Positions 1 through 64,000 are shown, numbered from the stretch's first letter. The stretch is 64,000 bases of DNA from Bacilli bacterium (GCA_050949315.1 JBMNFL010000001.1:160001-224000), one strand, 5' to 3'. Translations and numbers: made by a program. Notes: generated from the letters alone by a model not told the origin.

Positions 1-783
1 CGCTCAAGAAGACCCCTGACTAGTCCAAATGCTCATACAGATGATGAGCTGTCGCTAATTAAGCGAATGTTAAGAAGAAATGGTGTTTATGGATTGGCAG
101 AAGTATATGTTCGATGTTGTCAAAAAGGGTATAAAAGAAGTTTTGGGAGTATGTGTCGACAAATACGAAAAAAGGGTTATAAAACCCCGGAAATTCATCG
201 TAAGAGTTATACAAAACACGAAAGATTGGACGGAAAATATCCTGGAGACAAGGTGCAGATAGATATAAAGTATGTTCCCCTTGAATGCATAAAATTCCCA
301 ACATATGGAGACAGATATTATCAAATCACTGGAATTGATGAGTTTAGTCGCAAAAGAATTCTCTGTATAGTCAAAGAGAAGAGTACGTACGAAACGACAA
401 AATATCTTAAAAGCCTAGAAAAAGCCATGGGATTTCCAATTAATATGATACAAGTGGACAACGGAGCCGAATTTGTAAATGATGATGATCGTACTAATAA
501 AACGAGTATATTTGAACTGACGGCCAATAAGTTAGGAATAAAATTAAAAAGGACGAGACCTTATTCACCGTGGCAGAACGGAAAAGTTGAAAGAAGTCAT
601 AGAGAAGATGGAAAAATTCTGTATGGGCGAAAAATCTTTATTAGCGAGAAAGAACTTAGACAACAAGTAGCTAAACACGAGCAGCGATATAACAATACAG
701 CTAAAACATGTCTTAACTTTAAAAGTCCTAATCAAGTTGTAACAGAATATTTCTCAAAGTGTAACATATGTCTTGACAATTAA
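1..783 (+). CDS. IS481-family (rve/DDE) transposase, 5'-truncated by window edge
   Basis: Motifs VQIDIKYV, IQVDNGAEF and PWQNGKVERSHR. The frame is open upstream of the ATG at 67 (RSRRPLTSPNAH). Confidence 0.92.
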   Translation, partial: RSRRPLTSPNAHTDDELSLIKRMLRRNGVYGLAEVYVRCCQKGYKRSFGSMCRQIRKKGYKTPEIHRKSYTKHERLDGKYPGDKVQIDIKYVPLECIKFPTYGDRYYQITGIDEFSRKRILCIVKEKSTYETTKYLKSLEKAMGFPINMIQVDNGAEFVNDDDRTNKTSIFELTANKLGIKLKRTRPYSPWQNGKVERSHREDGKILYGRKIFISEKELRQQVAKHEQRYNNTAKTCLNFKSPNQVVTEYFSKCNICLDN

Positions 784-785
784 GA
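1..785 (+). mobile_element. IS481-like insertion sequence, right part (left end outside window)
   Basis: DDE transposase ORF open from base 1. It ends ...GACAAT-TAA-GA, the same layout as the complete IS at 40715-41834 (...GCAACC-TAA-CA), so the right end is inferred at about 785. Confidence 0.8.
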
Positions 786-878
786 GAGGTTGTTAAACCA
801 ACAAATAAAAAGACTTAAAAAAAGTTTTAGTATATAGTATAATTATGTCATATAATTAAAAAAAAGAGAGGTTTTGTT

Positions 879-1757
879 ATGAATAAAGTAAAAATTTTGA
901 CAGATAGTACTAGTGATTTATATAAGGTTCCCGAACGCAATCTCTATGAAGAGATGGATTTGGATGTTATTCCTTTGTACATTAGTTTGGGCGATAAAAA
1001 TTATCGCGATGGTATTGATCTTGTCCCCGAAGAGATGTATGAATTAGTTGAGAAGGAAAAACAACTACCAAAGTCGAGTTGCAATTCCCCCGAAGAATAC
1101 ATGGCTTTTTTTAAGAAATATCTTGATCAAGGCTATGACATTGTCTTTATGGGGATAGGTGGTGAGCTGTCAGCCAGTTATCGTGTGGCTTCCTTAGTGG
1201 CAGAGGAATTTCCTAAGGGCCGAGTTTTTGTTGTTGATTCGGCAAATTTGTCCTCGGGTACTGGTCTTCTTCTATACTATGCCCACCAATTAAGAGAGCA
1301 AGGCAAATCAGCCGCCGAAATTGCTGAGGCCGTTAGTAAAATAAAAAGCCGTGTTCGTACATCTTTTGTTATTGATACGCTGGATTATCTCCATAAGGGT
1401 GGTCGCTGCAGTGGAATGGCCAAGGTTATTGGTACACTCTTATCTTTGAAACCCTTGATTCAAGTTGTAGATGGGAAACTAGTTGTTGCCGCTAAGAGTC
1501 GCGGGAAAAAGAATGGCTTAAATACGATGATCAATAATTTCCGTGTGGATTGGGAAGCCAATAATGTTTGGACAGATCGTATTATGATCACGCATACGGT
1601 CAATATGGAAGAAGCCTTATATATCCATGGGAAATTATTAGAGATGGGGGTTCCTAAATCCAGTATTGTTTTCAGTGAAGCCGGCTGTGTTATCTGTGCC
1701 CACTGTGGTCCAAAGTGCATTGGTATACTCTATCTTTTGAAGGAAGATAACAGATAG
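879..1757 (+). CDS. DegV family fatty-acid-binding protein
   Basis: ILTDSTSDL, VVDSANLSSG, LDYLHKGGR, HCGP motifs; RBS GAGAGG upstream. Confidence 0.93.
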   Translation: MNKVKILTDSTSDLYKVPERNLYEEMDLDVIPLYISLGDKNYRDGIDLVPEEMYELVEKEKQLPKSSCNSPEEYMAFFKKYLDQGYDIVFMGIGGELSASYRVASLVAEEFPKGRVFVVDSANLSSGTGLLLYYAHQLREQGKSAAEIAEAVSKIKSRVRTSFVIDTLDYLHKGGRCSGMAKVIGTLLSLKPLIQVVDGKLVVAAKSRGKKNGLNTMINNFRVDWEANNVWTDRIMITHTVNMEEALYIHGKLLEMGVPKSSIVFSEAGCVICAHCGPKCIGILYLLKEDNR

Positions 1758-1833
1758 AAAAGTCTGAATTTCTTCATACATTTTTCGTTTTTATGAACAA
1801 TTAAAATCTAAGGGTTAATATCTTAAAAAGATA

Positions 1834-1862
1834 TTGACTTTTAGTTTGCTTTAAGGTAAACT
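1834..1862 (+). promoter_or_regulatory. sigma-A promoter of rpsD
   Basis: TTGACT-17bp-TAAACT. Confidence 0.7.
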
Positions 1863-1869
1863 ATACACG

Positions 1870-2025
1870 CTAATGATAGCAGCACGTAAACACAACCTGT
1901 CCGGAGTTAGTACCCTAAAGGTGGATTAAAGTAACCTCGCTGAAAGGTGAAATTTGTATACTAACAAACGAGTGTTTGGGGTTTATGCCGAGTTATCGTT
2001 TTAGCAAATAAAACGTACTTAGGAG
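1870..2025 (+). promoter_or_regulatory. Probable S4 autoregulatory leader RNA
   Basis: Untranslated leader of about 165 nt before rpsD containing GTAACCTCGCTG, resembling Firmicutes S4 leaders. Boundaries approximate. Confidence 0.55.
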
Positions 2026-2033
2026 GAAGAAAT

Positions 2034-2642
2034 ATGTCACGTTACACAGGTCCATCCTGGAAGGTTTCTCGGCGTTTAGGCTTTTCAATTTTGGAAAGTG
2101 GTCGGGAACTTGCCAAAAGACCTTACTATCCTGGTCAACATGGGCCAGGTAGAAGAAAAAAGACGACTGAATACGGCAAACAATTAAATGAAAAACAAAA
2201 GGTTCGCTGTATGTATGGAGTCAACGAGCGGCAGTTTGAAAGGTTGTTCATCTTGGCTAAAAAGTCCAGTGGTGTTACGGGTGTTGAGTTCTTGCGCATT
2301 CTGGAATCACGCCTTGATAACATCGTTTATCGTATGGGCTTAGCAAGAACCCGTCGTGGAGCCCGTCAGTTAGTTTGTCACGGTCATGTGCGGGTTGACG
2401 GTCAAAAGGTTGATATCCCCTCTTTCTTAGTTAAGCCGGGTCAAAAGATCAGCTTAAAGAAGAAGATAGGCGAACTAAAAGTTGTTCAAGAAGCCTTGGA
2501 AGTTGCACCAACTCTAGCGCCATTTGTCGAGTTTGATCGGGAAAAAGAAGAGGGAGTCTACCTTCGTTATCCTGAACGCAATGAACTCAATCACGAGATT
2601 GATGAAGCCTTAATTGTTGAATTCTATAACCGTAAGGTCTAA
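2034..2642 (+). CDS. rpsD: 30S ribosomal protein S4
   Basis: [38 protein letters not shown]. Confidence 0.99.
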
Positions 2643-2647
2643 TTAAG

Positions 2648-2673
2648 AAAAGGAAGCAAAACTTCCTTTTTTT
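2648..2673 (+). terminator. Intrinsic terminator after rpsD
   Basis: AAAAGGAAG-CAAAA-CTTCCTTTT followed by a T-run. Confidence 0.85.
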
Positions 2674-2742
2674 ATTTTTGCTCTACCGAAAAAGAAAATA
2701 TATGCTATAATTTTCTTAATTCTAATAAGGGAGTTGTTTTTC

Positions 2743-4473
2743 ATGAATCTAAGCCAATTAAATTTTTACGCCATTACAGGCTTTTGGGGAGTTTTAGTCA
2801 TTCTTCTAGTAATTGCCTCAGTTGCTTTATTGGCTTTTGTTTGGATTCGTTTGATGACCAAACGGCAAAGATTTCAAAAAGCAATCCTCGATTTAGAAAA
2901 GAAAAAGAGTGAAATCAATTCTTTACCAATTGGTTTTAAACTTCTAAAACTTGAACGCATAGGTAATAACAACGTTGTTTATGCCGAAGTTCATCGCGAA
3001 TATAAGAAGAACTACGATGATTTAGTTAATGAATTTAACCGTGATTTTACGGCTGATTATGCCATCTGTCAACGGGAGTTAAATGAGAAAAATTATCGAA
3101 AACTGACCGAGACCTTACAAATAGTCAACAATAAGCTTGATAACTATGATGCCAAGATGAAGCAGATGAGTGAGCAGATAAGTCAATTGACCAAAGATGA
3201 AGATGAGACCAGGAAGTTAGAAGCGGAACTAAAAACGCGCAATCGTGAATGTTATGAACGCTACCAACGCAATCATCATGATTTAGATATCTTGCAGGCC
3301 GAGTTTAAAGAATACTTCCATCGGATTGATGATAAGTTCCAAACTTATGAGGAATATATGTTTAGAGGTAGTTATACTGATGCTAAAGAAATTTTAATGA
3401 TGATTAAGGACAACCTTAATGAAATTGAAAGACAAATTGAGGTTGCCCCTAAGTACACCGTGATTTTGACTAAGGAAATTCCGCAAGCTATGAATAAAGT
3501 TATCGATAAGTATAATGAAATGCAGTCTAAAAAATATCCCCTGTTCCATGTCTTAGCCAATGCGACGATTAACAATCTCAAGGATCGTTTGACGGCAATT
3601 GTCAGTCAACTAAAATCTTTTGAGTATGAGGGAATTGATGGAAAAATTGAAGACATTTATAAAGATATTGAGGGTTTAAATAAACAATTAAATGATGAGA
3701 AGAGTGCCCGAGATCGCTTTGATAATGAGCTCGATAAAGTATATGATGAGGCCGAAAATCTTGAACGCTTTTATATTAAACACATCAAGAAAGTAGCGGA
3801 ATTTAAAAAGTACTATGTAGTCAATCAAGAGCAGGATGCACTTGAGTCAAAATTAAAGCAAGAGATTCAGAAGTTATCAGTGATAAGACGCAGCCTTGAT
3901 GGTTTGAATTATGGTAATCAAGCGTATTCAACTAGAATTAATAAACTCAACGATTTAATCAATCAAGTTCGGGTGGTTGATGAGTGTAAAAACCAAATTC
4001 TCAATAATATTGAAGGGATGAAGGATAGTTCCGATAATGCCTACAATTTAGTAACGGATGGTTCAACGCGTTTACGGAATTTGGAAATCCAAGTTCGCAA
4101 CTCGCGTGTTGATAAAATTATCCAATACTTTGCTGATGATTTTGTTACAGGTTATGATCTAGTTGAAAAGCTTCAAGAACTGTTTGATAATGTTCCCGTT
4201 GAAGTTGACAAACTTCAGCTTTATCGTAGCGAACTAGTCACGCTTTTGAATAAACTGCAAAATGAGGCTGGAAGACAGATAGCTGATGCCAAATATGCTG
4301 AAAAACTTTTAATGTACGCCAATTATTTGCGGGTGGAGACGGGTGGCGATAAGCTTAGAGCCATCTCAAAGGCTGAATTATATTACTATGATGGTAAATA
4401 TGAGGATGCTATCAGAATCGCTTTGAGTTCTTTGGATAGTCTACCGAGCTTTTTAGAAAGAAATCATGAATAA
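2743..4473 (+). CDS. ezrA: Septation ring formation regulator EzrA
   Basis: N-terminal TM, long coiled coil, C-terminal AEKLLMYANYLR (QNR-patch-like). Conserved position between rpsD and iscS-thiI. Start taken at ATG 2743. Confidence 0.88.
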   Translation: MNLSQLNFYAITGFWGVLVILLVIASVALLAFVWIRLMTKRQRFQKAILDLEKKKSEINSLPIGFKLLKLERIGNNNVVYAEVHREYKKNYDDLVNEFNRDFTADYAICQRELNEKNYRKLTETLQIVNNKLDNYDAKMKQMSEQISQLTKDEDETRKLEAELKTRNRECYERYQRNHHDLDILQAEFKEYFHRIDDKFQTYEEYMFRGSYTDAKEILMMIKDNLNEIERQIEVAPKYTVILTKEIPQAMNKVIDKYNEMQSKKYPLFHVLANATINNLKDRLTAIVSQLKSFEYEGIDGKIEDIYKDIEGLNKQLNDEKSARDRFDNELDKVYDEAENLERFYIKHIKKVAEFKKYYVVNQEQDALESKLKQEIQKLSVIRRSLDGLNYGNQAYSTRINKLNDLINQVRVVDECKNQILNNIEGMKDSSDNAYNLVTDGSTRLRNLEIQVRNSRVDKIIQYFADDFVTGYDLVEKLQELFDNVPVEVDKLQLYRSELVTLLNKLQNEAGRQIADAKYAEKLLMYANYLRVETGGDKLRAISKAELYYYDGKYEDAIRIALSSLDSLPSFLERNHE

Positions 4474-5600
4474 TGCTTTATTTTGATTATGCTGCCACCA
4501 CCCCTGTTTATCCGGAAGTTTTAAAAGCCTACCATGAACTATTAGAAAAATATTATGCCAATAGTGCTTCGGCCCATTATATGGGTTCGCAAGTGGCCTC
4601 CTTACAAAATCGGGCTCGACAACAAATTGCCGATTTGTTTGGGGTTAAAAGCAACGAGATAATTTTTACTGGTGGCGCTAGCGAAGCTAATAATCTAGCA
4701 ATCAAGGGCGTTGCCTTTCAAGCGGCCAAACGCGGCAAACATTTAATTACCACTTCTGTTGAGCATCCTTCCGTATTAAACACCTTTAAACAATTAGAAG
4801 AAGAGTTTGGTTATGAAGTAACTTATTTACCCATTGATGAGACTGGCAGGGTTCAACTAAGTGAGCTTAAAAAGGCGCTTAAAAAGACCACCACACTTGT
4901 TTCTATCATGTTTGTTAATAACGAGACTGGAGTTGTTAATCCGGTCGAAGAAATTGCCGCTTATCTTAAGGTTAATTGGCCTTTAGTTTGTTTTCATGTT
5001 GATGCCACTCAAGGAATTGCCAAAATCAAACTTGATGTTCACAATATCGATTTGTTATCTCTTTCCGCCCATAAAATCTATGGGTTGAAGGGTAGTGGCC
5101 TTCTGTTAAAGAAAGAAAAAGTTCAGCTCTTGCCTTTGATTTCGGGTGGGGAGCAAGAATTTGGTTTAAGGGCAGGTACAAGTAATTGGCCGGTTAATGT
5201 CATGCTAGCTAAGACTTTGCGCTTGGGCTTTGAAAATAGAGAGCGCAATTATCAAAAAGTTTTAAATTTTAATAAAAAAGTTCGGGCGGCCATCGCCTCT
5301 TTAGAAGGGCTTAAAATCAATTCGCCAAGTGATGCTATGCCCTATATTTTAAATGTCTCGTTTATGGAAAAAAAGGCGGGCGTCATCGCTAATTATTTTG
5401 AAAAGGAAGGAATATGCGTTTCTAGTATTAGCGCCTGTAGTAGCCAAAAGGAAATCTATAGCCCAACTATTGCGCAAATGTTTAAAGATGAGAAGCGGGC
5501 CTTATCTTCCATTCGTATTTGTTTTTCGCATTTCAATAGCGATAGTGAAATTGAAAAGTTGATAACAGTTATCAAAAAAGCCTTGAGTGCCACTAAGTAA
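4473..5600 (+). CDS. iscS: Cysteine desulfurase (NifZ/IscS-like, ThiI partner)
   Basis: YFDYAATTP, SLSAHKIYG (PLP Lys), SSISACSS catalytic Cys; adjacent to thiI. Confidence 0.93.
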   Translation: MLYFDYAATTPVYPEVLKAYHELLEKYYANSASAHYMGSQVASLQNRARQQIADLFGVKSNEIIFTGGASEANNLAIKGVAFQAAKRGKHLITTSVEHPSVLNTFKQLEEEFGYEVTYLPIDETGRVQLSELKKALKKTTTLVSIMFVNNETGVVNPVEEIAAYLKVNWPLVCFHVDATQGIAKIKLDVHNIDLLSLSAHKIYGLKGSGLLLKKEKVQLLPLISGGEQEFGLRAGTSNWPVNVMLAKTLRLGFENRERNYQKVLNFNKKVRAAIASLEGLKINSPSDAMPYILNVSFMEKKAGVIANYFEKEGICVSSISACSSQKEIYSPTIAQMFKDEKRALSSIRICFSHFNSDSEIEKLITVIKKALSATK

Positions 5601-5612
5601 GGGGATAAGAAG

Positions 5613-6812
5613 ATGTTAAAATACGATGCCATTTTAATCCGCTTTGGTGAACTCAGTACCAAGGGGAAAAATAAAAAAGATTTTATAAAAAGGCTTTACG
5701 ACAACCTAAAGCTAGCTTTTAAAGATTTAGAAAGTGTGCGTTTTGAACGCAGCCGCGATCACATCTATTTATATCATGATTTAACTTTAACTGAGACAGT
5801 AATTGAAAGGTTAAAAGAAGTCAGTGGTATTATTAGTTTTTCTCGTGTTTTTCGGGTAGCAAGCGATTTAGAGGCAATTAAGGATGGGGCTTTAGAATTT
5901 GCCAAAATGCTGGATTTAAAAACTTTTAAGGTAAAGGCAAGACGCGCTGATAAAAGTTTTCCTGTTCATAGTGATGAACTCAATCGACATTGTGCGGGGA
6001 AGATTTTAGCCAATACTAGTTATCGCGTGGATGTGCATAATCCTGAATTACTATTAGAAATTGAAGTTCGGCAGGAAGGGACTTTTATTTATGGTGAGAA
6101 GATTAAAGGGGCCGGTGGTTATCCCTTAGGGGTAGCTGGCAAGGCTTTAGTTATGCTTTCAGGTGGCATTGATTCGCCTGTAGCCGCTTATTTAGCGATG
6201 AAAAGGGGTATTAAAATAGAGGCTATTCACTATGCTTCACCACCTTATACCAGTAACAAAGTTAAAGAGAAAATTACCGATATTTTAAAAGTTCTCAGCC
6301 GTCATCGTCTACCTATTAAACTGCATATCGTTCCTTTTACTAAAATTCAAGAGACAATTTATGAACAGGTGCCCGAAGCTTATGCCATCACCATTATGCG
6401 GCGAATGATGTATCGACTAGCTGAAAGACTTTGTTATAAGCGCAATTGTTTGGCAATTGTAAATGGTGAAAGTGTTGGCCAAGTTGCTTCGCAAACGCTA
6501 GTTAGTTTACGGACGATTAATGCCGTGACTAATTTACCAGTGCTTCGACCTTTAGCAACTATGGATAAATTAGATATCATTGAGCTTGCTCAAAAAATTG
6601 GCACCTATGAGATTTCAATTCGTCCCTATATTGATTGTTGTACGATTTTTAACCCCAAAAATCCGGTAACGCGTCCCGATATTACTAAAGTTGAAGAGTT
6701 TGAGAGTCGTTTTGATTTTCAAAGTTTGCTTTCAGAAGCCATCAAAAATGTTGAAAGCCTAACCATTGATGAGAATTATCAAGAAGTGCAGGATAGTGAT
6801 CAGTTTTTTTAG
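5613..6812 (+). CDS. thiI: tRNA 4-thiouridine synthase ThiI
   Basis: IRFGELSTKGKN, THUMP domain, MLSGGIDSPVA, GESVGQVASQT, DCC. Confidence 0.97.
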   Translation: MLKYDAILIRFGELSTKGKNKKDFIKRLYDNLKLAFKDLESVRFERSRDHIYLYHDLTLTETVIERLKEVSGIISFSRVFRVASDLEAIKDGALEFAKMLDLKTFKVKARRADKSFPVHSDELNRHCAGKILANTSYRVDVHNPELLLEIEVRQEGTFIYGEKIKGAGGYPLGVAGKALVMLSGGIDSPVAAYLAMKRGIKIEAIHYASPPYTSNKVKEKITDILKVLSRHRLPIKLHIVPFTKIQETIYEQVPEAYAITIMRRMMYRLAERLCYKRNCLAIVNGESVGQVASQTLVSLRTINAVTNLPVLRPLATMDKLDIIELAQKIGTYEISIRPYIDCCTIFNPKNPVTRPDITKVEEFESRFDFQSLLSEAIKNVESLTIDENYQEVQDSDQFF

Positions 6813-6925
6813 AACTAAATTGTTTATTAGCGACTTTTGTTATTTTAATAACAATTTCGCCTTTAAGTATTGAATAACTGTGCCCCAAGTAGTAGAATGG
6901 GAAGTGTAATTTAGGAGGAATTGAT

Positions 6926-8113
6926 ATGTCAAAAATTATTGCAGTTAACGCTGGTAGTTCTTCACTTAAGTTCCAATTATATGAAATGCCAGCCGAAAAA
7001 GTTTTAGTCTCGGGTGTGATCGAGAAGATTGGTCTTGAACAATCGATCGTTACCATTAAACATGATGGTCAGAAAAAGGTCAGTGAGCCCGTTCTTCCCA
7101 CCCATAAGGAAGCCGTCAATGTCTTACTAAAGGCCTTATTAGAAGAGAAAATTGTTAAAGATTTAAAAGAAATCAATGGTGTTGGTCACCGCGTTGTTCA
7201 CGGTGGTGAATCTTTTGCCAAATCCGTGGTTATCAATGACAAAGTTGTGAAAACCATTGAAGTGTTAAGCGATTTAGCGCCGCTACACAATCCCGCCAAT
7301 TTAATTGGTTACAGGGCTTTTAAGGAAGCTTTACCAGGGGTTGGTCATGTGGCGGTTTTTGATACGGCCTTCCATCAAACCATGGCCCCTGATCGCTATG
7401 TTTATCCTTTACCTTATGAATATTATAAAGTTTTTAAAGTTCGGCACTATGGTTTCCATGGAACATCGCACCTTTATGTTTCGCAGCGGCTTAGAGAGAT
7501 AGATCCTAAGCATGGCAAACGCATCATTACCGCCCATATTGGAAATGGCGCTTCTTTAGCAGCAGTTTTAGATGGTAAATGTGTAGATACTTCTATGGGC
7601 TTTACACCACTTGGTGGGGTGATGATGGGAACAAGATCGGGTGATATGGATCCGGCTATTGTTACTTATCTAGCCAGCAAGACGGGTAAAACCGCGGATG
7701 AGATTGTCACTATTATGAATAAAAAGTCGGGATATCTCGGCGTTTCTGGAGTCTCTTCCGATGCTCGTGATGTAATGGATGCCATGGCTCAAGGCAACAA
7801 AAGAGCAGTGCTAGCAAGAAAAATTCATGTTAATACCATCTGCAACTATATTGGTCAATATTTTGTGGAACTCGGTGGTGTTGATGCTATCGTCTTTACC
7901 GCGGGTTTAGGTGAAAATGATATTGCCTTTAGAAAACTGGTTTGTGAACAGCTTGGTCCAGCCTTAGGTGTTAAACTTGACGAAAAGAAGAATAATTGCC
8001 GGGGCGAAGAAGTTGTAATTTCAACGCCGGATTCCAAGGTTAAAGTTTGGGTTATTCCGACCAATGAAGAAATTGTTATCGCTCGGGATACCATGCGTTT
8101 ACTAAAACTCTAA
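6926..8113 (+). CDS. ackA: Acetate kinase
   Basis: NAGSSSLK, GHRVVHGG, DTSMGFTPL, IPTNEE. Confidence 0.98.
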   Translation: MSKIIAVNAGSSSLKFQLYEMPAEKVLVSGVIEKIGLEQSIVTIKHDGQKKVSEPVLPTHKEAVNVLLKALLEEKIVKDLKEINGVGHRVVHGGESFAKSVVINDKVVKTIEVLSDLAPLHNPANLIGYRAFKEALPGVGHVAVFDTAFHQTMAPDRYVYPLPYEYYKVFKVRHYGFHGTSHLYVSQRLREIDPKHGKRIITAHIGNGASLAAVLDGKCVDTSMGFTPLGGVMMGTRSGDMDPAIVTYLASKTGKTADEIVTIMNKKSGYLGVSGVSSDARDVMDAMAQGNKRAVLARKIHVNTICNYIGQYFVELGGVDAIVFTAGLGENDIAFRKLVCEQLGPALGVKLDEKKNNCRGEEVVISTPDSKVKVWVIPTNEEIVIARDTMRLLKL

Positions 8114-8134
8114 TCAGTAGATAATTGATTGATA

Positions 8135-8161
8135 AAGCTCATCTATTGGATGAGCTTTTTT
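8135..8161 (+). terminator. Intrinsic terminator after ackA
   Basis: AAGCTCATC-TATTG-GATGAGCTT followed by a T-run. Confidence 0.85.
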
Positions 8162-8232
8162 GATTGTTTTTATCGTAAAAATCCTAGTTAAAGACTTTAA
8201 CTAGTGGGAAAAATTCTGTATAATGGAAACGG

Positions 8233-9225
8233 GTGATTTTAATGCGGATAAAAACAAAAATAAGCACAGCTATTTTAAAGGCCATTGAAGAGTATGACAC
8301 AATTATGATTTTCCGTCATACTTCACCAGATTTTGATGCCTTAGGTAGTCAGTTTGCTCTCCTTTACTGGTTGCGTCTTAATTTTCCAGATAAAAAGATC
8401 TATGTGCCGGGTTATTCTTATACCGAGGTTGGTCGCAACCTTTTTCCTAAGAACGATGTATTAAAAGATGAGGTCTTTGATCAACGCTTTTTAGCTATAA
8501 TTCTTGATACTTCCAATCATAGAAGAATCAGTGATGAACGTTATAAAAAGGCGGCTTATATCATTAAAATCGATCACCATCCCGATGGCGATGCTTATGG
8601 GGATATCAATTTAGTTATGCCGGAAGCCGGGGCGGCAGCCGAACTGCTTTATACCTTATTTAGGACCAAGGCTTTTAGAAAATATCCAATCCCCGATGAG
8701 GTTGCTCGTTATCTTTATGTAGGGATTGTTGGCGATACTGGGCGCTTTCAGTATTCGGCAGCGACGGCTCATACTTTAAAGTGTGCAGCTGAATTATATC
8801 AATATGATTTTGATCCTCAAAAAGATGTCTATTATCCAATTTATAACAAACCGCTCAGTGATTTTGAGGCGGTGCGTACCGTAATGAATAATTTTCGTCT
8901 TAGTGAAGATGGGGTGGCTTATTATATTTTGACTCAAAAGGAACTCGAACGTTTAAAAATTGATGCCGATGAAGGTAAGGCCTATCTCTATCTTTTCAAT
9001 TATTGTGATGAAATTTTGGTATGGTGTTCTTTCTGCGAAGATAAACGGCGAGGTGATTGGCGAGGCAGTCTACGTTCACGCGATGTCACCGTTAATGAGG
9101 TGGCCAGTCATTTTCGTGGTGGCGGGCATCGCTTAGCAGCCGGCTGTCGACCGAAAAATCGCCAAGAGATTAAACAATGTGTTGCCGAACTAGGTCAAGA
9201 AATTAAAAAAATGGGAGTAAAATAA
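8233..9225 (+). CDS. nrnA: DHH-family oligoribonuclease/pAp phosphatase NrnA
   Basis: HTSPDFDALGS, IDHH, GDTGRF, GGGHRLAAG; located upstream of dnaE. Confidence 0.92.
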   Translation: MILMRIKTKISTAILKAIEEYDTIMIFRHTSPDFDALGSQFALLYWLRLNFPDKKIYVPGYSYTEVGRNLFPKNDVLKDEVFDQRFLAIILDTSNHRRISDERYKKAAYIIKIDHHPDGDAYGDINLVMPEAGAAAELLYTLFRTKAFRKYPIPDEVARYLYVGIVGDTGRFQYSAATAHTLKCAAELYQYDFDPQKDVYYPIYNKPLSDFEAVRTVMNNFRLSEDGVAYYILTQKELERLKIDADEGKAYLYLFNYCDEILVWCSFCEDKRRGDWRGSLRSRDVTVNEVASHFRGGGHRLAAGCRPKNRQEIKQCVAELGQEIKKMGVK

Positions 9226-12200
9226 ATGGCTTTTGTCAATCTCAATGTAAAAAGTGGCTATAGTTTTCTAAAAAGCACTCTAAAAATCGAGGATATTGTT
9301 AGTTATGGAAGTTTAAATAACTTCTCTTATTTAGGCTTGACTGATCAAAACGCCTTATTTGGAGCGCCGGCCTTTGTTAAGGCCTGTAAGAGAGCGAATA
9401 TCAAGGCCATCATTGGGATGGAAGTTTATATATTGGAGAAAGATGAGGCTAGTTATCCTTTGGTTCTGTTAGTTAAAAACGCCACAGGCTATCGAAATTT
9501 GTGTTATTTTACTAGTCTTGTCTCCAAGGATAAGTTAACGACTGCTTTAAAGTATAGCGATTTAAGTGATAAAACTGATGGTTTAATTGCTATTTTACCG
9601 ATGGCGCGCAGTTGTTATCGGAATTTAGATAGTAAAGATAAAAAAGCTTATTTAACTAATTTCCAACATTATTTTTCTGATTTTTATCTCGGTTTGGAAT
9701 ACTATGAGGAAGCGGATGCTAAGTTGAATGAGGAACTACGTCTACTCCATTATCCTAAAACAGTTTTAAATGAGGTTAGAGCCTCAAGTTCTAGTGATTT
9801 AAAATATCTTGATATTTTACGAGCCATTGATTTAGGAACAACCTTAGATAATTTGCCTGAAGAGAATAAGGCCTATCGTTATTTCCGTAAAGAAGAGGAA
9901 CTAGCTTTCTATTTTAGTAAGGAAGAGTTAGAAAGTACGGAAAAAATTGCCGCCAGTTGTCAATTTGATATCCATGAAGTTCAGGCAAAACTGGTGAGTT
10001 ATCCTTTAGATGAAGGTATTGAAGCTGAAGCCTATTTACGGGCTCTTTGTAACAAAGGACTAAATAAACGTTTCAATAATCGTCCAAGTGTTAATTATCA
10101 AAAACGTTTGGCTTATGAGTTAGATGTCATTATTAAAATGGGCTTTACCAATTACTTTTTAGTAGTTTGGGATTATGTGCGCTTTGCAAAAAAATCAGGT
10201 ATTTTAGTTGGCCCAGGGCGGGGGAGTGGCTCGGGTAGTTTAGTGGCTTATGCTTTAGGGATAACCAATGTTGACCCCTTAAAATATGATCTTTTATTTG
10301 AGCGTTTTTTAAATCCTGAGCGCATCACAATGCCGGATCTTGATATTGATTTTATTGATACTCGTCGTGATGAGGTTTTTAAATACTTAATCAACAAATA
10401 TGGTCAAGATCGCACGGCTCATGTTATCGCTTTCCAGACTTTTGGCGTTCGCCAGGCTTTAAGAGATGCGGCCAAGGTTTTGGGTTTACCACTTTATGAG
10501 GTTGATAGTTTTGCTAAGAAAATTCCCAATCTTTACAGTGATTATTCTTTAGTTAAGATTGTTGATAAATCTCCCTCTTTTAAGTCCTTAATCAATAGTA
10601 ACAGCAAATATCAGCAGGTTTATGAAGTGGCTCTTCATCTAGAAGGTTTACCAAGACAAAGCACCATTCATGCGGCAGGTATGGTTATTACTGACAGCCT
10701 TTTAACGGATGTAACACCAATTTATTGTCCCACTTCCGATTTAATAAGCACCCAATATGACCTAAATCATTTAGAGGAATTTGGTTTACTTAAAATGGAT
10801 ATTCTTGGTTTAAAAAACTTAGGTATTCTTGATGATTGTGCCAAGATGATTGCAAGCACCTATCAAAGAAAACTAGATTTTTTAAGCCTGGACTTAGATG
10901 ATCCTAATATTTATAAACTGATAAGTAGTACGAAAACGGCTGGACTTTTCCAATTAGAAAGTCCGGGGATGAAAAGAGCCATCAGTTTAATTAAACCCAA
11001 TAGTTTTGCCGATGTTTATGCCTTAATTGCCCTTTTCCGTCCTGGACCGATGGATTCAATTAAAACCTATGCCCTAAGGAAACAAGGAAAAGAAGCAGTT
11101 ACTTATCTAGATCCAATTTTAGAAGATATTCTCAAACCAACCTATGGCATCATCATTTATCAAGAACAAATAATGCAGATTTTAGTTAAAATGGCGGGCT
11201 TTAGTTATGCCCAAGCCGATTTGGTGCGCCGAGCGATTAGTAAGAAAAAAGCCACTGAATTGGCTTCTATTGAAAAGGACTTTTTAGCAGGAGCCATAAA
11301 AAAGGGGCATGCTAAGAAAAAGGCCCAGCAAGTCTTTGATTTAATTCTTCAATTTGCGGGTTATGGTTTTAATAAGGCCCATTCTGTAGCCTATGCCATG
11401 TTGACGGTCTGGATGGCCTATATCAAGTATTATTATCCAGCCATCTTTTATGTCGCTCTTTTGAATACTTTTGCTAGCGATCAAAAACTCAGTGAATACT
11501 ATACCGAAATTAAGAATAGCAAGCTCAAAATTTTAGGACCATCTATCAATAAGTCTAGAGAATATTTCTATGTAGAAGATGATAAAATTCGTTTCTCTTT
11601 GGCGAGCATTAAAGGTTTAACACCAGGGTCTTTGAAAATTATATTTGAGGCCAGAAAATCGGGCTCTTTTGCGAGTTTTGCCGATTTTGTGCTTAGAGTT
11701 CAAGCCTTTGGTTTAGGAGAAAAAGCGATTAAGCTTCTAATTTATGCGGGGGCCTTTGATGAATTTGCAATCAATAGGACAACCTTGAGTAAGAATTTGA
11801 AAACTTATTTAGCTTATGCTTCCATCACTAGTTCACTAATCGATGGTCAATTGAGTTTTGATAGCAGTTTAGCAGAAGCTCCTAAGATGCAAATTTATCC
11901 TAAGAATAGCATTGAAGAGAGTAACCTTGAAAAGCAACTCTTGGGCCTATATTTAACCTCTTTCCCTTTAGAAGAAAAAAGGGAGGAATTAAAAAAGGCG
12001 GGTTTTATAACAGTTGAGCAAGCCTTATTAAGAGAGGGTACAGTAAAATTAGTTCTTTTGTTTAGTCGCTGTCGAGCCGTCAAAACTAAAAGAGGCGATT
12101 ATATGTTGCGCTCAGTCGCTAGCGATGAGAGTGGTGAAATTAATGTTATCGTTTTCCCTAATGAATATCAAAAATATGAATTATTGCTAAAAAGTGGCAA

Positions 12201-12303
12201 CTATCTTCAAGTTTTAGCTAAAATTGAACAGAGCAATAATGGCATTAATCTTGTATTAAGACAGGCTAAAATCTATAATTTAAAGGAGGATGAAAGTGTA
12301 TGA
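9226..12303 (+). CDS. dnaE: DNA polymerase III alpha subunit DnaE
   Basis: PHP-like N-terminus, GPGRGSGSGS, MPDLDIDF, GYGFNKAHS. Confidence 0.98.
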   Translation: MAFVNLNVKSGYSFLKSTLKIEDIVSYGSLNNFSYLGLTDQNALFGAPAFVKACKRANIKAIIGMEVYILEKDEASYPLVLLVKNATGYRNLCYFTSLVSKDKLTTALKYSDLSDKTDGLIAILPMARSCYRNLDSKDKKAYLTNFQHYFSDFYLGLEYYEEADAKLNEELRLLHYPKTVLNEVRASSSSDLKYLDILRAIDLGTTLDNLPEENKAYRYFRKEEELAFYFSKEELESTEKIAASCQFDIHEVQAKLVSYPLDEGIEAEAYLRALCNKGLNKRFNNRPSVNYQKRLAYELDVIIKMGFTNYFLVVWDYVRFAKKSGILVGPGRGSGSGSLVAYALGITNVDPLKYDLLFERFLNPERITMPDLDIDFIDTRRDEVFKYLINKYGQDRTAHVIAFQTFGVRQALRDAAKVLGLPLYEVDSFAKKIPNLYSDYSLVKIVDKSPSFKSLINSNSKYQQVYEVALHLEGLPRQSTIHAAGMVITDSLLTDVTPIYCPTSDLISTQYDLNHLEEFGLLKMDILGLKNLGILDDCAKMIASTYQRKLDFLSLDLDDPNIYKLISSTKTAGLFQLESPGMKRAISLIKPNSFADVYALIALFRPGPMDSIKTYALRKQGKEAVTYLDPILEDILKPTYGIIIYQEQIMQILVKMAGFSYAQADLVRRAISKKKATELASIEKDFLAGAIKKGHAKKKAQQVFDLILQFAGYGFNKAHSVAYAMLTVWMAYIKYYYPAIFYVALLNTFASDQKLSEYYTEIKNSKLKILGPSINKSREYFYVEDDKIRFSLASIKGLTPGSLKIIFEARKSGSFASFADFVLRVQAFGLGEKAIKLLIYAGAFDEFAINRTTLSKNLKTYLAYASITSSLIDGQLSFDSSLAEAPKMQIYPKNSIEESNLEKQLLGLYLTSFPLEEKREELKKAGFITVEQALLREGTVKLVLLFSRCRAVKTKRGDYMLRSVASDESGEINVIVFPNEYQKYELLLKSGNYLQVLAKIEQSNNGINLVLRQAKIYNLKEDESV

Positions 12304-14885
12304 AATTGGTATTAATTGATGGCAATTCCTTGTTGTTTAGAGCATATTATGCCACCTCGTATCGTGGGAATTTAATGACGACCAAGGCCGGTCAACCCAC
12401 CAATGCGGTTTACGCTCTTTCCAATCTTCTTACTAAAATTTTAGCCGATGAGAGTCCTGATTATGCGCTCGTAGCTTTTGATACTGGGGCTCCGACTTTT
12501 CGCCACCAAGAATATGAAGAGTACAAAGCTGGTCGTAAAGAGGCCCCCGAAGAACTTAAAAGTCAATTTCTCTTAGCTCGCGAGCTGGTTCAAAACCTTG
12601 GGTTTTTTTGTTATGAAAAAGATGGTTATGAGGCCGATGATATCATTGGAACCTTAGCTAAACGCGGGTCTGAACAGAATTTAGCGGTTAAAATTTATTC
12701 TGGCGATCGTGATTTGTTGCAACTGATAGATGAAAAGACCACGGTTTGTTTAACCAAAAAAGGGGTTAGTGATTTACAACTCATGGATGAGACATCTTTA
12801 CTGAACAGTTTAGGTTTGAAGCCTTCGCAGATTACCGATTTAAAGGGTTTAATGGGCGATGCTAGTGATAATATTCCTGGCGTCTATGGTGTTGGCGAAA
12901 AGACCGCTTTGAAATTATTAAGTGAATATGGTAGTTTAGAACAAGTTTTAGAAGCCGATATTGCCGGAAAACTTGGGGAAAGAATTAAAGAACAAAAAGA
13001 GCAGGCTCGAAAGTCTAAACATTTAGCCACAATCAATTGTGCGGTGCCTTTAGATTTTGAAGTTACTGCCCTTAAATATCAAGGGCCAAAAGTTTTGGAA
13101 CTAAGGGAATTATATAGTCGTTTAGAAATGTTTAGTCTACTTAAAAAAATACCCGAAGTCGAAGTTGAAAAAACAGTTGAGGAAATTGATTATCAGCTCG
13201 TTAAAGAAGTACCAGCGACCTTTTTAAAGGCAGGTTTAGCTTTGACAATGGCAGTTAATGGTAACAACTATCACCGCGATGAGTTGGTAGGCTTAGCCCT
13301 AAGCGATGGCAAGGATAGTTATTTTATTGCAAGTGCCGACTTAGCTAAAGATAAAAAATTAAGCGCTTATCTTGCAAACCCCAGTTTAAAGAAAAAGGCC
13401 TTTGATCTTAAAAAACTGGTCGTTAGTTTGAAACGATTAGGGATTGAACTTAAAGGTGTAGATTTTGATTTGCTACTGGCTACTTACTTACTCCAATCCT
13501 CCCTAAAGGAAGAAGCAGCTTTTATCTATGATTACTATGGAGTTAATCTGCCCTTAGAGAGCAGTATTTATCAGAAGAGAAAATATGACTTGGCCGAGGT
13601 GGCTCATTACAGTTGTCTTCAGGTTCAAAAACTTGGCGTTTTAGAAATTGAGGCCAGAAAGCAACTAAAGGCTATTGATTGTGAAAGACTCTTAGATGAG
13701 ATTGAAATTCCCGTGGCTTTTATATTAGCGAAAATGGAAATAGCCGGTATTCGCTTAGATTGTGATTTGTTAGCTAAGAAGTCCGAACTCATCAGTCAAA
13801 AACTTGAATCTTTAACTAAAGAAATTCATGATTTAGCGGGCCGCACTTATAATATTCAATCGCCTCAGCAAACGGCGGAAATTTTGTTTGATGAACTTAA
13901 ATTACCGGCTAATCGCAAGCGTTCAACCTCGGCTAATGAATTGTCATTATTGATTGATCAGCATCCCATTGTTCGCAAGATCTTAGAATATCGTCAGTAT
14001 GCTAAACTTTTGAGTGTTTATTTCCAAGGTTTACCAAATTATGTCTTAGAGGATGGTAAAATTCATACCATCTATAATCAGGCTTTGACCCAGACAGGAC
14101 GTCTATCTTCAAGAGATCCTAATCTACAAAATGTTTCAATTCGCAGTGCCGAGGGTAAAGAGGTGCGTAAAGCCTTTGTCTCTTCGCAAGATGGTTATTA
14201 TATCTTATCTTTTGATTATTCCCAGATTGAACTCAGGGTTCTAGCCGAGATGGCTCAGTCAAAGTCTTTAATTGAGGCCTTTAATCGGGGCGCTGATCCC
14301 CATAAAGAAACCGCGATGCGGATTTTTGGAGTCAAAGAAGAAGAGGTGACTGCCTCCATGCGTCGAGAAGCCAAAATTGTCAATTTTGGAATCATTTATG
14401 GTATGTCCGATTGGGGTTTAGCTGAAGAGTTAGGCATTGATGTGGCTACCGCTAAGAATTTTATTCGTTTGTATTATGAACAATACCCAGAGATTCGCGA
14501 ATATTTTGATAGAGTCATTGCCGATTGTCAGGAAAACGGCTATGTGAAGACCTGGTATGGACGGATTCGTTATGTTCCCGAAATCAAACAGCGCAATTAT
14601 AATGTTCGTGAATTTGGTAAGCGCGTGGCGATGAATACACCCATTCAAGGAACTGCGGCTGATATAATGAAATTAGCGATGATTAAAGTTGATAAAATTC
14701 TAACTAGTAATAAGTTTAAGAGTAGATTACTATTACAAATTCATGATGAGTTAGTTTTTGAAGTTCCTTATGAAGAATTGCTAGAGGTCATTAAACTAGT
14801 CAAAGAGGCACTTGAGGACTTCCCAGAATTTAAAGTTCAGTTAAAGGCCAACTATAATTATGGTTTTAGTTGGTTTGCTGATTAG
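12300..14885 (+). CDS. polA: DNA polymerase I
   Basis: LIDGNSLLFRAYY, DYSQIELRVLA, QIHDELVFE. Confidence 0.98.
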   Translation: MKLVLIDGNSLLFRAYYATSYRGNLMTTKAGQPTNAVYALSNLLTKILADESPDYALVAFDTGAPTFRHQEYEEYKAGRKEAPEELKSQFLLARELVQNLGFFCYEKDGYEADDIIGTLAKRGSEQNLAVKIYSGDRDLLQLIDEKTTVCLTKKGVSDLQLMDETSLLNSLGLKPSQITDLKGLMGDASDNIPGVYGVGEKTALKLLSEYGSLEQVLEADIAGKLGERIKEQKEQARKSKHLATINCAVPLDFEVTALKYQGPKVLELRELYSRLEMFSLLKKIPEVEVEKTVEEIDYQLVKEVPATFLKAGLALTMAVNGNNYHRDELVGLALSDGKDSYFIASADLAKDKKLSAYLANPSLKKKAFDLKKLVVSLKRLGIELKGVDFDLLLATYLLQSSLKEEAAFIYDYYGVNLPLESSIYQKRKYDLAEVAHYSCLQVQKLGVLEIEARKQLKAIDCERLLDEIEIPVAFILAKMEIAGIRLDCDLLAKKSELISQKLESLTKEIHDLAGRTYNIQSPQQTAEILFDELKLPANRKRSTSANELSLLIDQHPIVRKILEYRQYAKLLSVYFQGLPNYVLEDGKIHTIYNQALTQTGRLSSRDPNLQNVSIRSAEGKEVRKAFVSSQDGYYILSFDYSQIELRVLAEMAQSKSLIEAFNRGADPHKETAMRIFGVKEEEVTASMRREAKIVNFGIIYGMSDWGLAEELGIDVATAKNFIRLYYEQYPEIREYFDRVIADCQENGYVKTWYGRIRYVPEIKQRNYNVREFGKRVAMNTPIQGTAADIMKLAMIKVDKILTSNKFKSRLLLQIHDELVFEVPYEELLEVIKLVKEALEDFPEFKVQLKANYNYGFSWFAD

Positions 14886-14896
14886 GAGTTTTGCTT

Positions 14897-16384
14897 ATGC
14901 CAGAATTACCAGAAGTCGAGACCGTTAGAAAGGTATTATTAAGTTGGACTAAAGGAAAGAAAGTCCAGAAAATTCAGGTACTTTTTCCCACTCTTTTAGC
15001 TAACAGTTCTGTTAGTGATTTTTGTTCAGCATTAGTTGGACAAAAGCTTTTGGATATTGAGCGTTATGGGAAGTTTTTGATCTTTAAATTCGAAGAAAAA
15101 ATTCTGTTATCACATTTAAGGATGGAAGGTAAATACTACCTAGCACATTATGAAAATAGCAGTTACCAAAAGGGATTGACCTATCAGCCCGAAGAAGAAG
15201 ATAGCAAATTCAATAAGCATGTGCATTTAGTTTTTGAGTTTACCGATGAGAGTCTACTTCTTTATCACGATGTCCGCAAATTTGGGCGTTTCTACTTATT
15301 TACTTATAACGACTATTTAACTAATCCGCGTTCGCCTCTAGTCAAACTTGGTCATGAGCCATTTAATGAAAAAGATGGGACTTATCTTTATAGTAAGGCT
15401 CAGAAATTTAAAAAGACCACTAAAGAATTGTTGCTGGATCAAAGTGTTTTAGTGGGTATTGGGAATATTTATGCAGATGAAATTTGCTTTTTAGCTAAGA
15501 TTCCACCCCAAAAATCGGCTTTTACTTTGACGAAGGAAGATTGCGATTTATTAGTAAGTAAAACTCAAGAAGTCTTAAATAAAGCCCTTGAACTAGGCGG
15601 TTCGACCGTGCGCTCATATCATTTTGCAAATGATGCCTCTGGGCGTTTTCAAAATGAGTTGAATGTCTATGGTAGGGAAGGGGAACCTTGTTATTTATGT
15701 GGGACACCGATTAGTAAAACTAAGATTGGTGGCCGTGGCACCCACTTTTGTGCTCATTGCCAACAAGAACTACCCTCTAAAAAGATTAGGGTAATTGGTG
15801 TCACCGGTTTAATTAGTGCCGGCAAATCAATGGTTAGTTCGGCTTTTCAAAAAGCCGGTTATCACTTGGTTGATGCTGATCAAATTGCTAAAGATTGTTT
15901 GGTAAAAGGCGAATCCTGTTATCAAAAGGTGCTTGAGACTTTTGGAAGAGAAATCCTAAGAAGTGACGGAGAAATTGAGCGTTCTAAACTAAGAGAAATT
16001 GTCGTTAAGGATGAGGTGGCTCTAACTAAACTTAATAGTCTAATTCATCCTGAAGTTGAGGCGGTGATTGTTGAAAAGATAAAGGATGAAAGAAAATGTT
16101 TTCTCTTGGATGTTCCTTTACTTTTCGAAGCAGGTCTTGATAAACTCTGTGACTTAACGATTTTTGTTAATACCCATGAAAAGGTTAGGCGCAAGCGTTT
16201 AATCGCTCGTGGTACTATGCCTTTAAAAGAGGCAGCCAAGTTAAACAGTTCTTTGCTAGAAGCTATTAAAAAAATGGCAAAAGTCGATGTTATTATCGAT
16301 AATTCCTTAACTAGAGAAGCTACAGATTTTCAGGTTAAGTCCTTAATTGAAAAGATTCGTCAGTTAAATTTAATATCAAAATAA
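14897..16384 (+). CDS. mutM: Fused Fpg/MutM DNA glycosylase + dephospho-CoA kinase (CoaE)
   Basis: MPELPEVETV, GIGNIYADE and zinc finger CYLC...CAHCQ, continuing in frame into IGVTGLISAGKS, DADQIA, LLDVPLLFE. Confidence 0.93.
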   Translation: MPELPEVETVRKVLLSWTKGKKVQKIQVLFPTLLANSSVSDFCSALVGQKLLDIERYGKFLIFKFEEKILLSHLRMEGKYYLAHYENSSYQKGLTYQPEEEDSKFNKHVHLVFEFTDESLLLYHDVRKFGRFYLFTYNDYLTNPRSPLVKLGHEPFNEKDGTYLYSKAQKFKKTTKELLLDQSVLVGIGNIYADEICFLAKIPPQKSAFTLTKEDCDLLVSKTQEVLNKALELGGSTVRSYHFANDASGRFQNELNVYGREGEPCYLCGTPISKTKIGGRGTHFCAHCQQELPSKKIRVIGVTGLISAGKSMVSSAFQKAGYHLVDADQIAKDCLVKGESCYQKVLETFGREILRSDGEIERSKLREIVVKDEVALTKLNSLIHPEVEAVIVEKIKDERKCFLLDVPLLFEAGLDKLCDLTIFVNTHEKVRRKRLIARGTMPLKEAAKLNSSLLEAIKKMAKVDVIIDNSLTREATDFQVKSLIEKIRQLNLISK

Positions 16385-16426
16385 CTTTGATTATGCTATA
16401 ATCAATAATTAATTGGATGGGGTGTT

Positions 16427-17671
16427 ATGGTGGAGAAAATTAATTTCAAAGTAAGCAATCCTTATGAGATTGTTTTGTGCTCTTATATAAGCGACTATGA
16501 TCGCAAGATTTTGCATCGTTTGTACCAGCCTATTTGTGGGGCAGGAGCGATTGCTCTTTTTAACACTTTGTGGTCCGAACTTGAGGCGGATAAAACGATT
16601 TCTTCACTTGAAAAAAGCCACAGTATACTGCTAGCCAATCTCGGTTGTGATGTTGATGAATTTATCAGTTACCGCAAACAATTGGAAGGCTTAGGACTTA
16701 TTAAAACTCTTTACCATCAAAGGGGTTGTTACATCTATTTACTCTACGCTCCTAAGAGTCCCAAGGAATTTTTTGACTACGAATTATTTGATGTTCTTTT
16801 GCAAAGAAAACTCGGTCGTGTCGAGTACGATCGTGTGCGCACTTACTTTTCGCTCAGTCATTATGATAAGGAAAATTGTATCGATATTTCCCAATCTTTT
16901 AACGATGTTTATGTTACGCCTGATGGACCTTATAAGTTTAAAGGTGTTGCGGATATTATCGGACATCAAAGTGCTGATTTAAAACTTTCATTTGATTTTC
17001 AAACCTTCTATGCCAGTCTAAAGGATTACTTCATCAAGAAAGAGGCTTTTACTAAAGAGATTGAAGAAGAGATTGCTCTACTTGCTACTACTTATGGCTG
17101 GTCGGTAAGTGAAATGATTAATATCGTTTATAAATCACTTGATAACACTGGCAAAATTGATATTTTGCGTTTGCAGAAATTTGCGCGTATGGGAAAAGTC
17201 TCACAACCAGTTAATAAACCAGCAGAAACACAAAAAGTAGACACGGGGAATGCGGCTTTAGATAAGAAAATTGAGCTCTTTAATCGCCTAACGCCTCTAG
17301 AATTTTTGATGCTTAAAAACGGGGGAGTTCAACCCGTTGAGCGCGATGCTCGTTTGATTAAGGAATTGATTGTTACGACCAAACTTCCAGATCCTGTTAT
17401 CAATGTTTTATTAGACTATTCGTTAGCCAATAATAACAATCGCTTGGTTCGCAATTACTTACAAGCGGTTGCCAGCAGTTTGATGCGCAGCAAGATTAGC
17501 GATGCTTACGAAGCTATGATTTATCTTACAGAGCCCACCTCTAAGAGTAGGGCAAAATCCAAGGCTAAAGAGCCAGTGGTTAAAGAAAAAGAAGAGCCAA
17601 TAAAGGTAAGTGATCAAGAGATGGCAGAATCACTAAGGATATTACAAGAACTGAAGAAAGGTAGGAAATAA
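16427..17671 (+). CDS. dnaB: Helicase loader/replication initiation protein DnaB (Firmicutes type)
   Basis: LYQPICGAGAIALF, LEGLGLIKT, VINVLLDY; located upstream of dnaI. Confidence 0.9.
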   Translation: MVEKINFKVSNPYEIVLCSYISDYDRKILHRLYQPICGAGAIALFNTLWSELEADKTISSLEKSHSILLANLGCDVDEFISYRKQLEGLGLIKTLYHQRGCYIYLLYAPKSPKEFFDYELFDVLLQRKLGRVEYDRVRTYFSLSHYDKENCIDISQSFNDVYVTPDGPYKFKGVADIIGHQSADLKLSFDFQTFYASLKDYFIKKEAFTKEIEEEIALLATTYGWSVSEMINIVYKSLDNTGKIDILRLQKFARMGKVSQPVNKPAETQKVDTGNAALDKKIELFNRLTPLEFLMLKNGGVQPVERDARLIKELIVTTKLPDPVINVLLDYSLANNNNRLVRNYLQAVASSLMRSKISDAYEAMIYLTEPTSKSRAKSKAKEPVVKEKEEPIKVSDQEMAESLRILQELKKGRK

Positions 17672-17673
17672 AT

Positions 17674-18567
17674 GTGAAAAAGATAAAAATCCCACAGCTT
17701 AAATTTCCTAAAGATTTAGAAAAATATCGTTCTGAACTTACTGATCAGCTCTTGCAAAATCCTTCAGTTCAAGATTTTTTGAAGGAAAACAACCTTGATG
17801 AGAATTTTATTAATGATCATTTACTTGGTTTAATGCAGATTGAAGAAGAGAATCAAGTTTGTTTAACTTGTCCTGGCTATGCCCATTGTAAAAAAAGTCC
17901 CCGAGGGCTATTGACGACGATGTGTGAAATCGATGGCTTTTGGGAGATAAGTTATAAAAACTGTGAGCCATATGAAGAGGTTAAAGTCCTTTTGGACAAC
18001 TATCTTTATTATGATTTTGATGATGAATGGTTAAAGACCTCATTAGATAATGTTTCCCTTAATTTTGCCCGTCGCAAGCTAGTGACTGAAGCCATTAATT
18101 TATTGAAGGAAAAGACGAGTGAAGGCTTATATGTTTACGGTGCTGGTGGGGTTGGTAAGTCCTATATCTTAGCTGCTCTTACTAATGATTTAATTCGTAT
18201 TTATGGTAAAAAGGTTGCCTTTATCAATGTCCGTTCCTTTATTGAAGATTGCAAACTATCTTTTGATATGAAAAATGTCGGTGATTATGTGGGGGAACGA
18301 ATCAAAGAACTCCAACAGGTTGATGTCTTAGTTCTTGATGATTTAGGCGGTGAAAAGGTTTCTGAATGGTCAACCCACAGTGTCCTTTATGATATTATTG
18401 AGTATCGGGCGCGCCGCCGCCTTCTTACTCTTTATAGTTCACGCTATAGTCAAAGTCAGTTATATGGTATTTATGGCGGTAAGAACCCTAGAACCGATCG
18501 TTTTATCGAACAGCTTGCCTTGACGGGCAGAGAAATAGAAGTTCGGGGTTTGGATTTAAATAAATAA
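17674..18567 (+). CDS. dnaI: Primosomal helicase loader DnaI
   Basis: Cys-rich N-terminal region, Walker A GAGGVGKS, LVLDDLGGE. Confidence 0.9.
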   Translation: MKKIKIPQLKFPKDLEKYRSELTDQLLQNPSVQDFLKENNLDENFINDHLLGLMQIEEENQVCLTCPGYAHCKKSPRGLLTTMCEIDGFWEISYKNCEPYEEVKVLLDNYLYYDFDDEWLKTSLDNVSLNFARRKLVTEAINLLKEKTSEGLYVYGAGGVGKSYILAALTNDLIRIYGKKVAFINVRSFIEDCKLSFDMKNVGDYVGERIKELQQVDVLVLDDLGGEKVSEWSTHSVLYDIIEYRARRRLLTLYSSRYSQSQLYGIYGGKNPRTDRFIEQLALTGREIEVRGLDLNK

Positions 18568-18580
18568 GGGGGCCTTAAGC

Positions 18581-19537
18581 ATGCGAAAAATTGGAATTTT
18601 AACTTCGGGTGGCGATGCGCCAGGCATGAATGCTGCCGTGCGAGCCCTCACCCGTATGGCTTTGCAAGAAGGTTTTGAAGTTTATGGTGTTTATGACGGT
18701 TATAAAGGTTTAGTAGAAGATGATATTCATCCATTAACACGGGCCGATGTGGCTGGTATTATCTATCGGGGTGGAACGGTCTTAAGAACGGTCCGTCTTG
18801 AAGAGTTTCAAGAATTGGAAATTCAGAAAAAAGGTATTAAAAATCTTAAAAAACATGGTATTGATACTTTAATTGTTATCGGTGGGGATGGCACCTTTAG
18901 AGGTGCAGAATGTTTAAGTAACTTAGGTCTTAACTGTCTTTGCATTCCGGGAACCATTGATAATGATTTAGCTTACACTGATTTTACCTTAGGCTTTGAT
19001 ACCGCAGTCAACACGGTTTTATCGGCTATTAACAATATTCGGGACACTATGACTTCCCATGGTCGTGTTTGTATTGTGGAAGTTATGGGTAAAAGATGTG
19101 GCGACATCGCTCTTTATGCAGCCATTGCTGGCGGCGCTGAAGAGGTTTTAATTCCCGAAAGAGAATATGATATTGCCCGCATTACCGAACGCTTGAGAAA
19201 AGATGAGGCTAGTGGCAAAAAAAGTGATATTATTATCTTGTCAGAAGGGGTTTTTAAGGCGGTGGATTTAGCTAAGGAAATTCAGGCAAGTCTAAGGCTG
19301 CCACTGAGAACCATAACTTTAGGACATGTTCAGCGTGGGGGAACACCTTCGATGATGGATCGCTTACTGGCTGCACGTTTTAGTTATCATGCGATTGAAT
19401 TAATTAAAAGTGGTGTAAAAAATCGGGCCATTGGTATTAAGGATAACAAAATTATTGATTTAGATATTACAGAAGCCTTAGCTCTTAAGAAAGAACTTAA
19501 TCAAGAGCTTTGTAAAATTGAAGAACTGTTGCGTTAG
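18581..19537 (+). CDS. pfkA: ATP-dependent 6-phosphofructokinase
   Basis: TSGGDAPGMN, GGDGT and PGTIDND (ATP-type residues), GHVQRGG. Confidence 0.97.
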   Translation: MRKIGILTSGGDAPGMNAAVRALTRMALQEGFEVYGVYDGYKGLVEDDIHPLTRADVAGIIYRGGTVLRTVRLEEFQELEIQKKGIKNLKKHGIDTLIVIGGDGTFRGAECLSNLGLNCLCIPGTIDNDLAYTDFTLGFDTAVNTVLSAINNIRDTMTSHGRVCIVEVMGKRCGDIALYAAIAGGAEEVLIPEREYDIARITERLRKDEASGKKSDIIILSEGVFKAVDLAKEIQASLRLPLRTITLGHVQRGGTPSMMDRLLAARFSYHAIELIKSGVKNRAIGIKDNKIIDLDITEALALKKELNQELCKIEELLR

Positions 19538-19547
19538 GAGGAGAAAT

Positions 19548-20786
19548 ATGGCTAAGAAAAAATTGGTTGGCGCCTGTTTACTTGCTCAATCAGGTGGACC
19601 GACCGCGGTTATTAATGCTAGTGCCGCTGGGGTCTTTTTAGAGGCCCTGAATAATGATTGTATCACCAATGTATATGCGGCTGCTTATGGTGTGGCTGGC
19701 ATTTTAGGTGATGAAATTTATGATATGGGCCAAGAGGATTTAAGCGAACTGGAATTATTAAAGAATACGCCCTCATCGGCCTTGGGCTCCGCTCGCTATA
19801 AACTAAAGGATTTTGGCACTGATAGTAGAGAATATGAACGCATTCTAGAAGTTTTCCGCAAATATAATATCCGTTATTTCTTCTTCAATGGTGGCAATGA
19901 TTCGATGGACACTTGTAATAAAATTAGTAAATATATGAAGTCTGAGGGTTATGAATGTCGCATTATTGGTATTCCTAAAACCGTGGATAACGATTTGATG
20001 TTTACTGATCATTGTCCAGGTTATGGCAGTGCGGCTAGATATATTGCCACTACCATGATGGAGATTGGTCTTGATGCCCGTGTTTATGATATAACCTCGG
20101 TAACCGTAGTTGAGATAATGGGGCGTAATGCCGGCTGGTTAACGGCGGCTGCCTCTTTAGCGGGCGAATCTAAACCCGATTTGATTTATTTACCAGAAAT
20201 ACCCTTTAGTACTTCTAAATTTATTGCCGATGTCGGCGCGGTTTTAAAAAAGAAAAGGAATTGTTTAATTGCGATCTCTGAAGGGCTAAGAACCCGCGAG
20301 GGTCAGTATATTACCGATATGACCGCTGGTGTTGATCATTTTGGTCACACCCAACTTGGTGGGGCGGGGGAATTTTTAGAAGATATCGTTCGGCGGGAAT
20401 TTGGTTGTAAATGCCGCTCAATTGAGTTTAGTTTAATGCAACGCAGCGCCGCCCATCTGGCTTCCCAAACTGATATTGATGAGGCTTTTGAAGCCGGCAG
20501 AATGGCGGTTAAATGGGCTGTTAAAGGCGAGAGTGATAAGATGGTAATTTTAGTTCGTGACCAAGATGAAAAAGGTCAGTACAAATGCCGTTATGAACTA
20601 GCGGAATTAGCCTACATCGCGAATATTGAGAAGAAGTTTCCGCGTGAATGGATTAGTGAGGATGGAACAGCGATTATGCCGGCCTATTTTGAATATGCCA
20701 TGCCTTTAATTCAGGGAGTACCGGAACTTAGATATGAGAATAGTTTACCAAGATTTGCACGTTTAAAGAAAGTGAGGGCGAAATAA
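19548..20786 (+). CDS. pfp: Probable PPi-dependent phosphofructokinase
   Basis: QSGGPTAVIN, GGNDS and PKTVDND (PPi-type Asp/Lys), MGRNAGW. Start at ATG 19548 after AGGAGGAG. Confidence 0.85.
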   Translation: MAKKKLVGACLLAQSGGPTAVINASAAGVFLEALNNDCITNVYAAAYGVAGILGDEIYDMGQEDLSELELLKNTPSSALGSARYKLKDFGTDSREYERILEVFRKYNIRYFFFNGGNDSMDTCNKISKYMKSEGYECRIIGIPKTVDNDLMFTDHCPGYGSAARYIATTMMEIGLDARVYDITSVTVVEIMGRNAGWLTAAASLAGESKPDLIYLPEIPFSTSKFIADVGAVLKKKRNCLIAISEGLRTREGQYITDMTAGVDHFGHTQLGGAGEFLEDIVRREFGCKCRSIEFSLMQRSAAHLASQTDIDEAFEAGRMAVKWAVKGESDKMVILVRDQDEKGQYKCRYELAELAYIANIEKKFPREWISEDGTAIMPAYFEYAMPLIQGVPELRYENSLPRFARLKKVRAK

Positions 20787-22207
20787 TGCCTATTTTAAAA
20801 AAGACCAAAATTGTTGCCACAATTGGTCCGGCTTCGGACAAGAAGGAAATTATTAAACGCTTTATTGCCGCGGGGGTTAATGTTGCCCGCTTGAATTTTT
20901 CTCATGGTGATCATGCAAGCCACCAAGAAAAGGTTGATATTTTAAATGAGTTAATTGAGGAAGGCAATAACATTGCAATTCTACTAGACACTAGGGGCCC
21001 TGAGGTAAGGACGGGGGATTTTGAAAGTGGAATGGCCAGTTTTAAGGCTGGTGAGTTGACAAGGATTTGTATGCGTAAGGTTTTGGGAACAAAAGATTTA
21101 TTTTCAGTTACCTATCCCAATTTTTATGATGATGTCAAAATTAACGATGTTATTCGCATAGATGATGGTCGTCTTTCTTTAACTGTTAAGGAAAAGGACG
21201 AGGAGAAAAGAGAGTTGATTTTAAGAGTTGAAAATAGTCATACGGTTAGAGATAAGCGTAGTATTGTCACGCCTTTTTCGCGTTCATCTCTACCTTTTGT
21301 TTCACCTAGCGATGCTGAGGATATTCGTTTTGCCTGCCGTAATAACATTGATTTTATTGCTTTATCCTTTACTAGATGTAAAGAAGATGTTTTGCAAATT
21401 AAGGAGATTTTAAAAGAGGAAGGCAAGGAAGATACGGTAATAATTGCTAAAATTGAGAATTATGAAGGCTATAAAAATGCCGAAGAAATTTTAAGTGTGG
21501 CTGGGGGGATTATGATTGCTAGAGGTGATTTAGGAGTTGAGGTCAATCCTGAAGAGGTACCGATTATCCAAAAAGAACTGGTAAATCTTGCCAATCGTAT
21601 GGGGAAAATAGTTATTGTAGCTACCCATATGTTAGATAGCATGCAGAATAATCCTACCCCCACTAGAGCCGAAGTTAGCGACGTGGCTAATGCCGTCTAT
21701 GAGGGTTGTGATGCTGTGATGCTTTCAGGTGAATCAGCCTCAGGACAATTCCCGGTTGAATCGGTGGCAATGGAAGCGCGAATTGCTAAACGCATTGAGG
21801 ATATTTTAGATTACCATAAGTTAGCCGAAGAGGGCTTTAAACATACTAAGGGCGACCATAATGATGGTATTGCTTACTCGGTAGCTAGTACGGTTTTACT
21901 CAGTAATGCCAAGTTAATTGTTTGTTTTAGTAAGACTGGTAGTACCGCTAGGCGTATCAGTTATTATCGGCCAAAATGCCCCGTTGTTTCTATTTCGCCT
22001 TCTAAACGGGTTAAGCGCTCTTTATGTCTGAATTGGGGTGTTTATGGCTACTATCAAAAAGACTTTACCACCAAAGAGATGTCGGCCAGTCAGTTTGCCA
22101 TCAAAATTGCCAAGAAGTATGGGATTAAAAAAGGCGAACGCATCATCCTAACTGGAGGCGATGGTGCAGGCAACACCAACTTTATGAAATTAGTTAAGGT
22201 TGAATAA
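20786..22207 (+). CDS. pyk: Pyruvate kinase
   Basis: KTKIVATIGPAS, ARLNFSHG, MIARGDLGVE, PTRAEVSDVAN. Confidence 0.98.
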   Translation: MPILKKTKIVATIGPASDKKEIIKRFIAAGVNVARLNFSHGDHASHQEKVDILNELIEEGNNIAILLDTRGPEVRTGDFESGMASFKAGELTRICMRKVLGTKDLFSVTYPNFYDDVKINDVIRIDDGRLSLTVKEKDEEKRELILRVENSHTVRDKRSIVTPFSRSSLPFVSPSDAEDIRFACRNNIDFIALSFTRCKEDVLQIKEILKEEGKEDTVIIAKIENYEGYKNAEEILSVAGGIMIARGDLGVEVNPEEVPIIQKELVNLANRMGKIVIVATHMLDSMQNNPTPTRAEVSDVANAVYEGCDAVMLSGESASGQFPVESVAMEARIAKRIEDILDYHKLAEEGFKHTKGDHNDGIAYSVASTVLLSNAKLIVCFSKTGSTARRISYYRPKCPVVSISPSKRVKRSLCLNWGVYGYYQKDFTTKEMSASQFAIKIAKKYGIKKGERIILTGGDGAGNTNFMKLVKVE

Positions 22208-22229
22208 GCTAGAATTGTTGATGTTTTGG

Positions 22230-22258
22230 TTGACAAGAAAGGAAATAACCAGCATAAT
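22230..22258 (+). promoter_or_regulatory. sigma-A promoter of thrS
   Basis: TTGACA-17bp-CATAAT. Confidence 0.75.
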
Positions 22259-22274
22259 TTACGTGTAAACTTTA

Positions 22275-22475
22275 ATTAAGATACGATTCGCTTTTATCGG
22301 ATTTAGAGAGGAAACGCTTGGTGCAAGTTTCTGAAGAAAAAGTAGAGTTACCACTTAATAGGGCGTTGTGAACAGCGACGTTACTTGGCGTTAACAAGTT
22401 CGAGAGCATAGATTTTTCTATGAACTAAGGTGGTACCGCGCGAAATACAAGCGTCCTTGGCTGGGCGCTTTTTTG
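22275..22475 (+). promoter_or_regulatory. T-box riboswitch (Thr)
   Basis: AGAGAG/GGTGCAA stem-I motifs, probable specifier ACC at 22350-22352, T-box AAGGTGGTACCGCG at 22427-22440, terminator AAGCGTCC...GGGCGCTT plus T-run. Confidence 0.93.
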
Positions 22476-22495
22476 TTTAAATAGGAGGTAAGCAT

Positions 22496-24400
22496 ATGGT
22501 CCAAGTTAAACTTAAAGATGGCAAAATCATGAAGGTAGAGAAAGGGACGAAATTTGGCGATATCGCCCAAATGATCAACTCGTCGCTACGCAAAAAGGTT
22601 TTAGTTGTTGAGGTAGATGGTCTTCTTAAGGACTTAAATGTCCCTGTTATGGAAGATTGTCAAATTGATTTCGTCACAAGAGATGATGAAAGAGCTTTTC
22701 CTGTTTTGAATCATTCTGGGGCCCATCTTTTGGCTCAGGCGGTTAAGCGCTTATATCCGCAGGCCTTGTTTTGGGTTGGTCCGGCCATTGAAGAGGGCTT
22801 TTATTACGATATGGATCTAGGCGATGTCACCTTAAAAGATGAGGATTTAATCGCGATTGAACAGGAGATGAAAGCCATTGTCAAACAAGGCGAAGTAATT
22901 GAGCATCGTGTGGTTTCTAAGAAGGAAGCCTTAAAACTCTTTGCCGACAATCCCTATAAAATTGACTTAATAAACGAACTTGATGAACATGAGGAAATAA
23001 GCGTTTATAGTCAGGGGGATTTTCTTGATTTATGTCGGGGTCCGCATGTTGAAAATGTTAAAGAAATAAAAGCTTTTAAACTCTTAAAAGTTAGTGGTGC
23101 TTATTATAAGGGTGATTCCAAAAATAAAATGTTCCAACGTATCTATGGTATTGCCTTTGCCTCAGAAGCGGCTTTAAAAGAACATTTATTAATGTTAGAA
23201 GAGGCTAAAAAACGCGATCATAAAAAGTTGGGGCGGGAACTGGATTTATTCATGTTGAGTGAGTATGGTCCAGGCTTTCCTTTTTGGCTACCTAATGGTT
23301 TAGCTATCCGTCGCGAACTAGAAAACTTTTGGTATCACGAACACATTCTGGAGGGTTATGAGTTTATCCAAACTCCCATCTTGCTCAATCAGGAATTGTG
23401 GGAGATTTCCGGGCACTGGCACAATTATCGGGAAAATATGTATACTTCAACCATCGATGATCGCTTGTTTGCTATTAAGCCGATGAATTGTCCTGGGGGC
23501 ATGTTAGTTTATAAGCGTGATTTACATTCTTATCGCGATCTTCCTCTTCGTTGTGGCGAGTTAGGCTTGGTTCACCGCCATGAGGCAAGTGGCGCTTTAA
23601 ACGGTCTTTTTAGAGTGCGAAACTTTACCCAAGATGATGCTCATATTTTCATGACTGAGGAACAGATTGAAAGTGAAATCGCTAGTCTTATCGCTTTTAT
23701 GGGGCGGCTTTATGCGACTTTTGGTCTTGAATACACGATCGAACTTTCAACTAGACCCCTTGAAAAGTATATTGGTTCCATTGAGGTTTGGGATTTGGCT
23801 GAGGCAGCCTTAAAAAAGGCGATGGATTCTTTAAAAATCCCCTATAAAATCAATCCTGGGGATGGGGCTTTCTATGGTCCGAAACTGGATTTTAAAATTC
23901 GCGATTCTCTGAAGCGGATTTGGCAGTGTGGGACGATTCAATTAGATATGAATCTGCCCGAGCGCTTTGATTTAAATTATATTGATGAAAACGGGGAGAA
24001 GAAACGTCCGGTCATGCTGCACCGCGCGATTTTTGGTTCTTTTGAACGCTTCATCGGTATTTTAATTGAACACTATGCTGGTAAATTCCCTCTTTGGTTA
24101 GCACCAATACAGGTAAGTGTTCTTCCCGTTATGGATTTACAGAAAGACTATGCCTTAGAAATTAAGAATAAACTATTAAGAGAAGGTATACGCGTGTGTC
24201 TTGATGCCTCGGCTGAAAAGTTGGGTTATCGGATGCGCAATGCTCAAATAAAGAAAATAAATTATGTGTTAGTTGTCGGAGATGAGGAGAAAAGCAAAGG
24301 TCTAGTAACCTATCGAAAACATGGTGAACAAAAACAAAATACGGTTAGTTATGAGGCCTTTATCCAGTTAATCAAAGAACAAATCAAAAATAAGGAATAG
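22496..24400 (+). CDS. thrS: Threonine--tRNA ligase
   Basis: DLCRGPH, KPMNCP, FRVRNFTQDDAH, GAFYGPKLD. Confidence 0.99.
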   Translation: MVQVKLKDGKIMKVEKGTKFGDIAQMINSSLRKKVLVVEVDGLLKDLNVPVMEDCQIDFVTRDDERAFPVLNHSGAHLLAQAVKRLYPQALFWVGPAIEEGFYYDMDLGDVTLKDEDLIAIEQEMKAIVKQGEVIEHRVVSKKEALKLFADNPYKIDLINELDEHEEISVYSQGDFLDLCRGPHVENVKEIKAFKLLKVSGAYYKGDSKNKMFQRIYGIAFASEAALKEHLLMLEEAKKRDHKKLGRELDLFMLSEYGPGFPFWLPNGLAIRRELENFWYHEHILEGYEFIQTPILLNQELWEISGHWHNYRENMYTSTIDDRLFAIKPMNCPGGMLVYKRDLHSYRDLPLRCGELGLVHRHEASGALNGLFRVRNFTQDDAHIFMTEEQIESEIASLIAFMGRLYATFGLEYTIELSTRPLEKYIGSIEVWDLAEAALKKAMDSLKIPYKINPGDGAFYGPKLDFKIRDSLKRIWQCGTIQLDMNLPERFDLNYIDENGEKKRPVMLHRAIFGSFERFIGILIEHYAGKFPLWLAPIQVSVLPVMDLQKDYALEIKNKLLREGIRVCLDASAEKLGYRMRNAQIKKINYVLVVGDEEKSKGLVTYRKHGEQKQNTVSYEAFIQLIKEQIKNKE

Positions 24401-24416
24401 TGACTATTCCTTTTTT
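24392..24416 (+). terminator. Terminator after thrS
   Basis: AAGGAATAG-TGA-CTATTCCTT followed by a T-run. Confidence 0.8.
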
Positions 24417-24464
24417 AATGTTTTTTTGAAAGGAATGTGTTATACTCTTTGCGAGGTGATTTTT

Positions 24465-25415
24465 ATGGAAAGTACAAAGTTGTTTAATTCAGTGCGTTTA
24501 ACCTTTTGGTCGATTTTATTAACTCTTTTTTCACTGAACTTGTTTGATATTGGTCCAATATCCAGTGGTCATTTGTTTACTATCGCTGGCATAGTCTTGG
24601 GCTTTATGGCTTTATCAAAACTAGTTAAAGAGGATAGTAAGTTTAAAATAGCTTTTGTTTTTTTATTTATATATGCAGCTTTAATTGTAGTAAATCTCGT
24701 ATTGGCCTTTGTTGATTATGGGACGGGTTCTTTTAATCAAGCGGCAACTTTATTACAGTCTAAAGAAATTATTCCAGTGGAAATACTAAATAAAATGCTG
24801 GTCGTACTTTGTTTGTCAGTAGTTATGGTGGCCGTGCAGATTCTTTGGATGATATTTTTAGCTCAAGGCTTACGAAATTTATGTTTTGCTCGCGAAAAGA
24901 GAGCTCTTCATCGTGAGGGAAAAAGACGGGTTAAAGGTCTAGGAATTTTTGGGGTTGTTTATTTTATTGGAATGGTGGCTGCCTGTAGTGGCTTATTAAC
25001 TTTGTTTGATCGTTTAAATGCTTATTATGCAAATTCTAATCCTGAAACCACAATGAATCTTACTAGTGCTACTCAGCAGTTTACTTTGGCTGCTGTAATC
25101 TTGATGGTTGGTGTAATTAGCTTCTATGTTAGCAGTATCAAATTCCTCATGTATATCAGTCGTGTAAAGTTAATTGTAGATAAACCTAACCCAGTCTATG
25201 ATATCCCTAGCACGCCTAATGTTGATCAAAATCCTTCTCAAACGAGTAGTGGTGGCGAAGGCTCAAGTTTTGATGGTCGTTATGGCCAAACCAAACAAAC
25301 CTATAGTTATGATGAATATGTTCCAGGTACTAGGATTAAAGAAAGTGATGTTGTTGATGTCGAAATAGAGAAGAAAAAAGAAAAGAAAAAGAACTGGGAT
25401 GATGAAATTAAATAA
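24465..25415 (+). CDS. Hypothetical multi-pass membrane protein with hydrophilic C-terminal tail
   Basis: About 6 hydrophobic segments; RBS GAGGTG before ATG 24465; no family recognised. Confidence 0.8.
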   Translation: MESTKLFNSVRLTFWSILLTLFSLNLFDIGPISSGHLFTIAGIVLGFMALSKLVKEDSKFKIAFVFLFIYAALIVVNLVLAFVDYGTGSFNQAATLLQSKEIIPVEILNKMLVVLCLSVVMVAVQILWMIFLAQGLRNLCFAREKRALHREGKRRVKGLGIFGVVYFIGMVAACSGLLTLFDRLNAYYANSNPETTMNLTSATQQFTLAAVILMVGVISFYVSSIKFLMYISRVKLIVDKPNPVYDIPSTPNVDQNPSQTSSGGEGSSFDGRYGQTKQTYSYDEYVPGTRIKESDVVDVEIEKKKEKKKNWDDEIK

Positions 25416-25416
25416 G

Positions 25417-25442
25417 AAAATCTGGGCTTCCCAGATTTTTTT
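25417..25442. terminator. Bidirectional terminator
   Basis: AAAATCTGGG-CTT-CCCAGATTTT between convergent genes. Confidence 0.85.
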
Positions 25443-26916
25443 ATTTCACAATAAGTTCAATAGCTCTTTTAATTTTATGAGCACTGTCGCTAGCAAGCAT
25501 AGTGATAGCACAAGCTTCACTTTCGGCTTCTTCTCCTGCTAAGCCATTGATATAAGCGGCGCAGGCACTAACAAGGGCACGCTCTTCTTTTGATTGTCCA
25601 CATAGAGCACATAAAACACCGGCAAAAACATCACCACTACCAGCACTGGCCATGCCTGCTGTCCCGCGATCAACAAGATAAACTAACTGTCCGTTACTAA
25701 CAATATTAGTAGGGCCTTTAAGGAGCAAAGTTAGGTTATAATTCTTAGCAAAAGATTGAACTTCTTTAATCGGATTTGTATTGATTTCTTCGATAGATTT
25801 TTCACAAATACGGGAGAACTCTTTTAGGTGTGGTGTTAAAATAATTTGTGCCTTACTTTCCTTTAAAAGTTTTTTGTCCATTTCGGCTAAAATGTTTAAG
25901 GCATCAGCATCAAAGATAAGCGTTTCTTGATAATTCTTTAGAAGGTATGTGATCAATTTTTTTAAGTGTTCATTTTGCCCATATCCCATACCAACTGCAA
26001 CAGCCTTAGTATTAAAAATTAGTTCCTCAACTTCCTTTTCTTGGAAGCGGCTACTGAGTGGGAAAACAGTGCTTTCTAAGATGTAGGGTAAGACAGCGTT
26101 AACCAGTCTTTCAGGGATAGCTAATTTAACAACTCCCGCTCCTGAGTACATCGCTGAAGCAGCTAGATTCGCCAGTTTAATAGCCCCTGAATAGCGGATG
26201 GATCCACCAATCAAGGCGATATAGCCATAATCTCCTTTATGAGAATATTGCTTTCGTGTTTTTAACACTTCTTTAACATCAGCCTTTTCAATTAAATAAT
26301 AGCTTTCGGCCAAACTTTCTAAACCAATGTCCCCATAGACTTTTTCTTTAATATAGTCTTTAGCCATGGCGAGAAAATGACCGGGTTTAAAAGTCCCAAT
26401 CGCGATAGTTAAATCAGACTTAACCGCTAGTTTTGTTAGACCATTATCGCTATTTAAACCACTATTGATATCAGCAGAAATAACATAGGCTGAGCTAAGG
26501 TTTATTTTTTCGATAACCTCTCTTGCTAGACCCTTAACTTCGCCTTTAAAGCCGGTTCCAAAAAGACAATCAACTAAAGTTTTGTAGCCTTCAAAATTTG
26601 TTGCTGGGCTTAACAAGTGAGTTTTAATTCTTGACTCTTGACATTTTTGGTAGTAGAAAAAGCCAGCAGGACTAAACTTTTCGGCTAGCAAAAAGATTTC
26701 AACTTCGATGTTGTGTTCCTTTAATAAGAGGGCTAAAGCAAAACCATCGCCAGCGTTATTGCCATAGCCAGCAATGATGGCAACGGGTCCTTGATAGTTA
26801 TGAGACTTAAAAAGAACGTTCGCGGCTTTTGCCATTAATTCTTGAACGTCGCAACCTTTTTCAATAGTGTAGGCTTCGTTTTTTAAGCTACTAGCGACGG
26901 ATAAAACTTTAAGCAT
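25441..26916 (-). CDS. nnr: Bifunctional NAD(P)H-hydrate epimerase/dehydratase (YjeF)
   Basis: GYGNNAGDG, DCLFGTG, SHKGDYG, DADAL, TPHLKEF, AGSGDV. Confidence 0.95.
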   Translation of the reverse strand: MLKVLSVASSLKNEAYTIEKGCDVQELMAKAANVLFKSHNYQGPVAIIAGYGNNAGDGFALALLLKEHNIEVEIFLLAEKFSPAGFFYYQKCQESRIKTHLLSPATNFEGYKTLVDCLFGTGFKGEVKGLAREVIEKINLSSAYVISADINSGLNSDNGLTKLAVKSDLTIAIGTFKPGHFLAMAKDYIKEKVYGDIGLESLAESYYLIEKADVKEVLKTRKQYSHKGDYGYIALIGGSIRYSGAIKLANLAASAMYSGAGVVKLAIPERLVNAVLPYILESTVFPLSSRFQEKEVEELIFNTKAVAVGMGYGQNEHLKKLITYLLKNYQETLIFDADALNILAEMDKKLLKESKAQIILTPHLKEFSRICEKSIEEINTNPIKEVQSFAKNYNLTLLLKGPTNIVSNGQLVYLVDRGTAGMASAGSGDVFAGVLCALCGQSKEERALVSACAAYINGLAGEEAESEACAITMLASDSAHKIKRAIELIVK

Positions 26917-26973
26917 TTTCTCACCTTCTAACTAAGTATATCACAGCTTAAATCAGGCGACAATTTACAGATT

Positions 26974-27015
26974 TTAGCACTCTCCACTTGACAGTGCTAA
27001 AATGTCTGTTATAAT
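26974..27015 (+). promoter_or_regulatory. CIRCE (HrcA operator) overlapping the htpG sigma-A promoter
   Basis: TTAGCACTC-N9-CAGTGCTAA (1 mismatch to consensus) contains the -35 TTGACA at 26988; extended -10 TGnTATAAT ends at 27015. Confidence 0.9.
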
Positions 27016-27050
27016 AGAGTGTGAAAATATAGAAAAGGGGTGTTTTTTTT

Positions 27051-28985
27051 ATGAAAGAAACAAGAGAATTTCAAACAGAATCAAAAGAGTTACTCAATTT
27101 AATGATTAACTCCATCTATACCAACCGCGAGATTTTTTTACGCGAGTTAATCTCCAATGCTTCGGATGCTATTGATAAATATAAGTATCTTGCCTTGACA
27201 AGTAAGGGTAAGCTTCCGAGCAAGGATTATGAGATCCGTCTCATCAACGATGAGAAAGCTAGGACACTGACCATTATTGATAATGGCATCGGTATGAGCA
27301 AAGAAGAATTAATCAATAATCTTGGAACAATTGCTAAATCCGGTTCCAAGGATTTTATCAAAAAGTTTAAAGAAGCCCAAGAGCAGAAAGATATCAATAT
27401 CATCGGCCAATTTGGCGTAGGTTTTTATTCGGCCTTTATGGTGGCCGAAAAAATTGAGGTTCGCACCAAATCAGTAGATAGTGAAGCCTGTCTTTTTACT
27501 AGTTCGGGCCAAGATAGTTATACAATTGAAGATTGTGATAAAGAAGAGAGTGGAACCGAAATTAAACTCTATTTAAAGAAAACCAGTAAGAAAAAAGCAG
27601 AAGAAAGTGAAGATTTTGATCGCTTTTTAAGAAGTTATGAACTTGAACATTTAGTCAAGAAGTACAGTGATTATATTCGTTATCCTATCAAGATGAAAGT
27701 TAAAACTTCAAAGCCTAAACTCGATAAAGATGGCAAAGAAATTGAAGGCAAGTATGAGGACGTTATTGAAGATAAAGTTCTAAATTCGATGATACCCTTG
27801 TGGCGTAAGAATAAAAAAGATGTCAGTGATGAAGAATTAGCGGATTTTTACCGCAATAAATTTGCCGATTATGAAGAGCCTTTGTTTTCGGTGTTTCTCA
27901 AGGTTGATGGGCTAATCAATTATGATGCTTTGCTTTACGTTCCCTCCCATGCTCCCTATAACCTTTACAGTGACAACTATGAAAAGGGCTTGCAACTTTA
28001 TTCTAAGGGGATTTTTATCCAAGAAAAGTGTGCAGATTTAATTCCCGATTATCTCAAATTTGTGAAGGGTTTAGTGGATTCGGACACTTTCAATTTAAAC
28101 ATTTCGCGAGAACTATTACAAAAGTCTCCCGCTCTTAAAAAGATTGCGGATAATATTGAAAAGAAAATCGTTGATCGGCTCAAGGATTGTAAGAAAGAAG
28201 ACTACGATAAATATCTTAAATTTTGGGAAATCTTTGGTGAGCATATAAAATTCGGCATCTATAGCAGCTATGGGGTGAAGAAGGAACTTTTAAAGGATTT
28301 ATTAGTTTTTCGCTCCTTGTTAAATGAAGATAAATATATCTCCTTGAAAGATTATCAAGAGAAAATGCCCAAGGATCAGAAAGCAATCTATTTTGCCTCT
28401 GGTGAAACCATTGAGGGCATCAAATTATTACCCCAGATTGAAAAGTATAAAAAAGAAGGCAAAGATGTTCTCTTGCTAGATAAACGCATTGATGAATTCT
28501 GTTTACTTATGATGCGTGATTATGAGAAATTAGAGTTCAAATCTATCACGGCTGAAAATCAAGATGATTTATCAAAGGCCGATCAAGAGCGCTTAGACTT
28601 CTTAAATAAAGAGCATCAAGACTTCTTAAACACTTTGAAAGAAGGCTTAGGTGATTTAGTTGATCAGGTGAGTTTCTCGCTTAATTTAGTTGAAGCGCCG
28701 GTCTGTATTGCCACTAAAGAAGGCTTATCACTTGGGATGGAAAAAACCTTAAATGAACAGCCAGGAGCCTTTGAAAAAGTCAAGGCTAGTAAGGTCTTAA
28801 AAATCAATCCCGACCATGAGCTTTGTCAGGCGCTCCTTAAGTTTGAAACTGACAAAGAAACCCTTAAAAACTATGCCTCACTTCTGTATGAGGAAGCCAT
28901 GCTTTTAGAGGGCTTTGAGATTAAAAATCGTCAAGAGTTTGTAAAAAAGCTCAATGATTTGATGCTAAAATCATTAAATAAATAA
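27051..28985 (+). CDS. htpG: Hsp90 chaperone HtpG
   Basis: FLRELISNASDA, NLGTIAKSG, IGQFGVGFYS, LNISRE. Confidence 0.98.
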   Translation: MKETREFQTESKELLNLMINSIYTNREIFLRELISNASDAIDKYKYLALTSKGKLPSKDYEIRLINDEKARTLTIIDNGIGMSKEELINNLGTIAKSGSKDFIKKFKEAQEQKDINIIGQFGVGFYSAFMVAEKIEVRTKSVDSEACLFTSSGQDSYTIEDCDKEESGTEIKLYLKKTSKKKAEESEDFDRFLRSYELEHLVKKYSDYIRYPIKMKVKTSKPKLDKDGKEIEGKYEDVIEDKVLNSMIPLWRKNKKDVSDEELADFYRNKFADYEEPLFSVFLKVDGLINYDALLYVPSHAPYNLYSDNYEKGLQLYSKGIFIQEKCADLIPDYLKFVKGLVDSDTFNLNISRELLQKSPALKKIADNIEKKIVDRLKDCKKEDYDKYLKFWEIFGEHIKFGIYSSYGVKKELLKDLLVFRSLLNEDKYISLKDYQEKMPKDQKAIYFASGETIEGIKLLPQIEKYKKEGKDVLLLDKRIDEFCLLMMRDYEKLEFKSITAENQDDLSKADQERLDFLNKEHQDFLNTLKEGLGDLVDQVSFSLNLVEAPVCIATKEGLSLGMEKTLNEQPGAFEKVKASKVLKINPDHELCQALLKFETDKETLKNYASLLYEEAMLLEGFEIKNRQEFVKKLNDLMLKSLNK

Positions 28986-28989
28986 AATT

Positions 28990-29017
28990 AATAGTTGTCT
29001 ATTAGACAACTATTTTT
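28990..29017 (+). terminator. Terminator after htpG
   Basis: AATAGTTGTCT-ATT-AGACAACTATT followed by a T-run. Confidence 0.85.
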
Positions 29018-29235
29018 ATTTTGAAATTTAAAATTTTAAAATTTGAGAAAAAGTCAAGATTTTCGCAATATTTAGGCGATTAGCCGAAAATATTTTTCCT
29101 ATAGTCAAAAATGAAAGGGCTTTTATTTAGACATATGCACAAATAATGCCTGGTTGCCTTTTATGTTTTTTTGTGCTAAAATCTTAAAAGTCAATATTTT
29201 ACTTAAAAATCAATAGATTTTTGGAGGACCTAAAT

Positions 29236-31644
29236 ATGAAAACTAAGGCTAAAAGAAAAACAATAAAAAAAGAAGATGCTCTGTTACTTTGGTTTGATGA
29301 AATTGAGCGCGACGACGTCGCAATTGTCGGCGGAAAATCTTCTTCCTTAGGTGAGATGACCTCAAAGACTGATGTTCCAGTTCCCTATGGTTTTGCCACG
29401 ACCGCCAAAGCCTATCGCCTCTTTATTGAGCAGAACGGTCTCCATCAGCGGATGAAAGATACGATGGCCGAGCTCACGGATATTGAAGATAGTGAGCAGT
29501 TGAGCAAAGTCTGTTCCCAATTACGAAAATTGATTGTGGAAGAAGATATGCCCGAAGAATTAGAAAAGGCTATCACTGAGGCTTACGAAGAATTAGGTAG
29601 AAAGGTCGGGGAGAAAAATCCGGCGGTGGCTGTACGTTCAAGCGCGACAGCTGAAGATCTACCTGATGCGAGTTTTGCTGGACAGCAGGATTCCTATCTC
29701 AACATCAGTGGGGCGAAGAAAGTTGTCCAAAAAGTTAAAGAATGTTACGCCTCTTGCTTTACCGATCGAGCGGTTTATTACCGAGAGAAACAGGGTTATA
29801 AACACCTTGATGTAGCCTTGAGTGCGGCTGTGCAGATGATGGTTTTCTCAGCAGCTTCGGGTGTGATGTTTTCTTTAAACGTCACCAATGGCGATGATAA
29901 TGAAATTTTTATTGAAGCCGCCTATGGCTTAGGTGAATATGTTGTTCAGGGGACAGTGACCCCCGATAACTATCAAGTTAATAAAAAGACGGGCAACATT
30001 GATGTCTGTGGTGTCTGTAGTCAAGAGATTATGTTGGTGCGTAAAAAAGACGGTGAATGTGAAGAACAACCTGTACCAATGGATAAGCGTTTCGCTCAGG
30101 TGTTAACAGATGCCCAAATTAAAGAATTAGCCGGCTATGCTTTAAAGATAGAAAAGCACTATGGCATTTATATGGATATGGAGTGGGCCGTTGATGAACG
30201 CGATGGTCGTATTTGGTTGCTCCAAGCGCGTCCGGAAACTGTTTGGTCAAAACGGAAAAAAGAAGCCGAAGCCGGAGCAGCAGTTACTGGGGATAATAAG
30301 GTTATAGTTAAAGGTTTATCGGCCTCGCCAGGTAGAGTTACCGGTAAAGCCCATGTAATTAAAAATGTCAAGGATATTGGCGAATTTAAAGATGGCGAGA
30401 TTTTAGTTACCGAAATGACGGCCCCTGATTGGGTGCCGGCCATGAAAAAGGCTAAGGCCATCGTAACCAACTCTGGTGGTATTACTTGCCACGCTTCTAT
30501 CGTTTCGCGGGAGTTAGGGATTCCCTGTGTCGTTGGTACAAAGAGTAAAGGACCAGCGGCAACTGATGTTATTCAAGATGGTTGCATTATTTCAGTTGAT
30601 GCGACTAATGGTGTGGTATATGAAGGTATCGTGCGCTTTGCAGCCCGTAAGGAAGCAACGCCTTCGGTGGCAGGTGGTGGACCAGTCGTGGCTGAAACAT
30701 TCCCAGTTACTGGTACCAAAATTTATATGAATTTAGGTGATCCTTCTCTTGCTGAAAAATACAGTTCGTTACCCTGTGATGGCATTGGTTTAATGCGGGA
30801 AGAGTTTATCTGGACGACCTATATTCATGAACACCCCTTGTACTTATTAAAAATTGGTCAACCCGAGAAAGTTGTCAATCAACTAGCGCAGGGGATGCGC
30901 CAGGTTTGTCAAGCGATGGCGCCTAGACCAGTCACTCTACGCTTTTCTGATTTTAAATCTTCAGAGTATCGGGATTTAAAAGGCGGAGACGAGTTTGAAC
31001 CCTTAGAATCCAGTGCTTTATTAGGTTGGCGTGGTGCCTCACGTTACTACGACCCCAAGTATATTGAGGCCTTTAAGTTAGAAATCGCCGCCGTTAGGAA
31101 GGTAAGAGAAGAGTATGGCTTAAAGAATCTCCATGTGATGATTCCCTTCTGTCGGACGGTTGATGAGTGTCGTAAAGTTACGCAGATTATGGCCGATGAA
31201 GGTTTAAGACGCGGTCCGGATTTCAAAGTTTGGTTGATGGCTGAGATTCCTTCTAATATAATTCTAGCCAAAGAGTTTAACGAGTATGTTGATGGTTATT
31301 CTATCGGTTCCAATGATTTGACGATGTTGACCTTAGGCTGTGATCGCGATAATGAGACAGTTGCTCATATCTATGATGAAAGGAACCTAGCGATTCGTCG
31401 TTTTGTCAAGAAGCTTATCGAAACCGCCCATGCCGCGGGCAAGACAGTATCCATCTGTGGTCAAGCCCCTAGCACTTATCCTGAGTTTGCCGAATTCTTG
31501 GTTCGTTGCGGTATTGATTCCTTGTCTGTCAATCCTGACACAGTTAAATACACTAGAAAAATGGTCGCTCAAGTTGAGCAGCGCCTCATCCTTGATAAAA
31601 TAACAGGAATGGGCCGAGTGCTTGATCGCGACTTAGAGTGGTAA
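29236..31644 (+). CDS. ppsA: Phosphoenolpyruvate synthase (pyruvate,water dikinase)
   Basis: VGGK, VAVRSSATAEDLPDASFAGQQ, TCHASIVSRELG (phospho-His), SIGSNDLT. Start at ATG 29236 after GGAGG. Confidence 0.95.
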   Translation: MKTKAKRKTIKKEDALLLWFDEIERDDVAIVGGKSSSLGEMTSKTDVPVPYGFATTAKAYRLFIEQNGLHQRMKDTMAELTDIEDSEQLSKVCSQLRKLIVEEDMPEELEKAITEAYEELGRKVGEKNPAVAVRSSATAEDLPDASFAGQQDSYLNISGAKKVVQKVKECYASCFTDRAVYYREKQGYKHLDVALSAAVQMMVFSAASGVMFSLNVTNGDDNEIFIEAAYGLGEYVVQGTVTPDNYQVNKKTGNIDVCGVCSQEIMLVRKKDGECEEQPVPMDKRFAQVLTDAQIKELAGYALKIEKHYGIYMDMEWAVDERDGRIWLLQARPETVWSKRKKEAEAGAAVTGDNKVIVKGLSASPGRVTGKAHVIKNVKDIGEFKDGEILVTEMTAPDWVPAMKKAKAIVTNSGGITCHASIVSRELGIPCVVGTKSKGPAATDVIQDGCIISVDATNGVVYEGIVRFAARKEATPSVAGGGPVVAETFPVTGTKIYMNLGDPSLAEKYSSLPCDGIGLMREEFIWTTYIHEHPLYLLKIGQPEKVVNQLAQGMRQVCQAMAPRPVTLRFSDFKSSEYRDLKGGDEFEPLESSALLGWRGASRYYDPKYIEAFKLEIAAVRKVREEYGLKNLHVMIPFCRTVDECRKVTQIMADEGLRRGPDFKVWLMAEIPSNIILAKEFNEYVDGYSIGSNDLTMLTLGCDRDNETVAHIYDERNLAIRRFVKKLIETAHAAGKTVSICGQAPSTYPEFAEFLVRCGIDSLSVNPDTVKYTRKMVAQVEQRLILDKITGMGRVLDRDLEW

Positions 31645-31667
31645 TAAGTAGGTAAGGAGGCAAGTAC

Positions 31668-32036
31668 ATGCAATATTTTCGTTGTAGCCACTGTGGCAAT
31701 TTGGTGGTGTTATTAAAGAATTCAGGCAAAGCCCTTACCTGTTGTGGTGAAGTGATGGAAGAATTAATCCCTAATACTACCGAGGCGTCTTTTGATAAGC
31801 ATGTAGCGGTTGTGACCCTTGAAGGGAAACTGGTAGATATTGTGGTGGGTAGTTATGAACACCCGATGTTTGAAGATCACTATATCGAGTGGATCAGCAT
31901 AGAGACAAGTCTAGCGGTCTATCGTTACCATTTGAGTCCCAATATGAAACCTAGGGTGCAGTTCTTCTTACAAAATGGGGAAGAATTAAGGGCGGTTAAT
32001 GCTTATTGTAATTTACATGGTCTTTGGGCCTGTTAA
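31668..32036 (+). CDS. dfx: Desulfoferrodoxin (2Fe superoxide reductase)
   Basis: CSHCGN...CCG, KH, HPM...HYIEW, CNLHGLW. Confidence 0.93.
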   Translation: MQYFRCSHCGNLVVLLKNSGKALTCCGEVMEELIPNTTEASFDKHVAVVTLEGKLVDIVVGSYEHPMFEDHYIEWISIETSLAVYRYHLSPNMKPRVQFFLQNGEELRAVNAYCNLHGLWAC

Positions 32037-32062
32037 GAACAATTTAAAAAACGATTTTTATT

Positions 32063-32087
32063 AAACCCGTTTGGTAAACGGGTTTTT
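32063..32087 (+). terminator. Terminator after ppsA-dfx
   Basis: AAACCCGTTT-GGT-AAACGGGTTT followed by T residues. Confidence 0.85.
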
Positions 32088-32109
32088 AAATTTTAAGTGA
32101 CAGATTTTT

Positions 32110-32138
32110 TTGACAATTAATAAGGCCTTTGTTATAAT
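32110..32138 (+). promoter_or_regulatory. Consensus sigma-A promoter
   Basis: TTGACA-17bp-TATAAT. Confidence 0.85.
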
Positions 32139-32164
32139 ACTGCCGAAAAAGAGGTGGTTGCCTA

Positions 32165-33178
32165 GTGGAAGGCGATGGGAGTAGTATACGCTGGTTCCTG
32201 TACATCGTTCTAGGTTTATTGGTCTTGTTAGGTGGCCTTTTTGCTGCCGCCGAGACCGCCTATGCTTACTGTAATAAAACACGCTTTAAAACAAGAGCTG
32301 AAAATAATGATCGCTCGGCCAAGAGAGTCCAATTTATTTTGGATCATTTTGATAATGCTTTGACTACTGTTTTAATAGGTACCAATATTTGTCACATTGT
32401 TCTATCGACTTTAGCGACGGTTTTAGCGATTGCTATTATGGGTGAGATAGGTTCTTTAGTGGCCACCATTACCGTTACCATCGTGGTTTTCTTATTTAGT
32501 GAAATCCTACCAAAAAATATTGCGCGGGCCAATGCTGACAAACTAGCAGAATTTTTGGCAGTTCCTTTAAAGGCCTTGATTTATTTATTTAAACCCTTAG
32601 CTCTTATTCTCATCAGTCCCTTTAATTGGTTACTAAATAAAATAGTTAAGGATGAAGATTTAGATTATACCGAGGAGGATTTACAGGCCATTGTGGAAAC
32701 CATTGAAGAAGAGGGCGTTTTGGATGAAGATGAAAGTCATCTTATCCAATCGGCCATTGAATTTGATGATGTTCCCGTAACGGCTGTTTATACCCCCTTA
32801 GATAAGTTAGTGGCGATTGATGCCAATACTGGGCGAGAAGAGGTTATCAATTTACTTTTATCAGAAAATAGATACTCCCGAATTCCCGTTTACCGCGATA
32901 ATTTAGAAAATATTATCGGTATTTTACATGTCCGTACTTGCTTAAAGGAGTTATTAATTCGGCCAAATATTTCGCTGACATCTCTGATGAGCAAGCCTTA
33001 TACTGTAAGTCCTACTACTAAACTCGATGACCTTTTAGAGGGCTTTAGTAGCAAGAAAACCCACATGGCGGTGGTTATACATAAAAATAAAACCCTAGGC
33101 ATTATCACTATGGATGATGTTTTAAGAGAACTGATCGGTGATATTTTAGAGCCAACTGAAGAAGGTGAGAAGCAATGA
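32165..33178 (+). CDS. CNNM/CorB (DUF21+CBS) hemolysin-family Mg transporter-like protein, short form
   Basis: FAAAETAY, SEILPK, YSRIPVY, GIITMDDVLRELIGDI; ends without a CorC_HlyC domain. Confidence 0.9.
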   Translation: MEGDGSSIRWFLYIVLGLLVLLGGLFAAAETAYAYCNKTRFKTRAENNDRSAKRVQFILDHFDNALTTVLIGTNICHIVLSTLATVLAIAIMGEIGSLVATITVTIVVFLFSEILPKNIARANADKLAEFLAVPLKALIYLFKPLALILISPFNWLLNKIVKDEDLDYTEEDLQAIVETIEEEGVLDEDESHLIQSAIEFDDVPVTAVYTPLDKLVAIDANTGREEVINLLLSENRYSRIPVYRDNLENIIGILHVRTCLKELLIRPNISLTSLMSKPYTVSPTTKLDDLLEGFSSKKTHMAVVIHKNKTLGIITMDDVLRELIGDILEPTEEGEKQ

Positions 33179-34446
33179 AAGATGTTATCTTAATCATTAG
33201 TTTGCTCTTGCTTTTATTATTATCAGCGTTCTTTTCAGGTAGTGAGATTGCCTATGCCAGTTGTAATAAAATCCGTTTAAAGAATAATGCTGAGAAAAAA
33301 GTAAGGAATGCTGTTTTAGCCTACAGGATTTCTAATGACTTCCCCACGATGATTTCGGCGATTTTACTGGGGAATAATCTAGTTAATATTGCCGCTTCTT
33401 CTATTGCAACCTTGCTCTTTGCAGCTTATTATGGTCCTAAACTTGGCCCAACTTTAGCGGTAATTGTCATGACCGTTTTAATCTTACTCCTCGGAGAGAT
33501 CCTACCGAAGTTATTTGCCAAAAGAAAAGCTAATGCTTTGGTTTACATTTTAGCCAAACCGCTACGTTTCTTCTGTATTATTTTTAAACCCTTGGCTTGG
33601 GTGGTAACAAAATTAGTTGAATTGATTTCACCCTTGTGGAGCAGTAAAGAAAAAATCCCCTCGGTTACCGATGAGGAATTAGTGAATATTGTAGAGACGA
33701 TTGAGGATGAAGGGGTAATTGATGAACACAAGAGTGACCTTATCATCTCGGCTATTCGTTTTTCCGATGTTGATGCCTATGAGATCATGGTTCCGCGGGT
33801 GGATGTCGTAGCATTAGATATTGAAGATGCTCTTGAAAAGCTGGTTCCTAACAGTGAGTATCTCAATTATTCATATTTACCCATCTACGAAGGAACGATT
33901 GATAATATCCTAGGTATCATCAGTACCAAAGAGATTATGCGCTTATTGATCAAAAAAGAGGCCATTGATGTGAAAGCCCTGTTAATTGAGCCTTTATATG
34001 TTCATAGGACCAAGGCGATTGATGAATTAATCAAGGAAATGGATAGCAGCAAAATTCATATGGCGATTGTCGTCGATGAATTTGGCGGTTTTGATGGCAT
34101 TGTCACATCTGAAGATATTTTAGAAGAGTTGGTTGGGGAAATTTGGGACGAAAAGGATAAAGTTGAGTTGGAATATATTGAAAAAGAAGAGGGTATTTAT
34201 ATTGTTGATGGTGATATGAATATCTATGATTTCTTTGAACTTGTCGGTTTAAATAGTTATGACTTTAGTTCTGAATATGCGACAGTAGGTGGTTGGGTTA
34301 CCGAAGTTTTAGAACGCTTCCCTGCTGAGAAAGATCAGTTTGAATATAAGAATCTGCTTATCACTGTTTTAGCGGTTGATGATGTGCGGGTAGAAAAAAT
34401 CAGGGCTGAAGTCAAGTCTGAAAATAATCAAAATAAAGAAGAATAA
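33175..34446 (+). CDS. CNNM/CorB (DUF21+CBS+CorC) hemolysin-family protein
   Basis: FFSGSEIA, GEILPK, VVDEFGG, EDILEELVGEIWDE, C-terminal YATVGGW domain. Confidence 0.92.
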   Translation: MKDVILIISLLLLLLLSAFFSGSEIAYASCNKIRLKNNAEKKVRNAVLAYRISNDFPTMISAILLGNNLVNIAASSIATLLFAAYYGPKLGPTLAVIVMTVLILLLGEILPKLFAKRKANALVYILAKPLRFFCIIFKPLAWVVTKLVELISPLWSSKEKIPSVTDEELVNIVETIEDEGVIDEHKSDLIISAIRFSDVDAYEIMVPRVDVVALDIEDALEKLVPNSEYLNYSYLPIYEGTIDNILGIISTKEIMRLLIKKEAIDVKALLIEPLYVHRTKAIDELIKEMDSSKIHMAIVVDEFGGFDGIVTSEDILEELVGEIWDEKDKVELEYIEKEEGIYIVDGDMNIYDFFELVGLNSYDFSSEYATVGGWVTEVLERFPAEKDQFEYKNLLITVLAVDDVRVEKIRAEVKSENNQNKEE

Positions 34447-34470
34447 AAGATGTCTACAGACATCTTTTTA
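34445..34470. terminator. Bidirectional terminator
   Basis: AAAAGATGTCT-AC-AGACATCTTTT between convergent genes. Confidence 0.75.
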
Positions 34471-35193
34471 TTTACGAATAGCTGGGTGTTTTCTTCTATC
34501 AATTAGGAGAATTAAACTATAAACTATCGCCCCGAGTAAGGCCATGGCTAAGTCTAGTATCGTATCGGTAAGACCTAAGTCAAGATAGCCAGGTAAAAAG
34601 CGACCATTAATACTGACAATAACAATATCTTCAATGCTACCAACGGTTTTGCCGTCCCCTAGGAAATAGGAATGAATGCTATTGACCCAGCAATCTTTTT
34701 GCATATCGGTTTTAAGCAAGTGGTCACAGCCGTACTCGATAAATTCCCAAAGCACCGAAAGGGCAAGAGCCATTGAAATACCAAAAAAGAGTTTAACGAG
34801 AATAGTTGATTTATTAGGTTTATTTAAGAAATCCATAAAGTAGGTAGCTAAAAGGGCGATGGTAAAACCGCCACAGGCGTGAAGCATACTATCCCACCAA
34901 AAAAACTCATCATAAAACCTGTAACTATGGCCTAGTAAAACAGCGACCATATAAAGGCTTAAGAAAAGATAGAAGGGATAACTAAGACGGCGCTTAGTAA
35001 CAAGTTCTATCAAACTAGGAAACAAAGCTAAGAAAAGATAGATAATGGCTAGGAGCAAACGGTCAACTGAAGCGTTTAAGGCTAGATAGACAATAGAGAA
35101 GAGAGCAAAGGCTTCCGTTAGTCCTAGTAGAATTAAGCGAAAGTAGAATTCTTTTTTTGTTAAACTCTTATAATATTTTTTCATGTTCATCAC
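34468..35193 (-). CDS. Membrane protein (DUF2238/YjdF-like)
   Basis: FYDEFFWWDSMLH, LWEFIEY, DTILDL motifs; multiple TM segments. Confidence 0.75.
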   Translation of the reverse strand: MMNMKKYYKSLTKKEFYFRLILLGLTEAFALFSIVYLALNASVDRLLLAIIYLFLALFPSLIELVTKRRLSYPFYLFLSLYMVAVLLGHSYRFYDEFFWWDSMLHACGGFTIALLATYFMDFLNKPNKSTILVKLFFGISMALALSVLWEFIEYGCDHLLKTDMQKDCWVNSIHSYFLGDGKTVGSIEDIVIVSINGRFLPGYLDLGLTDTILDLAMALLGAIVYSLILLIDRRKHPAIRK

Positions 35194-35273
35194 CGAAACT
35201 AGTTTATTCTATGTGTAAGAAAAGTGCAAGCAGATTAAAGTGTAAAAAGGTTGAAATTTTAAGGAATAAAGGC

Positions 35274-35302
35274 TTGACTATCTAGAAGTATAATGTTATA
35301 TT
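35274..35302 (+). promoter_or_regulatory. sigma-A promoter of the infC operon
   Basis: TTGACT-17bp-TATATT with TG extension. Confidence 0.65.
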
Positions 35303-35328
35303 AAATGAGCAAAAACGAAGAGTTGTGA

Positions 35329-35433
35329 AAAGTAGAGGCACCCGCTTCTCACCTGATTGCGCATAGCTTTGGGTAAATGGTCATAGCAGTATTATGATTG
35401 AATATGTACGGGTGCACAGCACTCGTTTTTCTT
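35329..35433 (+). promoter_or_regulatory. L20 leader (autoregulatory RNA)
   Basis: AAGTAGAGGCACCCGCTTCTCACC...CGGGTGC...CTCGTTTTT upstream of infC-rpmI-rplT. Confidence 0.85.
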
Positions 35434-35456
35434 TAAATTTTTAGGAGGTGTCGCTT

Positions 35457-36014
35457 ATCTTATCAGCAGGATATGGTCCTTACAACCAAAAACCCGTTAG
35501 GGAAAATGAAGATCTCGTTAATAATTTAATTCGTTTCCCCGAGGTGCTTTTGATTGACAGCAATGGTCAATCACTAGGCATCAAAAGTCGAAATGAAGCT
35601 TTGAGAATTGCGGAAGAAGCTAATTTAGATTTACTTTGTGTGGCGCCAATGGCTAAACCACCAGTTTGCAAGATTGTCGACTATGGTAAATATCGCTTTG
35701 AGCAGCAAAAGAAAGCGCGAGAAATCAAGAAAAAACAAAAGATTATCGAAACTAAAGAGGTGCGTTTCACACCTCAAACGGATAAACACGACCTTGAAGT
35801 CAAGGCTAGGGCCGCCATTGAGTGGCTACAGGCGGGCAATCGGGTCAAAGTAACTGTGCGTTTTAGAGGGCGACAACTGTCGCATTTAGAAATTGGTGAA
35901 GAGAATCTTCAAAACTTCATTGAATTAGTTAAGGATTATGCGATTGTTGAAAAGAACCCTACCGTTGAAGGCCGCAATATGTTTGCCTTCCTCGGACCTA
36001 AAAAGGACAAATAG
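35457..36014 (+). CDS. infC: Translation initiation factor IF-3 (probable ATC start)
   Basis: [34 protein letters not shown] at 35443-35448, then ATC 8 nt downstream. Confidence 0.97.
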
Positions 36015-36028
36015 GAGGAGTATTTATT

Positions 36029-36229
36029 ATGCCCAAAATGAAAACTAAAAAGGCCGCTGCCAAACGTTTTAAGATTACTGGCACGGGCAAGTTAATGCGT
36101 AAACGGGCCTATAGGCAACACGATGCCTGGGCCAAGAGCAAAAAGCAAAGAAGGCAGGCAGCGAAATCTGTTCGCCTGCACAAAAGCGATCAGAAGAGAT
36201 CTAAAAAACTCTTCCCTGGTCAACTTTAA
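36029..36229 (+). CDS. rpmI: 50S ribosomal protein L35
   Basis: [21 protein letters not shown]. Confidence 0.98.
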
Positions 36230-36245
36230 AAGGGAGGAATGAAAT

Positions 36246-36605
36246 ATGGCAAGAGTAAAACGTGGTTACAGTACCCGGCGTTATCGCAATAAAGTTTTAA
36301 AATTAGCTCGGGGCTACTTTGGTTCTAGACATCGTCTTTTTAGGACCGCTAATCAATCGGTGATGCGGGCTTGGTCTTACGCATACCGCGATCGTCGTAC
36401 TAAGAAGAGAGATTTTAGAAAACTTTGGATCACTAGAATTAATGCGGCCTGCAATCAATTAGGTCTTTCCTACAGTCAGTTCATGCATGGCTTGAAGTTA
36501 GCCAAGGTCGATATCAATCGCAAGATGTTAGCCGAGTTAGCCATTCACGATAGTCCGACTTTCACTCAGTTAGTCGATAGTGCGAAGAAGGCTTTAGCTA
36601 AGTAA
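36246..36605 (+). CDS. rplT: 50S ribosomal protein L20
   Basis: [31 protein letters not shown]. Confidence 0.99.
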
Positions 36606-36607
36606 AG

Positions 36608-36639
36608 AGAGGTTGGTAATAGTTACCGACCTTTTTTTT
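36608..36639 (+). terminator. Terminator after rplT
   Basis: AGGTTGGTAA-TAG-TTACCGACCT followed by a T-run. Confidence 0.8.
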
Positions 36640-36695
36640 ATCTAGTAAAAAGATGGGAATAATGTTAAAATTAAAAGCAAATTGGAGGGATAGTT

Positions 36696-37184
36696 ATGGA
36701 GTTTTCGGACTTATATTCTTTACAGGAAGGCTTGGATCGGGAAATCCATCAAAAGCATGAGACTAATTATCGAAAGACCATGAGTAGGCGTATCTTGGCT
36801 TTCATTATCGAATTAGGGGAATTTGCCAATGAAACGCGTTGCTTTAAATATTGGAGTTTAAAAGGACCATCCAAGAAGGAATGTATTCTTGAAGAATATG
36901 TTGATGCCTTACATTTTCTTTTATCGTTAGGACTAGCCATCGGCTATGAGCGTAGCACAAGTTTTAAAGTTGAGGTTACGACTAAAGATTTAAGTGAAGC
37001 GATTTTAGGCTGCTATGAACAAGCCCTTTACTTTAAAAATAACATTTCTTTTTCAGCCTATAGAAAGCTGTTTGAAAGCTTTTTAGCCATCGCCCTCTTA
37101 CTAGATTTTAAAGAAGAGGAGATAAAGAGTGCTTACTATCAAAAAAATCAAGTCAATCATCAAAGGCAAGCGGAGAATTATTAA
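36696..37184 (+). CDS. Dimeric (all-alpha) dUTP diphosphatase
   Basis: ELGEFANETRCFKYWS, LEEYVDALHF, KNQVNHQRQ. Confidence 0.92.
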   Translation: MEFSDLYSLQEGLDREIHQKHETNYRKTMSRRILAFIIELGEFANETRCFKYWSLKGPSKKECILEEYVDALHFLLSLGLAIGYERSTSFKVEVTTKDLSEAILGCYEQALYFKNNISFSAYRKLFESFLAIALLLDFKEEEIKSAYYQKNQVNHQRQAENY

Positions 37185-37189
37185 AACGG

Positions 37190-37852
37190 ATGGAAAAAAT
37201 CGAACTTAACGGTCAGGTATTTGAATATGAGGTTCTTCGTAAGAAGATTAAAAACATCTATATTCGTTATCGCGACGAGCGTTTTGTAGTTACCGCTCCT
37301 AAAAGAGTAGCCGCAACTGAGATCATTGCCCTTTTTAAAAAGAATGAAGCGAATTTACTGAAGTATATTAAGCGTTTTAATGAGCGCAAGAAATTCAGTT
37401 ATGAAGAGGGGCAGGTAAAGACGATTTTAGGAGAGGAGTATCGTCTTTGTTATGGTACGAAAACTGGTTTAGTTAATCACGATTTATATCTAAATCGCGC
37501 TAATCCCAAGAAAGCCCTTTTAAATTTTGTTAAAGCACCGCTTTTAACTTATTTAGAAAAACGGGTTAGTTATTGGCATTTAAAGATGTATGGGGATCAA
37601 AACATTCCTACTTTAAGGGTCAAAAGTGTTCGCTCTTATTTTGGTCAATATGACTGGAAAAAGCAGGTCATCAGTTTTAATAGCATTCTAGCATTTGCTC
37701 CCTTTGAACTTATTGATTATGTCATTGTCCATGAGTTGTGTCATTTGCGTTATCGTGATCATCAAAAGGAGTTTAAGGCTTTGCTTTATAAGTTTATGCC
37801 TGATTATAAAATCCGTAAGGCCCGTTTAAAAAAGGAGGTTGCAGTTCTGTGA
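37190..37852 (+). CDS. YgjP/DUF45 (M48-like) metal-dependent hydrolase
   Basis: RKKIKNIYIR, IDYVIVHELCHL. Confidence 0.88.
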   Translation: MEKIELNGQVFEYEVLRKKIKNIYIRYRDERFVVTAPKRVAATEIIALFKKNEANLLKYIKRFNERKKFSYEEGQVKTILGEEYRLCYGTKTGLVNHDLYLNRANPKKALLNFVKAPLLTYLEKRVSYWHLKMYGDQNIPTLRVKSVRSYFGQYDWKKQVISFNSILAFAPFELIDYVIVHELCHLRYRDHQKEFKALLYKFMPDYKIRKARLKKEVAVL

Positions 37853-38592
37853 AAATAAGTTCTACTCAAAATGAAATGATTAAGGCGCTTGCTAAATTAA
37901 AAACGAAGAAAGCGCGAGAACAGCAGCAGCGTTTCCTTTTGGAAGATGTGGACCTTTTAAAAGAGGCTTTGGCCTTGAATTTAGTGGAAACTATTTGCTA
38001 TGTGGGGAAGTTCCCATCTTTAGATGGGGTTAAAATGCAGGAAGTTAGTGAGAATGTTTTAAAGAAGCTTTCCACTTTAAAAAGTCCAGGAAACTTTGTG
38101 GCGGTTTGTAAAATGCCAGTAAGTACAAAAGAAGGTAATTATGTCATCGCCTTAGATGGGCTGCAAGATCCAGGGAATGGGGGAACGATTTTAAGAAGTG
38201 CGCTAGCCTTTGGCTTTGAAGAAATATTAATTTCCAGTTCTTCTTTTGATATCTATAATGAAAAATTTATTCGCGCAACTAAAGGGGCTTTTTTCCACTT
38301 ACCAATTAAAAGGTTAGATTTGCTAGAAGAACTTAAAAAAAGAAAGATGGCTGGTTATGAACTCATCGCTTTGATGCCGGATGAGCAGGCAAAGGCTTTA
38401 GCTGATTTAAAGGTAAGTTCAAAAATGGTTATAATTGTTGGTAGTGAAGGTCAAGGGATAAGTAAAGAGATTGCATCCTTAGCTAAGCAAAAGATAGTAA
38501 TTCCCATTGCTAAAAAGATGGAGTCCTTAAATGCGGCGGTGGCCGCGGCTATTAGTATGTATGAGGTGCAGCAAAAAAGGGGTAAAGAATAG
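37849..38592 (+). CDS. TrmH/SpoU family RNA methyltransferase (YsgA-like)
   Basis: LQDPGNGGTILRSA, GSEGQGIS, ESLNAAVA. Confidence 0.93.
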   Translation: MKISSTQNEMIKALAKLKTKKAREQQQRFLLEDVDLLKEALALNLVETICYVGKFPSLDGVKMQEVSENVLKKLSTLKSPGNFVAVCKMPVSTKEGNYVIALDGLQDPGNGGTILRSALAFGFEEILISSSSFDIYNEKFIRATKGAFFHLPIKRLDLLEELKKRKMAGYELIALMPDEQAKALADLKVSSKMVIIVGSEGQGISKEIASLAKQKIVIPIAKKMESLNAAVAAAISMYEVQQKRGKE

Positions 38593-38737
38593 GTTTCAAT
38601 ATTGTTGCTCAAATTCTTTTTTGGTTTAAGTTAAGTTCAAAAAAAGATGCTATAATTTCCATACAATTAGCGTTTTTTTGTTATGATAAATTTGTGTTTT
38701 TGAATATTCGATGATTGGTAAATTGCATCTCAAAAAT

Positions 38738-38939
38738 TGTTCAAATAATGTGAGACAAAATTAATAAAAAAACAGGCATTTTATCTATAATAAAGTTACA
38801 CCAAGATACAACAATTTACCTGTGCTTGTTTTTAATTTTAAAACACCTAATGAAGTGGAACTTGAAAAGTAATTGAATTGGTTCAAACTGCTGGTGAGAC
38901 AAGATGTAAGAAATGTCTCACATCATTTGCAACCTAACA
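38738..38939 (+). mobile_element. Internally deleted (MITE-like) derivative of the IS at 40715-41834
   Basis: About 65 bp match the IS left end (TGAGACAAAATTAATAAAAAAA..GGCAT.TTATCTATAAT), joined directly to about 135 bp matching the right end (...TCTCACATCATTTGCAACCTAACA). Several substitutions; opposite orientation to the full copy. Confidence 0.92.
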
Positions 38940-39058
38940 ATATTTGGATATAAATTAAAAAAACATAAGTTTTACATACACAAAATAAAATTATATGATA
39001 TCATTATAGACGGACTTGTAAGTTTTTATTATCAAATTGCGAAAGGACCTTTCTATAC

Positions 39059-40144
39059 ATGAGTAATCAGCTTTTCAATAATCAAAATAAACCTGAGCAA
39101 CAACAACTAATTGTGACGCATCATTATGTTCATAGAAGGGCAATGTTTTATTCTTTTTCATCCTTTTTTGTTTCGGTAATTGTGCCATTAGTTTTAAATA
39201 TCGTTATGGTTATTATCAAAGATGAAATGTTAAGAACTATTTTTTCTTTTGTTGCAATATTATTAGTTATTTTAAACGTAATAATAAGAAGCACTTTGGA
39301 TAAAGTTAAGTATTATGCAGCACAAGTTAAGCAAAAATTTGATTTAAACGTTTTTGATTTTAGTAACAAGTTTGGGTTTAATGAAGAAGTTGTTGAAAAA
39401 GAAATTAAAAGGTATCGCAACAAAAAATTAAAACGAACTAGAGATATATATCAGGACTATACTCATTTAAGTAAAAATGAGGCAACCTTTCTTTATCAAA
39501 GAGATAATATTGAACAGATTGAAACGGTAGTTAAAAAATTTAAAATTTTAATTAGTATAATTACAATTATCGTTGGTATAGTCTTTATGTTAAGTTTCAT
39601 CATTGATGATATTACAATGTCGTATGCTATTTCGATACTAGTAAACGCTATACCCTTGATAACGTATGTAGTTATGGGATTTAGTAAAATGGCCTACGAT
39701 GATGACTTGTTATCGGAAATAAAAAATTATTCTTCTAAAATCAAGTTTTTATGTAAACAAAGCGGGAAAATAAGTATCAAACTAATTGAAAATTTACAAT
39801 GGATGCTATTCCATTATAAGAAAAATCAAATATTTATTCCCATTTGGTTTGAACATGCCTTTTATAAACAACGATCAATTACTACTGAGATGCAAGAAAA
39901 CAATCAAAAGCCTATAAAACAAGTTAAAAAAGCCCCTAAAAAAAATATTAATCAACAAGCGATAAAAGAAACTGTTCCTGAAATCAAAAAAACAATTAAA
40001 GAAGAAATAAAAAAACCTAAACCACAGATCAAAAAGGTTGCCAAAAAAGAGACGTCAAAAATGACTACCCCCAATAATAAAAAAGTACCCAAAAAAAGCG
40101 GGGGAAATAAAAAAGTAAGTGCCTCAAAAACGAGAACAAAATAA
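39059..40144 (+). CDS. S_4TM-like (SMODS-associated four-TM) protein with Lys-rich C-terminal tail
   Basis: NNQN..QQ, two TM pairs, AAQVKQKFDLNVF, YQRDNI, LQWMLFHYKKNQIFIPIWF match the S_4TM pattern as recalled; not verified by HMM. Confidence 0.68.
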   Translation: MSNQLFNNQNKPEQQQLIVTHHYVHRRAMFYSFSSFFVSVIVPLVLNIVMVIIKDEMLRTIFSFVAILLVILNVIIRSTLDKVKYYAAQVKQKFDLNVFDFSNKFGFNEEVVEKEIKRYRNKKLKRTRDIYQDYTHLSKNEATFLYQRDNIEQIETVVKKFKILISIITIIVGIVFMLSFIIDDITMSYAISILVNAIPLITYVVMGFSKMAYDDDLLSEIKNYSSKIKFLCKQSGKISIKLIENLQWMLFHYKKNQIFIPIWFEHAFYKQRSITTEMQENNQKPIKQVKKAPKKNINQQAIKETVPEIKKTIKEEIKKPKPQIKKVAKKETSKMTTPNNKKVPKKSGGNKKVSASKTRTK

Positions 40145-40206
40145 TAGTGATAATGTAGATTTGTAACGCGTGTTGCATTTGGTTTGTAAATAGCACCTCA
40201 AATATC

Positions 40207-40267
40207 AGTCAAGTATAACTTGACTTTTTGTGTCGGGAGGGGGTACAATTTAAATACGTAAATTGTA
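40207..40267 (+). promoter_or_regulatory. Terminator-like hairpin overlapping the candidate promoter of the giant surface protein gene
   Basis: AGTCAAGT-ATA-ACTTGACT plus TTTT; TTGACT(40220)-18bp-TACAAT(40244); 9-bp inverted repeat over the -10. Confidence 0.55.
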
Positions 40268-40302
40268 AACAAATTTTAAAATCTGCATTATGGAGGGTAT
40301 TT

Positions 40303-40731
40303 ATGGTTAAGGGTAAATTGTTGGGCATCTCGCTGGCATTTCTCACAATTGTATTAGCGGCCCTGTTTGCGTTCCTTTTACTAAGGGGAAACTACACTTT
40401 AAATGAAAAAGTAGTTGCAAACAAAAATGATGAGATTGTGACTGTGTTAGTTGATGATTATGTTCGGAAAAACAAGGACAGTTTTTTTAGAGCATCTAAT
40501 TGTAAGGTTACTATCTTAGATGGTGATAAAGATGTGACTGAAACTTTCTTTGAAGATTTTAAAACAGAAGACAATGTTTTGAATAAAAGATATGAAAATA
40601 AGGTCTACACCTTTAAGATCAAGGGGCTGTTTCTTGATAAGGAAGTTAAATTTAAATTTTCTTATGAGGATTACCGAATAATCAATAGAGATGGAACTCC
40701 CGTAGATTATTTTATGTTAGGTTGCAAATGA
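40303..40731 (+). CDS. N-terminal fragment (signal/membrane anchor) of the giant surface protein; last codons derive from the IS
   Basis: RBS GGAGG, MVKGK plus a hydrophobic helix LLGISLAFLTIVLAALFAFLLL. Confidence 0.85.
   Translation: MVKGKLLGISLAFLTIVLAALFAFLLLRGNYTLNEKVVANKNDEIVTVLVDDYVRKNKDSFFRASNCKVTILDGDKDVTETFFEDFKTEDNVLNKRYENKVYTFKIKGLFLDKEVKFKFSYEDYRIINRDGTPVDYFMLGCK
40690..40714 (+). repeat. 25-bp target site duplication, left copy
   Basis: GATGGAACTCCCGTAGATTATTTTA, identical to 41835-41859. Confidence 0.97.
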
Positions 40732-41834
40732 TGTGAGACGTTTCTTACATCTTATCTCACCAGTAGTTTGAACCAATTCAATTAACTTTTCAAGTTCCAC
40801 TTCATTAGGTGTTTTAAATTTAAGAACAAGCTTAGGTAAATTGTTGTATCTTTTGTTCCATAATTTACCTTGATATCTAAGATCATCGAGGGAATAAAAT
40901 TTTAAATGTTTATAGAATTTATCTTGATCAATTCGATGACTTCTTTCTACCTTACCATTATGTTGGGGGGTTCTAGGCCTTATCAAGTGATGATTTATAT
41001 GGTTTGTTCTACAAAATCTTTCTAAATAGTTTTCATATTTTCTAACATTCACGCCCTTATTTTTGCGGCGAACTTTATCAGTGAATTCCACACCATTGTC
41101 TGTTTGAATTTCCTTTGGAAAACAACCTATTTTCTTATAAGCGAAGATCAAAGCCTGAACACTTTCATACATTGAATGTTCGGCCGTGAAATAAAGAACT
41201 CTTTTTCGTGAACATTCATCTAAGATAGTGTATTGATAAAATCGACCTTCCAAACTATCAATTTTGCATTCTTTGGGAACATATTTAACATCCATTTGCC
41301 ATTTTTCATGAACCATTTTGGGCGTATGGTATTGTTTGTCATGCTTTTTAGGATTTGGTTTGTAGGGAACAAATTCTTCATTTCTTTTAAAGGTTCTTAG
41401 AACACTAGATGGCGAGATATCTATACCATCATGTTTTAATCTAACCCATATTTCAACAAATGATTGATCAGGATTTCTTCTGTGGAGATCTAGTATTCTC
41501 TTAACAATATTCGCTTTTAATTTATTAGGATGATCCGATAAAGGCCTATGTGATCGATTTAATAACGATTCTTTACTTCCATCAAATCGCTTTAACCAAC
41601 GATATAACGAACTCCTTTTAACGTGATAAAAAGATAGAATTTTTCTTATTGGCCAGGACGAAACCGTCCTCCTTAAGCAGGCGTGTAATTTTGTTTCAAT
41701 ATCTACTGGTATATAATTTCTTTCTTGTGTTAAAATATCCATGGGCATCTCCTTCTATATTGGTTCAACTTCATTATAGATAAGATGCCTACTTTTTTTT
41801 ATTAATTTTGTCTCACATCATTTGATATTAAACA
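40715..41834 (-). mobile_element. Complete IS481-like insertion sequence, 1120 bp
   Basis: TGT...ACA termini; imperfect terminal IRs TGTTAGGTTGCAAATGATGTGAGAC / TGTTTAATATCAAATGATGTGAGAC; flanked by 25-bp direct repeats. Confidence 0.96.
40717..41748 (-). CDS. IS481-like DDE transposase
   Basis: HTH (SSLYRWLKRF), WQMDVKYV, IQTDNGVEF, PQHNGKVERSHR. Confidence 0.96.
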   Translation of the reverse strand: MPMDILTQERNYIPVDIETKLHACLRRTVSSWPIRKILSFYHVKRSSLYRWLKRFDGSKESLLNRSHRPLSDHPNKLKANIVKRILDLHRRNPDQSFVEIWVRLKHDGIDISPSSVLRTFKRNEEFVPYKPNPKKHDKQYHTPKMVHEKWQMDVKYVPKECKIDSLEGRFYQYTILDECSRKRVLYFTAEHSMYESVQALIFAYKKIGCFPKEIQTDNGVEFTDKVRRKNKGVNVRKYENYLERFCRTNHINHHLIRPRTPQHNGKVERSHRIDQDKFYKHLKFYSLDDLRYQGKLWNKRYNNLPKLVLKFKTPNEVELEKLIELVQTTGEIRCKKRLTSFAT

Positions 41835-41859
41835 GATGGAACTCCCGTAGATTATTTTA
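41835..41859 (+). repeat. 25-bp target site duplication, right copy
   Basis: Identical to 40690-40714. Confidence 0.97.
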
Positions 41860-41885
41860 ATGTCAATGAAGATGATATCCAAATA

Positions 41886-44800
41886 ATGTATAAAACCGAT
41901 CGCCATTTCAACGATGGCTTTTTATGCTTTGCCGATTCAGAAAATGAAGAACCAATCAGTAAATACCTAAGTGTTGATAATATAAAAGACTATCAAGATT
42001 TGTATTTTGTTAATCCCAAAAATACCACAGGAACCATTGAGATTGTCTATGTTGTTAATGGAACAGATAGAATCATCCATGTGGAAGAAAGAAAAAAGGG
42101 GCTCAATGAATTAGAATCATATACTCCAGATTTAAGCGCTTTGGGCGTCCAAGGTTATAAGCTTTCTGATAGCGCGCCTTCCTCATTAGTTTATGATTTC
42201 AATAAAAAGGTTGTCAGATATGTCGAAATGGATAATGAAAAATGGGCGACCGTTACTATTGATTATGATAATGGGGCACCACTTCAAACCATTCCGGTAT
42301 TAAAAGGCGATGTGGTGGCACATCCTGGCGTCATACCAACAAAGGAATCAGTAGATCAAAATACCACATACAGATTCTTAGGCTTCCAAAAAGAAGGAGA
42401 GGCTGGTAAGTATAATTTTGACGATGTAGTAGAATCTAGTTTCAAATTAAAAGCTACACACGAGAAACAAGAAGGTGTGGATGTATTAGATAATGATCCT
42501 AGTTATGTAAAGGTAACTATCAAATATGTAGATGTCGATGATAGTAGCAATCCTTTGTATTCAACCGATATCCGAAGAGAGAAAAATACGGTTGAAAGTT
42601 TTGACATTCACTATTTAACTGGTTATAGCCCAGTCGATAGTTTTACCAATAATCAAGTTGAAGTTACCTTTGATAGTGATAAAGTCATCGAAATTAAATT
42701 AAAGAAAGAAAATAATATTATCGTTGCTTTTGATTTTGATAATGGACAAAAAACATATGCGAATTTCAGTGTTGGCGATAAAGTGATTTTACCTACACAA
42801 ACACCAGAAAAACCAAAAATAGGTAATAAGACCTTTACTTTTAAATACTGGTCCTTAGACGGCGAGAATAAATTTGATGAAGAAACCATGCTTACTAGGA
42901 ATATAGAGTTAATAGCCGTATATGAAGTTACGACAAGTACTGAAGAAAACGGCAGTATCAAAATTGTCTTTAAAGATGTTGATACGAATGAAGATATCCA
43001 AAACCCGATGTTAAAAGAAGGGCTTTTAAATAGTTTTGAATCAATAATAATTCCCGAAGTTGATGGCTATGTATTTGATGGGACAGAAGAGTTGATTGCT
43101 GTCCAATATACTACACCAACTAGGGTTTATGTTCTTTCATATAAAAAACTTGCAGTCATTGAAGAGAATGAAAGTAGAATTATCTTTAAGTTTGTTGATG
43201 TAGATAGAATTCGTTTACTACACGTTGAGGAAATTGTGGGTGAGATTGGCACGAGTAGAGAATATACTAATACCTTTACTAAAGAGGGTTATGAATTAGT
43301 AGACCCAAGTCAAACAAGCATCAATGTCACTTTTGAAAGCGAGTCAAAGATAATCAAAATAAATTACAAAATAAAAGAGGCTGGGTCATATACTATCATA
43401 TTCAACTCTAATGGTGGGAGAGGAAATATTCCCAATATTGTGGCTGATGAAGATCAAGAAGTAACTCTTACTAAAAACGTTTTTACTAAGGATGGCTATA
43501 AATTTATCGGTTGGAGTTTGACAGCTGATGGTGAGGTTGTCCATGCCGATGAAGCTAAAGTCACTAATCTTACCACAGGAACTAACGTTACTCTATATGC
43601 CAAGTGGGAAGCTAATAAATATACAATTAAATTTAATAATAATAGTGGAACAGGAAGTATGGAGTCTATCGAGGCTACATATGATAAAAATATAACATTA
43701 ACTAAGAATAGTTTCACTAAGAGTGGCTTTAATTTTGGAGGCTGGAGTAGGGATGGCTCTAGCGAAGCCGAATTCTATGATGAAGATGAAGTTAAAAATT
43801 TAACTACCCAGACTGAGGTAACCTTATATGCTGTGTGGATCAATATCGGTCTAGTTAACTATACTGAAGAAATATATCTTGAAAAAATTGATTCGCCAGT
43901 AGACAAGGTAGACTATACCGTAGCCGATTTCTTACTAGATAGTGACAAAACTAAGGTGTATCAGGGTTTAGCAGATGCTATTGCTACGGCTAAGACCACT
44001 TCTTTAGAAGGCTTTGCCATTAAAGATGAACTATCTATTAAGACAGGAACCATTAAAGCTGATGGTAGTTTAGTATTGAAACTATACTTTGTAAGGAATA
44101 GAGGCAATGTCAATTATCAATTTGATTCAGGTAGTCATCAAGTAAGGCTTAAATACGGCGATACCATAACTAAACATTTCAGTGATTTAGATCCCCAAAT
44201 TCAAAAGCCTAATTTCAAGGTAGCTGGTTGGACATGTAATGGTGCGGATTATAGCTTTGGTGAGACAATGGGTCTTGATGATATTACACTTAAGGCCAAA
44301 TATCAAAGAAATAAATGGCAGGTAAGATTTAACTGCAAAGTTGAAGAAGTGGATGGAAGTTTTGTTGATAGAGCAGTTAGTGATAATAATTTCTATGCTA
44401 GTAGTGCTTCTGTAAGCTACACCTATAATGTAGCTGGTTTTGAAGTTGAAACATTCTATTACACAGTTCCTATGGCTTATAGTTCTGAAGATGAGATAAT
44501 AGATGTTACAGTTGGAGCCGATAAGAATATTAATAGGAAGAGTGTAAATGTAAAATATGAATTAGAAGGGGTTGGGGCTTTAACTTCAGGCTCCCTGCCT
44601 GCTACTACAAGATATAAGTATGAAGAAGAAGTCACCCTTCCAACAGGACTGGCGGCTACTGGTTATAATTTTGCGGGTTTCTTTAAAGGCGCCCAACAAG
44701 TATCTGGTTCATTTAGTATAAGTGTTGCTGACTGTAATGAGCCCACAGGTACAGTGGTTATTAAGGTTAGATTCTCGGAATTTGAAAGTGTTCCTTACGA

Positions 44801-47800
44801 TATTGTTTACTATAAAGAGTTAGGCAATGTGGATGCCAAAATAGATGAAAGCACTTATTCTAAAGACACACATTTCACTCAGAGTGATTCAACCACTCTA
44901 ACGGCCACTATAGATAGTCAGGTTACATTAGATATCTCAACACCAGAGTTTATGAATAAATACGCGGGTTTCACACCCAAGAATCTATCAATATCTGTTC
45001 ATAGTGGTACGGCTGGAAAGGGTGCAGATAGGTTAACCTTAGAGGTATTTTATGTTAGAGATAGACATAAGGTGTTATTTGATTTAGATGGCGGTAGTTC
45101 TGGTATTGAGGAATTAGAATATACCTATAAGTATGAAGATGTCATTAGCAATCATTTTGCCACCGACTTACCTACTAAAGAAAACTATGCATTTAAGCAC
45201 TTTACGGATATTAGCGGTAGTGGTGCCTTTGCCTTTGGTACGGCCCAAATGGCTAATGAAGACATCAACTTAAAAGCCATCTATGAAAGAAACAAGTGGA
45301 AAATAACCTATAGTTACCAAGAAGAGTTAGTTAATGGAACGTATTCGCAAACAAAATACGTTACAAGCACTGAGTTTTATTCAAAGAGTGATACCTTTAA
45401 CGAAACTTTAACAAAAGCTGGCTTTACATCAGTCAATATCTCAATCCAAATACCAGCGGATTATAGTGATTTTACTAATGATACCTATAGTCATGACACC
45501 ATATATAAGCTTAATAGAAAGACAGTAGAGCTTAAGTTTGTTGATGGCGAGCCTCTAGTTCCCTTTACAACCGGTTCGCTACCACAAGATACAGTATACA
45601 AATTTGGTCAAACTTATAATCTACCAGTACTTGCTAAAGAAGGCTATACCTTTGATGGTTATAAATCAAGTGTTACCAGCACTTATTACACAGCTGGCAA
45701 CTATGTGGTAGGACTTACTGATGTCGAATCAGCTAGTATTACCTTTACAGCAGAGTTTACAGCCTTACCCTTAGATAGAGGCATAACTCTACAATATCAA
45801 TATCAGAAAGGTCCAGGAGATTGGGTTACAATAGATACTGAGACCCTTGCTGGCTATGATAATGAAACTAGAACAGTCACCTTAAAAGAGTTTGATGAGT
45901 TTGATTTAGTTGGCGCAGCTACTTTAGAGGTAGTATTCGATCAAGCGAGTAAAACGCAGAGAGTAGAAGTTAAAAAGGATGCAACTAAATGGACTAAAAT
46001 CACCTTTAAGGCTGGTCCTAATTCAAGTGTGGAGACCACTGAGTTTGAGGTAGTAATCGATCGTCCATTTAACGGACTTCATCAACCGACGATTAATCCA
46101 CCAAAGATTAATCCAGATGAAGGCTATAAGAATATGGATGATCCGGCTGATAATTGGAGTCCAAAATTTGAAGCGGATGGACAGGTTTCTGGCCCCCAAA
46201 CATTTACCGCCCAAGTTCAAGTAGATAGCGATTCGACCTATAAATATACCGTTAACTACTTAGAACAAGGTGAAGATGGGAACACCGTGCGTACTGCTAA
46301 GACTGGATACCATGAGGTAGGAACCTTAGACTTAGGTTCACATCCAACTATTGCCGGTTATAACTGTGTGACAGGTACTACTACATTGACAATCACAACC
46401 AATCCTGCCTCCAACGTTTTAAATGTTTATTATGAAAAGAATCCTGCTCAATGGACAAAGTTAACCGTAGTGGTTGGCAATAAAGGAACCAACCCCAGCA
46501 CCACAGAATATGATGTAATTAAGAATCATCCATTAGGTGGCGATAATCAACCAAAGATTACCTTCCCAACAAGTGTAACTGCTGTTGCTGGTTATAAAGT
46601 TCATAATACACAACCATGGAGTCCAGCCTATGATCCGAATGAAGAATTAACAGGTCCCAAAGTAATTAATGCGAATATAGTTGAAGATCCCGATCAATGG
46701 ACAACATTAACCTTTGTTATTGGCGATAAAGCAACTGCTTCAGGCACTTTGAAATATGATGTTATTAAGGGCATTTCATTAAGTGGTGCAAACCAACCAA
46801 AGATCACTTTGCCGACTATTACTTCTGTTGCTGCTGGTTATAAAGTTCATGATACAAAACCGTGGGATCCAGCCTATAATTCAACTGAAGTTTTAACAGG
46901 CCCTAAGACAATTAATGCTAATATAGTTGTTGATCCTGATCAGTGGGTTGATATTGAGTTTGTGGCAGGACCCAATTCAACGGTAACTAAAACTCAATTT
47001 AAAGTAATTAAGAATCTTTCCTTTGAGGGAGCAAATCAACCAAGTGTTAATCCACCAGAAATTAGTCCAGCTACTGGTTATAAGAAGATGGATAGTTTAG
47101 CTGATTATTGGAGTCCAAAATTTGAAGCGGATGGACAAGTTTCTGGACCACAAACATTTACTGCTCGAGTTCAAGTAGATAAAGATCAAAAATTCTCATA
47201 TACCGTTAACTACTTAGAACAAGGTAATGATAGTAATGTACTACATGTTCCTATGACAACTGGAACCCATCATGTAGGAACCTTAGACTTAGGTTCACAT
47301 CCAACCATTGCCGGTTATAATTGTGTAACAGGTACTACGATGACAATTACAGCAGATTCATCCTTAAACGTCTTAAATGTTTATTATGAAAAGAATCCCG
47401 CCCAGTGGACAAAGTTGACTGTAGTGGTTGGCAATAAAGGAACCAATCCTAGCACCACAGAATATGATGTAATTAAGAATCATCCATTAGGTGGAGATAA
47501 TCAACCAAAGATCACTTTCCCAAGTGTCACTGCTGTTGCTGGTTACAAAGTTCACGATACACAACCGTGGAGCCCGGCCTATGATTCGACTGAACAATTA
47601 ACAGGGCCCAAGACAATTAATGCTAATATAGTTGAAGATCCCGATCAATGGACAAAGTTAACTGTAGTGGTTGGCAATAAAGGAACCAATCCTAGCACAA
47701 CAGAATACAATGTAATTAAGAATCATCGGCTAGATGGGGCTAATCAACCAAAGATTACCTTCCCAACAAATGTAACTGCTGTTGCTGGTTATAAAGTTCA

Positions 47801-50657
47801 CGATACACAACCATGGAGCCCAGCCTATGATCCGGCTGAACAATTAACAGGGCCCAAAACAATTAGTGCTAATATAGTTATTGATCCGGATCAATGGGTT
47901 ACTATTGAGTTTAAGGCAGGACCCAATTCAAGTGTGGATACCACTCAATTTACGGTGATTAAGAATCATTCCTTTAAGGGTGCAAATCAACCAAGTGTTA
48001 ACCCACCAAAGATTAATCCAGATGAAGGCTATAAGAATATGGATGATCCGGCTGATGATTGGAGTCCAAAATTTGAAGCGGATGGACAGGTTTCTGGTCC
48101 CCAAACATTTACCGCCCAAGTTGAAGTAGATAGCGGTTCAACCTATAAATATACCGTTAACTACTTAGAACAAGGTGAAGATGGGAACACCGTGCGTACT
48201 GCTAAGACTGGATACCATGAGGTAGGAACCTTAGACTTAGGTTCACATCCAACTATTGCCGGTTATAATTGTGTAACAGGTACTACGATGACAATTACAG
48301 CAGATTCATCCTTAAACGTCTTAAATGTTTATTATGAAAAGAATCCCGCCCAGTGGACAAAGTTGACTGTAGTGGTTGGCAATAAAGGAACCAATCCTAG
48401 CACCACAGAATATGATGTAATTAAGAATCATCCATTAGGTGGAGATAATCAACCAAAGATCACTTTCCCAAGTGTCACTGCTGTTGCTGGTTACAAAGTT
48501 CACGATACACAACCGTGGAGCCCGGCCTATGATTCGACTGAACAATTAACAGGGCCCAAGACAATTAATGCTAATATAGTTGAAGATCCCGATCAATGGA
48601 CAAAGTTAACTGTAGTGGTTGGCAATAAAGGAACCAATCCTAGCACAACAGAATACAATGTAATTAAGAATCATCGGCTAGATGGGGCTAATCAACCAAA
48701 GATTACCTTCCCAACAAATGTAACTGCTGTTGCTGGTTATAAAGTTCACGATACACAACCATGGAGCCCAGCCTATAATGCAACTGAAGTTTTAACAGGA
48801 CCTAAAGAGATTCATGCTAATATAGTTGTTAATCCAGGTCAATGGGTTACTATTAAATTTGTGGCTGGAGAAAATTCAACGGTAACTACCACTGAATTTT
48901 CGGTGATTAAGAATCTTTCCTTTGAGGGAGCAAATCAACCAAGTGTTAATCCACCAACGATTAATCCAGCGGCTGGTTATAAGATAACAAATAATCCGGC
49001 CCAAGATTGGGATCCTGGATTTACAGCTGATATGCAGGTTTCTGAACCTCAAACATTTACTGCTAAAGTGGTTTTAGATCCGGATCAATGGCGTAATGTA
49101 ATTGTTAAACATATTGGTCAAGATTTAAGTGGTAATTATACGGTGACATTAAAGACGGAACCTACAGTTAACGTAGTAATTGGTAGTGAAGTAAATCTTA
49201 CTTCTGATAGCTTTACAGGCTTTACTTATGATACATCAAATCCTGCTACCTATACAGTAACTGATGGCGCCTCTCCTCAAACAGTAAATATTAATTATTC
49301 TAGAAATAAACACACTATTACCTTTGATCCTACTGATGGCTCTCCAACTCCAAATGCCATGACTGATGTGTATTATGATCAAGGTGTTTTAAACAGTTTA
49401 GTTGTAAGTCCAGCTCCCACAAGGACTGGTTATACATTAGATGGTTGGACTATTAATGATACAGGAACAAAATTAACAGCGGCTTATAAGATGCCAGATG
49501 AAAATATTACTTTAAAAGCCATTTGGAAAGCTAAAACTTATAAAGTAATATTCCATAGTAATTATGGTGATGGTACTGATAATACTACAGAACAAACGAT
49601 AACTTATGATGTACCTACACGTCTAGATCAAAATTCATTTAATAAAACAGGCTATGGATTTACAGGGTGGGCCACTACGGCTACTGGTGATAAGGAATAT
49701 GATGACAATCATCGCGTAACAAACTTGTCAACAGGCGAGGATTATGACCTGTATGCAGTATGGGAGTTTCTAGGTTACGATGTAACACTCAATCTTAATG
49801 GTGGCAGTATTGCTGGCGAAGCTGGGGATCCAGTAATAAAACAAGTTAAAGAATTCCCATATACGTTGCCTAATGCAACTAAGTACATAAGTGATAATAC
49901 ATACTATGAATTCTTAGGCTGGTATAACACAAACGATACTACTGGAACTAGGTATACAATTTTGACAGATCCTCAAAAATATACTCTGTATGCCATATGG
50001 GGTAATGTGGTTTATCACGTTGGAGAATATCCACAAACCAAAGTTACTGATGCTACTTTAATAACTGCATTAAATGGTTGTGAAGTAACAACTTCACAGC
50101 AAACAGTAGCTACATCAAAACCAGGTTATTCTCACTTAGAAGAATGGTATACCGTTGAATACGGTGGTAATAAATATGAAAAAGTAGGGGATGACTACTT
50201 TAAATACGAACCTATAGTATGTTATAAACTATCAAACGGATTGTATTATTCTAAATATGTTATAGATTCACAAGTCTTTGACTATGACTACGGCAACACA
50301 AAAGATTATAATAACAGTTATGTTAAGAGATATCTTGAAAATGTGTTTAAAGTAAAAGCAGGACTATCTTCAGCAAGACTATTTTCAAAACCGGAATTAT
50401 TGAATTCATCAGACTTTCCAGATCCTGATGCAAGAAAAGCAACCCAAACGGATTATGCAAATGCAGCATGGTACGGCTATAGAAGTAAAATAACAGAGTG
50501 GAGCACTGTTTATCATAGTGTATACAACTATTGGACAAGTACTGGGAGCTCATATTATTCCAATGGTGTGTGTTCTATCTATTCTGACGGTGGTATTGAT
50601 GATGGTTATTATGGCACCGGCCATTCATTAGGCTTACGGGTAATAGTAAGTGCTTAA
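41886..50657 (+). CDS. Giant repetitive surface protein, main fragment: InlB B-repeat (Flg_new)/MucBP-like stalk with C-terminal CLec-like domain
   Basis: Repeated F..NGG.G...F.K.GY.F.GW....LYA.W domains, MucBP-like units, tandem ~80-aa repeats. C-terminus YWTST...G...GLRVIVSA; no LPXTG motif. Confidence 0.9.
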   Translation: MYKTDRHFNDGFLCFADSENEEPISKYLSVDNIKDYQDLYFVNPKNTTGTIEIVYVVNGTDRIIHVEERKKGLNELESYTPDLSALGVQGYKLSDSAPSSLVYDFNKKVVRYVEMDNEKWATVTIDYDNGAPLQTIPVLKGDVVAHPGVIPTKESVDQNTTYRFLGFQKEGEAGKYNFDDVVESSFKLKATHEKQEGVDVLDNDPSYVKVTIKYVDVDDSSNPLYSTDIRREKNTVESFDIHYLTGYSPVDSFTNNQVEVTFDSDKVIEIKLKKENNIIVAFDFDNGQKTYANFSVGDKVILPTQTPEKPKIGNKTFTFKYWSLDGENKFDEETMLTRNIELIAVYEVTTSTEENGSIKIVFKDVDTNEDIQNPMLKEGLLNSFESIIIPEVDGYVFDGTEELIAVQYTTPTRVYVLSYKKLAVIEENESRIIFKFVDVDRIRLLHVEEIVGEIGTSREYTNTFTKEGYELVDPSQTSINVTFESESKIIKINYKIKEAGSYTIIFNSNGGRGNIPNIVADEDQEVTLTKNVFTKDGYKFIGWSLTADGEVVHADEAKVTNLTTGTNVTLYAKWEANKYTIKFNNNSGTGSMESIEATYDKNITLTKNSFTKSGFNFGGWSRDGSSEAEFYDEDEVKNLTTQTEVTLYAVWINIGLVNYTEEIYLEKIDSPVDKVDYTVADFLLDSDKTKVYQGLADAIATAKTTSLEGFAIKDELSIKTGTIKADGSLVLKLYFVRNRGNVNYQFDSGSHQVRLKYGDTITKHFSDLDPQIQKPNFKVAGWTCNGADYSFGETMGLDDITLKAKYQRNKWQVRFNCKVEEVDGSFVDRAVSDNNFYASSASVSYTYNVAGFEVETFYYTVPMAYSSEDEIIDVTVGADKNINRKSVNVKYELEGVGALTSGSLPATTRYKYEEEVTLPTGLAATGYNFAGFFKGAQQVSGSFSISVADCNEPTGTVVIKVRFSEFESVPYDIVYYKELGNVDAKIDESTYSKDTHFTQSDSTTLTATIDSQVTLDISTPEFMNKYAGFTPKNLSISVHSGTAGKGADRLTLEVFYVRDRHKVLFDLDGGSSGIEELEYTYKYEDVISNHFATDLPTKENYAFKHFTDISGSGAFAFGTAQMANEDINLKAIYERNKWKITYSYQEELVNGTYSQTKYVTSTEFYSKSDTFNETLTKAGFTSVNISIQIPADYSDFTNDTYSHDTIYKLNRKTVELKFVDGEPLVPFTTGSLPQDTVYKFGQTYNLPVLAKEGYTFDGYKSSVTSTYYTAGNYVVGLTDVESASITFTAEFTALPLDRGITLQYQYQKGPGDWVTIDTETLAGYDNETRTVTLKEFDEFDLVGAATLEVVFDQASKTQRVEVKKDATKWTKITFKAGPNSSVETTEFEVVIDRPFNGLHQPTINPPKINPDEGYKNMDDPADNWSPKFEADGQVSGPQTFTAQVQVDSDSTYKYTVNYLEQGEDGNTVRTAKTGYHEVGTLDLGSHPTIAGYNCVTGTTTLTITTNPASNVLNVYYEKNPAQWTKLTVVVGNKGTNPSTTEYDVIKNHPLGGDNQPKITFPTSVTAVAGYKVHNTQPWSPAYDPNEELTGPKVINANIVEDPDQWTTLTFVIGDKATASGTLKYDVIKGISLSGANQPKITLPTITSVAAGYKVHDTKPWDPAYNSTEVLTGPKTINANIVVDPDQWVDIEFVAGPNSTVTKTQFKVIKNLSFEGANQPSVNPPEISPATGYKKMDSLADYWSPKFEADGQVSGPQTFTARVQVDKDQKFSYTVNYLEQGNDSNVLHVPMTTGTHHVGTLDLGSHPTIAGYNCVTGTTMTITADSSLNVLNVYYEKNPAQWTKLTVVVGNKGTNPSTTEYDVIKNHPLGGDNQPKITFPSVTAVAGYKVHDTQPWSPAYDSTEQLTGPKTINANIVEDPDQWTKLTVVVGNKGTNPSTTEYNVIKNHRLDGANQPKITFPTNVTAVAGYKVHDTQPWSPAYDPAEQLTGPKTISANIVIDPDQWVTIEFKAGPNSSVDTTQFTVIKNHSFKGANQPSVNPPKINPDEGYKNMDDPADDWSPKFEADGQVSGPQTFTAQVEVDSGSTYKYTVNYLEQGEDGNTVRTAKTGYHEVGTLDLGSHPTIAGYNCVTGTTMTITADSSLNVLNVYYEKNPAQWTKLTVVVGNKGTNPSTTEYDVIKNHPLGGDNQPKITFPSVTAVAGYKVHDTQPWSPAYDSTEQLTGPKTINANIVEDPDQWTKLTVVVGNKGTNPSTTEYNVIKNHRLDGANQPKITFPTNVTAVAGYKVHDTQPWSPAYNATEVLTGPKEIHANIVVNPGQWVTIKFVAGENSTVTTTEFSVIKNLSFEGANQPSVNPPTINPAAGYKITNNPAQDWDPGFTADMQVSEPQTFTAKVVLDPDQWRNVIVKHIGQDLSGNYTVTLKTEPTVNVVIGSEVNLTSDSFTGFTYDTSNPATYTVTDGASPQTVNINYSRNKHTITFDPTDGSPTPNAMTDVYYDQGVLNSLVVSPAPTRTGYTLDGWTINDTGTKLTAAYKMPDENITLKAIWKAKTYKVIFHSNYGDGTDNTTEQTITYDVPTRLDQNSFNKTGYGFTGWATTATGDKEYDDNHRVTNLSTGEDYDLYAVWEFLGYDVTLNLNGGSIAGEAGDPVIKQVKEFPYTLPNATKYISDNTYYEFLGWYNTNDTTGTRYTILTDPQKYTLYAIWGNVVYHVGEYPQTKVTDATLITALNGCEVTTSQQTVATSKPGYSHLEEWYTVEYGGNKYEKVGDDYFKYEPIVCYKLSNGLYYSKYVIDSQVFDYDYGNTKDYNNSYVKRYLENVFKVKAGLSSARLFSKPELLNSSDFPDPDARKATQTDYANAAWYGYRSKITEWSTVYHSVYNYWTSTGSSYYSNGVCSIYSDGGIDDGYYGTGHSLGLRVIVSA
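45985..49090 (+). repeat. Coding tandem super-repeat: about 3 x 950 bp (A-B-C-C) plus one extra A domain
   Basis: 46098-46381 is nearly identical to 48003-48286; 47274-47828 is nearly identical to 48222-48776. Confidence 0.92.
50529..50657 (+). other. Candidate DGR variable region (VR)
   Basis: CLec-type terminal motif; 24 of 26 codons in 50547-50624 end in T/C and none encodes K/E/Q/W/M. Confidence 0.62.
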
Positions 50658-50685
50658 AACCATGTCAATAAAATCGGAAATTAAA

Positions 50686-50731
50686 CCCATCAATACAAAT
50701 CACAACGTCTTTTGGCGTTGTGATTGATGGG
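50686..50731 (+). other. Stem-loop downstream of the giant gene (DGR target hairpin and/or terminator)
   Basis: AATCACAACGTC-TTTT-GGCGTTGTGATT, extendable by CCCATCA/TGATGGG; no T-run follows on the + strand. Confidence 0.6.
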
Positions 50732-50934
50732 GGAATAAAAACAAAGAATGATTGCTGCTCTCAAAATAAGAGAGTATAAATTCAGTTTAATCTCTGACAT
50801 AGGGAAATTGATTATCTATGTGTTTTTGTGTTAAAAACTTTATAATAAAAACATTGCCTAAACCTTTGATTTATTGATGTTTAAATTCTTTTTTGGTTGC
50901 ATTAAGGGGTACTATCAATTATAATTAAGACCGT

Positions 50935-51133
50935 AAAACGTTGATGGGACTTAAGTATTGCCAGAACAGGGATAGATAGTGAGTGAGAATATCTAAAAGG
51001 CCAAGAAATTCACCCCGGAGTGCTACTAATACTAGCCGTTAACCGCGTTAAGGTAATTAAGAGCATAGACGCTGTCTATGAAGTAGGATGGTACCGCGAG
51101 CAATCGTTCCTAGTTTATTAGGAACTTTTTTCT
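50935..51133 (+). promoter_or_regulatory. T-box riboswitch (Phe)
   Basis: Probable specifier TTC at 51009-51011, T-box AGGATGGTACCGCG at 51085-51098, terminator GTTCCTAG...TAGGAAC plus T-run. Confidence 0.93.
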
Positions 51134-51151
51134 TTAAAAGGAGTAGATGCT

Positions 51152-52180
51152 ATGTTAGAACTGCAATTAGAAGAAATGCTTAAAGAGATTGAAAAAGCAA
51201 GTGATTTAAGGGAACTTAATGATTTAAGGGTAAAGTTATTAGGCCGTAAAAGTGCTTTGCAACAGGCCCTAGGTCAAATGGGTAAAATGCCGGCTGCTGA
51301 ACGAGCCTCTTTTGGTCAAAAAATCAACGAGCTTAAGAAAAAATTAACTGATGAAATTAATAAGCGCCAAGAAGTCTTAGAAGATGTAGCTCTTAAAGAA
51401 AAACTAGAAAGCGAAGAGATTGATCTCAGTCTACCGGGTTATGAAAAAGATGTCGGATCTAAGGCTATTATTAAGGCGGTTATTGATGAAATAACCGATG
51501 TCTTAATTGGTATGGGCTATGTGGTTGAAGAAGGTCCAGAAATTGAAAATGATCACTTTAACTTTGAGATGTTAAATGTTCCTAAAGATCATCCAGCCCG
51601 CGATATGCAGGATAGTTTTTATTTGAGTGATACCCTATTACTGAGAACCCAAACTTCGCCAGTCCAGGCAAGAACGATGCTAGAGTGTCAAGGACAAGGT
51701 CCGATTAAAATGATTTGCCCGGGCAAGGTTTATCGCCGTGATGATGACGATGCGACTCATTCGCATCAGTTTACCCAGATTGAGGGTTTAGTGGTCGATA
51801 AGAATATCACGATGGGTGATTTAAAGGGTACTCTAGAGTTATTGGCTAAATGGATGTTTGGACCGAAAAGAGAGATCCGTTTCCGCTCATCTTTCTTCCC
51901 CTTTACCGAACCATCGGTGGAAGTTGATGTCTCTTGTTTTAACTGTGACGGGAAAGGTTGCAATATTTGTAAGGGCACGGGTTGGATTGAAATCTTAGGT
52001 GCTGGCGTGGTGCATCCTAATGTTTTAAAGATGAGTGGCTTTGATCCTGAAGTCTATACCGGCTTTGCTTTTGGGATTGGGGTAGAAAGAATTGCCATGT
52101 TGAAATATGGCATTGATGACATCCGCTATCTTTACATGAATGATAAGAGAATTGCCAAGCAGTTCGTTAAGGAAGGTTAG
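51152..52180 (+). CDS. pheS: Phenylalanine--tRNA ligase alpha subunit
   Basis: [31 protein letters not shown]. Confidence 0.99.
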
Positions 52181-52188
52181 GTGTTCTT

Positions 52189-54591
52189 ATGGATATTAGT
52201 TTAAAATGGCTAAGTCAATATATTGATATCAGTGCTTATGAGCCCACTGATTTAGCTGAAAAGATTACCATCGCTGGGGTAGAAGTAGAACGCATAAAAT
52301 ATCTAGCTCAGGGCAGTAAACTGGTCATTGGGGAAGTTATAAGCTGTGAAAAACACCCAGATTCTGACCACCTACATGTTTGCCAAGTGGATATTGGGAG
52401 CGAGATTTTACAAATTGTCTGTGGGGCAGCTAATGTCAAAGCTAAACAAAAAGTTATCGTTAGTAAGGTTGGAGCTTATTTGCCGGCCGTTAATTTAACA
52501 ATAAAAAAAGGTAATATTCGCGGGGTTGAGTCTAATGGCATGATCTGTTCCTTATTAGAACTTGGTGTTGATAAGAAATTCTTAAATGAAGAACAAATTG
52601 CCGGTATTGAAGAACTTGATCCTTTAGCACCCGTAGGTAATGAGGATCCCTTAGGCTATCTAGGCCTTGATGATGTGATCTTTGAATTAAAACCCACCCC
52701 TAATCGTGGTGATGTGCTTTCGCTTCTATCTTTTGCCTATGAAGTGGGGGCTATCTTGGGTCTAAAAGTTAAGGATAAAATAGAGGTAAAATTACCAAAA
52801 CTAGCAAAAAGCTCATATACAGTAGGTCAAGGTAGTCCAAAATGCCCCTCTTTTGCCATCAAGGGTGTCAGTGGGGTAGTGATTAAAGAAAGTCCAAAGT
52901 GGTTACAGAATATTTTACGCAGTTCTGGCTTAAGATCGATCAATAATGTGGTGGATATCGGTAACTACGTCATGCTTTTGTTAGGTCAACCCCTACATAT
53001 GTACGATGCTAAAAAATTAGCCAGTAGACACTTTGTGGTGAAAGATAATCTTGCTGGTGATTTCTTAGCCTTAGATGAGCAAAAATATAAGTTAGAAGTC
53101 GGTGATTTAATTGTCACCAATGCTGATAGATTTAGTTGTCTTGCTGGCGTGATGGGGGCTTATGAAACCATGATTGATGAAAATACTACGGATTTAGCGA
53201 TTGAAGCCGCTTTATTTGATGGCATAAGTGTTCGCCGCACCAGTCAGCGTTTGCAACTAAACTCGGATTCCAGCACCTATTTTATTCGTGGTGTGGATGA
53301 GACTAGGGCCCTACTAGCTTTAGATCTTGCCGCCTCTTTACTAGTAGAATATGCTGAGGCTAAACTTGTTGAAGAGACGAGCAGTTATGCTGCAGTAGCC
53401 GTTACTAAGGAAGCGATAAAGTTAAGTGTAGAAAAGGTAAATAAGGTTTTAGGTACGAGCTTTACGGCTAGTGAAATTGCTTCGGTTTTTAAGCGTTTAA
53501 ATTTTGCTTATAAACTTGAGGCCTCAGTCTTCAGTGTTGTACCGCCTAATTATCGTAAAGATATCCAAATTGCCGAAGATTTGATTGAAGAAATCATTCG
53601 CTTACTGGGTTTTGAACACTTAAAAAGCACATATCCGGTTACCGAAAATGTGGGCTATTTAAGTATGGAGCAAAAAAAGCGCAGGCTTATTCGCGACTAT
53701 CTTTTAGCTCAGGGTTTAGATGAGGCCTTGTCTTATAGTCTAATTAGCCCTAAATATAGTGAAGACTTTGCGGTTTTAAGTGCTAGTAAGGGTGAAAGTG
53801 TTAAGTTGTTGCATCCCTTAACTGAGGAGCATTCTATAATGCGCAAAACACTAGTTCCTTCGCTTTTGTTAGCCAGTAACTATAATCACTATCACAAAGA
53901 AGATGATTTAGCTATCTTTGAACTTTCTAAAGTCTATAACAGTAAGGAAGAAGTTGAACATCTAGCCATCTTATTAAGTGGCAATATCACTAGTCTAAGT
54001 TGGCTTTCTTCTAAGCAAGAAAGTGTCAATTACTATCATCTTAAGGGTTTAGTAAGTGGCTTGTTAAAGAAGCTAGGTATTGAGCCAAGTCGCTATCAAC
54101 TCGTGCGGGTTAGTAAAGATGATCCTTATTATCATTTTGGAAGGGCGGCCCTAATTAAGACGGGTTCTAAAGTTTGGGGCGTCTTAGGTGAAGTACATCC
54201 GCGCATGCTTAAGAAATACGATGTTTTAAAGACGGTAGTTTGCGAACTTGATTTAAGCTATCTTTATCAGTTAAAGAGTTCACCTGTGCGCTTTGTTAGT
54301 CCAAGTCTTTATCCAGCAGTTGTGCGTGATATCGCCTTAGTGGTAGCTAAAAAGGTTGAGGCCCAACAACTGATTAAAATCGTGAAAAAGGCTGGTAAAA
54401 GCTTAGTTAACGCTTGCCAAGTCTTTGATGTTTACGAGGGCAAGCCGATGGCTGATAGCGATAAGTCTATCGCTTTAAGAATCACTTATCTTGATCAAAA
54501 TAAAACCCTAACTGATAGTGAGGTTAATGCTCTGCATGAAGAGGTATTAAAGGCCCTAGAAAAAGAGGCACAAGCTGTTCTTAGATCATAA
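52189..54591 (+). CDS. pheT: Phenylalanine--tRNA ligase beta subunit
   Basis: QIVCGAAN, SNGMICS, TPNRGD, DLIEEIIRLLG, FDVYEG. Confidence 0.98.
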   Translation: MDISLKWLSQYIDISAYEPTDLAEKITIAGVEVERIKYLAQGSKLVIGEVISCEKHPDSDHLHVCQVDIGSEILQIVCGAANVKAKQKVIVSKVGAYLPAVNLTIKKGNIRGVESNGMICSLLELGVDKKFLNEEQIAGIEELDPLAPVGNEDPLGYLGLDDVIFELKPTPNRGDVLSLLSFAYEVGAILGLKVKDKIEVKLPKLAKSSYTVGQGSPKCPSFAIKGVSGVVIKESPKWLQNILRSSGLRSINNVVDIGNYVMLLLGQPLHMYDAKKLASRHFVVKDNLAGDFLALDEQKYKLEVGDLIVTNADRFSCLAGVMGAYETMIDENTTDLAIEAALFDGISVRRTSQRLQLNSDSSTYFIRGVDETRALLALDLAASLLVEYAEAKLVEETSSYAAVAVTKEAIKLSVEKVNKVLGTSFTASEIASVFKRLNFAYKLEASVFSVVPPNYRKDIQIAEDLIEEIIRLLGFEHLKSTYPVTENVGYLSMEQKKRRLIRDYLLAQGLDEALSYSLISPKYSEDFAVLSASKGESVKLLHPLTEEHSIMRKTLVPSLLLASNYNHYHKEDDLAIFELSKVYNSKEEVEHLAILLSGNITSLSWLSSKQESVNYYHLKGLVSGLLKKLGIEPSRYQLVRVSKDDPYYHFGRAALIKTGSKVWGVLGEVHPRMLKKYDVLKTVVCELDLSYLYQLKSSPVRFVSPSLYPAVVRDIALVVAKKVEAQQLIKIVKKAGKSLVNACQVFDVYEGKPMADSDKSIALRITYLDQNKTLTDSEVNALHEEVLKALEKEAQAVLRS

Positions 54592-54620
54592 AAAAGCCAG
54601 GAATTAATCCTGGTTTTTTT
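54590..54620. terminator. Bidirectional terminator between pheT and jetC
   Basis: AAAAAGCCAGGA-ATTAA-TCCTGGTTTTT. Confidence 0.85.
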
Positions 54621-57600
54621 AAGCTTGCATATCTTGAAATTCTTTGACGGTTGAGATGGTGTTGTTACGCACCACACAGAGAGTTTTATCGACCAAAGGC
54701 ACGATGTCAGGGATTTTATCGGGTGGGGCAGAAACAATGGCCTGAAGTCCAAAATTCCTCAATAATTTGATACTTTCTTGAATGCGCTCAGAGTCCATTT
54801 TAGAGAAGGCCTCATCAAAGATGATTAAACGAATGGAAGCATTGCGTTCATTTTTTAAATAGAGACGATAGGCCTGAGAAAAGGAGGCCAGAATCGAGAT
54901 ATAGAAGGGGGTTTGAGTTTCACCACCGGACTTGGTCAGTAAGGTTCTAGAAAGTCTTTGTGACTTACCATGGTTATTGGTGACGATCAAGTCAAATTTG
55001 AGATAGGAACGATAGTCGGTGAATTTTTCAATATTCCGTTCAAGCTCAACGCGAATATCGCTACCCAAAGAGGTATCCACGAAGGTGATCTGTCTAAAGA
55101 GGTCTTCAATAACATCTTCGTATTTTTCGGTAAAATCCTTGGCTTCAATATCTTGACCTGTTAGCAATAAGGGGTCATTAATCATCTCATAGTAAGCAAG
55201 ATATTCCCTACGCGGTGAAGCGACAAAACGATAGGAATCTTCTCCGAATTTAGCATGTTCAAGGGCATCATTTAAAGCTTCAATTTGCGAGATGACCGTA
55301 TCGAAGTTGGATTTGAGTTTAGCTAAGAAGTCATTGCGGAATTCTCTTAGGGCATTTTCTTTAGCCTCAATAATCTTGCCCCGATACTCTTTTAATTTGA
55401 TTTCGGCTAAATCGTGATATTCTTCCTCATAGGCTTTGTTATCATCACAACTGGGGTCGTAATTCAACTCATAGATGGTGTTATAACGGGTTCTAAGTTC
55501 ATCGATGTAGCGTTTTTGACCATCTAAGGTCTTAAGGATACTAGCGATTTCGGTAGTCAAAGTTTCGTACAGCGATTCAGGATTGCTATTGATCTGCAGG
55601 ATATCTAAGAAAGCAGGTTCTCCAACTGTTTGAATCCAGGTCTTATCAAAACTTTGATTGATTCTTTCTTTGAGTTCGTTCACCTGAGCTTTTTGGCTAG
55701 GTAGTTCTTCTTTGAGATAACGTTCAATTTGGGCATGACCACGGACAATCTCATTATTTAATTCGAGTTGTTCGCTTTCTAAATCAGCAATCTCTTTTGT
55801 GACCTTTTGAATGTTCTTTTCTAAGGTGTCTAGATAATTTGTTGACATCGATTCAACGATTTCTCTAGTGCCATCGGCTTCTTTAATTAGGCTTGGTAAA
55901 TCCTTGGTATCGTTAAGGACTTTAACCATAGTGCGGATTTCGTTGCTATTAAGGATTTCTAAACTAGTGAGTTTACCGAGGTATTTAACCTGATTATTTA
56001 CCTCTTGTAAACGAGCCTCTAGTTCTTTAATTTCTAAGTTCTTTTGGCGCAGTTGCTCCTTAGTTGAACCACTACCAATGCAGGGGATGACGCGGTTAAC
56101 ATTAAGGCGTCTTGCGACATAGTTTTGGTAGATCATACCATCCTTAGTGATGGAACGGGGATTAGAACGGAGTTTACCTATATCGTGACATTTAATTAGC
56201 GTACCTAGATGCATATTGATATAGGTCTTTGCTCCTTGATTACGGCAGGTTAATTCTTCGCTTAGGGAATTAGCTAAAGGTGCTTTGGCATTAGCGATGA
56301 CTTTTTCGGTATCGACAATACCATAGTCATAGTAAGGCAAGTCATCTTTAACTCTGTCATAGATTCTAATGGCATCATCAACATATTTAGGATCGACGAT
56401 TAAGTAGTAACGTTGATTGCCTAGATAGGCTTCAATCGCTAAGCGCCAACTTTCATCTTTAATATCTAAAAGGTCGGCGAGAATATCGACCGCAATCTTT
56501 GTTTTGTATTTGTTAAATAAAGCCTGTTCAATGATTTCTTTAAAACGCACAAGGCGTTCATCATATTGCTTCTTACCTGAAGATAAACTAACAATATCGG
56601 CCCGATTAGCACTTAATCTCTCGCTGATTTCTACGTTTTCATTGAGAATTTTGAATTGATAGGATTTTAACTGCCCTTGGAAGTCCATGAGCTCTTTGTA
56701 GACTTTTTGAATAATCGCTTCGCCTACGGTTTCGCCCGCCACTTCAAGCTTAAGACTGCGTAAAGTGCTTTGAACAGAGCGGGCTTGTTTAGCTAAGTCG
56801 CTATCAGCAAAGTCTTTACCAAGGTCATTTATCAGAGTATCAATGCCATAATTCCAGTTATCGGCATAGGAGATTAGGTTATTTTTAACCGAGGTAATTT
56901 GGACATTGAGTTCGCGAATTTTTAACTCCAAAGCCTCAAGTTTTTCTTCAAAGGCGGCTCGGCGCTTATAAACATCAGAGGCGAATTTTTCTTCAATTAA
57001 TTTTTCACGGGAGTTTCTAGCGTTTTTAAGTCCAACATTACACTTATCAAGAATTGCTTGAGTCTCTTCAATCTCGGTTTTAACATCGGCGATTTTAAGT
57101 TTGATCTTATCTTCTTGGGCTGCGGTGCGGTAGAGGTTACTGCGCTCAAGGATGTAGCGTTTAATCTCCACGCTTTTTTGTCTTTCTTTCCAAGTGTTGT
57201 ATTTCTCAATAATATCTTCAAGACTATTAACCCTTTTGACGAGTTCTTCGGTCTCGATTTCTAGTTTTTTATAATTGCGGAAGTTTTCCTGCATAGTGAC
57301 CACATTGATGTTATTTTCAACATCGCAGATATATTCGGTGATGAAGGTTTCAATGTTGGTGATAGGGGTAAAAGGAATGGACTTTTTAAACAAGTGAAAG
57401 AAGGTTGAGGGTAGATTACCTAAACGCATTCTTAAAAATTCTCGGTAAGAGGTGTTGGTAGGGAAGAAGGTGACATCACTATAATTATTTAAGAGGAAAA
57501 GGTTTAAGACCTTCATGTCCATGGGAATCTTACCTTCAATGAATCTATTCTCAGGTAAGGCGCCATTATAGTAGAAAAACTTACCATCATAGGAGTCATC

Positions 57601-57957
57601 TTCATAGGAGTCAAAGACAATGCCTAAAGTAAAGGTGTTATCTAAGGTGTCATCATAGAATTCACCGACGACATAAGAAGTGAAGCGGCCATTTCTTAAA
57701 TATAAGGCCCCACCATCTTCGGTATCGCCAAATTCGCAGCGTAGATAGCCCCTTAAGCTACGAGTAGACTTTTCGGAGGCGGACTTATTAAAGAAGTGAC
57801 CAGTTGTATCACCGAGCAAGAGGAGTTGCAAAGCATCAATAACGGTGGTCTTACCGGAAGCGTTTTTCCCAGTTAAGAAGTTCACCAAACCAAAATTTAA
57901 AACCTCATGGGTGAAATAATGCCAATTGGTTAAGAGTAATTTATTTAATTTCTTCAC
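54619..57957 (-). CDS. jetC: SMC-family ATPase, JetC/MksB type
   Basis: LLLTNWHYF, Walker A GKNASGKTT, long coiled coils, signature KSGGETQTPFY, Walker B IIFDEAFSKMD. True start is probably GTG 57957 after AGGAGG. Confidence 0.88.
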   Translation of the reverse strand: MKKLNKLLLTNWHYFTHEVLNFGLVNFLTGKNASGKTTVIDALQLLLLGDTTGHFFNKSASEKSTRSLRGYLRCEFGDTEDGGALYLRNGRFTSYVVGEFYDDTLDNTFTLGIVFDSYEDDSYDGKFFYYNGALPENRFIEGKIPMDMKVLNLFLLNNYSDVTFFPTNTSYREFLRMRLGNLPSTFFHLFKKSIPFTPITNIETFITEYICDVENNINVVTMQENFRNYKKLEIETEELVKRVNSLEDIIEKYNTWKERQKSVEIKRYILERSNLYRTAAQEDKIKLKIADVKTEIEETQAILDKCNVGLKNARNSREKLIEEKFASDVYKRRAAFEEKLEALELKIRELNVQITSVKNNLISYADNWNYGIDTLINDLGKDFADSDLAKQARSVQSTLRSLKLEVAGETVGEAIIQKVYKELMDFQGQLKSYQFKILNENVEISERLSANRADIVSLSSGKKQYDERLVRFKEIIEQALFNKYKTKIAVDILADLLDIKDESWRLAIEAYLGNQRYYLIVDPKYVDDAIRIYDRVKDDLPYYDYGIVDTEKVIANAKAPLANSLSEELTCRNQGAKTYINMHLGTLIKCHDIGKLRSNPRSITKDGMIYQNYVARRLNVNRVIPCIGSGSTKEQLRQKNLEIKELEARLQEVNNQVKYLGKLTSLEILNSNEIRTMVKVLNDTKDLPSLIKEADGTREIVESMSTNYLDTLEKNIQKVTKEIADLESEQLELNNEIVRGHAQIERYLKEELPSQKAQVNELKERINQSFDKTWIQTVGEPAFLDILQINSNPESLYETLTTEIASILKTLDGQKRYIDELRTRYNTIYELNYDPSCDDNKAYEEEYHDLAEIKLKEYRGKIIEAKENALREFRNDFLAKLKSNFDTVISQIEALNDALEHAKFGEDSYRFVASPRREYLAYYEMINDPLLLTGQDIEAKDFTEKYEDVIEDLFRQITFVDTSLGSDIRVELERNIEKFTDYRSYLKFDLIVTNNHGKSQRLSRTLLTKSGGETQTPFYISILASFSQAYRLYLKNERNASIRLIIFDEAFSKMDSERIQESIKLLRNFGLQAIVSAPPDKIPDIVPLVDKTLCVVRNNTISTVKEFQDMQA

Positions 57958-58597
57958 TGTCTTCGTCCTCCTTTTCAAAGGCATAAGGATTATTTTCCGG
58001 CGCCACTTCTTTGAACATAACTTCATAAAGGGCGTTAATCTTATCGTTAGAGACCACTTTGATGATGGTTGGGTAGATTGTTATCAAACAGGTGGGATCC
58101 TCAATCTGGCCTTCTAAACGGGCGATGATGTTATGGCGGATTAAGGTTCTTAAGGTATCGGTAGTATCTTTAATCGTAGGTTTTTTAAGCAACAAGCGAT
58201 CCTCAAGCATGCGGTAAATGACATCGCTGACGCGAATAAATACGACGTTACGCGAGGCATTCTTTTCTTTTTCTTCGTCATAGATGATTCTTAAAGTCAA
58301 AAGGAGAGTAGTAGTGAATTTATCTACTTTTAAGATGTTGTATTCATAACGATTATTCAAAGAGATAATCCCAAAGGCATCATCCTTGACTAGGTTATAG
58401 CCAGCATAATCTAAATACTCACTGAAGAGTGGGAAATTGCGTTCTAAAAAGCGGTAATCAGCATTGATTTTACCAATACGATCACGATTTTCATAGATTT
58501 CCCGTAGCACATAACTCTTATTTAAAAGGTAATTGGCCACTTTTTTAAAGCGTTCTTGTTCAGCACCGGCTAAAAGTTCAAAATCTTGCATCCACAT
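57941..58597 (-). CDS. jetB: JetB/MksE KITE-like subunit (DUF4194-like)
   Basis: 218 aa; LLTLRIIYDE and ITIYPTI motifs; middle gene, overlapping jetC. Confidence 0.8.
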   Translation of the reverse strand: MWMQDFELLAGAEQERFKKVANYLLNKSYVLREIYENRDRIGKINADYRFLERNFPLFSEYLDYAGYNLVKDDAFGIISLNNRYEYNILKVDKFTTTLLLTLRIIYDEEKEKNASRNVVFIRVSDVIYRMLEDRLLLKKPTIKDTTDTLRTLIRHNIIARLEGQIEDPTCLITIYPTIIKVVSNDKINALYEVMFKEVAPENNPYAFEKEDEDSEEIK

Positions 58598-58600
58598 AGC

Positions 58601-60016
58601 TTAATTAATCCTCCTTTTGCGAACAAAATCCAAATCGGGAACGGAGTAATGGTGGTTCATGATATTGCCATCCCGCAGTTCTAAGCGATAGAAAATACGC
58701 TCATCAAAGCCCCGAATAAAGGCATACATCAACATGATTAAAGCATGCAGACTATCGATGCGCATGTCTTTAGTGCTCAGTCGATCTATTTCATCCATCT
58801 GCTCATGCATATATTTAACAACGTTGTTAGTTGAGTATTCATCGCGGATACTGTCGACAAAGTCGCTTACTAAAACATTGGTTGTCTCTTCATCGATGTC
58901 CGGTAATTCTAAAATTTCTCCGCTGCCAAAATCGCGTTCGGCCTTGGCCCGATTAAAGAGTGAGGCATCTGTTAGGGTTGAGCTACTGCGTAAATTAAGA
59001 ATTTCTTGGAGCAGTTCTAAACTCTCAAAGGAGTTGTTGAATCTTTCTTTAGCAAATTGTTCGACAATTTTAGTTAATTTACCTTTGATAGATTTATCAC
59101 TTTTCAAAAGATAACTGATTTTTTCGGTCACCGTTTGCACATACTCATTATTGCGCTCATCAATGGAGTTTAAAAGACTTTGCAAGGAGATGAGCTTATC
59201 GGTGATGAAGTTAATTTTAGAGATGATTTCATCTCTGGCCTCTTCGCGGTCAGTAAAACGCTTTTGAAAGGCGGCTTGGGTGACAATGCTCTCCATAATA
59301 TCAGGACTCCTTAGCCAGCGGCTAAGAATGTTAATAATAGGTCCTTTAAAGCGACTGATAGAGTCTTTGGTTTTTAAGGGTAGGTAGATCTGTTTAATGA
59401 CATCTTTTTGATAGGAATCAAAGTGTTCCGATAGCATTTGGTTGACTGTTTTTAAATGGCCCATTCTGGTGTAATGCCTTTTTAAATCATTAAAAAGACC
59501 TTTAAGGGTGCTCTCAAATTTTTGAATTTTCTCATAGACGCTGGTGATGGCAATGAAACGATAATCCTTATATTCATCATCGGCCTTATCTAAAGCTGAG
59601 TACATTGAATACATAAAAGCATCGTACTCGGCGACTTCTTCGTTGGTTAAATTATAAAGTAAATCTAGCATCTTGATGGAATAGGGCGGCAGGGTGACGT
59701 ATTCTTGCAAGCGGCTACCACGGGCATATTCGGTATCAACCCAACCAGTTTCTTTAAAGCGTTTAACTAAAAAGCGGGCCATTGAGATGGTATCTTTACT
59801 GTTTTCTTCGCTATAACCCTCTTCGGCATTGACATCAATATCGAGAATGTTGGACTGCAGATTATTTGCTAAATGCGCGACCAGAACTTCTTTATCAAGC
59901 ATGACATCGTCGGCAAAGGATTTGCGCATCGATAATAAAGCGGCGGCATAAACTTCCCGATTTTTAGAGGTTAAAACACTAAATAAACTAGCGGGAATAA
60001 CGTCAAATAGTTCCAT
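58601..60016 (-). CDS. jetA: JetA/MksF kleisin-like subunit (DUF5716-like)
   Basis: MELFDVIPASLFSVLTSKNREVY, KETGWV, LKTKDSISRFK; first gene of the operon. Start at ATG 60016 after GAGGAGG. Confidence 0.8.
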   Translation of the reverse strand: MELFDVIPASLFSVLTSKNREVYAAALLSMRKSFADDVMLDKEVLVAHLANNLQSNILDIDVNAEEGYSEENSKDTISMARFLVKRFKETGWVDTEYARGSRLQEYVTLPPYSIKMLDLLYNLTNEEVAEYDAFMYSMYSALDKADDEYKDYRFIAITSVYEKIQKFESTLKGLFNDLKRHYTRMGHLKTVNQMLSEHFDSYQKDVIKQIYLPLKTKDSISRFKGPIINILSRWLRSPDIMESIVTQAAFQKRFTDREEARDEIISKINFITDKLISLQSLLNSIDERNNEYVQTVTEKISYLLKSDKSIKGKLTKIVEQFAKERFNNSFESLELLQEILNLRSSSTLTDASLFNRAKAERDFGSGEILELPDIDEETTNVLVSDFVDSIRDEYSTNNVVKYMHEQMDEIDRLSTKDMRIDSLHALIMLMYAFIRGFDERIFYRLELRDGNIMNHHYSVPDLDFVRKRRIN

Positions 60017-60045
60017 AATAAGTGTCCTCCTCTCAACAACTACCA

Positions 60046-60092
60046 ATTATAGCATAACGAAAGAGGTTTTTGAAAGAAAAATCTTTCAAAAA
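60046..60092 (-). promoter_or_regulatory. Candidate jetABC promoter with palindrome over the -35
   Basis: TGCTATAAT extended -10 on the minus strand (60054-60046); inverted repeat TTTTTGAAAGA-AAAA-TCTTTCAAAAA at 60067-60092. Confidence 0.55.
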
Positions 60093-60093
60093 A

Positions 60094-60120
60094 CAAAAAA
60101 ACGCGCTGTGACACGCGTTT
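60094..60120 (-). terminator. Terminator after tmcAL
   Basis: AAACGCG...CGCGTTT hairpin followed by a T-run on the minus strand. Confidence 0.7.
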
Positions 60121-61249
60121 AAATCTTAACTGGGAAATTACGAAGTTCCTTTAATTGATAGTCATGTTTTTCTAAGCTACGCGAGCCTAAATAGTAGACT
60201 TCACTAGCGATTAATTCACTTAGTAGCAAGGGATTATCCTTGGCAGCAAAGCGAGTTAGGATATTAGCTTCAGTATCTTTACGAATGCTAGCTAGATATT
60301 TCCTGCCCTTAGGTGAAGAGCCGAGTAAACGAATATAGGGCGGTTTTTTTCTTAAGATGGCTTTAGCATCCTTTTTATCGGTGTTGAGCAAGATATGACA
60401 AATGGTCCTTTTAATTCGCGCTCCGCTATAGCGTTTAGAGGTACACATATTGATAAAATCTTCCATGTCCCTAGCTTTGACGATGTTCTTTTTAAAGAGA
60501 TTTTCAATGCCTTCATCAACCAGATGGATTTTTTCTAAATCCTTGGCTTTTGTGGTTACAATTTTGTATTTAAGAAGATTGAAATAATCATCTAAAAAGT
60601 GATGTTCATCAAAGAGCGAACGATTGACTTTTATGGCATTTCTTATCGCCATTGCTGAAGAATATTCGCCGGATCTTCCGATACTTTTTTCGTTATTGAT
60701 CCTCTGATAACAAAGGGGTTTAATTTTTAATTTATTTTGCGTAATTATTTTAAGATAACTATAACCTAAAATATCATTGGGGTTTTCTAAATAGAAGTCA
60801 TTAACGATACGGCTAGCCTCGGCTTTAGCCTTAGGATAACTATAGCCTTCTGCTAAATATTCTTGGATGATCTCATCCATGCGGGGCGAGACAAATTCTT
60901 TGTTTTCAAACTTCTGAAGGAAGGTTTCGGTATCGCCGGATTCCGTACCGAAAACCACGCAATCGGCCCCTAGATCTTCTAGCATGTGAAGAGCAGCTTT
61001 GGCATAAAGATCAGCGTTTTGAAGAGTATAAATGGTGGGGATCTCAATAACTAAATCGACCCCATTATCTAAAGCGGCTAGGGTGCGGCGCTCCTTATCC
61101 ATAATGGCCGGTTCTCCGCGTTGCACAAAATTTGGGGACATGGCTAGAATATAAATATCAGCTTGGCTTAACTCTTGGGCTTTTTCCAAGTATAAAACGT
61201 GACCATTGTGAAAAGGATTAAATTCAGCGACTAAACCACAAACTTTCAT
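60119..61249 (-). CDS. tmcAL: tRNA(Met) cytidine acetate ligase (YlbM)
   Basis: GLVAEFNPFHNGH, NFVQRGEPA, PNDILGYSY, SAMAIR; divergent from yceD-rpmF. Confidence 0.92.
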   Translation of the reverse strand: MKVCGLVAEFNPFHNGHVLYLEKAQELSQADIYILAMSPNFVQRGEPAIMDKERRTLAALDNGVDLVIEIPTIYTLQNADLYAKAALHMLEDLGADCVVFGTESGDTETFLQKFENKEFVSPRMDEIIQEYLAEGYSYPKAKAEASRIVNDFYLENPNDILGYSYLKIITQNKLKIKPLCYQRINNEKSIGRSGEYSSAMAIRNAIKVNRSLFDEHHFLDDYFNLLKYKIVTTKAKDLEKIHLVDEGIENLFKKNIVKARDMEDFINMCTSKRYSGARIKRTICHILLNTDKKDAKAILRKKPPYIRLLGSSPKGRKYLASIRKDTEANILTRFAAKDNPLLLSELIASEVYYLGSRSLEKHDYQLKELRNFPVKI

Positions 61250-61318
61250 TTTTCAAACCTCCACTTTATTATGTTACAATATTTGCGCCCCAAATAACAA
61301 TAAAAAGAGTGCTTTTCG

Positions 61319-61347
61319 TTGACTAATACCTTTCAACATATTAAAAT
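61319..61347 (+). promoter_or_regulatory. sigma-A promoter of yceD-rpmF
   Basis: TTGACT-17bp-TAAAAT. Confidence 0.75.
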
Positions 61348-61380
61348 AGCCATAGCGTTTTTTAGAAGGAGACGACTTTT

Positions 61381-61848
61381 ATGAAATGGACTAAGACCGA
61401 TTTGCTGCGTTTAAAAAGTTCGAGTTTTAGTTATCAAGAAAAACTTTCTATTGACGCGGCACTCTTTGATAAAGCCTTTACATTATTAGAACTTAAAGAT
61501 GTTCAGGTTGCAGGTAAGGCTAGTTATGATTCTCGTTCGGAGTGCTTAAGCCTTAATTTGACCATCACCGGCATTATGGTCTTGCCTTGTGCCCGTTGTT
61601 TGGAACCCGTGGATTATCCGTTTGAAACTAGTGAAATAGTTATCTATTCTTTTCAGGAAAGTAGCAATGATGAGTTTATCGTGGTCAAAGGCAGTGTAAT
61701 AGATACAACGGACTTTGTGCGAGAATGCATTATGCTTGCTATCCCAATACGGGTAATAAAAGAAGGCGTTAAGCCCATAACTGCTCCCGTTTCTGATGTT
61801 GACATCGATCAGCGTCTAGTTAAACTCAAAGATTATTTTAAAGATTAA
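61381..61848 (+). CDS. yceD: YceD/DUF177 family protein (YlbN)
   Basis: LPCARCLEPV, IDQRLVKLKD; located upstream of rpmF. Confidence 0.9.
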   Translation: MKWTKTDLLRLKSSSFSYQEKLSIDAALFDKAFTLLELKDVQVAGKASYDSRSECLSLNLTITGIMVLPCARCLEPVDYPFETSEIVIYSFQESSNDEFIVVKGSVIDTTDFVRECIMLAIPIRVIKEGVKPITAPVSDVDIDQRLVKLKDYFKD

Positions 61849-61863
61849 ATAGGAGGTGTCATT

Positions 61864-62055
61864 ATGGCCGTACCAACCCACAAAACATCCAAGACTAGGA
61901 AAGCTTTACGTCGTAGTCATATGAGTTTGACTGCCGCCACTTTGGTTACTTGTCCCAATTGTGGTAAGGAAATTAAACCCCACCGTGTTTGTCCAAACTG
62001 TGGTTACTATGATGGTAAGAAAGTTAAAGAAATTAAAGTAAAAGAAGAAAAATAA
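61864..62055 (+). CDS. rpmF: 50S ribosomal protein L32
   Basis: MAVPTHKTSK, CPNCG...PHRVCPNCGYY. Confidence 0.98.
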   Translation: MAVPTHKTSKTRKALRRSHMSLTAATLVTCPNCGKEIKPHRVCPNCGYYDGKKVKEIKVKEEK

Positions 62056-62083
62056 AAAAATGAGGGGGTTACCTCATTTTTTT
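62054..62083. terminator. Bidirectional terminator
   Basis: AAAAAAATGAGG-GGGTTA-CCTCATTTTTTT. Confidence 0.8.
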
Positions 62084-62104
62084 GTTGACATAATATAAGT
62101 TTTT

Positions 62105-63262
62105 TTAGCGTGCAAGTTCGTAAATTTTAACGATGTCACTAGCTGTTAGTTTAACAAATTGACCGAGTGGCCCTCTAAGGGTAGCTCTCTTAGCAAGAAA
62201 TTCAAACTTATCAGTGGGGACCTTGGCTTTAACAAGTGAAGTTTCAGCACCCAGACTTTCAAAGAAGGCTTGGGTCTTTTTAATGCCCTCTAAGGCCGCT
62301 TTTTCATCATCTTCTATAGACACATCATAGACCTTTCTAGCGTAGCGAGCGAAAAGGGGGACGTTATGGCGATAGACATACTTCATCCAAGCCGGCACGA
62401 TTATAGCTAAACCTAGACCGTGCGACAGGTCGTATTCGGCACTCAGTTCATGTTCGATGCCATGACTGGCCCAGTCGGCAATACGCCCAGTTTCGAATAG
62501 AGCATTATGGGCGACCGTGGAAGCCCACATAATTTCGGCGGCATAATCATAATTTGCCGGATCTTTTAAAAACTTTGGTCCAAGTTCTTTAATCGCTCGC
62601 ATACCGGCTTCACAGAGTTCGGTAGTTAGTAAGACATGTTCAACATTAGTAAAGTATCTTTCTATAATATGTGAGTACATGTCCACCACGCCCGCGATTA
62701 GATGCTTCTTTGGTACGGTAGCAATTAATGTCGGGTTGAGAAAGGAGAAAAGCGGACGATTGATGTTGTTTCTAAAGGAACGCTTAATCAAACCATCATC
62801 TTTAGTGATGACCGTGGAGTTACTGCTTTCACTACCGGCGGCGGGGATGGTTAAGATAGTACCGAGCGGCAAAATATCAGTTGGCACAGCCTTGCCAGCA
62901 AAGAAGTCCCAAACATCACCATCATATTTAGCTCCTAAAGCGATGGCTTTAGCCGAGTCAATGACACTGCCACCCCCAATTGCTAAAATTAAATCTATTT
63001 TTTTCTTCTTGACTAATTCAATACCTTCATAGACTAGTTTTAAACGGGGGTTAGGGACAATGCCACCGAGTAAGTGAACTTCGAGTTTCGCTTCCTTGAG
63101 TTTACTCATAACTCGGTCTAGTAAACCGCTTCTAACGATACTACCGCCCCCATAATGAATTAAAATTCTCTGCCCATATTTTTGACATTCTTGAGCACAG
63201 GTGTTTTCGACATCGCGACCAAAAATAATCTTTGTTTTATTGTCATAAATGAAATTTTCCAA
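62105..63262 (-). CDS. Iron-containing alcohol dehydrogenase (BdhA/YugJ-like)
   Basis: YGGGSI, IGGGSVIDSAK, TIPAAGSE, DWASHGIEHELS, HGLGL. Start is probably TTG 63262 after AGGAGG. Confidence 0.93.
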   Translation of the reverse strand: MENFIYDNKTKIIFGRDVENTCAQECQKYGQRILIHYGGGSIVRSGLLDRVMSKLKEAKLEVHLLGGIVPNPRLKLVYEGIELVKKKKIDLILAIGGGSVIDSAKAIALGAKYDGDVWDFFAGKAVPTDILPLGTILTIPAAGSESSNSTVITKDDGLIKRSFRNNINRPLFSFLNPTLIATVPKKHLIAGVVDMYSHIIERYFTNVEHVLLTTELCEAGMRAIKELGPKFLKDPANYDYAAEIMWASTVAHNALFETGRIADWASHGIEHELSAEYDLSHGLGLAIIVPAWMKYVYRHNVPLFARYARKVYDVSIEDDEKAALEGIKKTQAFFESLGAETSLVKAKVPTDKFEFLAKRATLRGPLGQFVKLTASDIVKIYELAR

Positions 63263-63387
63263 AATAAAATACCTCCTATATTTTAATAATAACAAAGAAC
63301 GGAATAAAAAGCCAAATATGAAGAGTTCTCTCTTTTTTTAAAAAAGGCTTTACAAAAAATAAAACTGTTGCTATTATTAGAATACAA

Positions 63388-63424
63388 GTGGAGCGTAAGT
63401 GGTTTCACGTGGAACAAAGTGGGG
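63388..63424 (+). promoter_or_regulatory. MraZ-binding direct repeats
   Basis: GTGG units at 63388, 63399, 63409 and 63419 (about one helical turn apart) just upstream of mraZ. Confidence 0.82.
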
Positions 63425-63432
63425 GAAAATCT

Positions 63433-63855
63433 ATGTTCATTGGTCAATATTCACATAACCTAGATGAGAAGAATAGAATTATCATTCCTTCTAAGTTTCG
63501 CGCGAAATTAGGTGCTAATGCGATTATTACATATGGTTATGAACAGTGTTTAACTATTTATACTGAGAAAGCCTGGGAGCATTTACAAGAAAAGCTATTG
63601 GCGCTTTCCGATAATAAGGCCAAGCATCGTAAACATGTTAGGATCCTAGCTGGTTCTGCTTGTGAATGTAGTTGTGATAGTCAAGGAAGAGTAATTTTAC
63701 CGGCAAATTTAATTGCCGCCAGCAACATCAAAAAAGAAATTGTCATTGTTGGTAATCTAGATCATATTGAAATCTGGGCCAAAGAACGTTGGCAAGCCTA
63801 CTATGCTGATGCTCAAGCCAACTTTGATGAATTAGCTGAGAATCTTTTAGACTAA
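63433..63855 (+). CDS. mraZ: Division/cell wall cluster regulator MraZ
   Basis: [37 protein letters not shown]. Confidence 0.97.
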
Positions 63856-64000
63856 TGTGCACAGTTGAGTTTAAACATACTCCTGTCCTACTTAAAGAAG
63901 CAGTTGCTGGCTTAGAAATTAAAAAAAACGGAATTTATGTTGATGCGACCGTGGGCGCTGGAGGTCATAGCGCCGCCATTCTAGATAAACTCTCCTTTCC
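63855..64000 (+). CDS. rsmH: 16S rRNA m4C1402 methyltransferase RsmH, 5' part
   Basis: Own translation: [17 protein letters not shown]...[14 protein letters not shown]; runs off the window. Confidence 0.95.

What the first reader, a model, noticed from the sequence alone, without database searches (positions are those of the whole stretch)
50000..50731. Giant surface protein ends in a candidate DGR variable region: remote target of a diversity-generating retroelement
Seen: the C-terminus YWTSTGSSYYSNGVCSIYSDGGIDDGYYGTGHSLGLRVIVSA* has the W-T/L-x-S/T...G...G-x-R layout of C-type-lectin-fold DGR targets. In 50547-50624, 24 of 26 codons are NNT/NNC, all Gly, Ile and Thr codons end in a pyrimidine, and K/E/Q/W/M are absent, whereas the preceding codons frequently end in A. 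A stem-loop lies ~40 bp after the stop. Established: DGRs mutate template adenines, so AAY codons become NNY; many targets carry a downstream hairpin, and some DGRs act on unlinked genes. No RT, avd or template repeat is visible in this window. Inference: a ~3000-aa membrane-anchored adhesin with a hypervariable tip diversified in trans. Together with the repeat-variable stalk and the IS switch, this would be a three-layer surface-variation system in a poorly studied Bacilli lineage.
Basis: partly seen in the sequence, partly recalled or inferred. Interest (0 to 1): 0.86.

Follow-up and report, generated by a model that had tools for sequence, protein, structure and literature searches.

The report
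Variable lectin-like tip, no DGR evidence
The end of this giant bacterial surface protein is a lectin-like binding domain with a naturally hypervariable tip, of a type that some phage retroelements do mutate, but nothing found here shows that such a retroelement acts on this gene.

Summary
In 50547-50624, 24 of 26 codons end in a pyrimidine, which is the single highest of 2898 sliding windows in the gene, and K/E/Q/M/W are absent.

The codon signal is mostly a composition effect. Given the amino-acid sequence and the gene's own codon usage, 21.2 of 26 NNY codons are expected (P=0.09, rank 123 of 2898).

The last ~220 aa are a divergent DUF6273-type domain (hhalign 96.6%, E 6e-10). Published work calls this family C-type-lectin-like and a DGR target in gut phages, with the variable region at the same C-terminal position. 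The tip is the least conserved part of the domain: 17% mean pairwise identity against 49% elsewhere.

No DGR part was found:
- No reverse transcriptase or template repeat lies in the 64-kb window.
- No reverse transcriptase lies in five related Acholeplasmatales loci, and no template repeat in the four scanned.
- Two 95%-identical paralogues differ evenly along the domain, not at the tip.
- All nine homologous tips share the pyrimidine-ending bias, four of them internal copies.

The rest of the genome could not be searched. The gene is also split by an IS element.

The parts
40303..40713 (+). N-terminal fragment of the giant gene, 137 codons, carrying the signal/transmembrane anchor
   Evidence: 55% identity to residues 1-138 of the full-length homologue P0031. 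It is in frame with the main ORF once the IS and one copy of the 26-bp duplication are removed (read).
40715..41833 (-). IS element that splits the gene. Its transposase ORF is 40717-41748. It is flanked by a 26-bp direct duplication at 40689-40714 and 41834-41859.
   Evidence: Pfam rve, rve_3 and HTH domains. The ends and the duplication were read and confirmed by self-BLAST.
41886..50657 (+). Main ORF of the giant surface protein, 2923 aa: a repeat stalk plus a tip domain
   Evidence: Pfam finds Flg_new (6 stretches) and Flg_new_2. Internal repeats of about 950 nt.
49989..50654 (+). C-terminal 222-aa segment analysed. Domain residues ~8-96 form a beta-rich subdomain and ~85-221 form the DUF6273-like (C-type-lectin-like) domain.
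   Evidence: No Pfam hit even at E<=10. hhalign against 7 bona fide DUF6273 segments gives probability 96.6%, E 6.2e-10, over query residues 85-221. AF2 model with pLDDT 91.0 and pTM 0.90.
50529..50543 (+). Conserved frame motif YWTST on the N-terminal side of the tip
   Evidence: Y181, W182 and T185 are invariant in 9 aligned sequences.
50544..50630 (+). Hypervariable tip (domain residues 186-214). It contains the NNY run at 50547-50624.
   Evidence: Mean pairwise identity is 0.173 here against 0.486 in the rest of the domain, over 16 domain copies. The minimum of all 29-residue windows starts at residue 186. The model places strands at 193-197 and 203-209.
50631..50639 (+). Conserved frame motif G-L-R on the C-terminal side of the tip
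   Evidence: G215 and R217 are invariant.
50686..50731 (+). Stem-loop after the stop codon, most likely the gene's terminator-type hairpin. No U tract follows on the + strand; an A-rich tract lies upstream.
   Evidence: -26.4 kcal/mol, z -3.8. It is unique in the window. Comparable hairpins follow the stop codons of 3 of the 5 homologous genes, in L001, L004 and L005, two of them (L001, L005) followed by a U run.

Best explanation
Window 49989-50654 encodes the distal ligand-binding domain of a giant, N-terminally membrane-anchored surface protein. The organism is a low-GC Bacilli lineage whose nearest relatives in this analysis are Acholeplasmatales MAGs.

The domain is a divergent member of the DUF6273 superfamily, which publications describe as C-type-lectin-like. 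A conserved scaffold (YW-T...G-x-R) holds a surface beta-hairpin with loops of 26-36 residues. This segment is the hypervariable part of the family.

In this copy the tip is rich in Tyr, Ser, Gly, Asp and Asn, much like an antibody paratope. That composition produces the run of pyrimidine-ending codons and the absence of K/E/Q/M/W.

The most likely source of the family's tip diversity is ordinary substitution and small insertions or deletions under diversifying selection on a binding surface, not retroelement mutagenesis. The hairpin after the stop codon most likely acts as a transcription stop or insulator ahead of the pheST T-box leader.

In this genome an IS element separates the signal anchor from the main ORF, so the protein is probably not displayed unless the IS is lost.

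Shown: domain homology, the variability profile, the composition origin of the codon bias, the absence of DGR parts in 64 kb and in the related loci examined, and the IS split. Inferred: the ligand-binding role, the mode of diversification and the function of the hairpin.
For: Domain identity
- hhalign of the family alignment against 7 DUF6273 segments gives probability 96.6%, E 6.2e-10.
- 9 of the 20 hit proteins scanned reach Pfam's DUF6273 gathering score, among them the close relative P0005 over its C-terminal end. L004 does the same.
- The Atlas neighbours of P0005 are DUF6273/Flg_new clusters, with scores of 0.93-0.95.
- Passages read describe DUF6273 as C-lec-like.

Composition origin of the codon bias
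- Expected 21.2 of 26 NNY codons against 24 observed, P=0.09, rank 123 of 2898.
- In 9 of 9 homologous tips the NNY fraction (0.57-0.85) is above that of the rest of the same domain (0.43-0.58). The first, internal copy in L001 has 23 of 27, and all nine contain 1-5 K/E/Q/M/W residues.

Ordinary divergence
- Tip length varies from 26 to 36 residues.
- The paralogues L002 and L003 are 94.7% identical over 4.4 kb. Within the domain they differ at 32 of 672 positions, spread evenly and split 9/9/14 over codon positions. The last 132 nt carry 8 mismatches, against 24 in the first 540 nt.

No DGR parts
- No reverse transcriptase among the 44 window ORFs scanned, nor in three unassigned ORFs re-scanned at E<=0.1.
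- No template-like copy in the window.
- No reverse transcriptase among 37 ORFs of the 5 related loci, and no template-like copy in the 4 loci scanned.

Hairpins: stem-loops follow the stop codon in 3 of the 5 homologous genes (L001, L004, L005); two of them (L001, L005) have a U run.

IS split.
Against: - The whole genome was never searched, and DGRs can act on distant genes. Wu et al. report 45 of 372 DGRs with non-adjacent targets and 10 with targets more than 100 kb away (passages of PMC5758913).
- The domain family is a documented DGR target with the variable region at this same position.
- This tip is the extreme of its family, with 0 of 29 K/E/Q/M/W. The 40-residue run free of them is the longest in the protein.
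- A 10-mer with 9 of 10 G+C sits at 50613, just after the run, where an IMH would begin. There are only 3 such sites in the 8.8-kb gene and 60 in the window.
- The hairpin has a 4-nt loop and no U tract, so it is not a textbook terminator.
- Foldseek gave no significant PDB match for the good model. The best E is 0.38, and no lectin or DGR variable protein appears in the rows shown. The C-lec assignment therefore rests on sequence homology to DUF6273 and on the literature, not on a fold comparison made here.
Confidence: 0.8

Rival explanations
1. Active DGR target in trans. A DGR cassette (reverse transcriptase, template repeat, possibly Avd) lies elsewhere in the chromosome or on a prophage or plasmid. 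It rewrites about 50547-50624 by adenine-specific mutagenic retrohoming, with the GC-rich stretch at 50613 serving as the start of an IMH and the downstream inverted repeat aiding target recognition.
For: - The domain family and the position of the putative variable region match known DGR targets.
- 24 of 26 codons are NNY and K/E/Q/M/W are absent.
- The tip is the most variable segment of the family.
- A GC-rich 10-mer lies at 50613.
- A strong inverted repeat lies 28-41 nt after the stop codon.
- Remote targets exist (PMC5758913 passages).
Against: - No reverse transcriptase or template repeat lies within 41.9 kb upstream or 13.3 kb downstream.
- The codon bias is not beyond composition.
- The same bias is seen in 9 of 9 homologous tips that carry Lys/Gln/Glu, four of them internal copies.
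- No reverse transcriptase was found in any of the 5 related loci, and no template repeat in the 4 scanned.
- The paralogue pair shows no change localised to the tip.
- The conserved frame codons flanking the run contain adenines at positions 1-2 (ACA AGT ACT). A template repeat could not cover them without damaging the scaffold.
- The inverted repeat is not GC-rich (5 of 11 stem pairs). Such repeats were found in only 127 of 372 DGRs anyway.
Confidence: 0.07
2. Fossil of a former DGR target. The tip domain, or the family's ancestor, was once diversified by a DGR, for example in a phage receptor-binding protein, and was then captured by cellular surface proteins. The NNY-rich, K/E/Q/M/W-poor composition is a decaying imprint with no active template today.
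For: - The family-wide NNY excess and K/E/Q/M/W deficit in tips.
- DUF6273 is shared between phage DGR targets and bacterial proteins.
- One Atlas neighbour cluster is commonest in Uroviricota.
- The bioRxiv passage notes phages that keep both target genes after losing the DGR.
Against: - The composition is equally expected for any Tyr/Ser/Gly/Asn-rich binding surface.
- tblastn found no phage relative among 50,697 phage records.
- The PHROGs matches are weak (best E 6.9e-4, for L004).
- The idea predicts nothing that could be tested with the data at hand.
Confidence: 0.1
3. Cassette-type variation. The tip is exchanged by recombination or gene conversion with silent or paralogous copies of the domain elsewhere in the genome.
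For: - Relatives carry several copies of the domain: five in L001 and two in P0003.
- One MAG carries two paralogous genes.
Against: - No second copy of the domain or of its tip lies in the 64-kb window.
- The paralogues L002 and L003 differ evenly along the gene, with no mosaic block at the tip.
Confidence: 0.03

Closest known systems
DUF6273 (Pfam PF19789) domains of Bacillota surface proteins and phage proteins
   Same: Profile-profile match over the last ~137 residues (probability 96.6%). The architecture is also shared with Flg_new repeats. The frame is the same: an aromatic-W...G-x-R ending (alignment).
   Different: The window's domain does not reach Pfam's model at all, with no hit at E<=10. 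It carries an extra beta-rich N-terminal part of about 85 residues. It forms a small separate clade: 28 representatives at E<=1e-3, of which only 7 reach E<=1e-10. That clade was found only in Acholeplasmatales-type MAGs in genome contigs.
DGR variable proteins with a DUF6273 / C-type-lectin-like variable domain (tentaclins and Mtd-like targets of gut phages; PMC10743442, PMC11792537, bioRxiv 10.1101/2024.10.15.618418; passages read)
   Same: The domain superfamily is the same. The variable segment lies at the C-terminal end of the domain and is described as a beta-hairpin flanked by loops; the model here likewise places strands 193-197 and 203-209 in the tip.
   Different: Those proteins sit in phage genomes beside a reverse transcriptase, Avd and a template repeat, or within about 17 kb of the template repeat. 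Here no reverse transcriptase or template repeat lies within 64 kb. The context is chromosomal housekeeping genes, and the protein is about 3000 aa.
Bordetella phage BPP-1 Mtd and Treponema TvpA (classical C-type-lectin-fold DGR targets; named from recall and from passages of PMC5758913)
   Same: A C-terminal variable segment on a conserved scaffold, followed by an inverted repeat downstream of the gene.
   Different: No sequence match to any solved structure (best E 0.24, to an unrelated protein). No Foldseek match either. No TR/VR pair is present. The inverted repeat here is AT-rich and lies 28-41 nt beyond the stop codon.
Thomasclavelia ramosa IgA peptidase N-terminal DUF6273 domain (PDB 9qa6; PMC12402451, passages read)
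   Same: The only entry in the Foldseek rows shown that the papers read here describe as containing a DUF6273 domain. It appears at rank 10 with 242 aligned columns. It is an example of the domain in a non-DGR cellular surface protein.
   Different: The match is not significant (E 0.63, probability 0.21, TM 0.31, rmsd 11.8).

Membership tests
DGR target gene (variable region of a diversity-generating retroelement) | A template repeat elsewhere that matches the variable region except at template adenines | tested here: not met
   Window only. Ungapped exact and A-tolerant scans of 78-, 141- and 181-nt queries on both strands gave no hit other than self and A-rich tracts. blastn-short gave as its best non-self hit 70% over 44 nt inside a CNNM gene. 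In 40-nt subwindows, no candidate had 3 or fewer non-A mismatches; the best was 36 of 40 at 36639, against shuffle maxima of 34-35. The rest of the genome is not testable with these tools.
DGR target gene (variable region of a diversity-generating retroelement) | A DGR-type reverse transcriptase, usually with Avd, in the same genome | tested here: not met
   No RVT family among the 44 window ORFs scanned. Three ORFs without a family were re-scanned at E<=0.1, again with no reverse transcriptase. The rest of the genome is not testable. The window's genome is not in genome contigs: its own locus was not returned although it matches both search patterns.
DGR target gene (variable region of a diversity-generating retroelement) | Variable codons of NNY type beyond what composition gives (the imprint of AAY template codons) | tested here: not met
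   24 of 26 observed against 21.2 expected from the amino-acid sequence and gene codon usage. P=0.09, rank 123 of 2898 windows.
DGR target gene (variable region of a diversity-generating retroelement) | Differences between near-identical copies or strains confined to the variable region | tested here: inconclusive
   For the window itself there are no data. In relatives the feature is not met: L002 and L003 differ evenly.
DGR target gene (variable region of a diversity-generating retroelement) | C-type-lectin or Ig fold carrying the variable region, usually at the C-terminus | tested here: inconclusive
DGR target gene (variable region of a diversity-generating retroelement) | An IMH with a GC-rich start at the 3' end of the variable region, and often a GC-rich inverted repeat downstream | tested here: inconclusive
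   A 9-of-10 G+C decamer lies at 50613, one of 60 in the window and 3 in the gene. An inverted repeat is present, but only 5 of its 11 stem pairs are G-C. An IMH cannot be defined without a template repeat.
DUF6273 (PF19789) | A match to the Pfam model at its gathering score (23.5 bits) | tested here: not met
   No hit for the window's 222-aa or 122-aa C-terminus even at E<=10. The relatives P0005 (24.2 bits) and L004 (24.6 bits) pass.
DUF6273 (PF19789) | Profile-level homology to bona fide members | tested here: met
   hhalign probability 96.6%, E 6.2e-10, 132 aligned columns, query residues 85-221.

The most novel reading that the evidence does not exclude
The tip of this ~3000-aa surface protein is rewritten in trans by a DGR located more than 13-42 kb away in the genome of a Mollicutes-related Bacilli lineage. 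This would be a remote DGR target larger than the largest reported by Wu et al. (2697 aa; PMC5758913 passage), sitting on a protein whose display is additionally gated by an IS insertion.
Probability: 0.07. Interest if true: 0.6.

Novelty: new member of a known kind. Interest (0 to 1): 0.25.

Why it matters
If the DGR reading were true, it would extend targeted hypermutation to giant adhesins of wall-less or Mollicutes-related bacteria acting at a distance. As it stands, the useful results are more modest:
- A small, previously unnamed clade of DUF6273-like tip domains caps giant Flg_new-repeat proteins in Acholeplasmatales-type genomes.
- A run of NNY codons free of K/E/Q/M/W in a lectin-like tip does not by itself identify a DGR target, because composition alone produces it.

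Tried and rejected
- Pfam on the C-terminus at E<=10 gave nothing.
- The first AF2 model, from a 9-sequence alignment, had pLDDT below 50 across the tip. Its Foldseek searches against the PDB and BFVD gave nothing.
- The second model has pLDDT 91, but Foldseek against the PDB still gave no match at E<=0.001.
- A profile search of PDB sequences gave a best E of 0.24, to an unrelated protein.
- PHROGs gave only weak matches to phrog_9958, of unknown function.
- tblastn against 50,697 phage records gave no match.
- The search for related loci with the 9-sequence alignment A2 failed for lack of a conserved stretch. It was repeated with the 6-sequence alignment A3.
The Atlas did not hold the window's sequence.
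- The third homologue search, for short fragments that might carry the tip of the frameshifted second assembly, found none.
- The best A-tolerant 40-nt match lies at 36639, between rplT and the dUTPase gene. It scores 36 of 40 with 4 non-A mismatches, in a stretch that is half adenine, against shuffle maxima of 34-35. It does not extend, no reverse transcriptase is nearby, and I judged it chance.
- An A-tolerant degenerate pattern scan of genome contigs for a template repeat was considered but not run.
- A literature search for DGRs in Acholeplasma returned one paper, which was seen only in the search listing and not read. PMC8144416 contains neither Tenericutes nor Mollicutes in its main text.

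Full report
**What is there.** The finding lies at the 3' end of ORF 41886-50657 (+), which is 2923 aa. Pfam recognises only Listeria-Bacteroides repeats in it: Flg_new with six stretches, and Flg_new_2. It finds nothing in the last 222 aa, even at E<=10. The window has 37.8% G+C and carries chromosomal housekeeping genes, among them rpsD, ezrA, dnaE, polA, pfk, pyk, thrS, infC, rplT and pheST.

**The observation.**
- In 50547-50624, 24 of 26 codons are NNY.
- All Gly, Ile and Thr codons there end in a pyrimidine.
- K/E/Q/M/W are absent.
- This is the single best of 2898 windows of 26 codons in a gene whose mean NNY fraction is 0.572.

I then separated codon choice from amino-acid choice. Eleven of the 26 residues (Tyr, Asn, Asp, Cys, His) can only be NNY. 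Gly, Ser and Ile are 67-72% NNY throughout this gene. With the actual residues and the gene's own synonymous usage, the expectation is 21.2 of 26. The observed 24 has z=1.57 and P=0.09, and ranks 123rd of 2898 windows. The signal is therefore a composition signal, not a codon signal. The run of 40 residues without K/E/Q/M/W is the longest in the protein, but runs of 39, 31, 29 and 28 residues occur in the stalk.

**What the domain is.** An exhaustive HMMER search of 1.84 billion representatives with the last 222 aa gave 28 proteins at E<=1e-3. Seven reached E<=1e-10 and six reached E<=1e-30.
- The close ones are Flg_new-repeat proteins that carry the same domain at the C-terminus (P0004-P0007; P0031 came).
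- Others carry it several times: five copies in the 4188-aa P0002, four of them internal, and two in P0003.
- The distant ones are bona fide DUF6273 proteins. Nine of the 20 hits scanned reach Pfam's gathering score for PF19789. Among them is P0005, over exactly its C-terminal end (profile positions 108-168). A tenth hit is below threshold.
- A profile-profile comparison of the family with seven DUF6273 segments gives probability 96.6% and E 6.2e-10 over query residues 85-221.
- Atlas neighbours of P0005 are DUF6273/Flg_new clusters.

Passages of three papers bear on this. PMC10743442 and bioRxiv 10.1101/2024.10.15.618418 say that DUF6273 resembles a C-type lectin domain. These two and PMC11792537 say that gut-phage DGRs target it. 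The latter two place the variable region at its C-terminal end.

I could not confirm the fold independently. With a 19-row alignment, AF2 gave pLDDT 91.0 and pTM 0.90, with strands at 181-186, 193-197, 203-209, 212-216 and 218-220. Foldseek against the PDB returned nothing at E<=0.001. The best E was 0.38. The DUF6273-containing IgA peptidase 9qa6 appeared at rank 10, not significantly (passages of PMC12402451).

**The tip is the family's variable region.** Across 16 domain copies the segment between YW-T and G-x-R (window 50544-50630) has a mean pairwise identity of 0.173, against 0.486 for the rest of the domain. The minimum over all 29-residue windows falls exactly there. Tip length ranges from 26 to 36 residues.

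**Tests for a DGR.**
1. Window. No reverse transcriptase was found among the 44 ORFs scanned, nor in three unassigned ORFs re-scanned at E<=0.1. Exact, A-tolerant, gapped and 40-nt subwindow scans found no template-like copy. The best 40-nt candidate scores 36 of 40 at 36639 and is at the level of shuffled controls, which reach 34-35.
2. Relatives. The window's own genome is not in the collection. Of the 38 ORFs of at least 180 aa in these loci, I scanned 37, leaving out the 4196-aa giant ORF of L001. None is a reverse transcriptase, and the neighbours are housekeeping genes. In the four loci scanned (L002-L005; L001 was not scanned), no A-tolerant copy of the tip DNA exists within the flanks held.
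3. Paralogues. L002 and L003 come from the same MAG and are 94.7% identical over 4.4 kb. Within the domain they differ at 32 of 672 positions, split 9/9/14 over codon positions and spread along the domain. The last 132 nt carry 8 mismatches, against 24 in the first 540 nt. Their tips contain Trp and Glu.
4. Family trend. In all nine homologous tips the NNY fraction (0.57-0.85) exceeds that of the rest of the same domain (0.43-0.58). The first, internal copy in L001 reaches 23 of 27. All nine tips contain 1-5 K/E/Q/M/W residues. Lys, Gln and Glu codons in a template would yield stop codons under adenine mutagenesis (established knowledge, recalled). The NNY trend thus belongs to the domain, whether or not a DGR exists.
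5. Hairpin. The stem-loop at 50686-50731 is strong and unique in the window. Comparable stem-loops follow the stop codons in L001, L004 and L005, two of them with U runs. Wu et al. found GC-rich inverted repeats in only 127 of 372 DGRs. The hairpin therefore does not discriminate between the readings.

**What still speaks for a DGR.**
- The domain family is a known target and the position matches.
- This tip is the extreme of its family.
- A 9-of-10 G+C decamer lies at 50613, where an IMH would start. There are 3 such sites in the gene.
- The hairpin lacks a U tract.
- Remote targets are documented: 45 of 372 DGRs have non-adjacent targets and 10 have targets more than 100 kb away.
- Indels and internal variable regions also occur in a minority of DGRs, so the length variation and the internal copies are not absolute arguments against one.

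**State of the gene.** The homologue P0031 has an N-terminal signal anchor and about 170 residues that the window's ORF lacks. These residues are encoded at 40303-40713, with 55% identity to P0031 residues 1-138. An IS element separates them from the main ORF. It has an rve transposase on the minus strand and is flanked by a 26-bp direct duplication. Without the IS and one copy of the duplication, the two parts form one frame of 3069 codons. A second assembly of the same gene, P0030, is identical over 2794 residues, starts at the same Met, and then runs out of frame near 50268. It therefore gives no information on tip variation.

**Verdict.** The tip is a real, family-wide hypervariable surface on a DUF6273-type, lectin-like domain. 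Its striking codon pattern follows from a Tyr/Ser/Gly/Asp/Asn-rich composition. No DGR component was found wherever I could look. I put the ordinary-divergence reading at about 0.8, an active remote DGR at about 0.07, and a fossil DGR imprint at about 0.1. The whole genome, read pile-ups and the closed metagenome and viral collections remain unchecked.

Noticed in passing
window 40303-41886: The giant gene is split by an IS element with an rve transposase on the minus strand and a 26-bp direct duplication at its flanks. The signal-anchor piece and the 2923-aa ORF would form one 3069-codon frame without it. The second assembly (P0030) starts at the same Met, so it probably carries the same insertion.
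   Followed up: yes
window 38741-38939: A miniature derivative of about 200 bp made of the two ends of that IS (94% and 87% identity). It lies between the SpoU methylase gene and the S_4TM gene.
   Followed up: partly
window 50932-51114: A T-box leader ahead of pheS/pheT. It scores 78.1 bits, below Rfam's gathering score of 93, so the default scan misses it. Its terminator-like hairpin lies at 51106-51125.
   Followed up: partly
window 54619-60046 (minus strand): JetA, DUF4194 (JetB-like) and an SMC/SbcC-like JetC form a Wadjet or Mks-type operon. No JetD ORF follows jetC, because pheT converges on it directly.
   Followed up: no
window 39059-40144: An orphan SMODS-associated 4TM effector domain protein (PF18159, E 1.7e-23). 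No cyclase was seen next to it.
   Followed up: no
window 14891-16384: Formamidopyrimidine-DNA glycosylase and dephospho-CoA kinase domains lie in one 497-aa ORF. This is either a fusion or a lost stop codon.
   Followed up: no
window 45988-49140: The stalk of the giant gene contains three to four tandem units of about 950 nt, at 62-98% identity to each family's reference copy.
   Followed up: no
L001 2032-17563 compared with window 2034-38592: In the Acholeplasmataceae MAG, the five-domain giant gene sits between rpsD and thiI, with the SpoU methylase gene after thiI. All three have counterparts in the window at 36-62% identity, though not next to its giant gene.
   Followed up: partly
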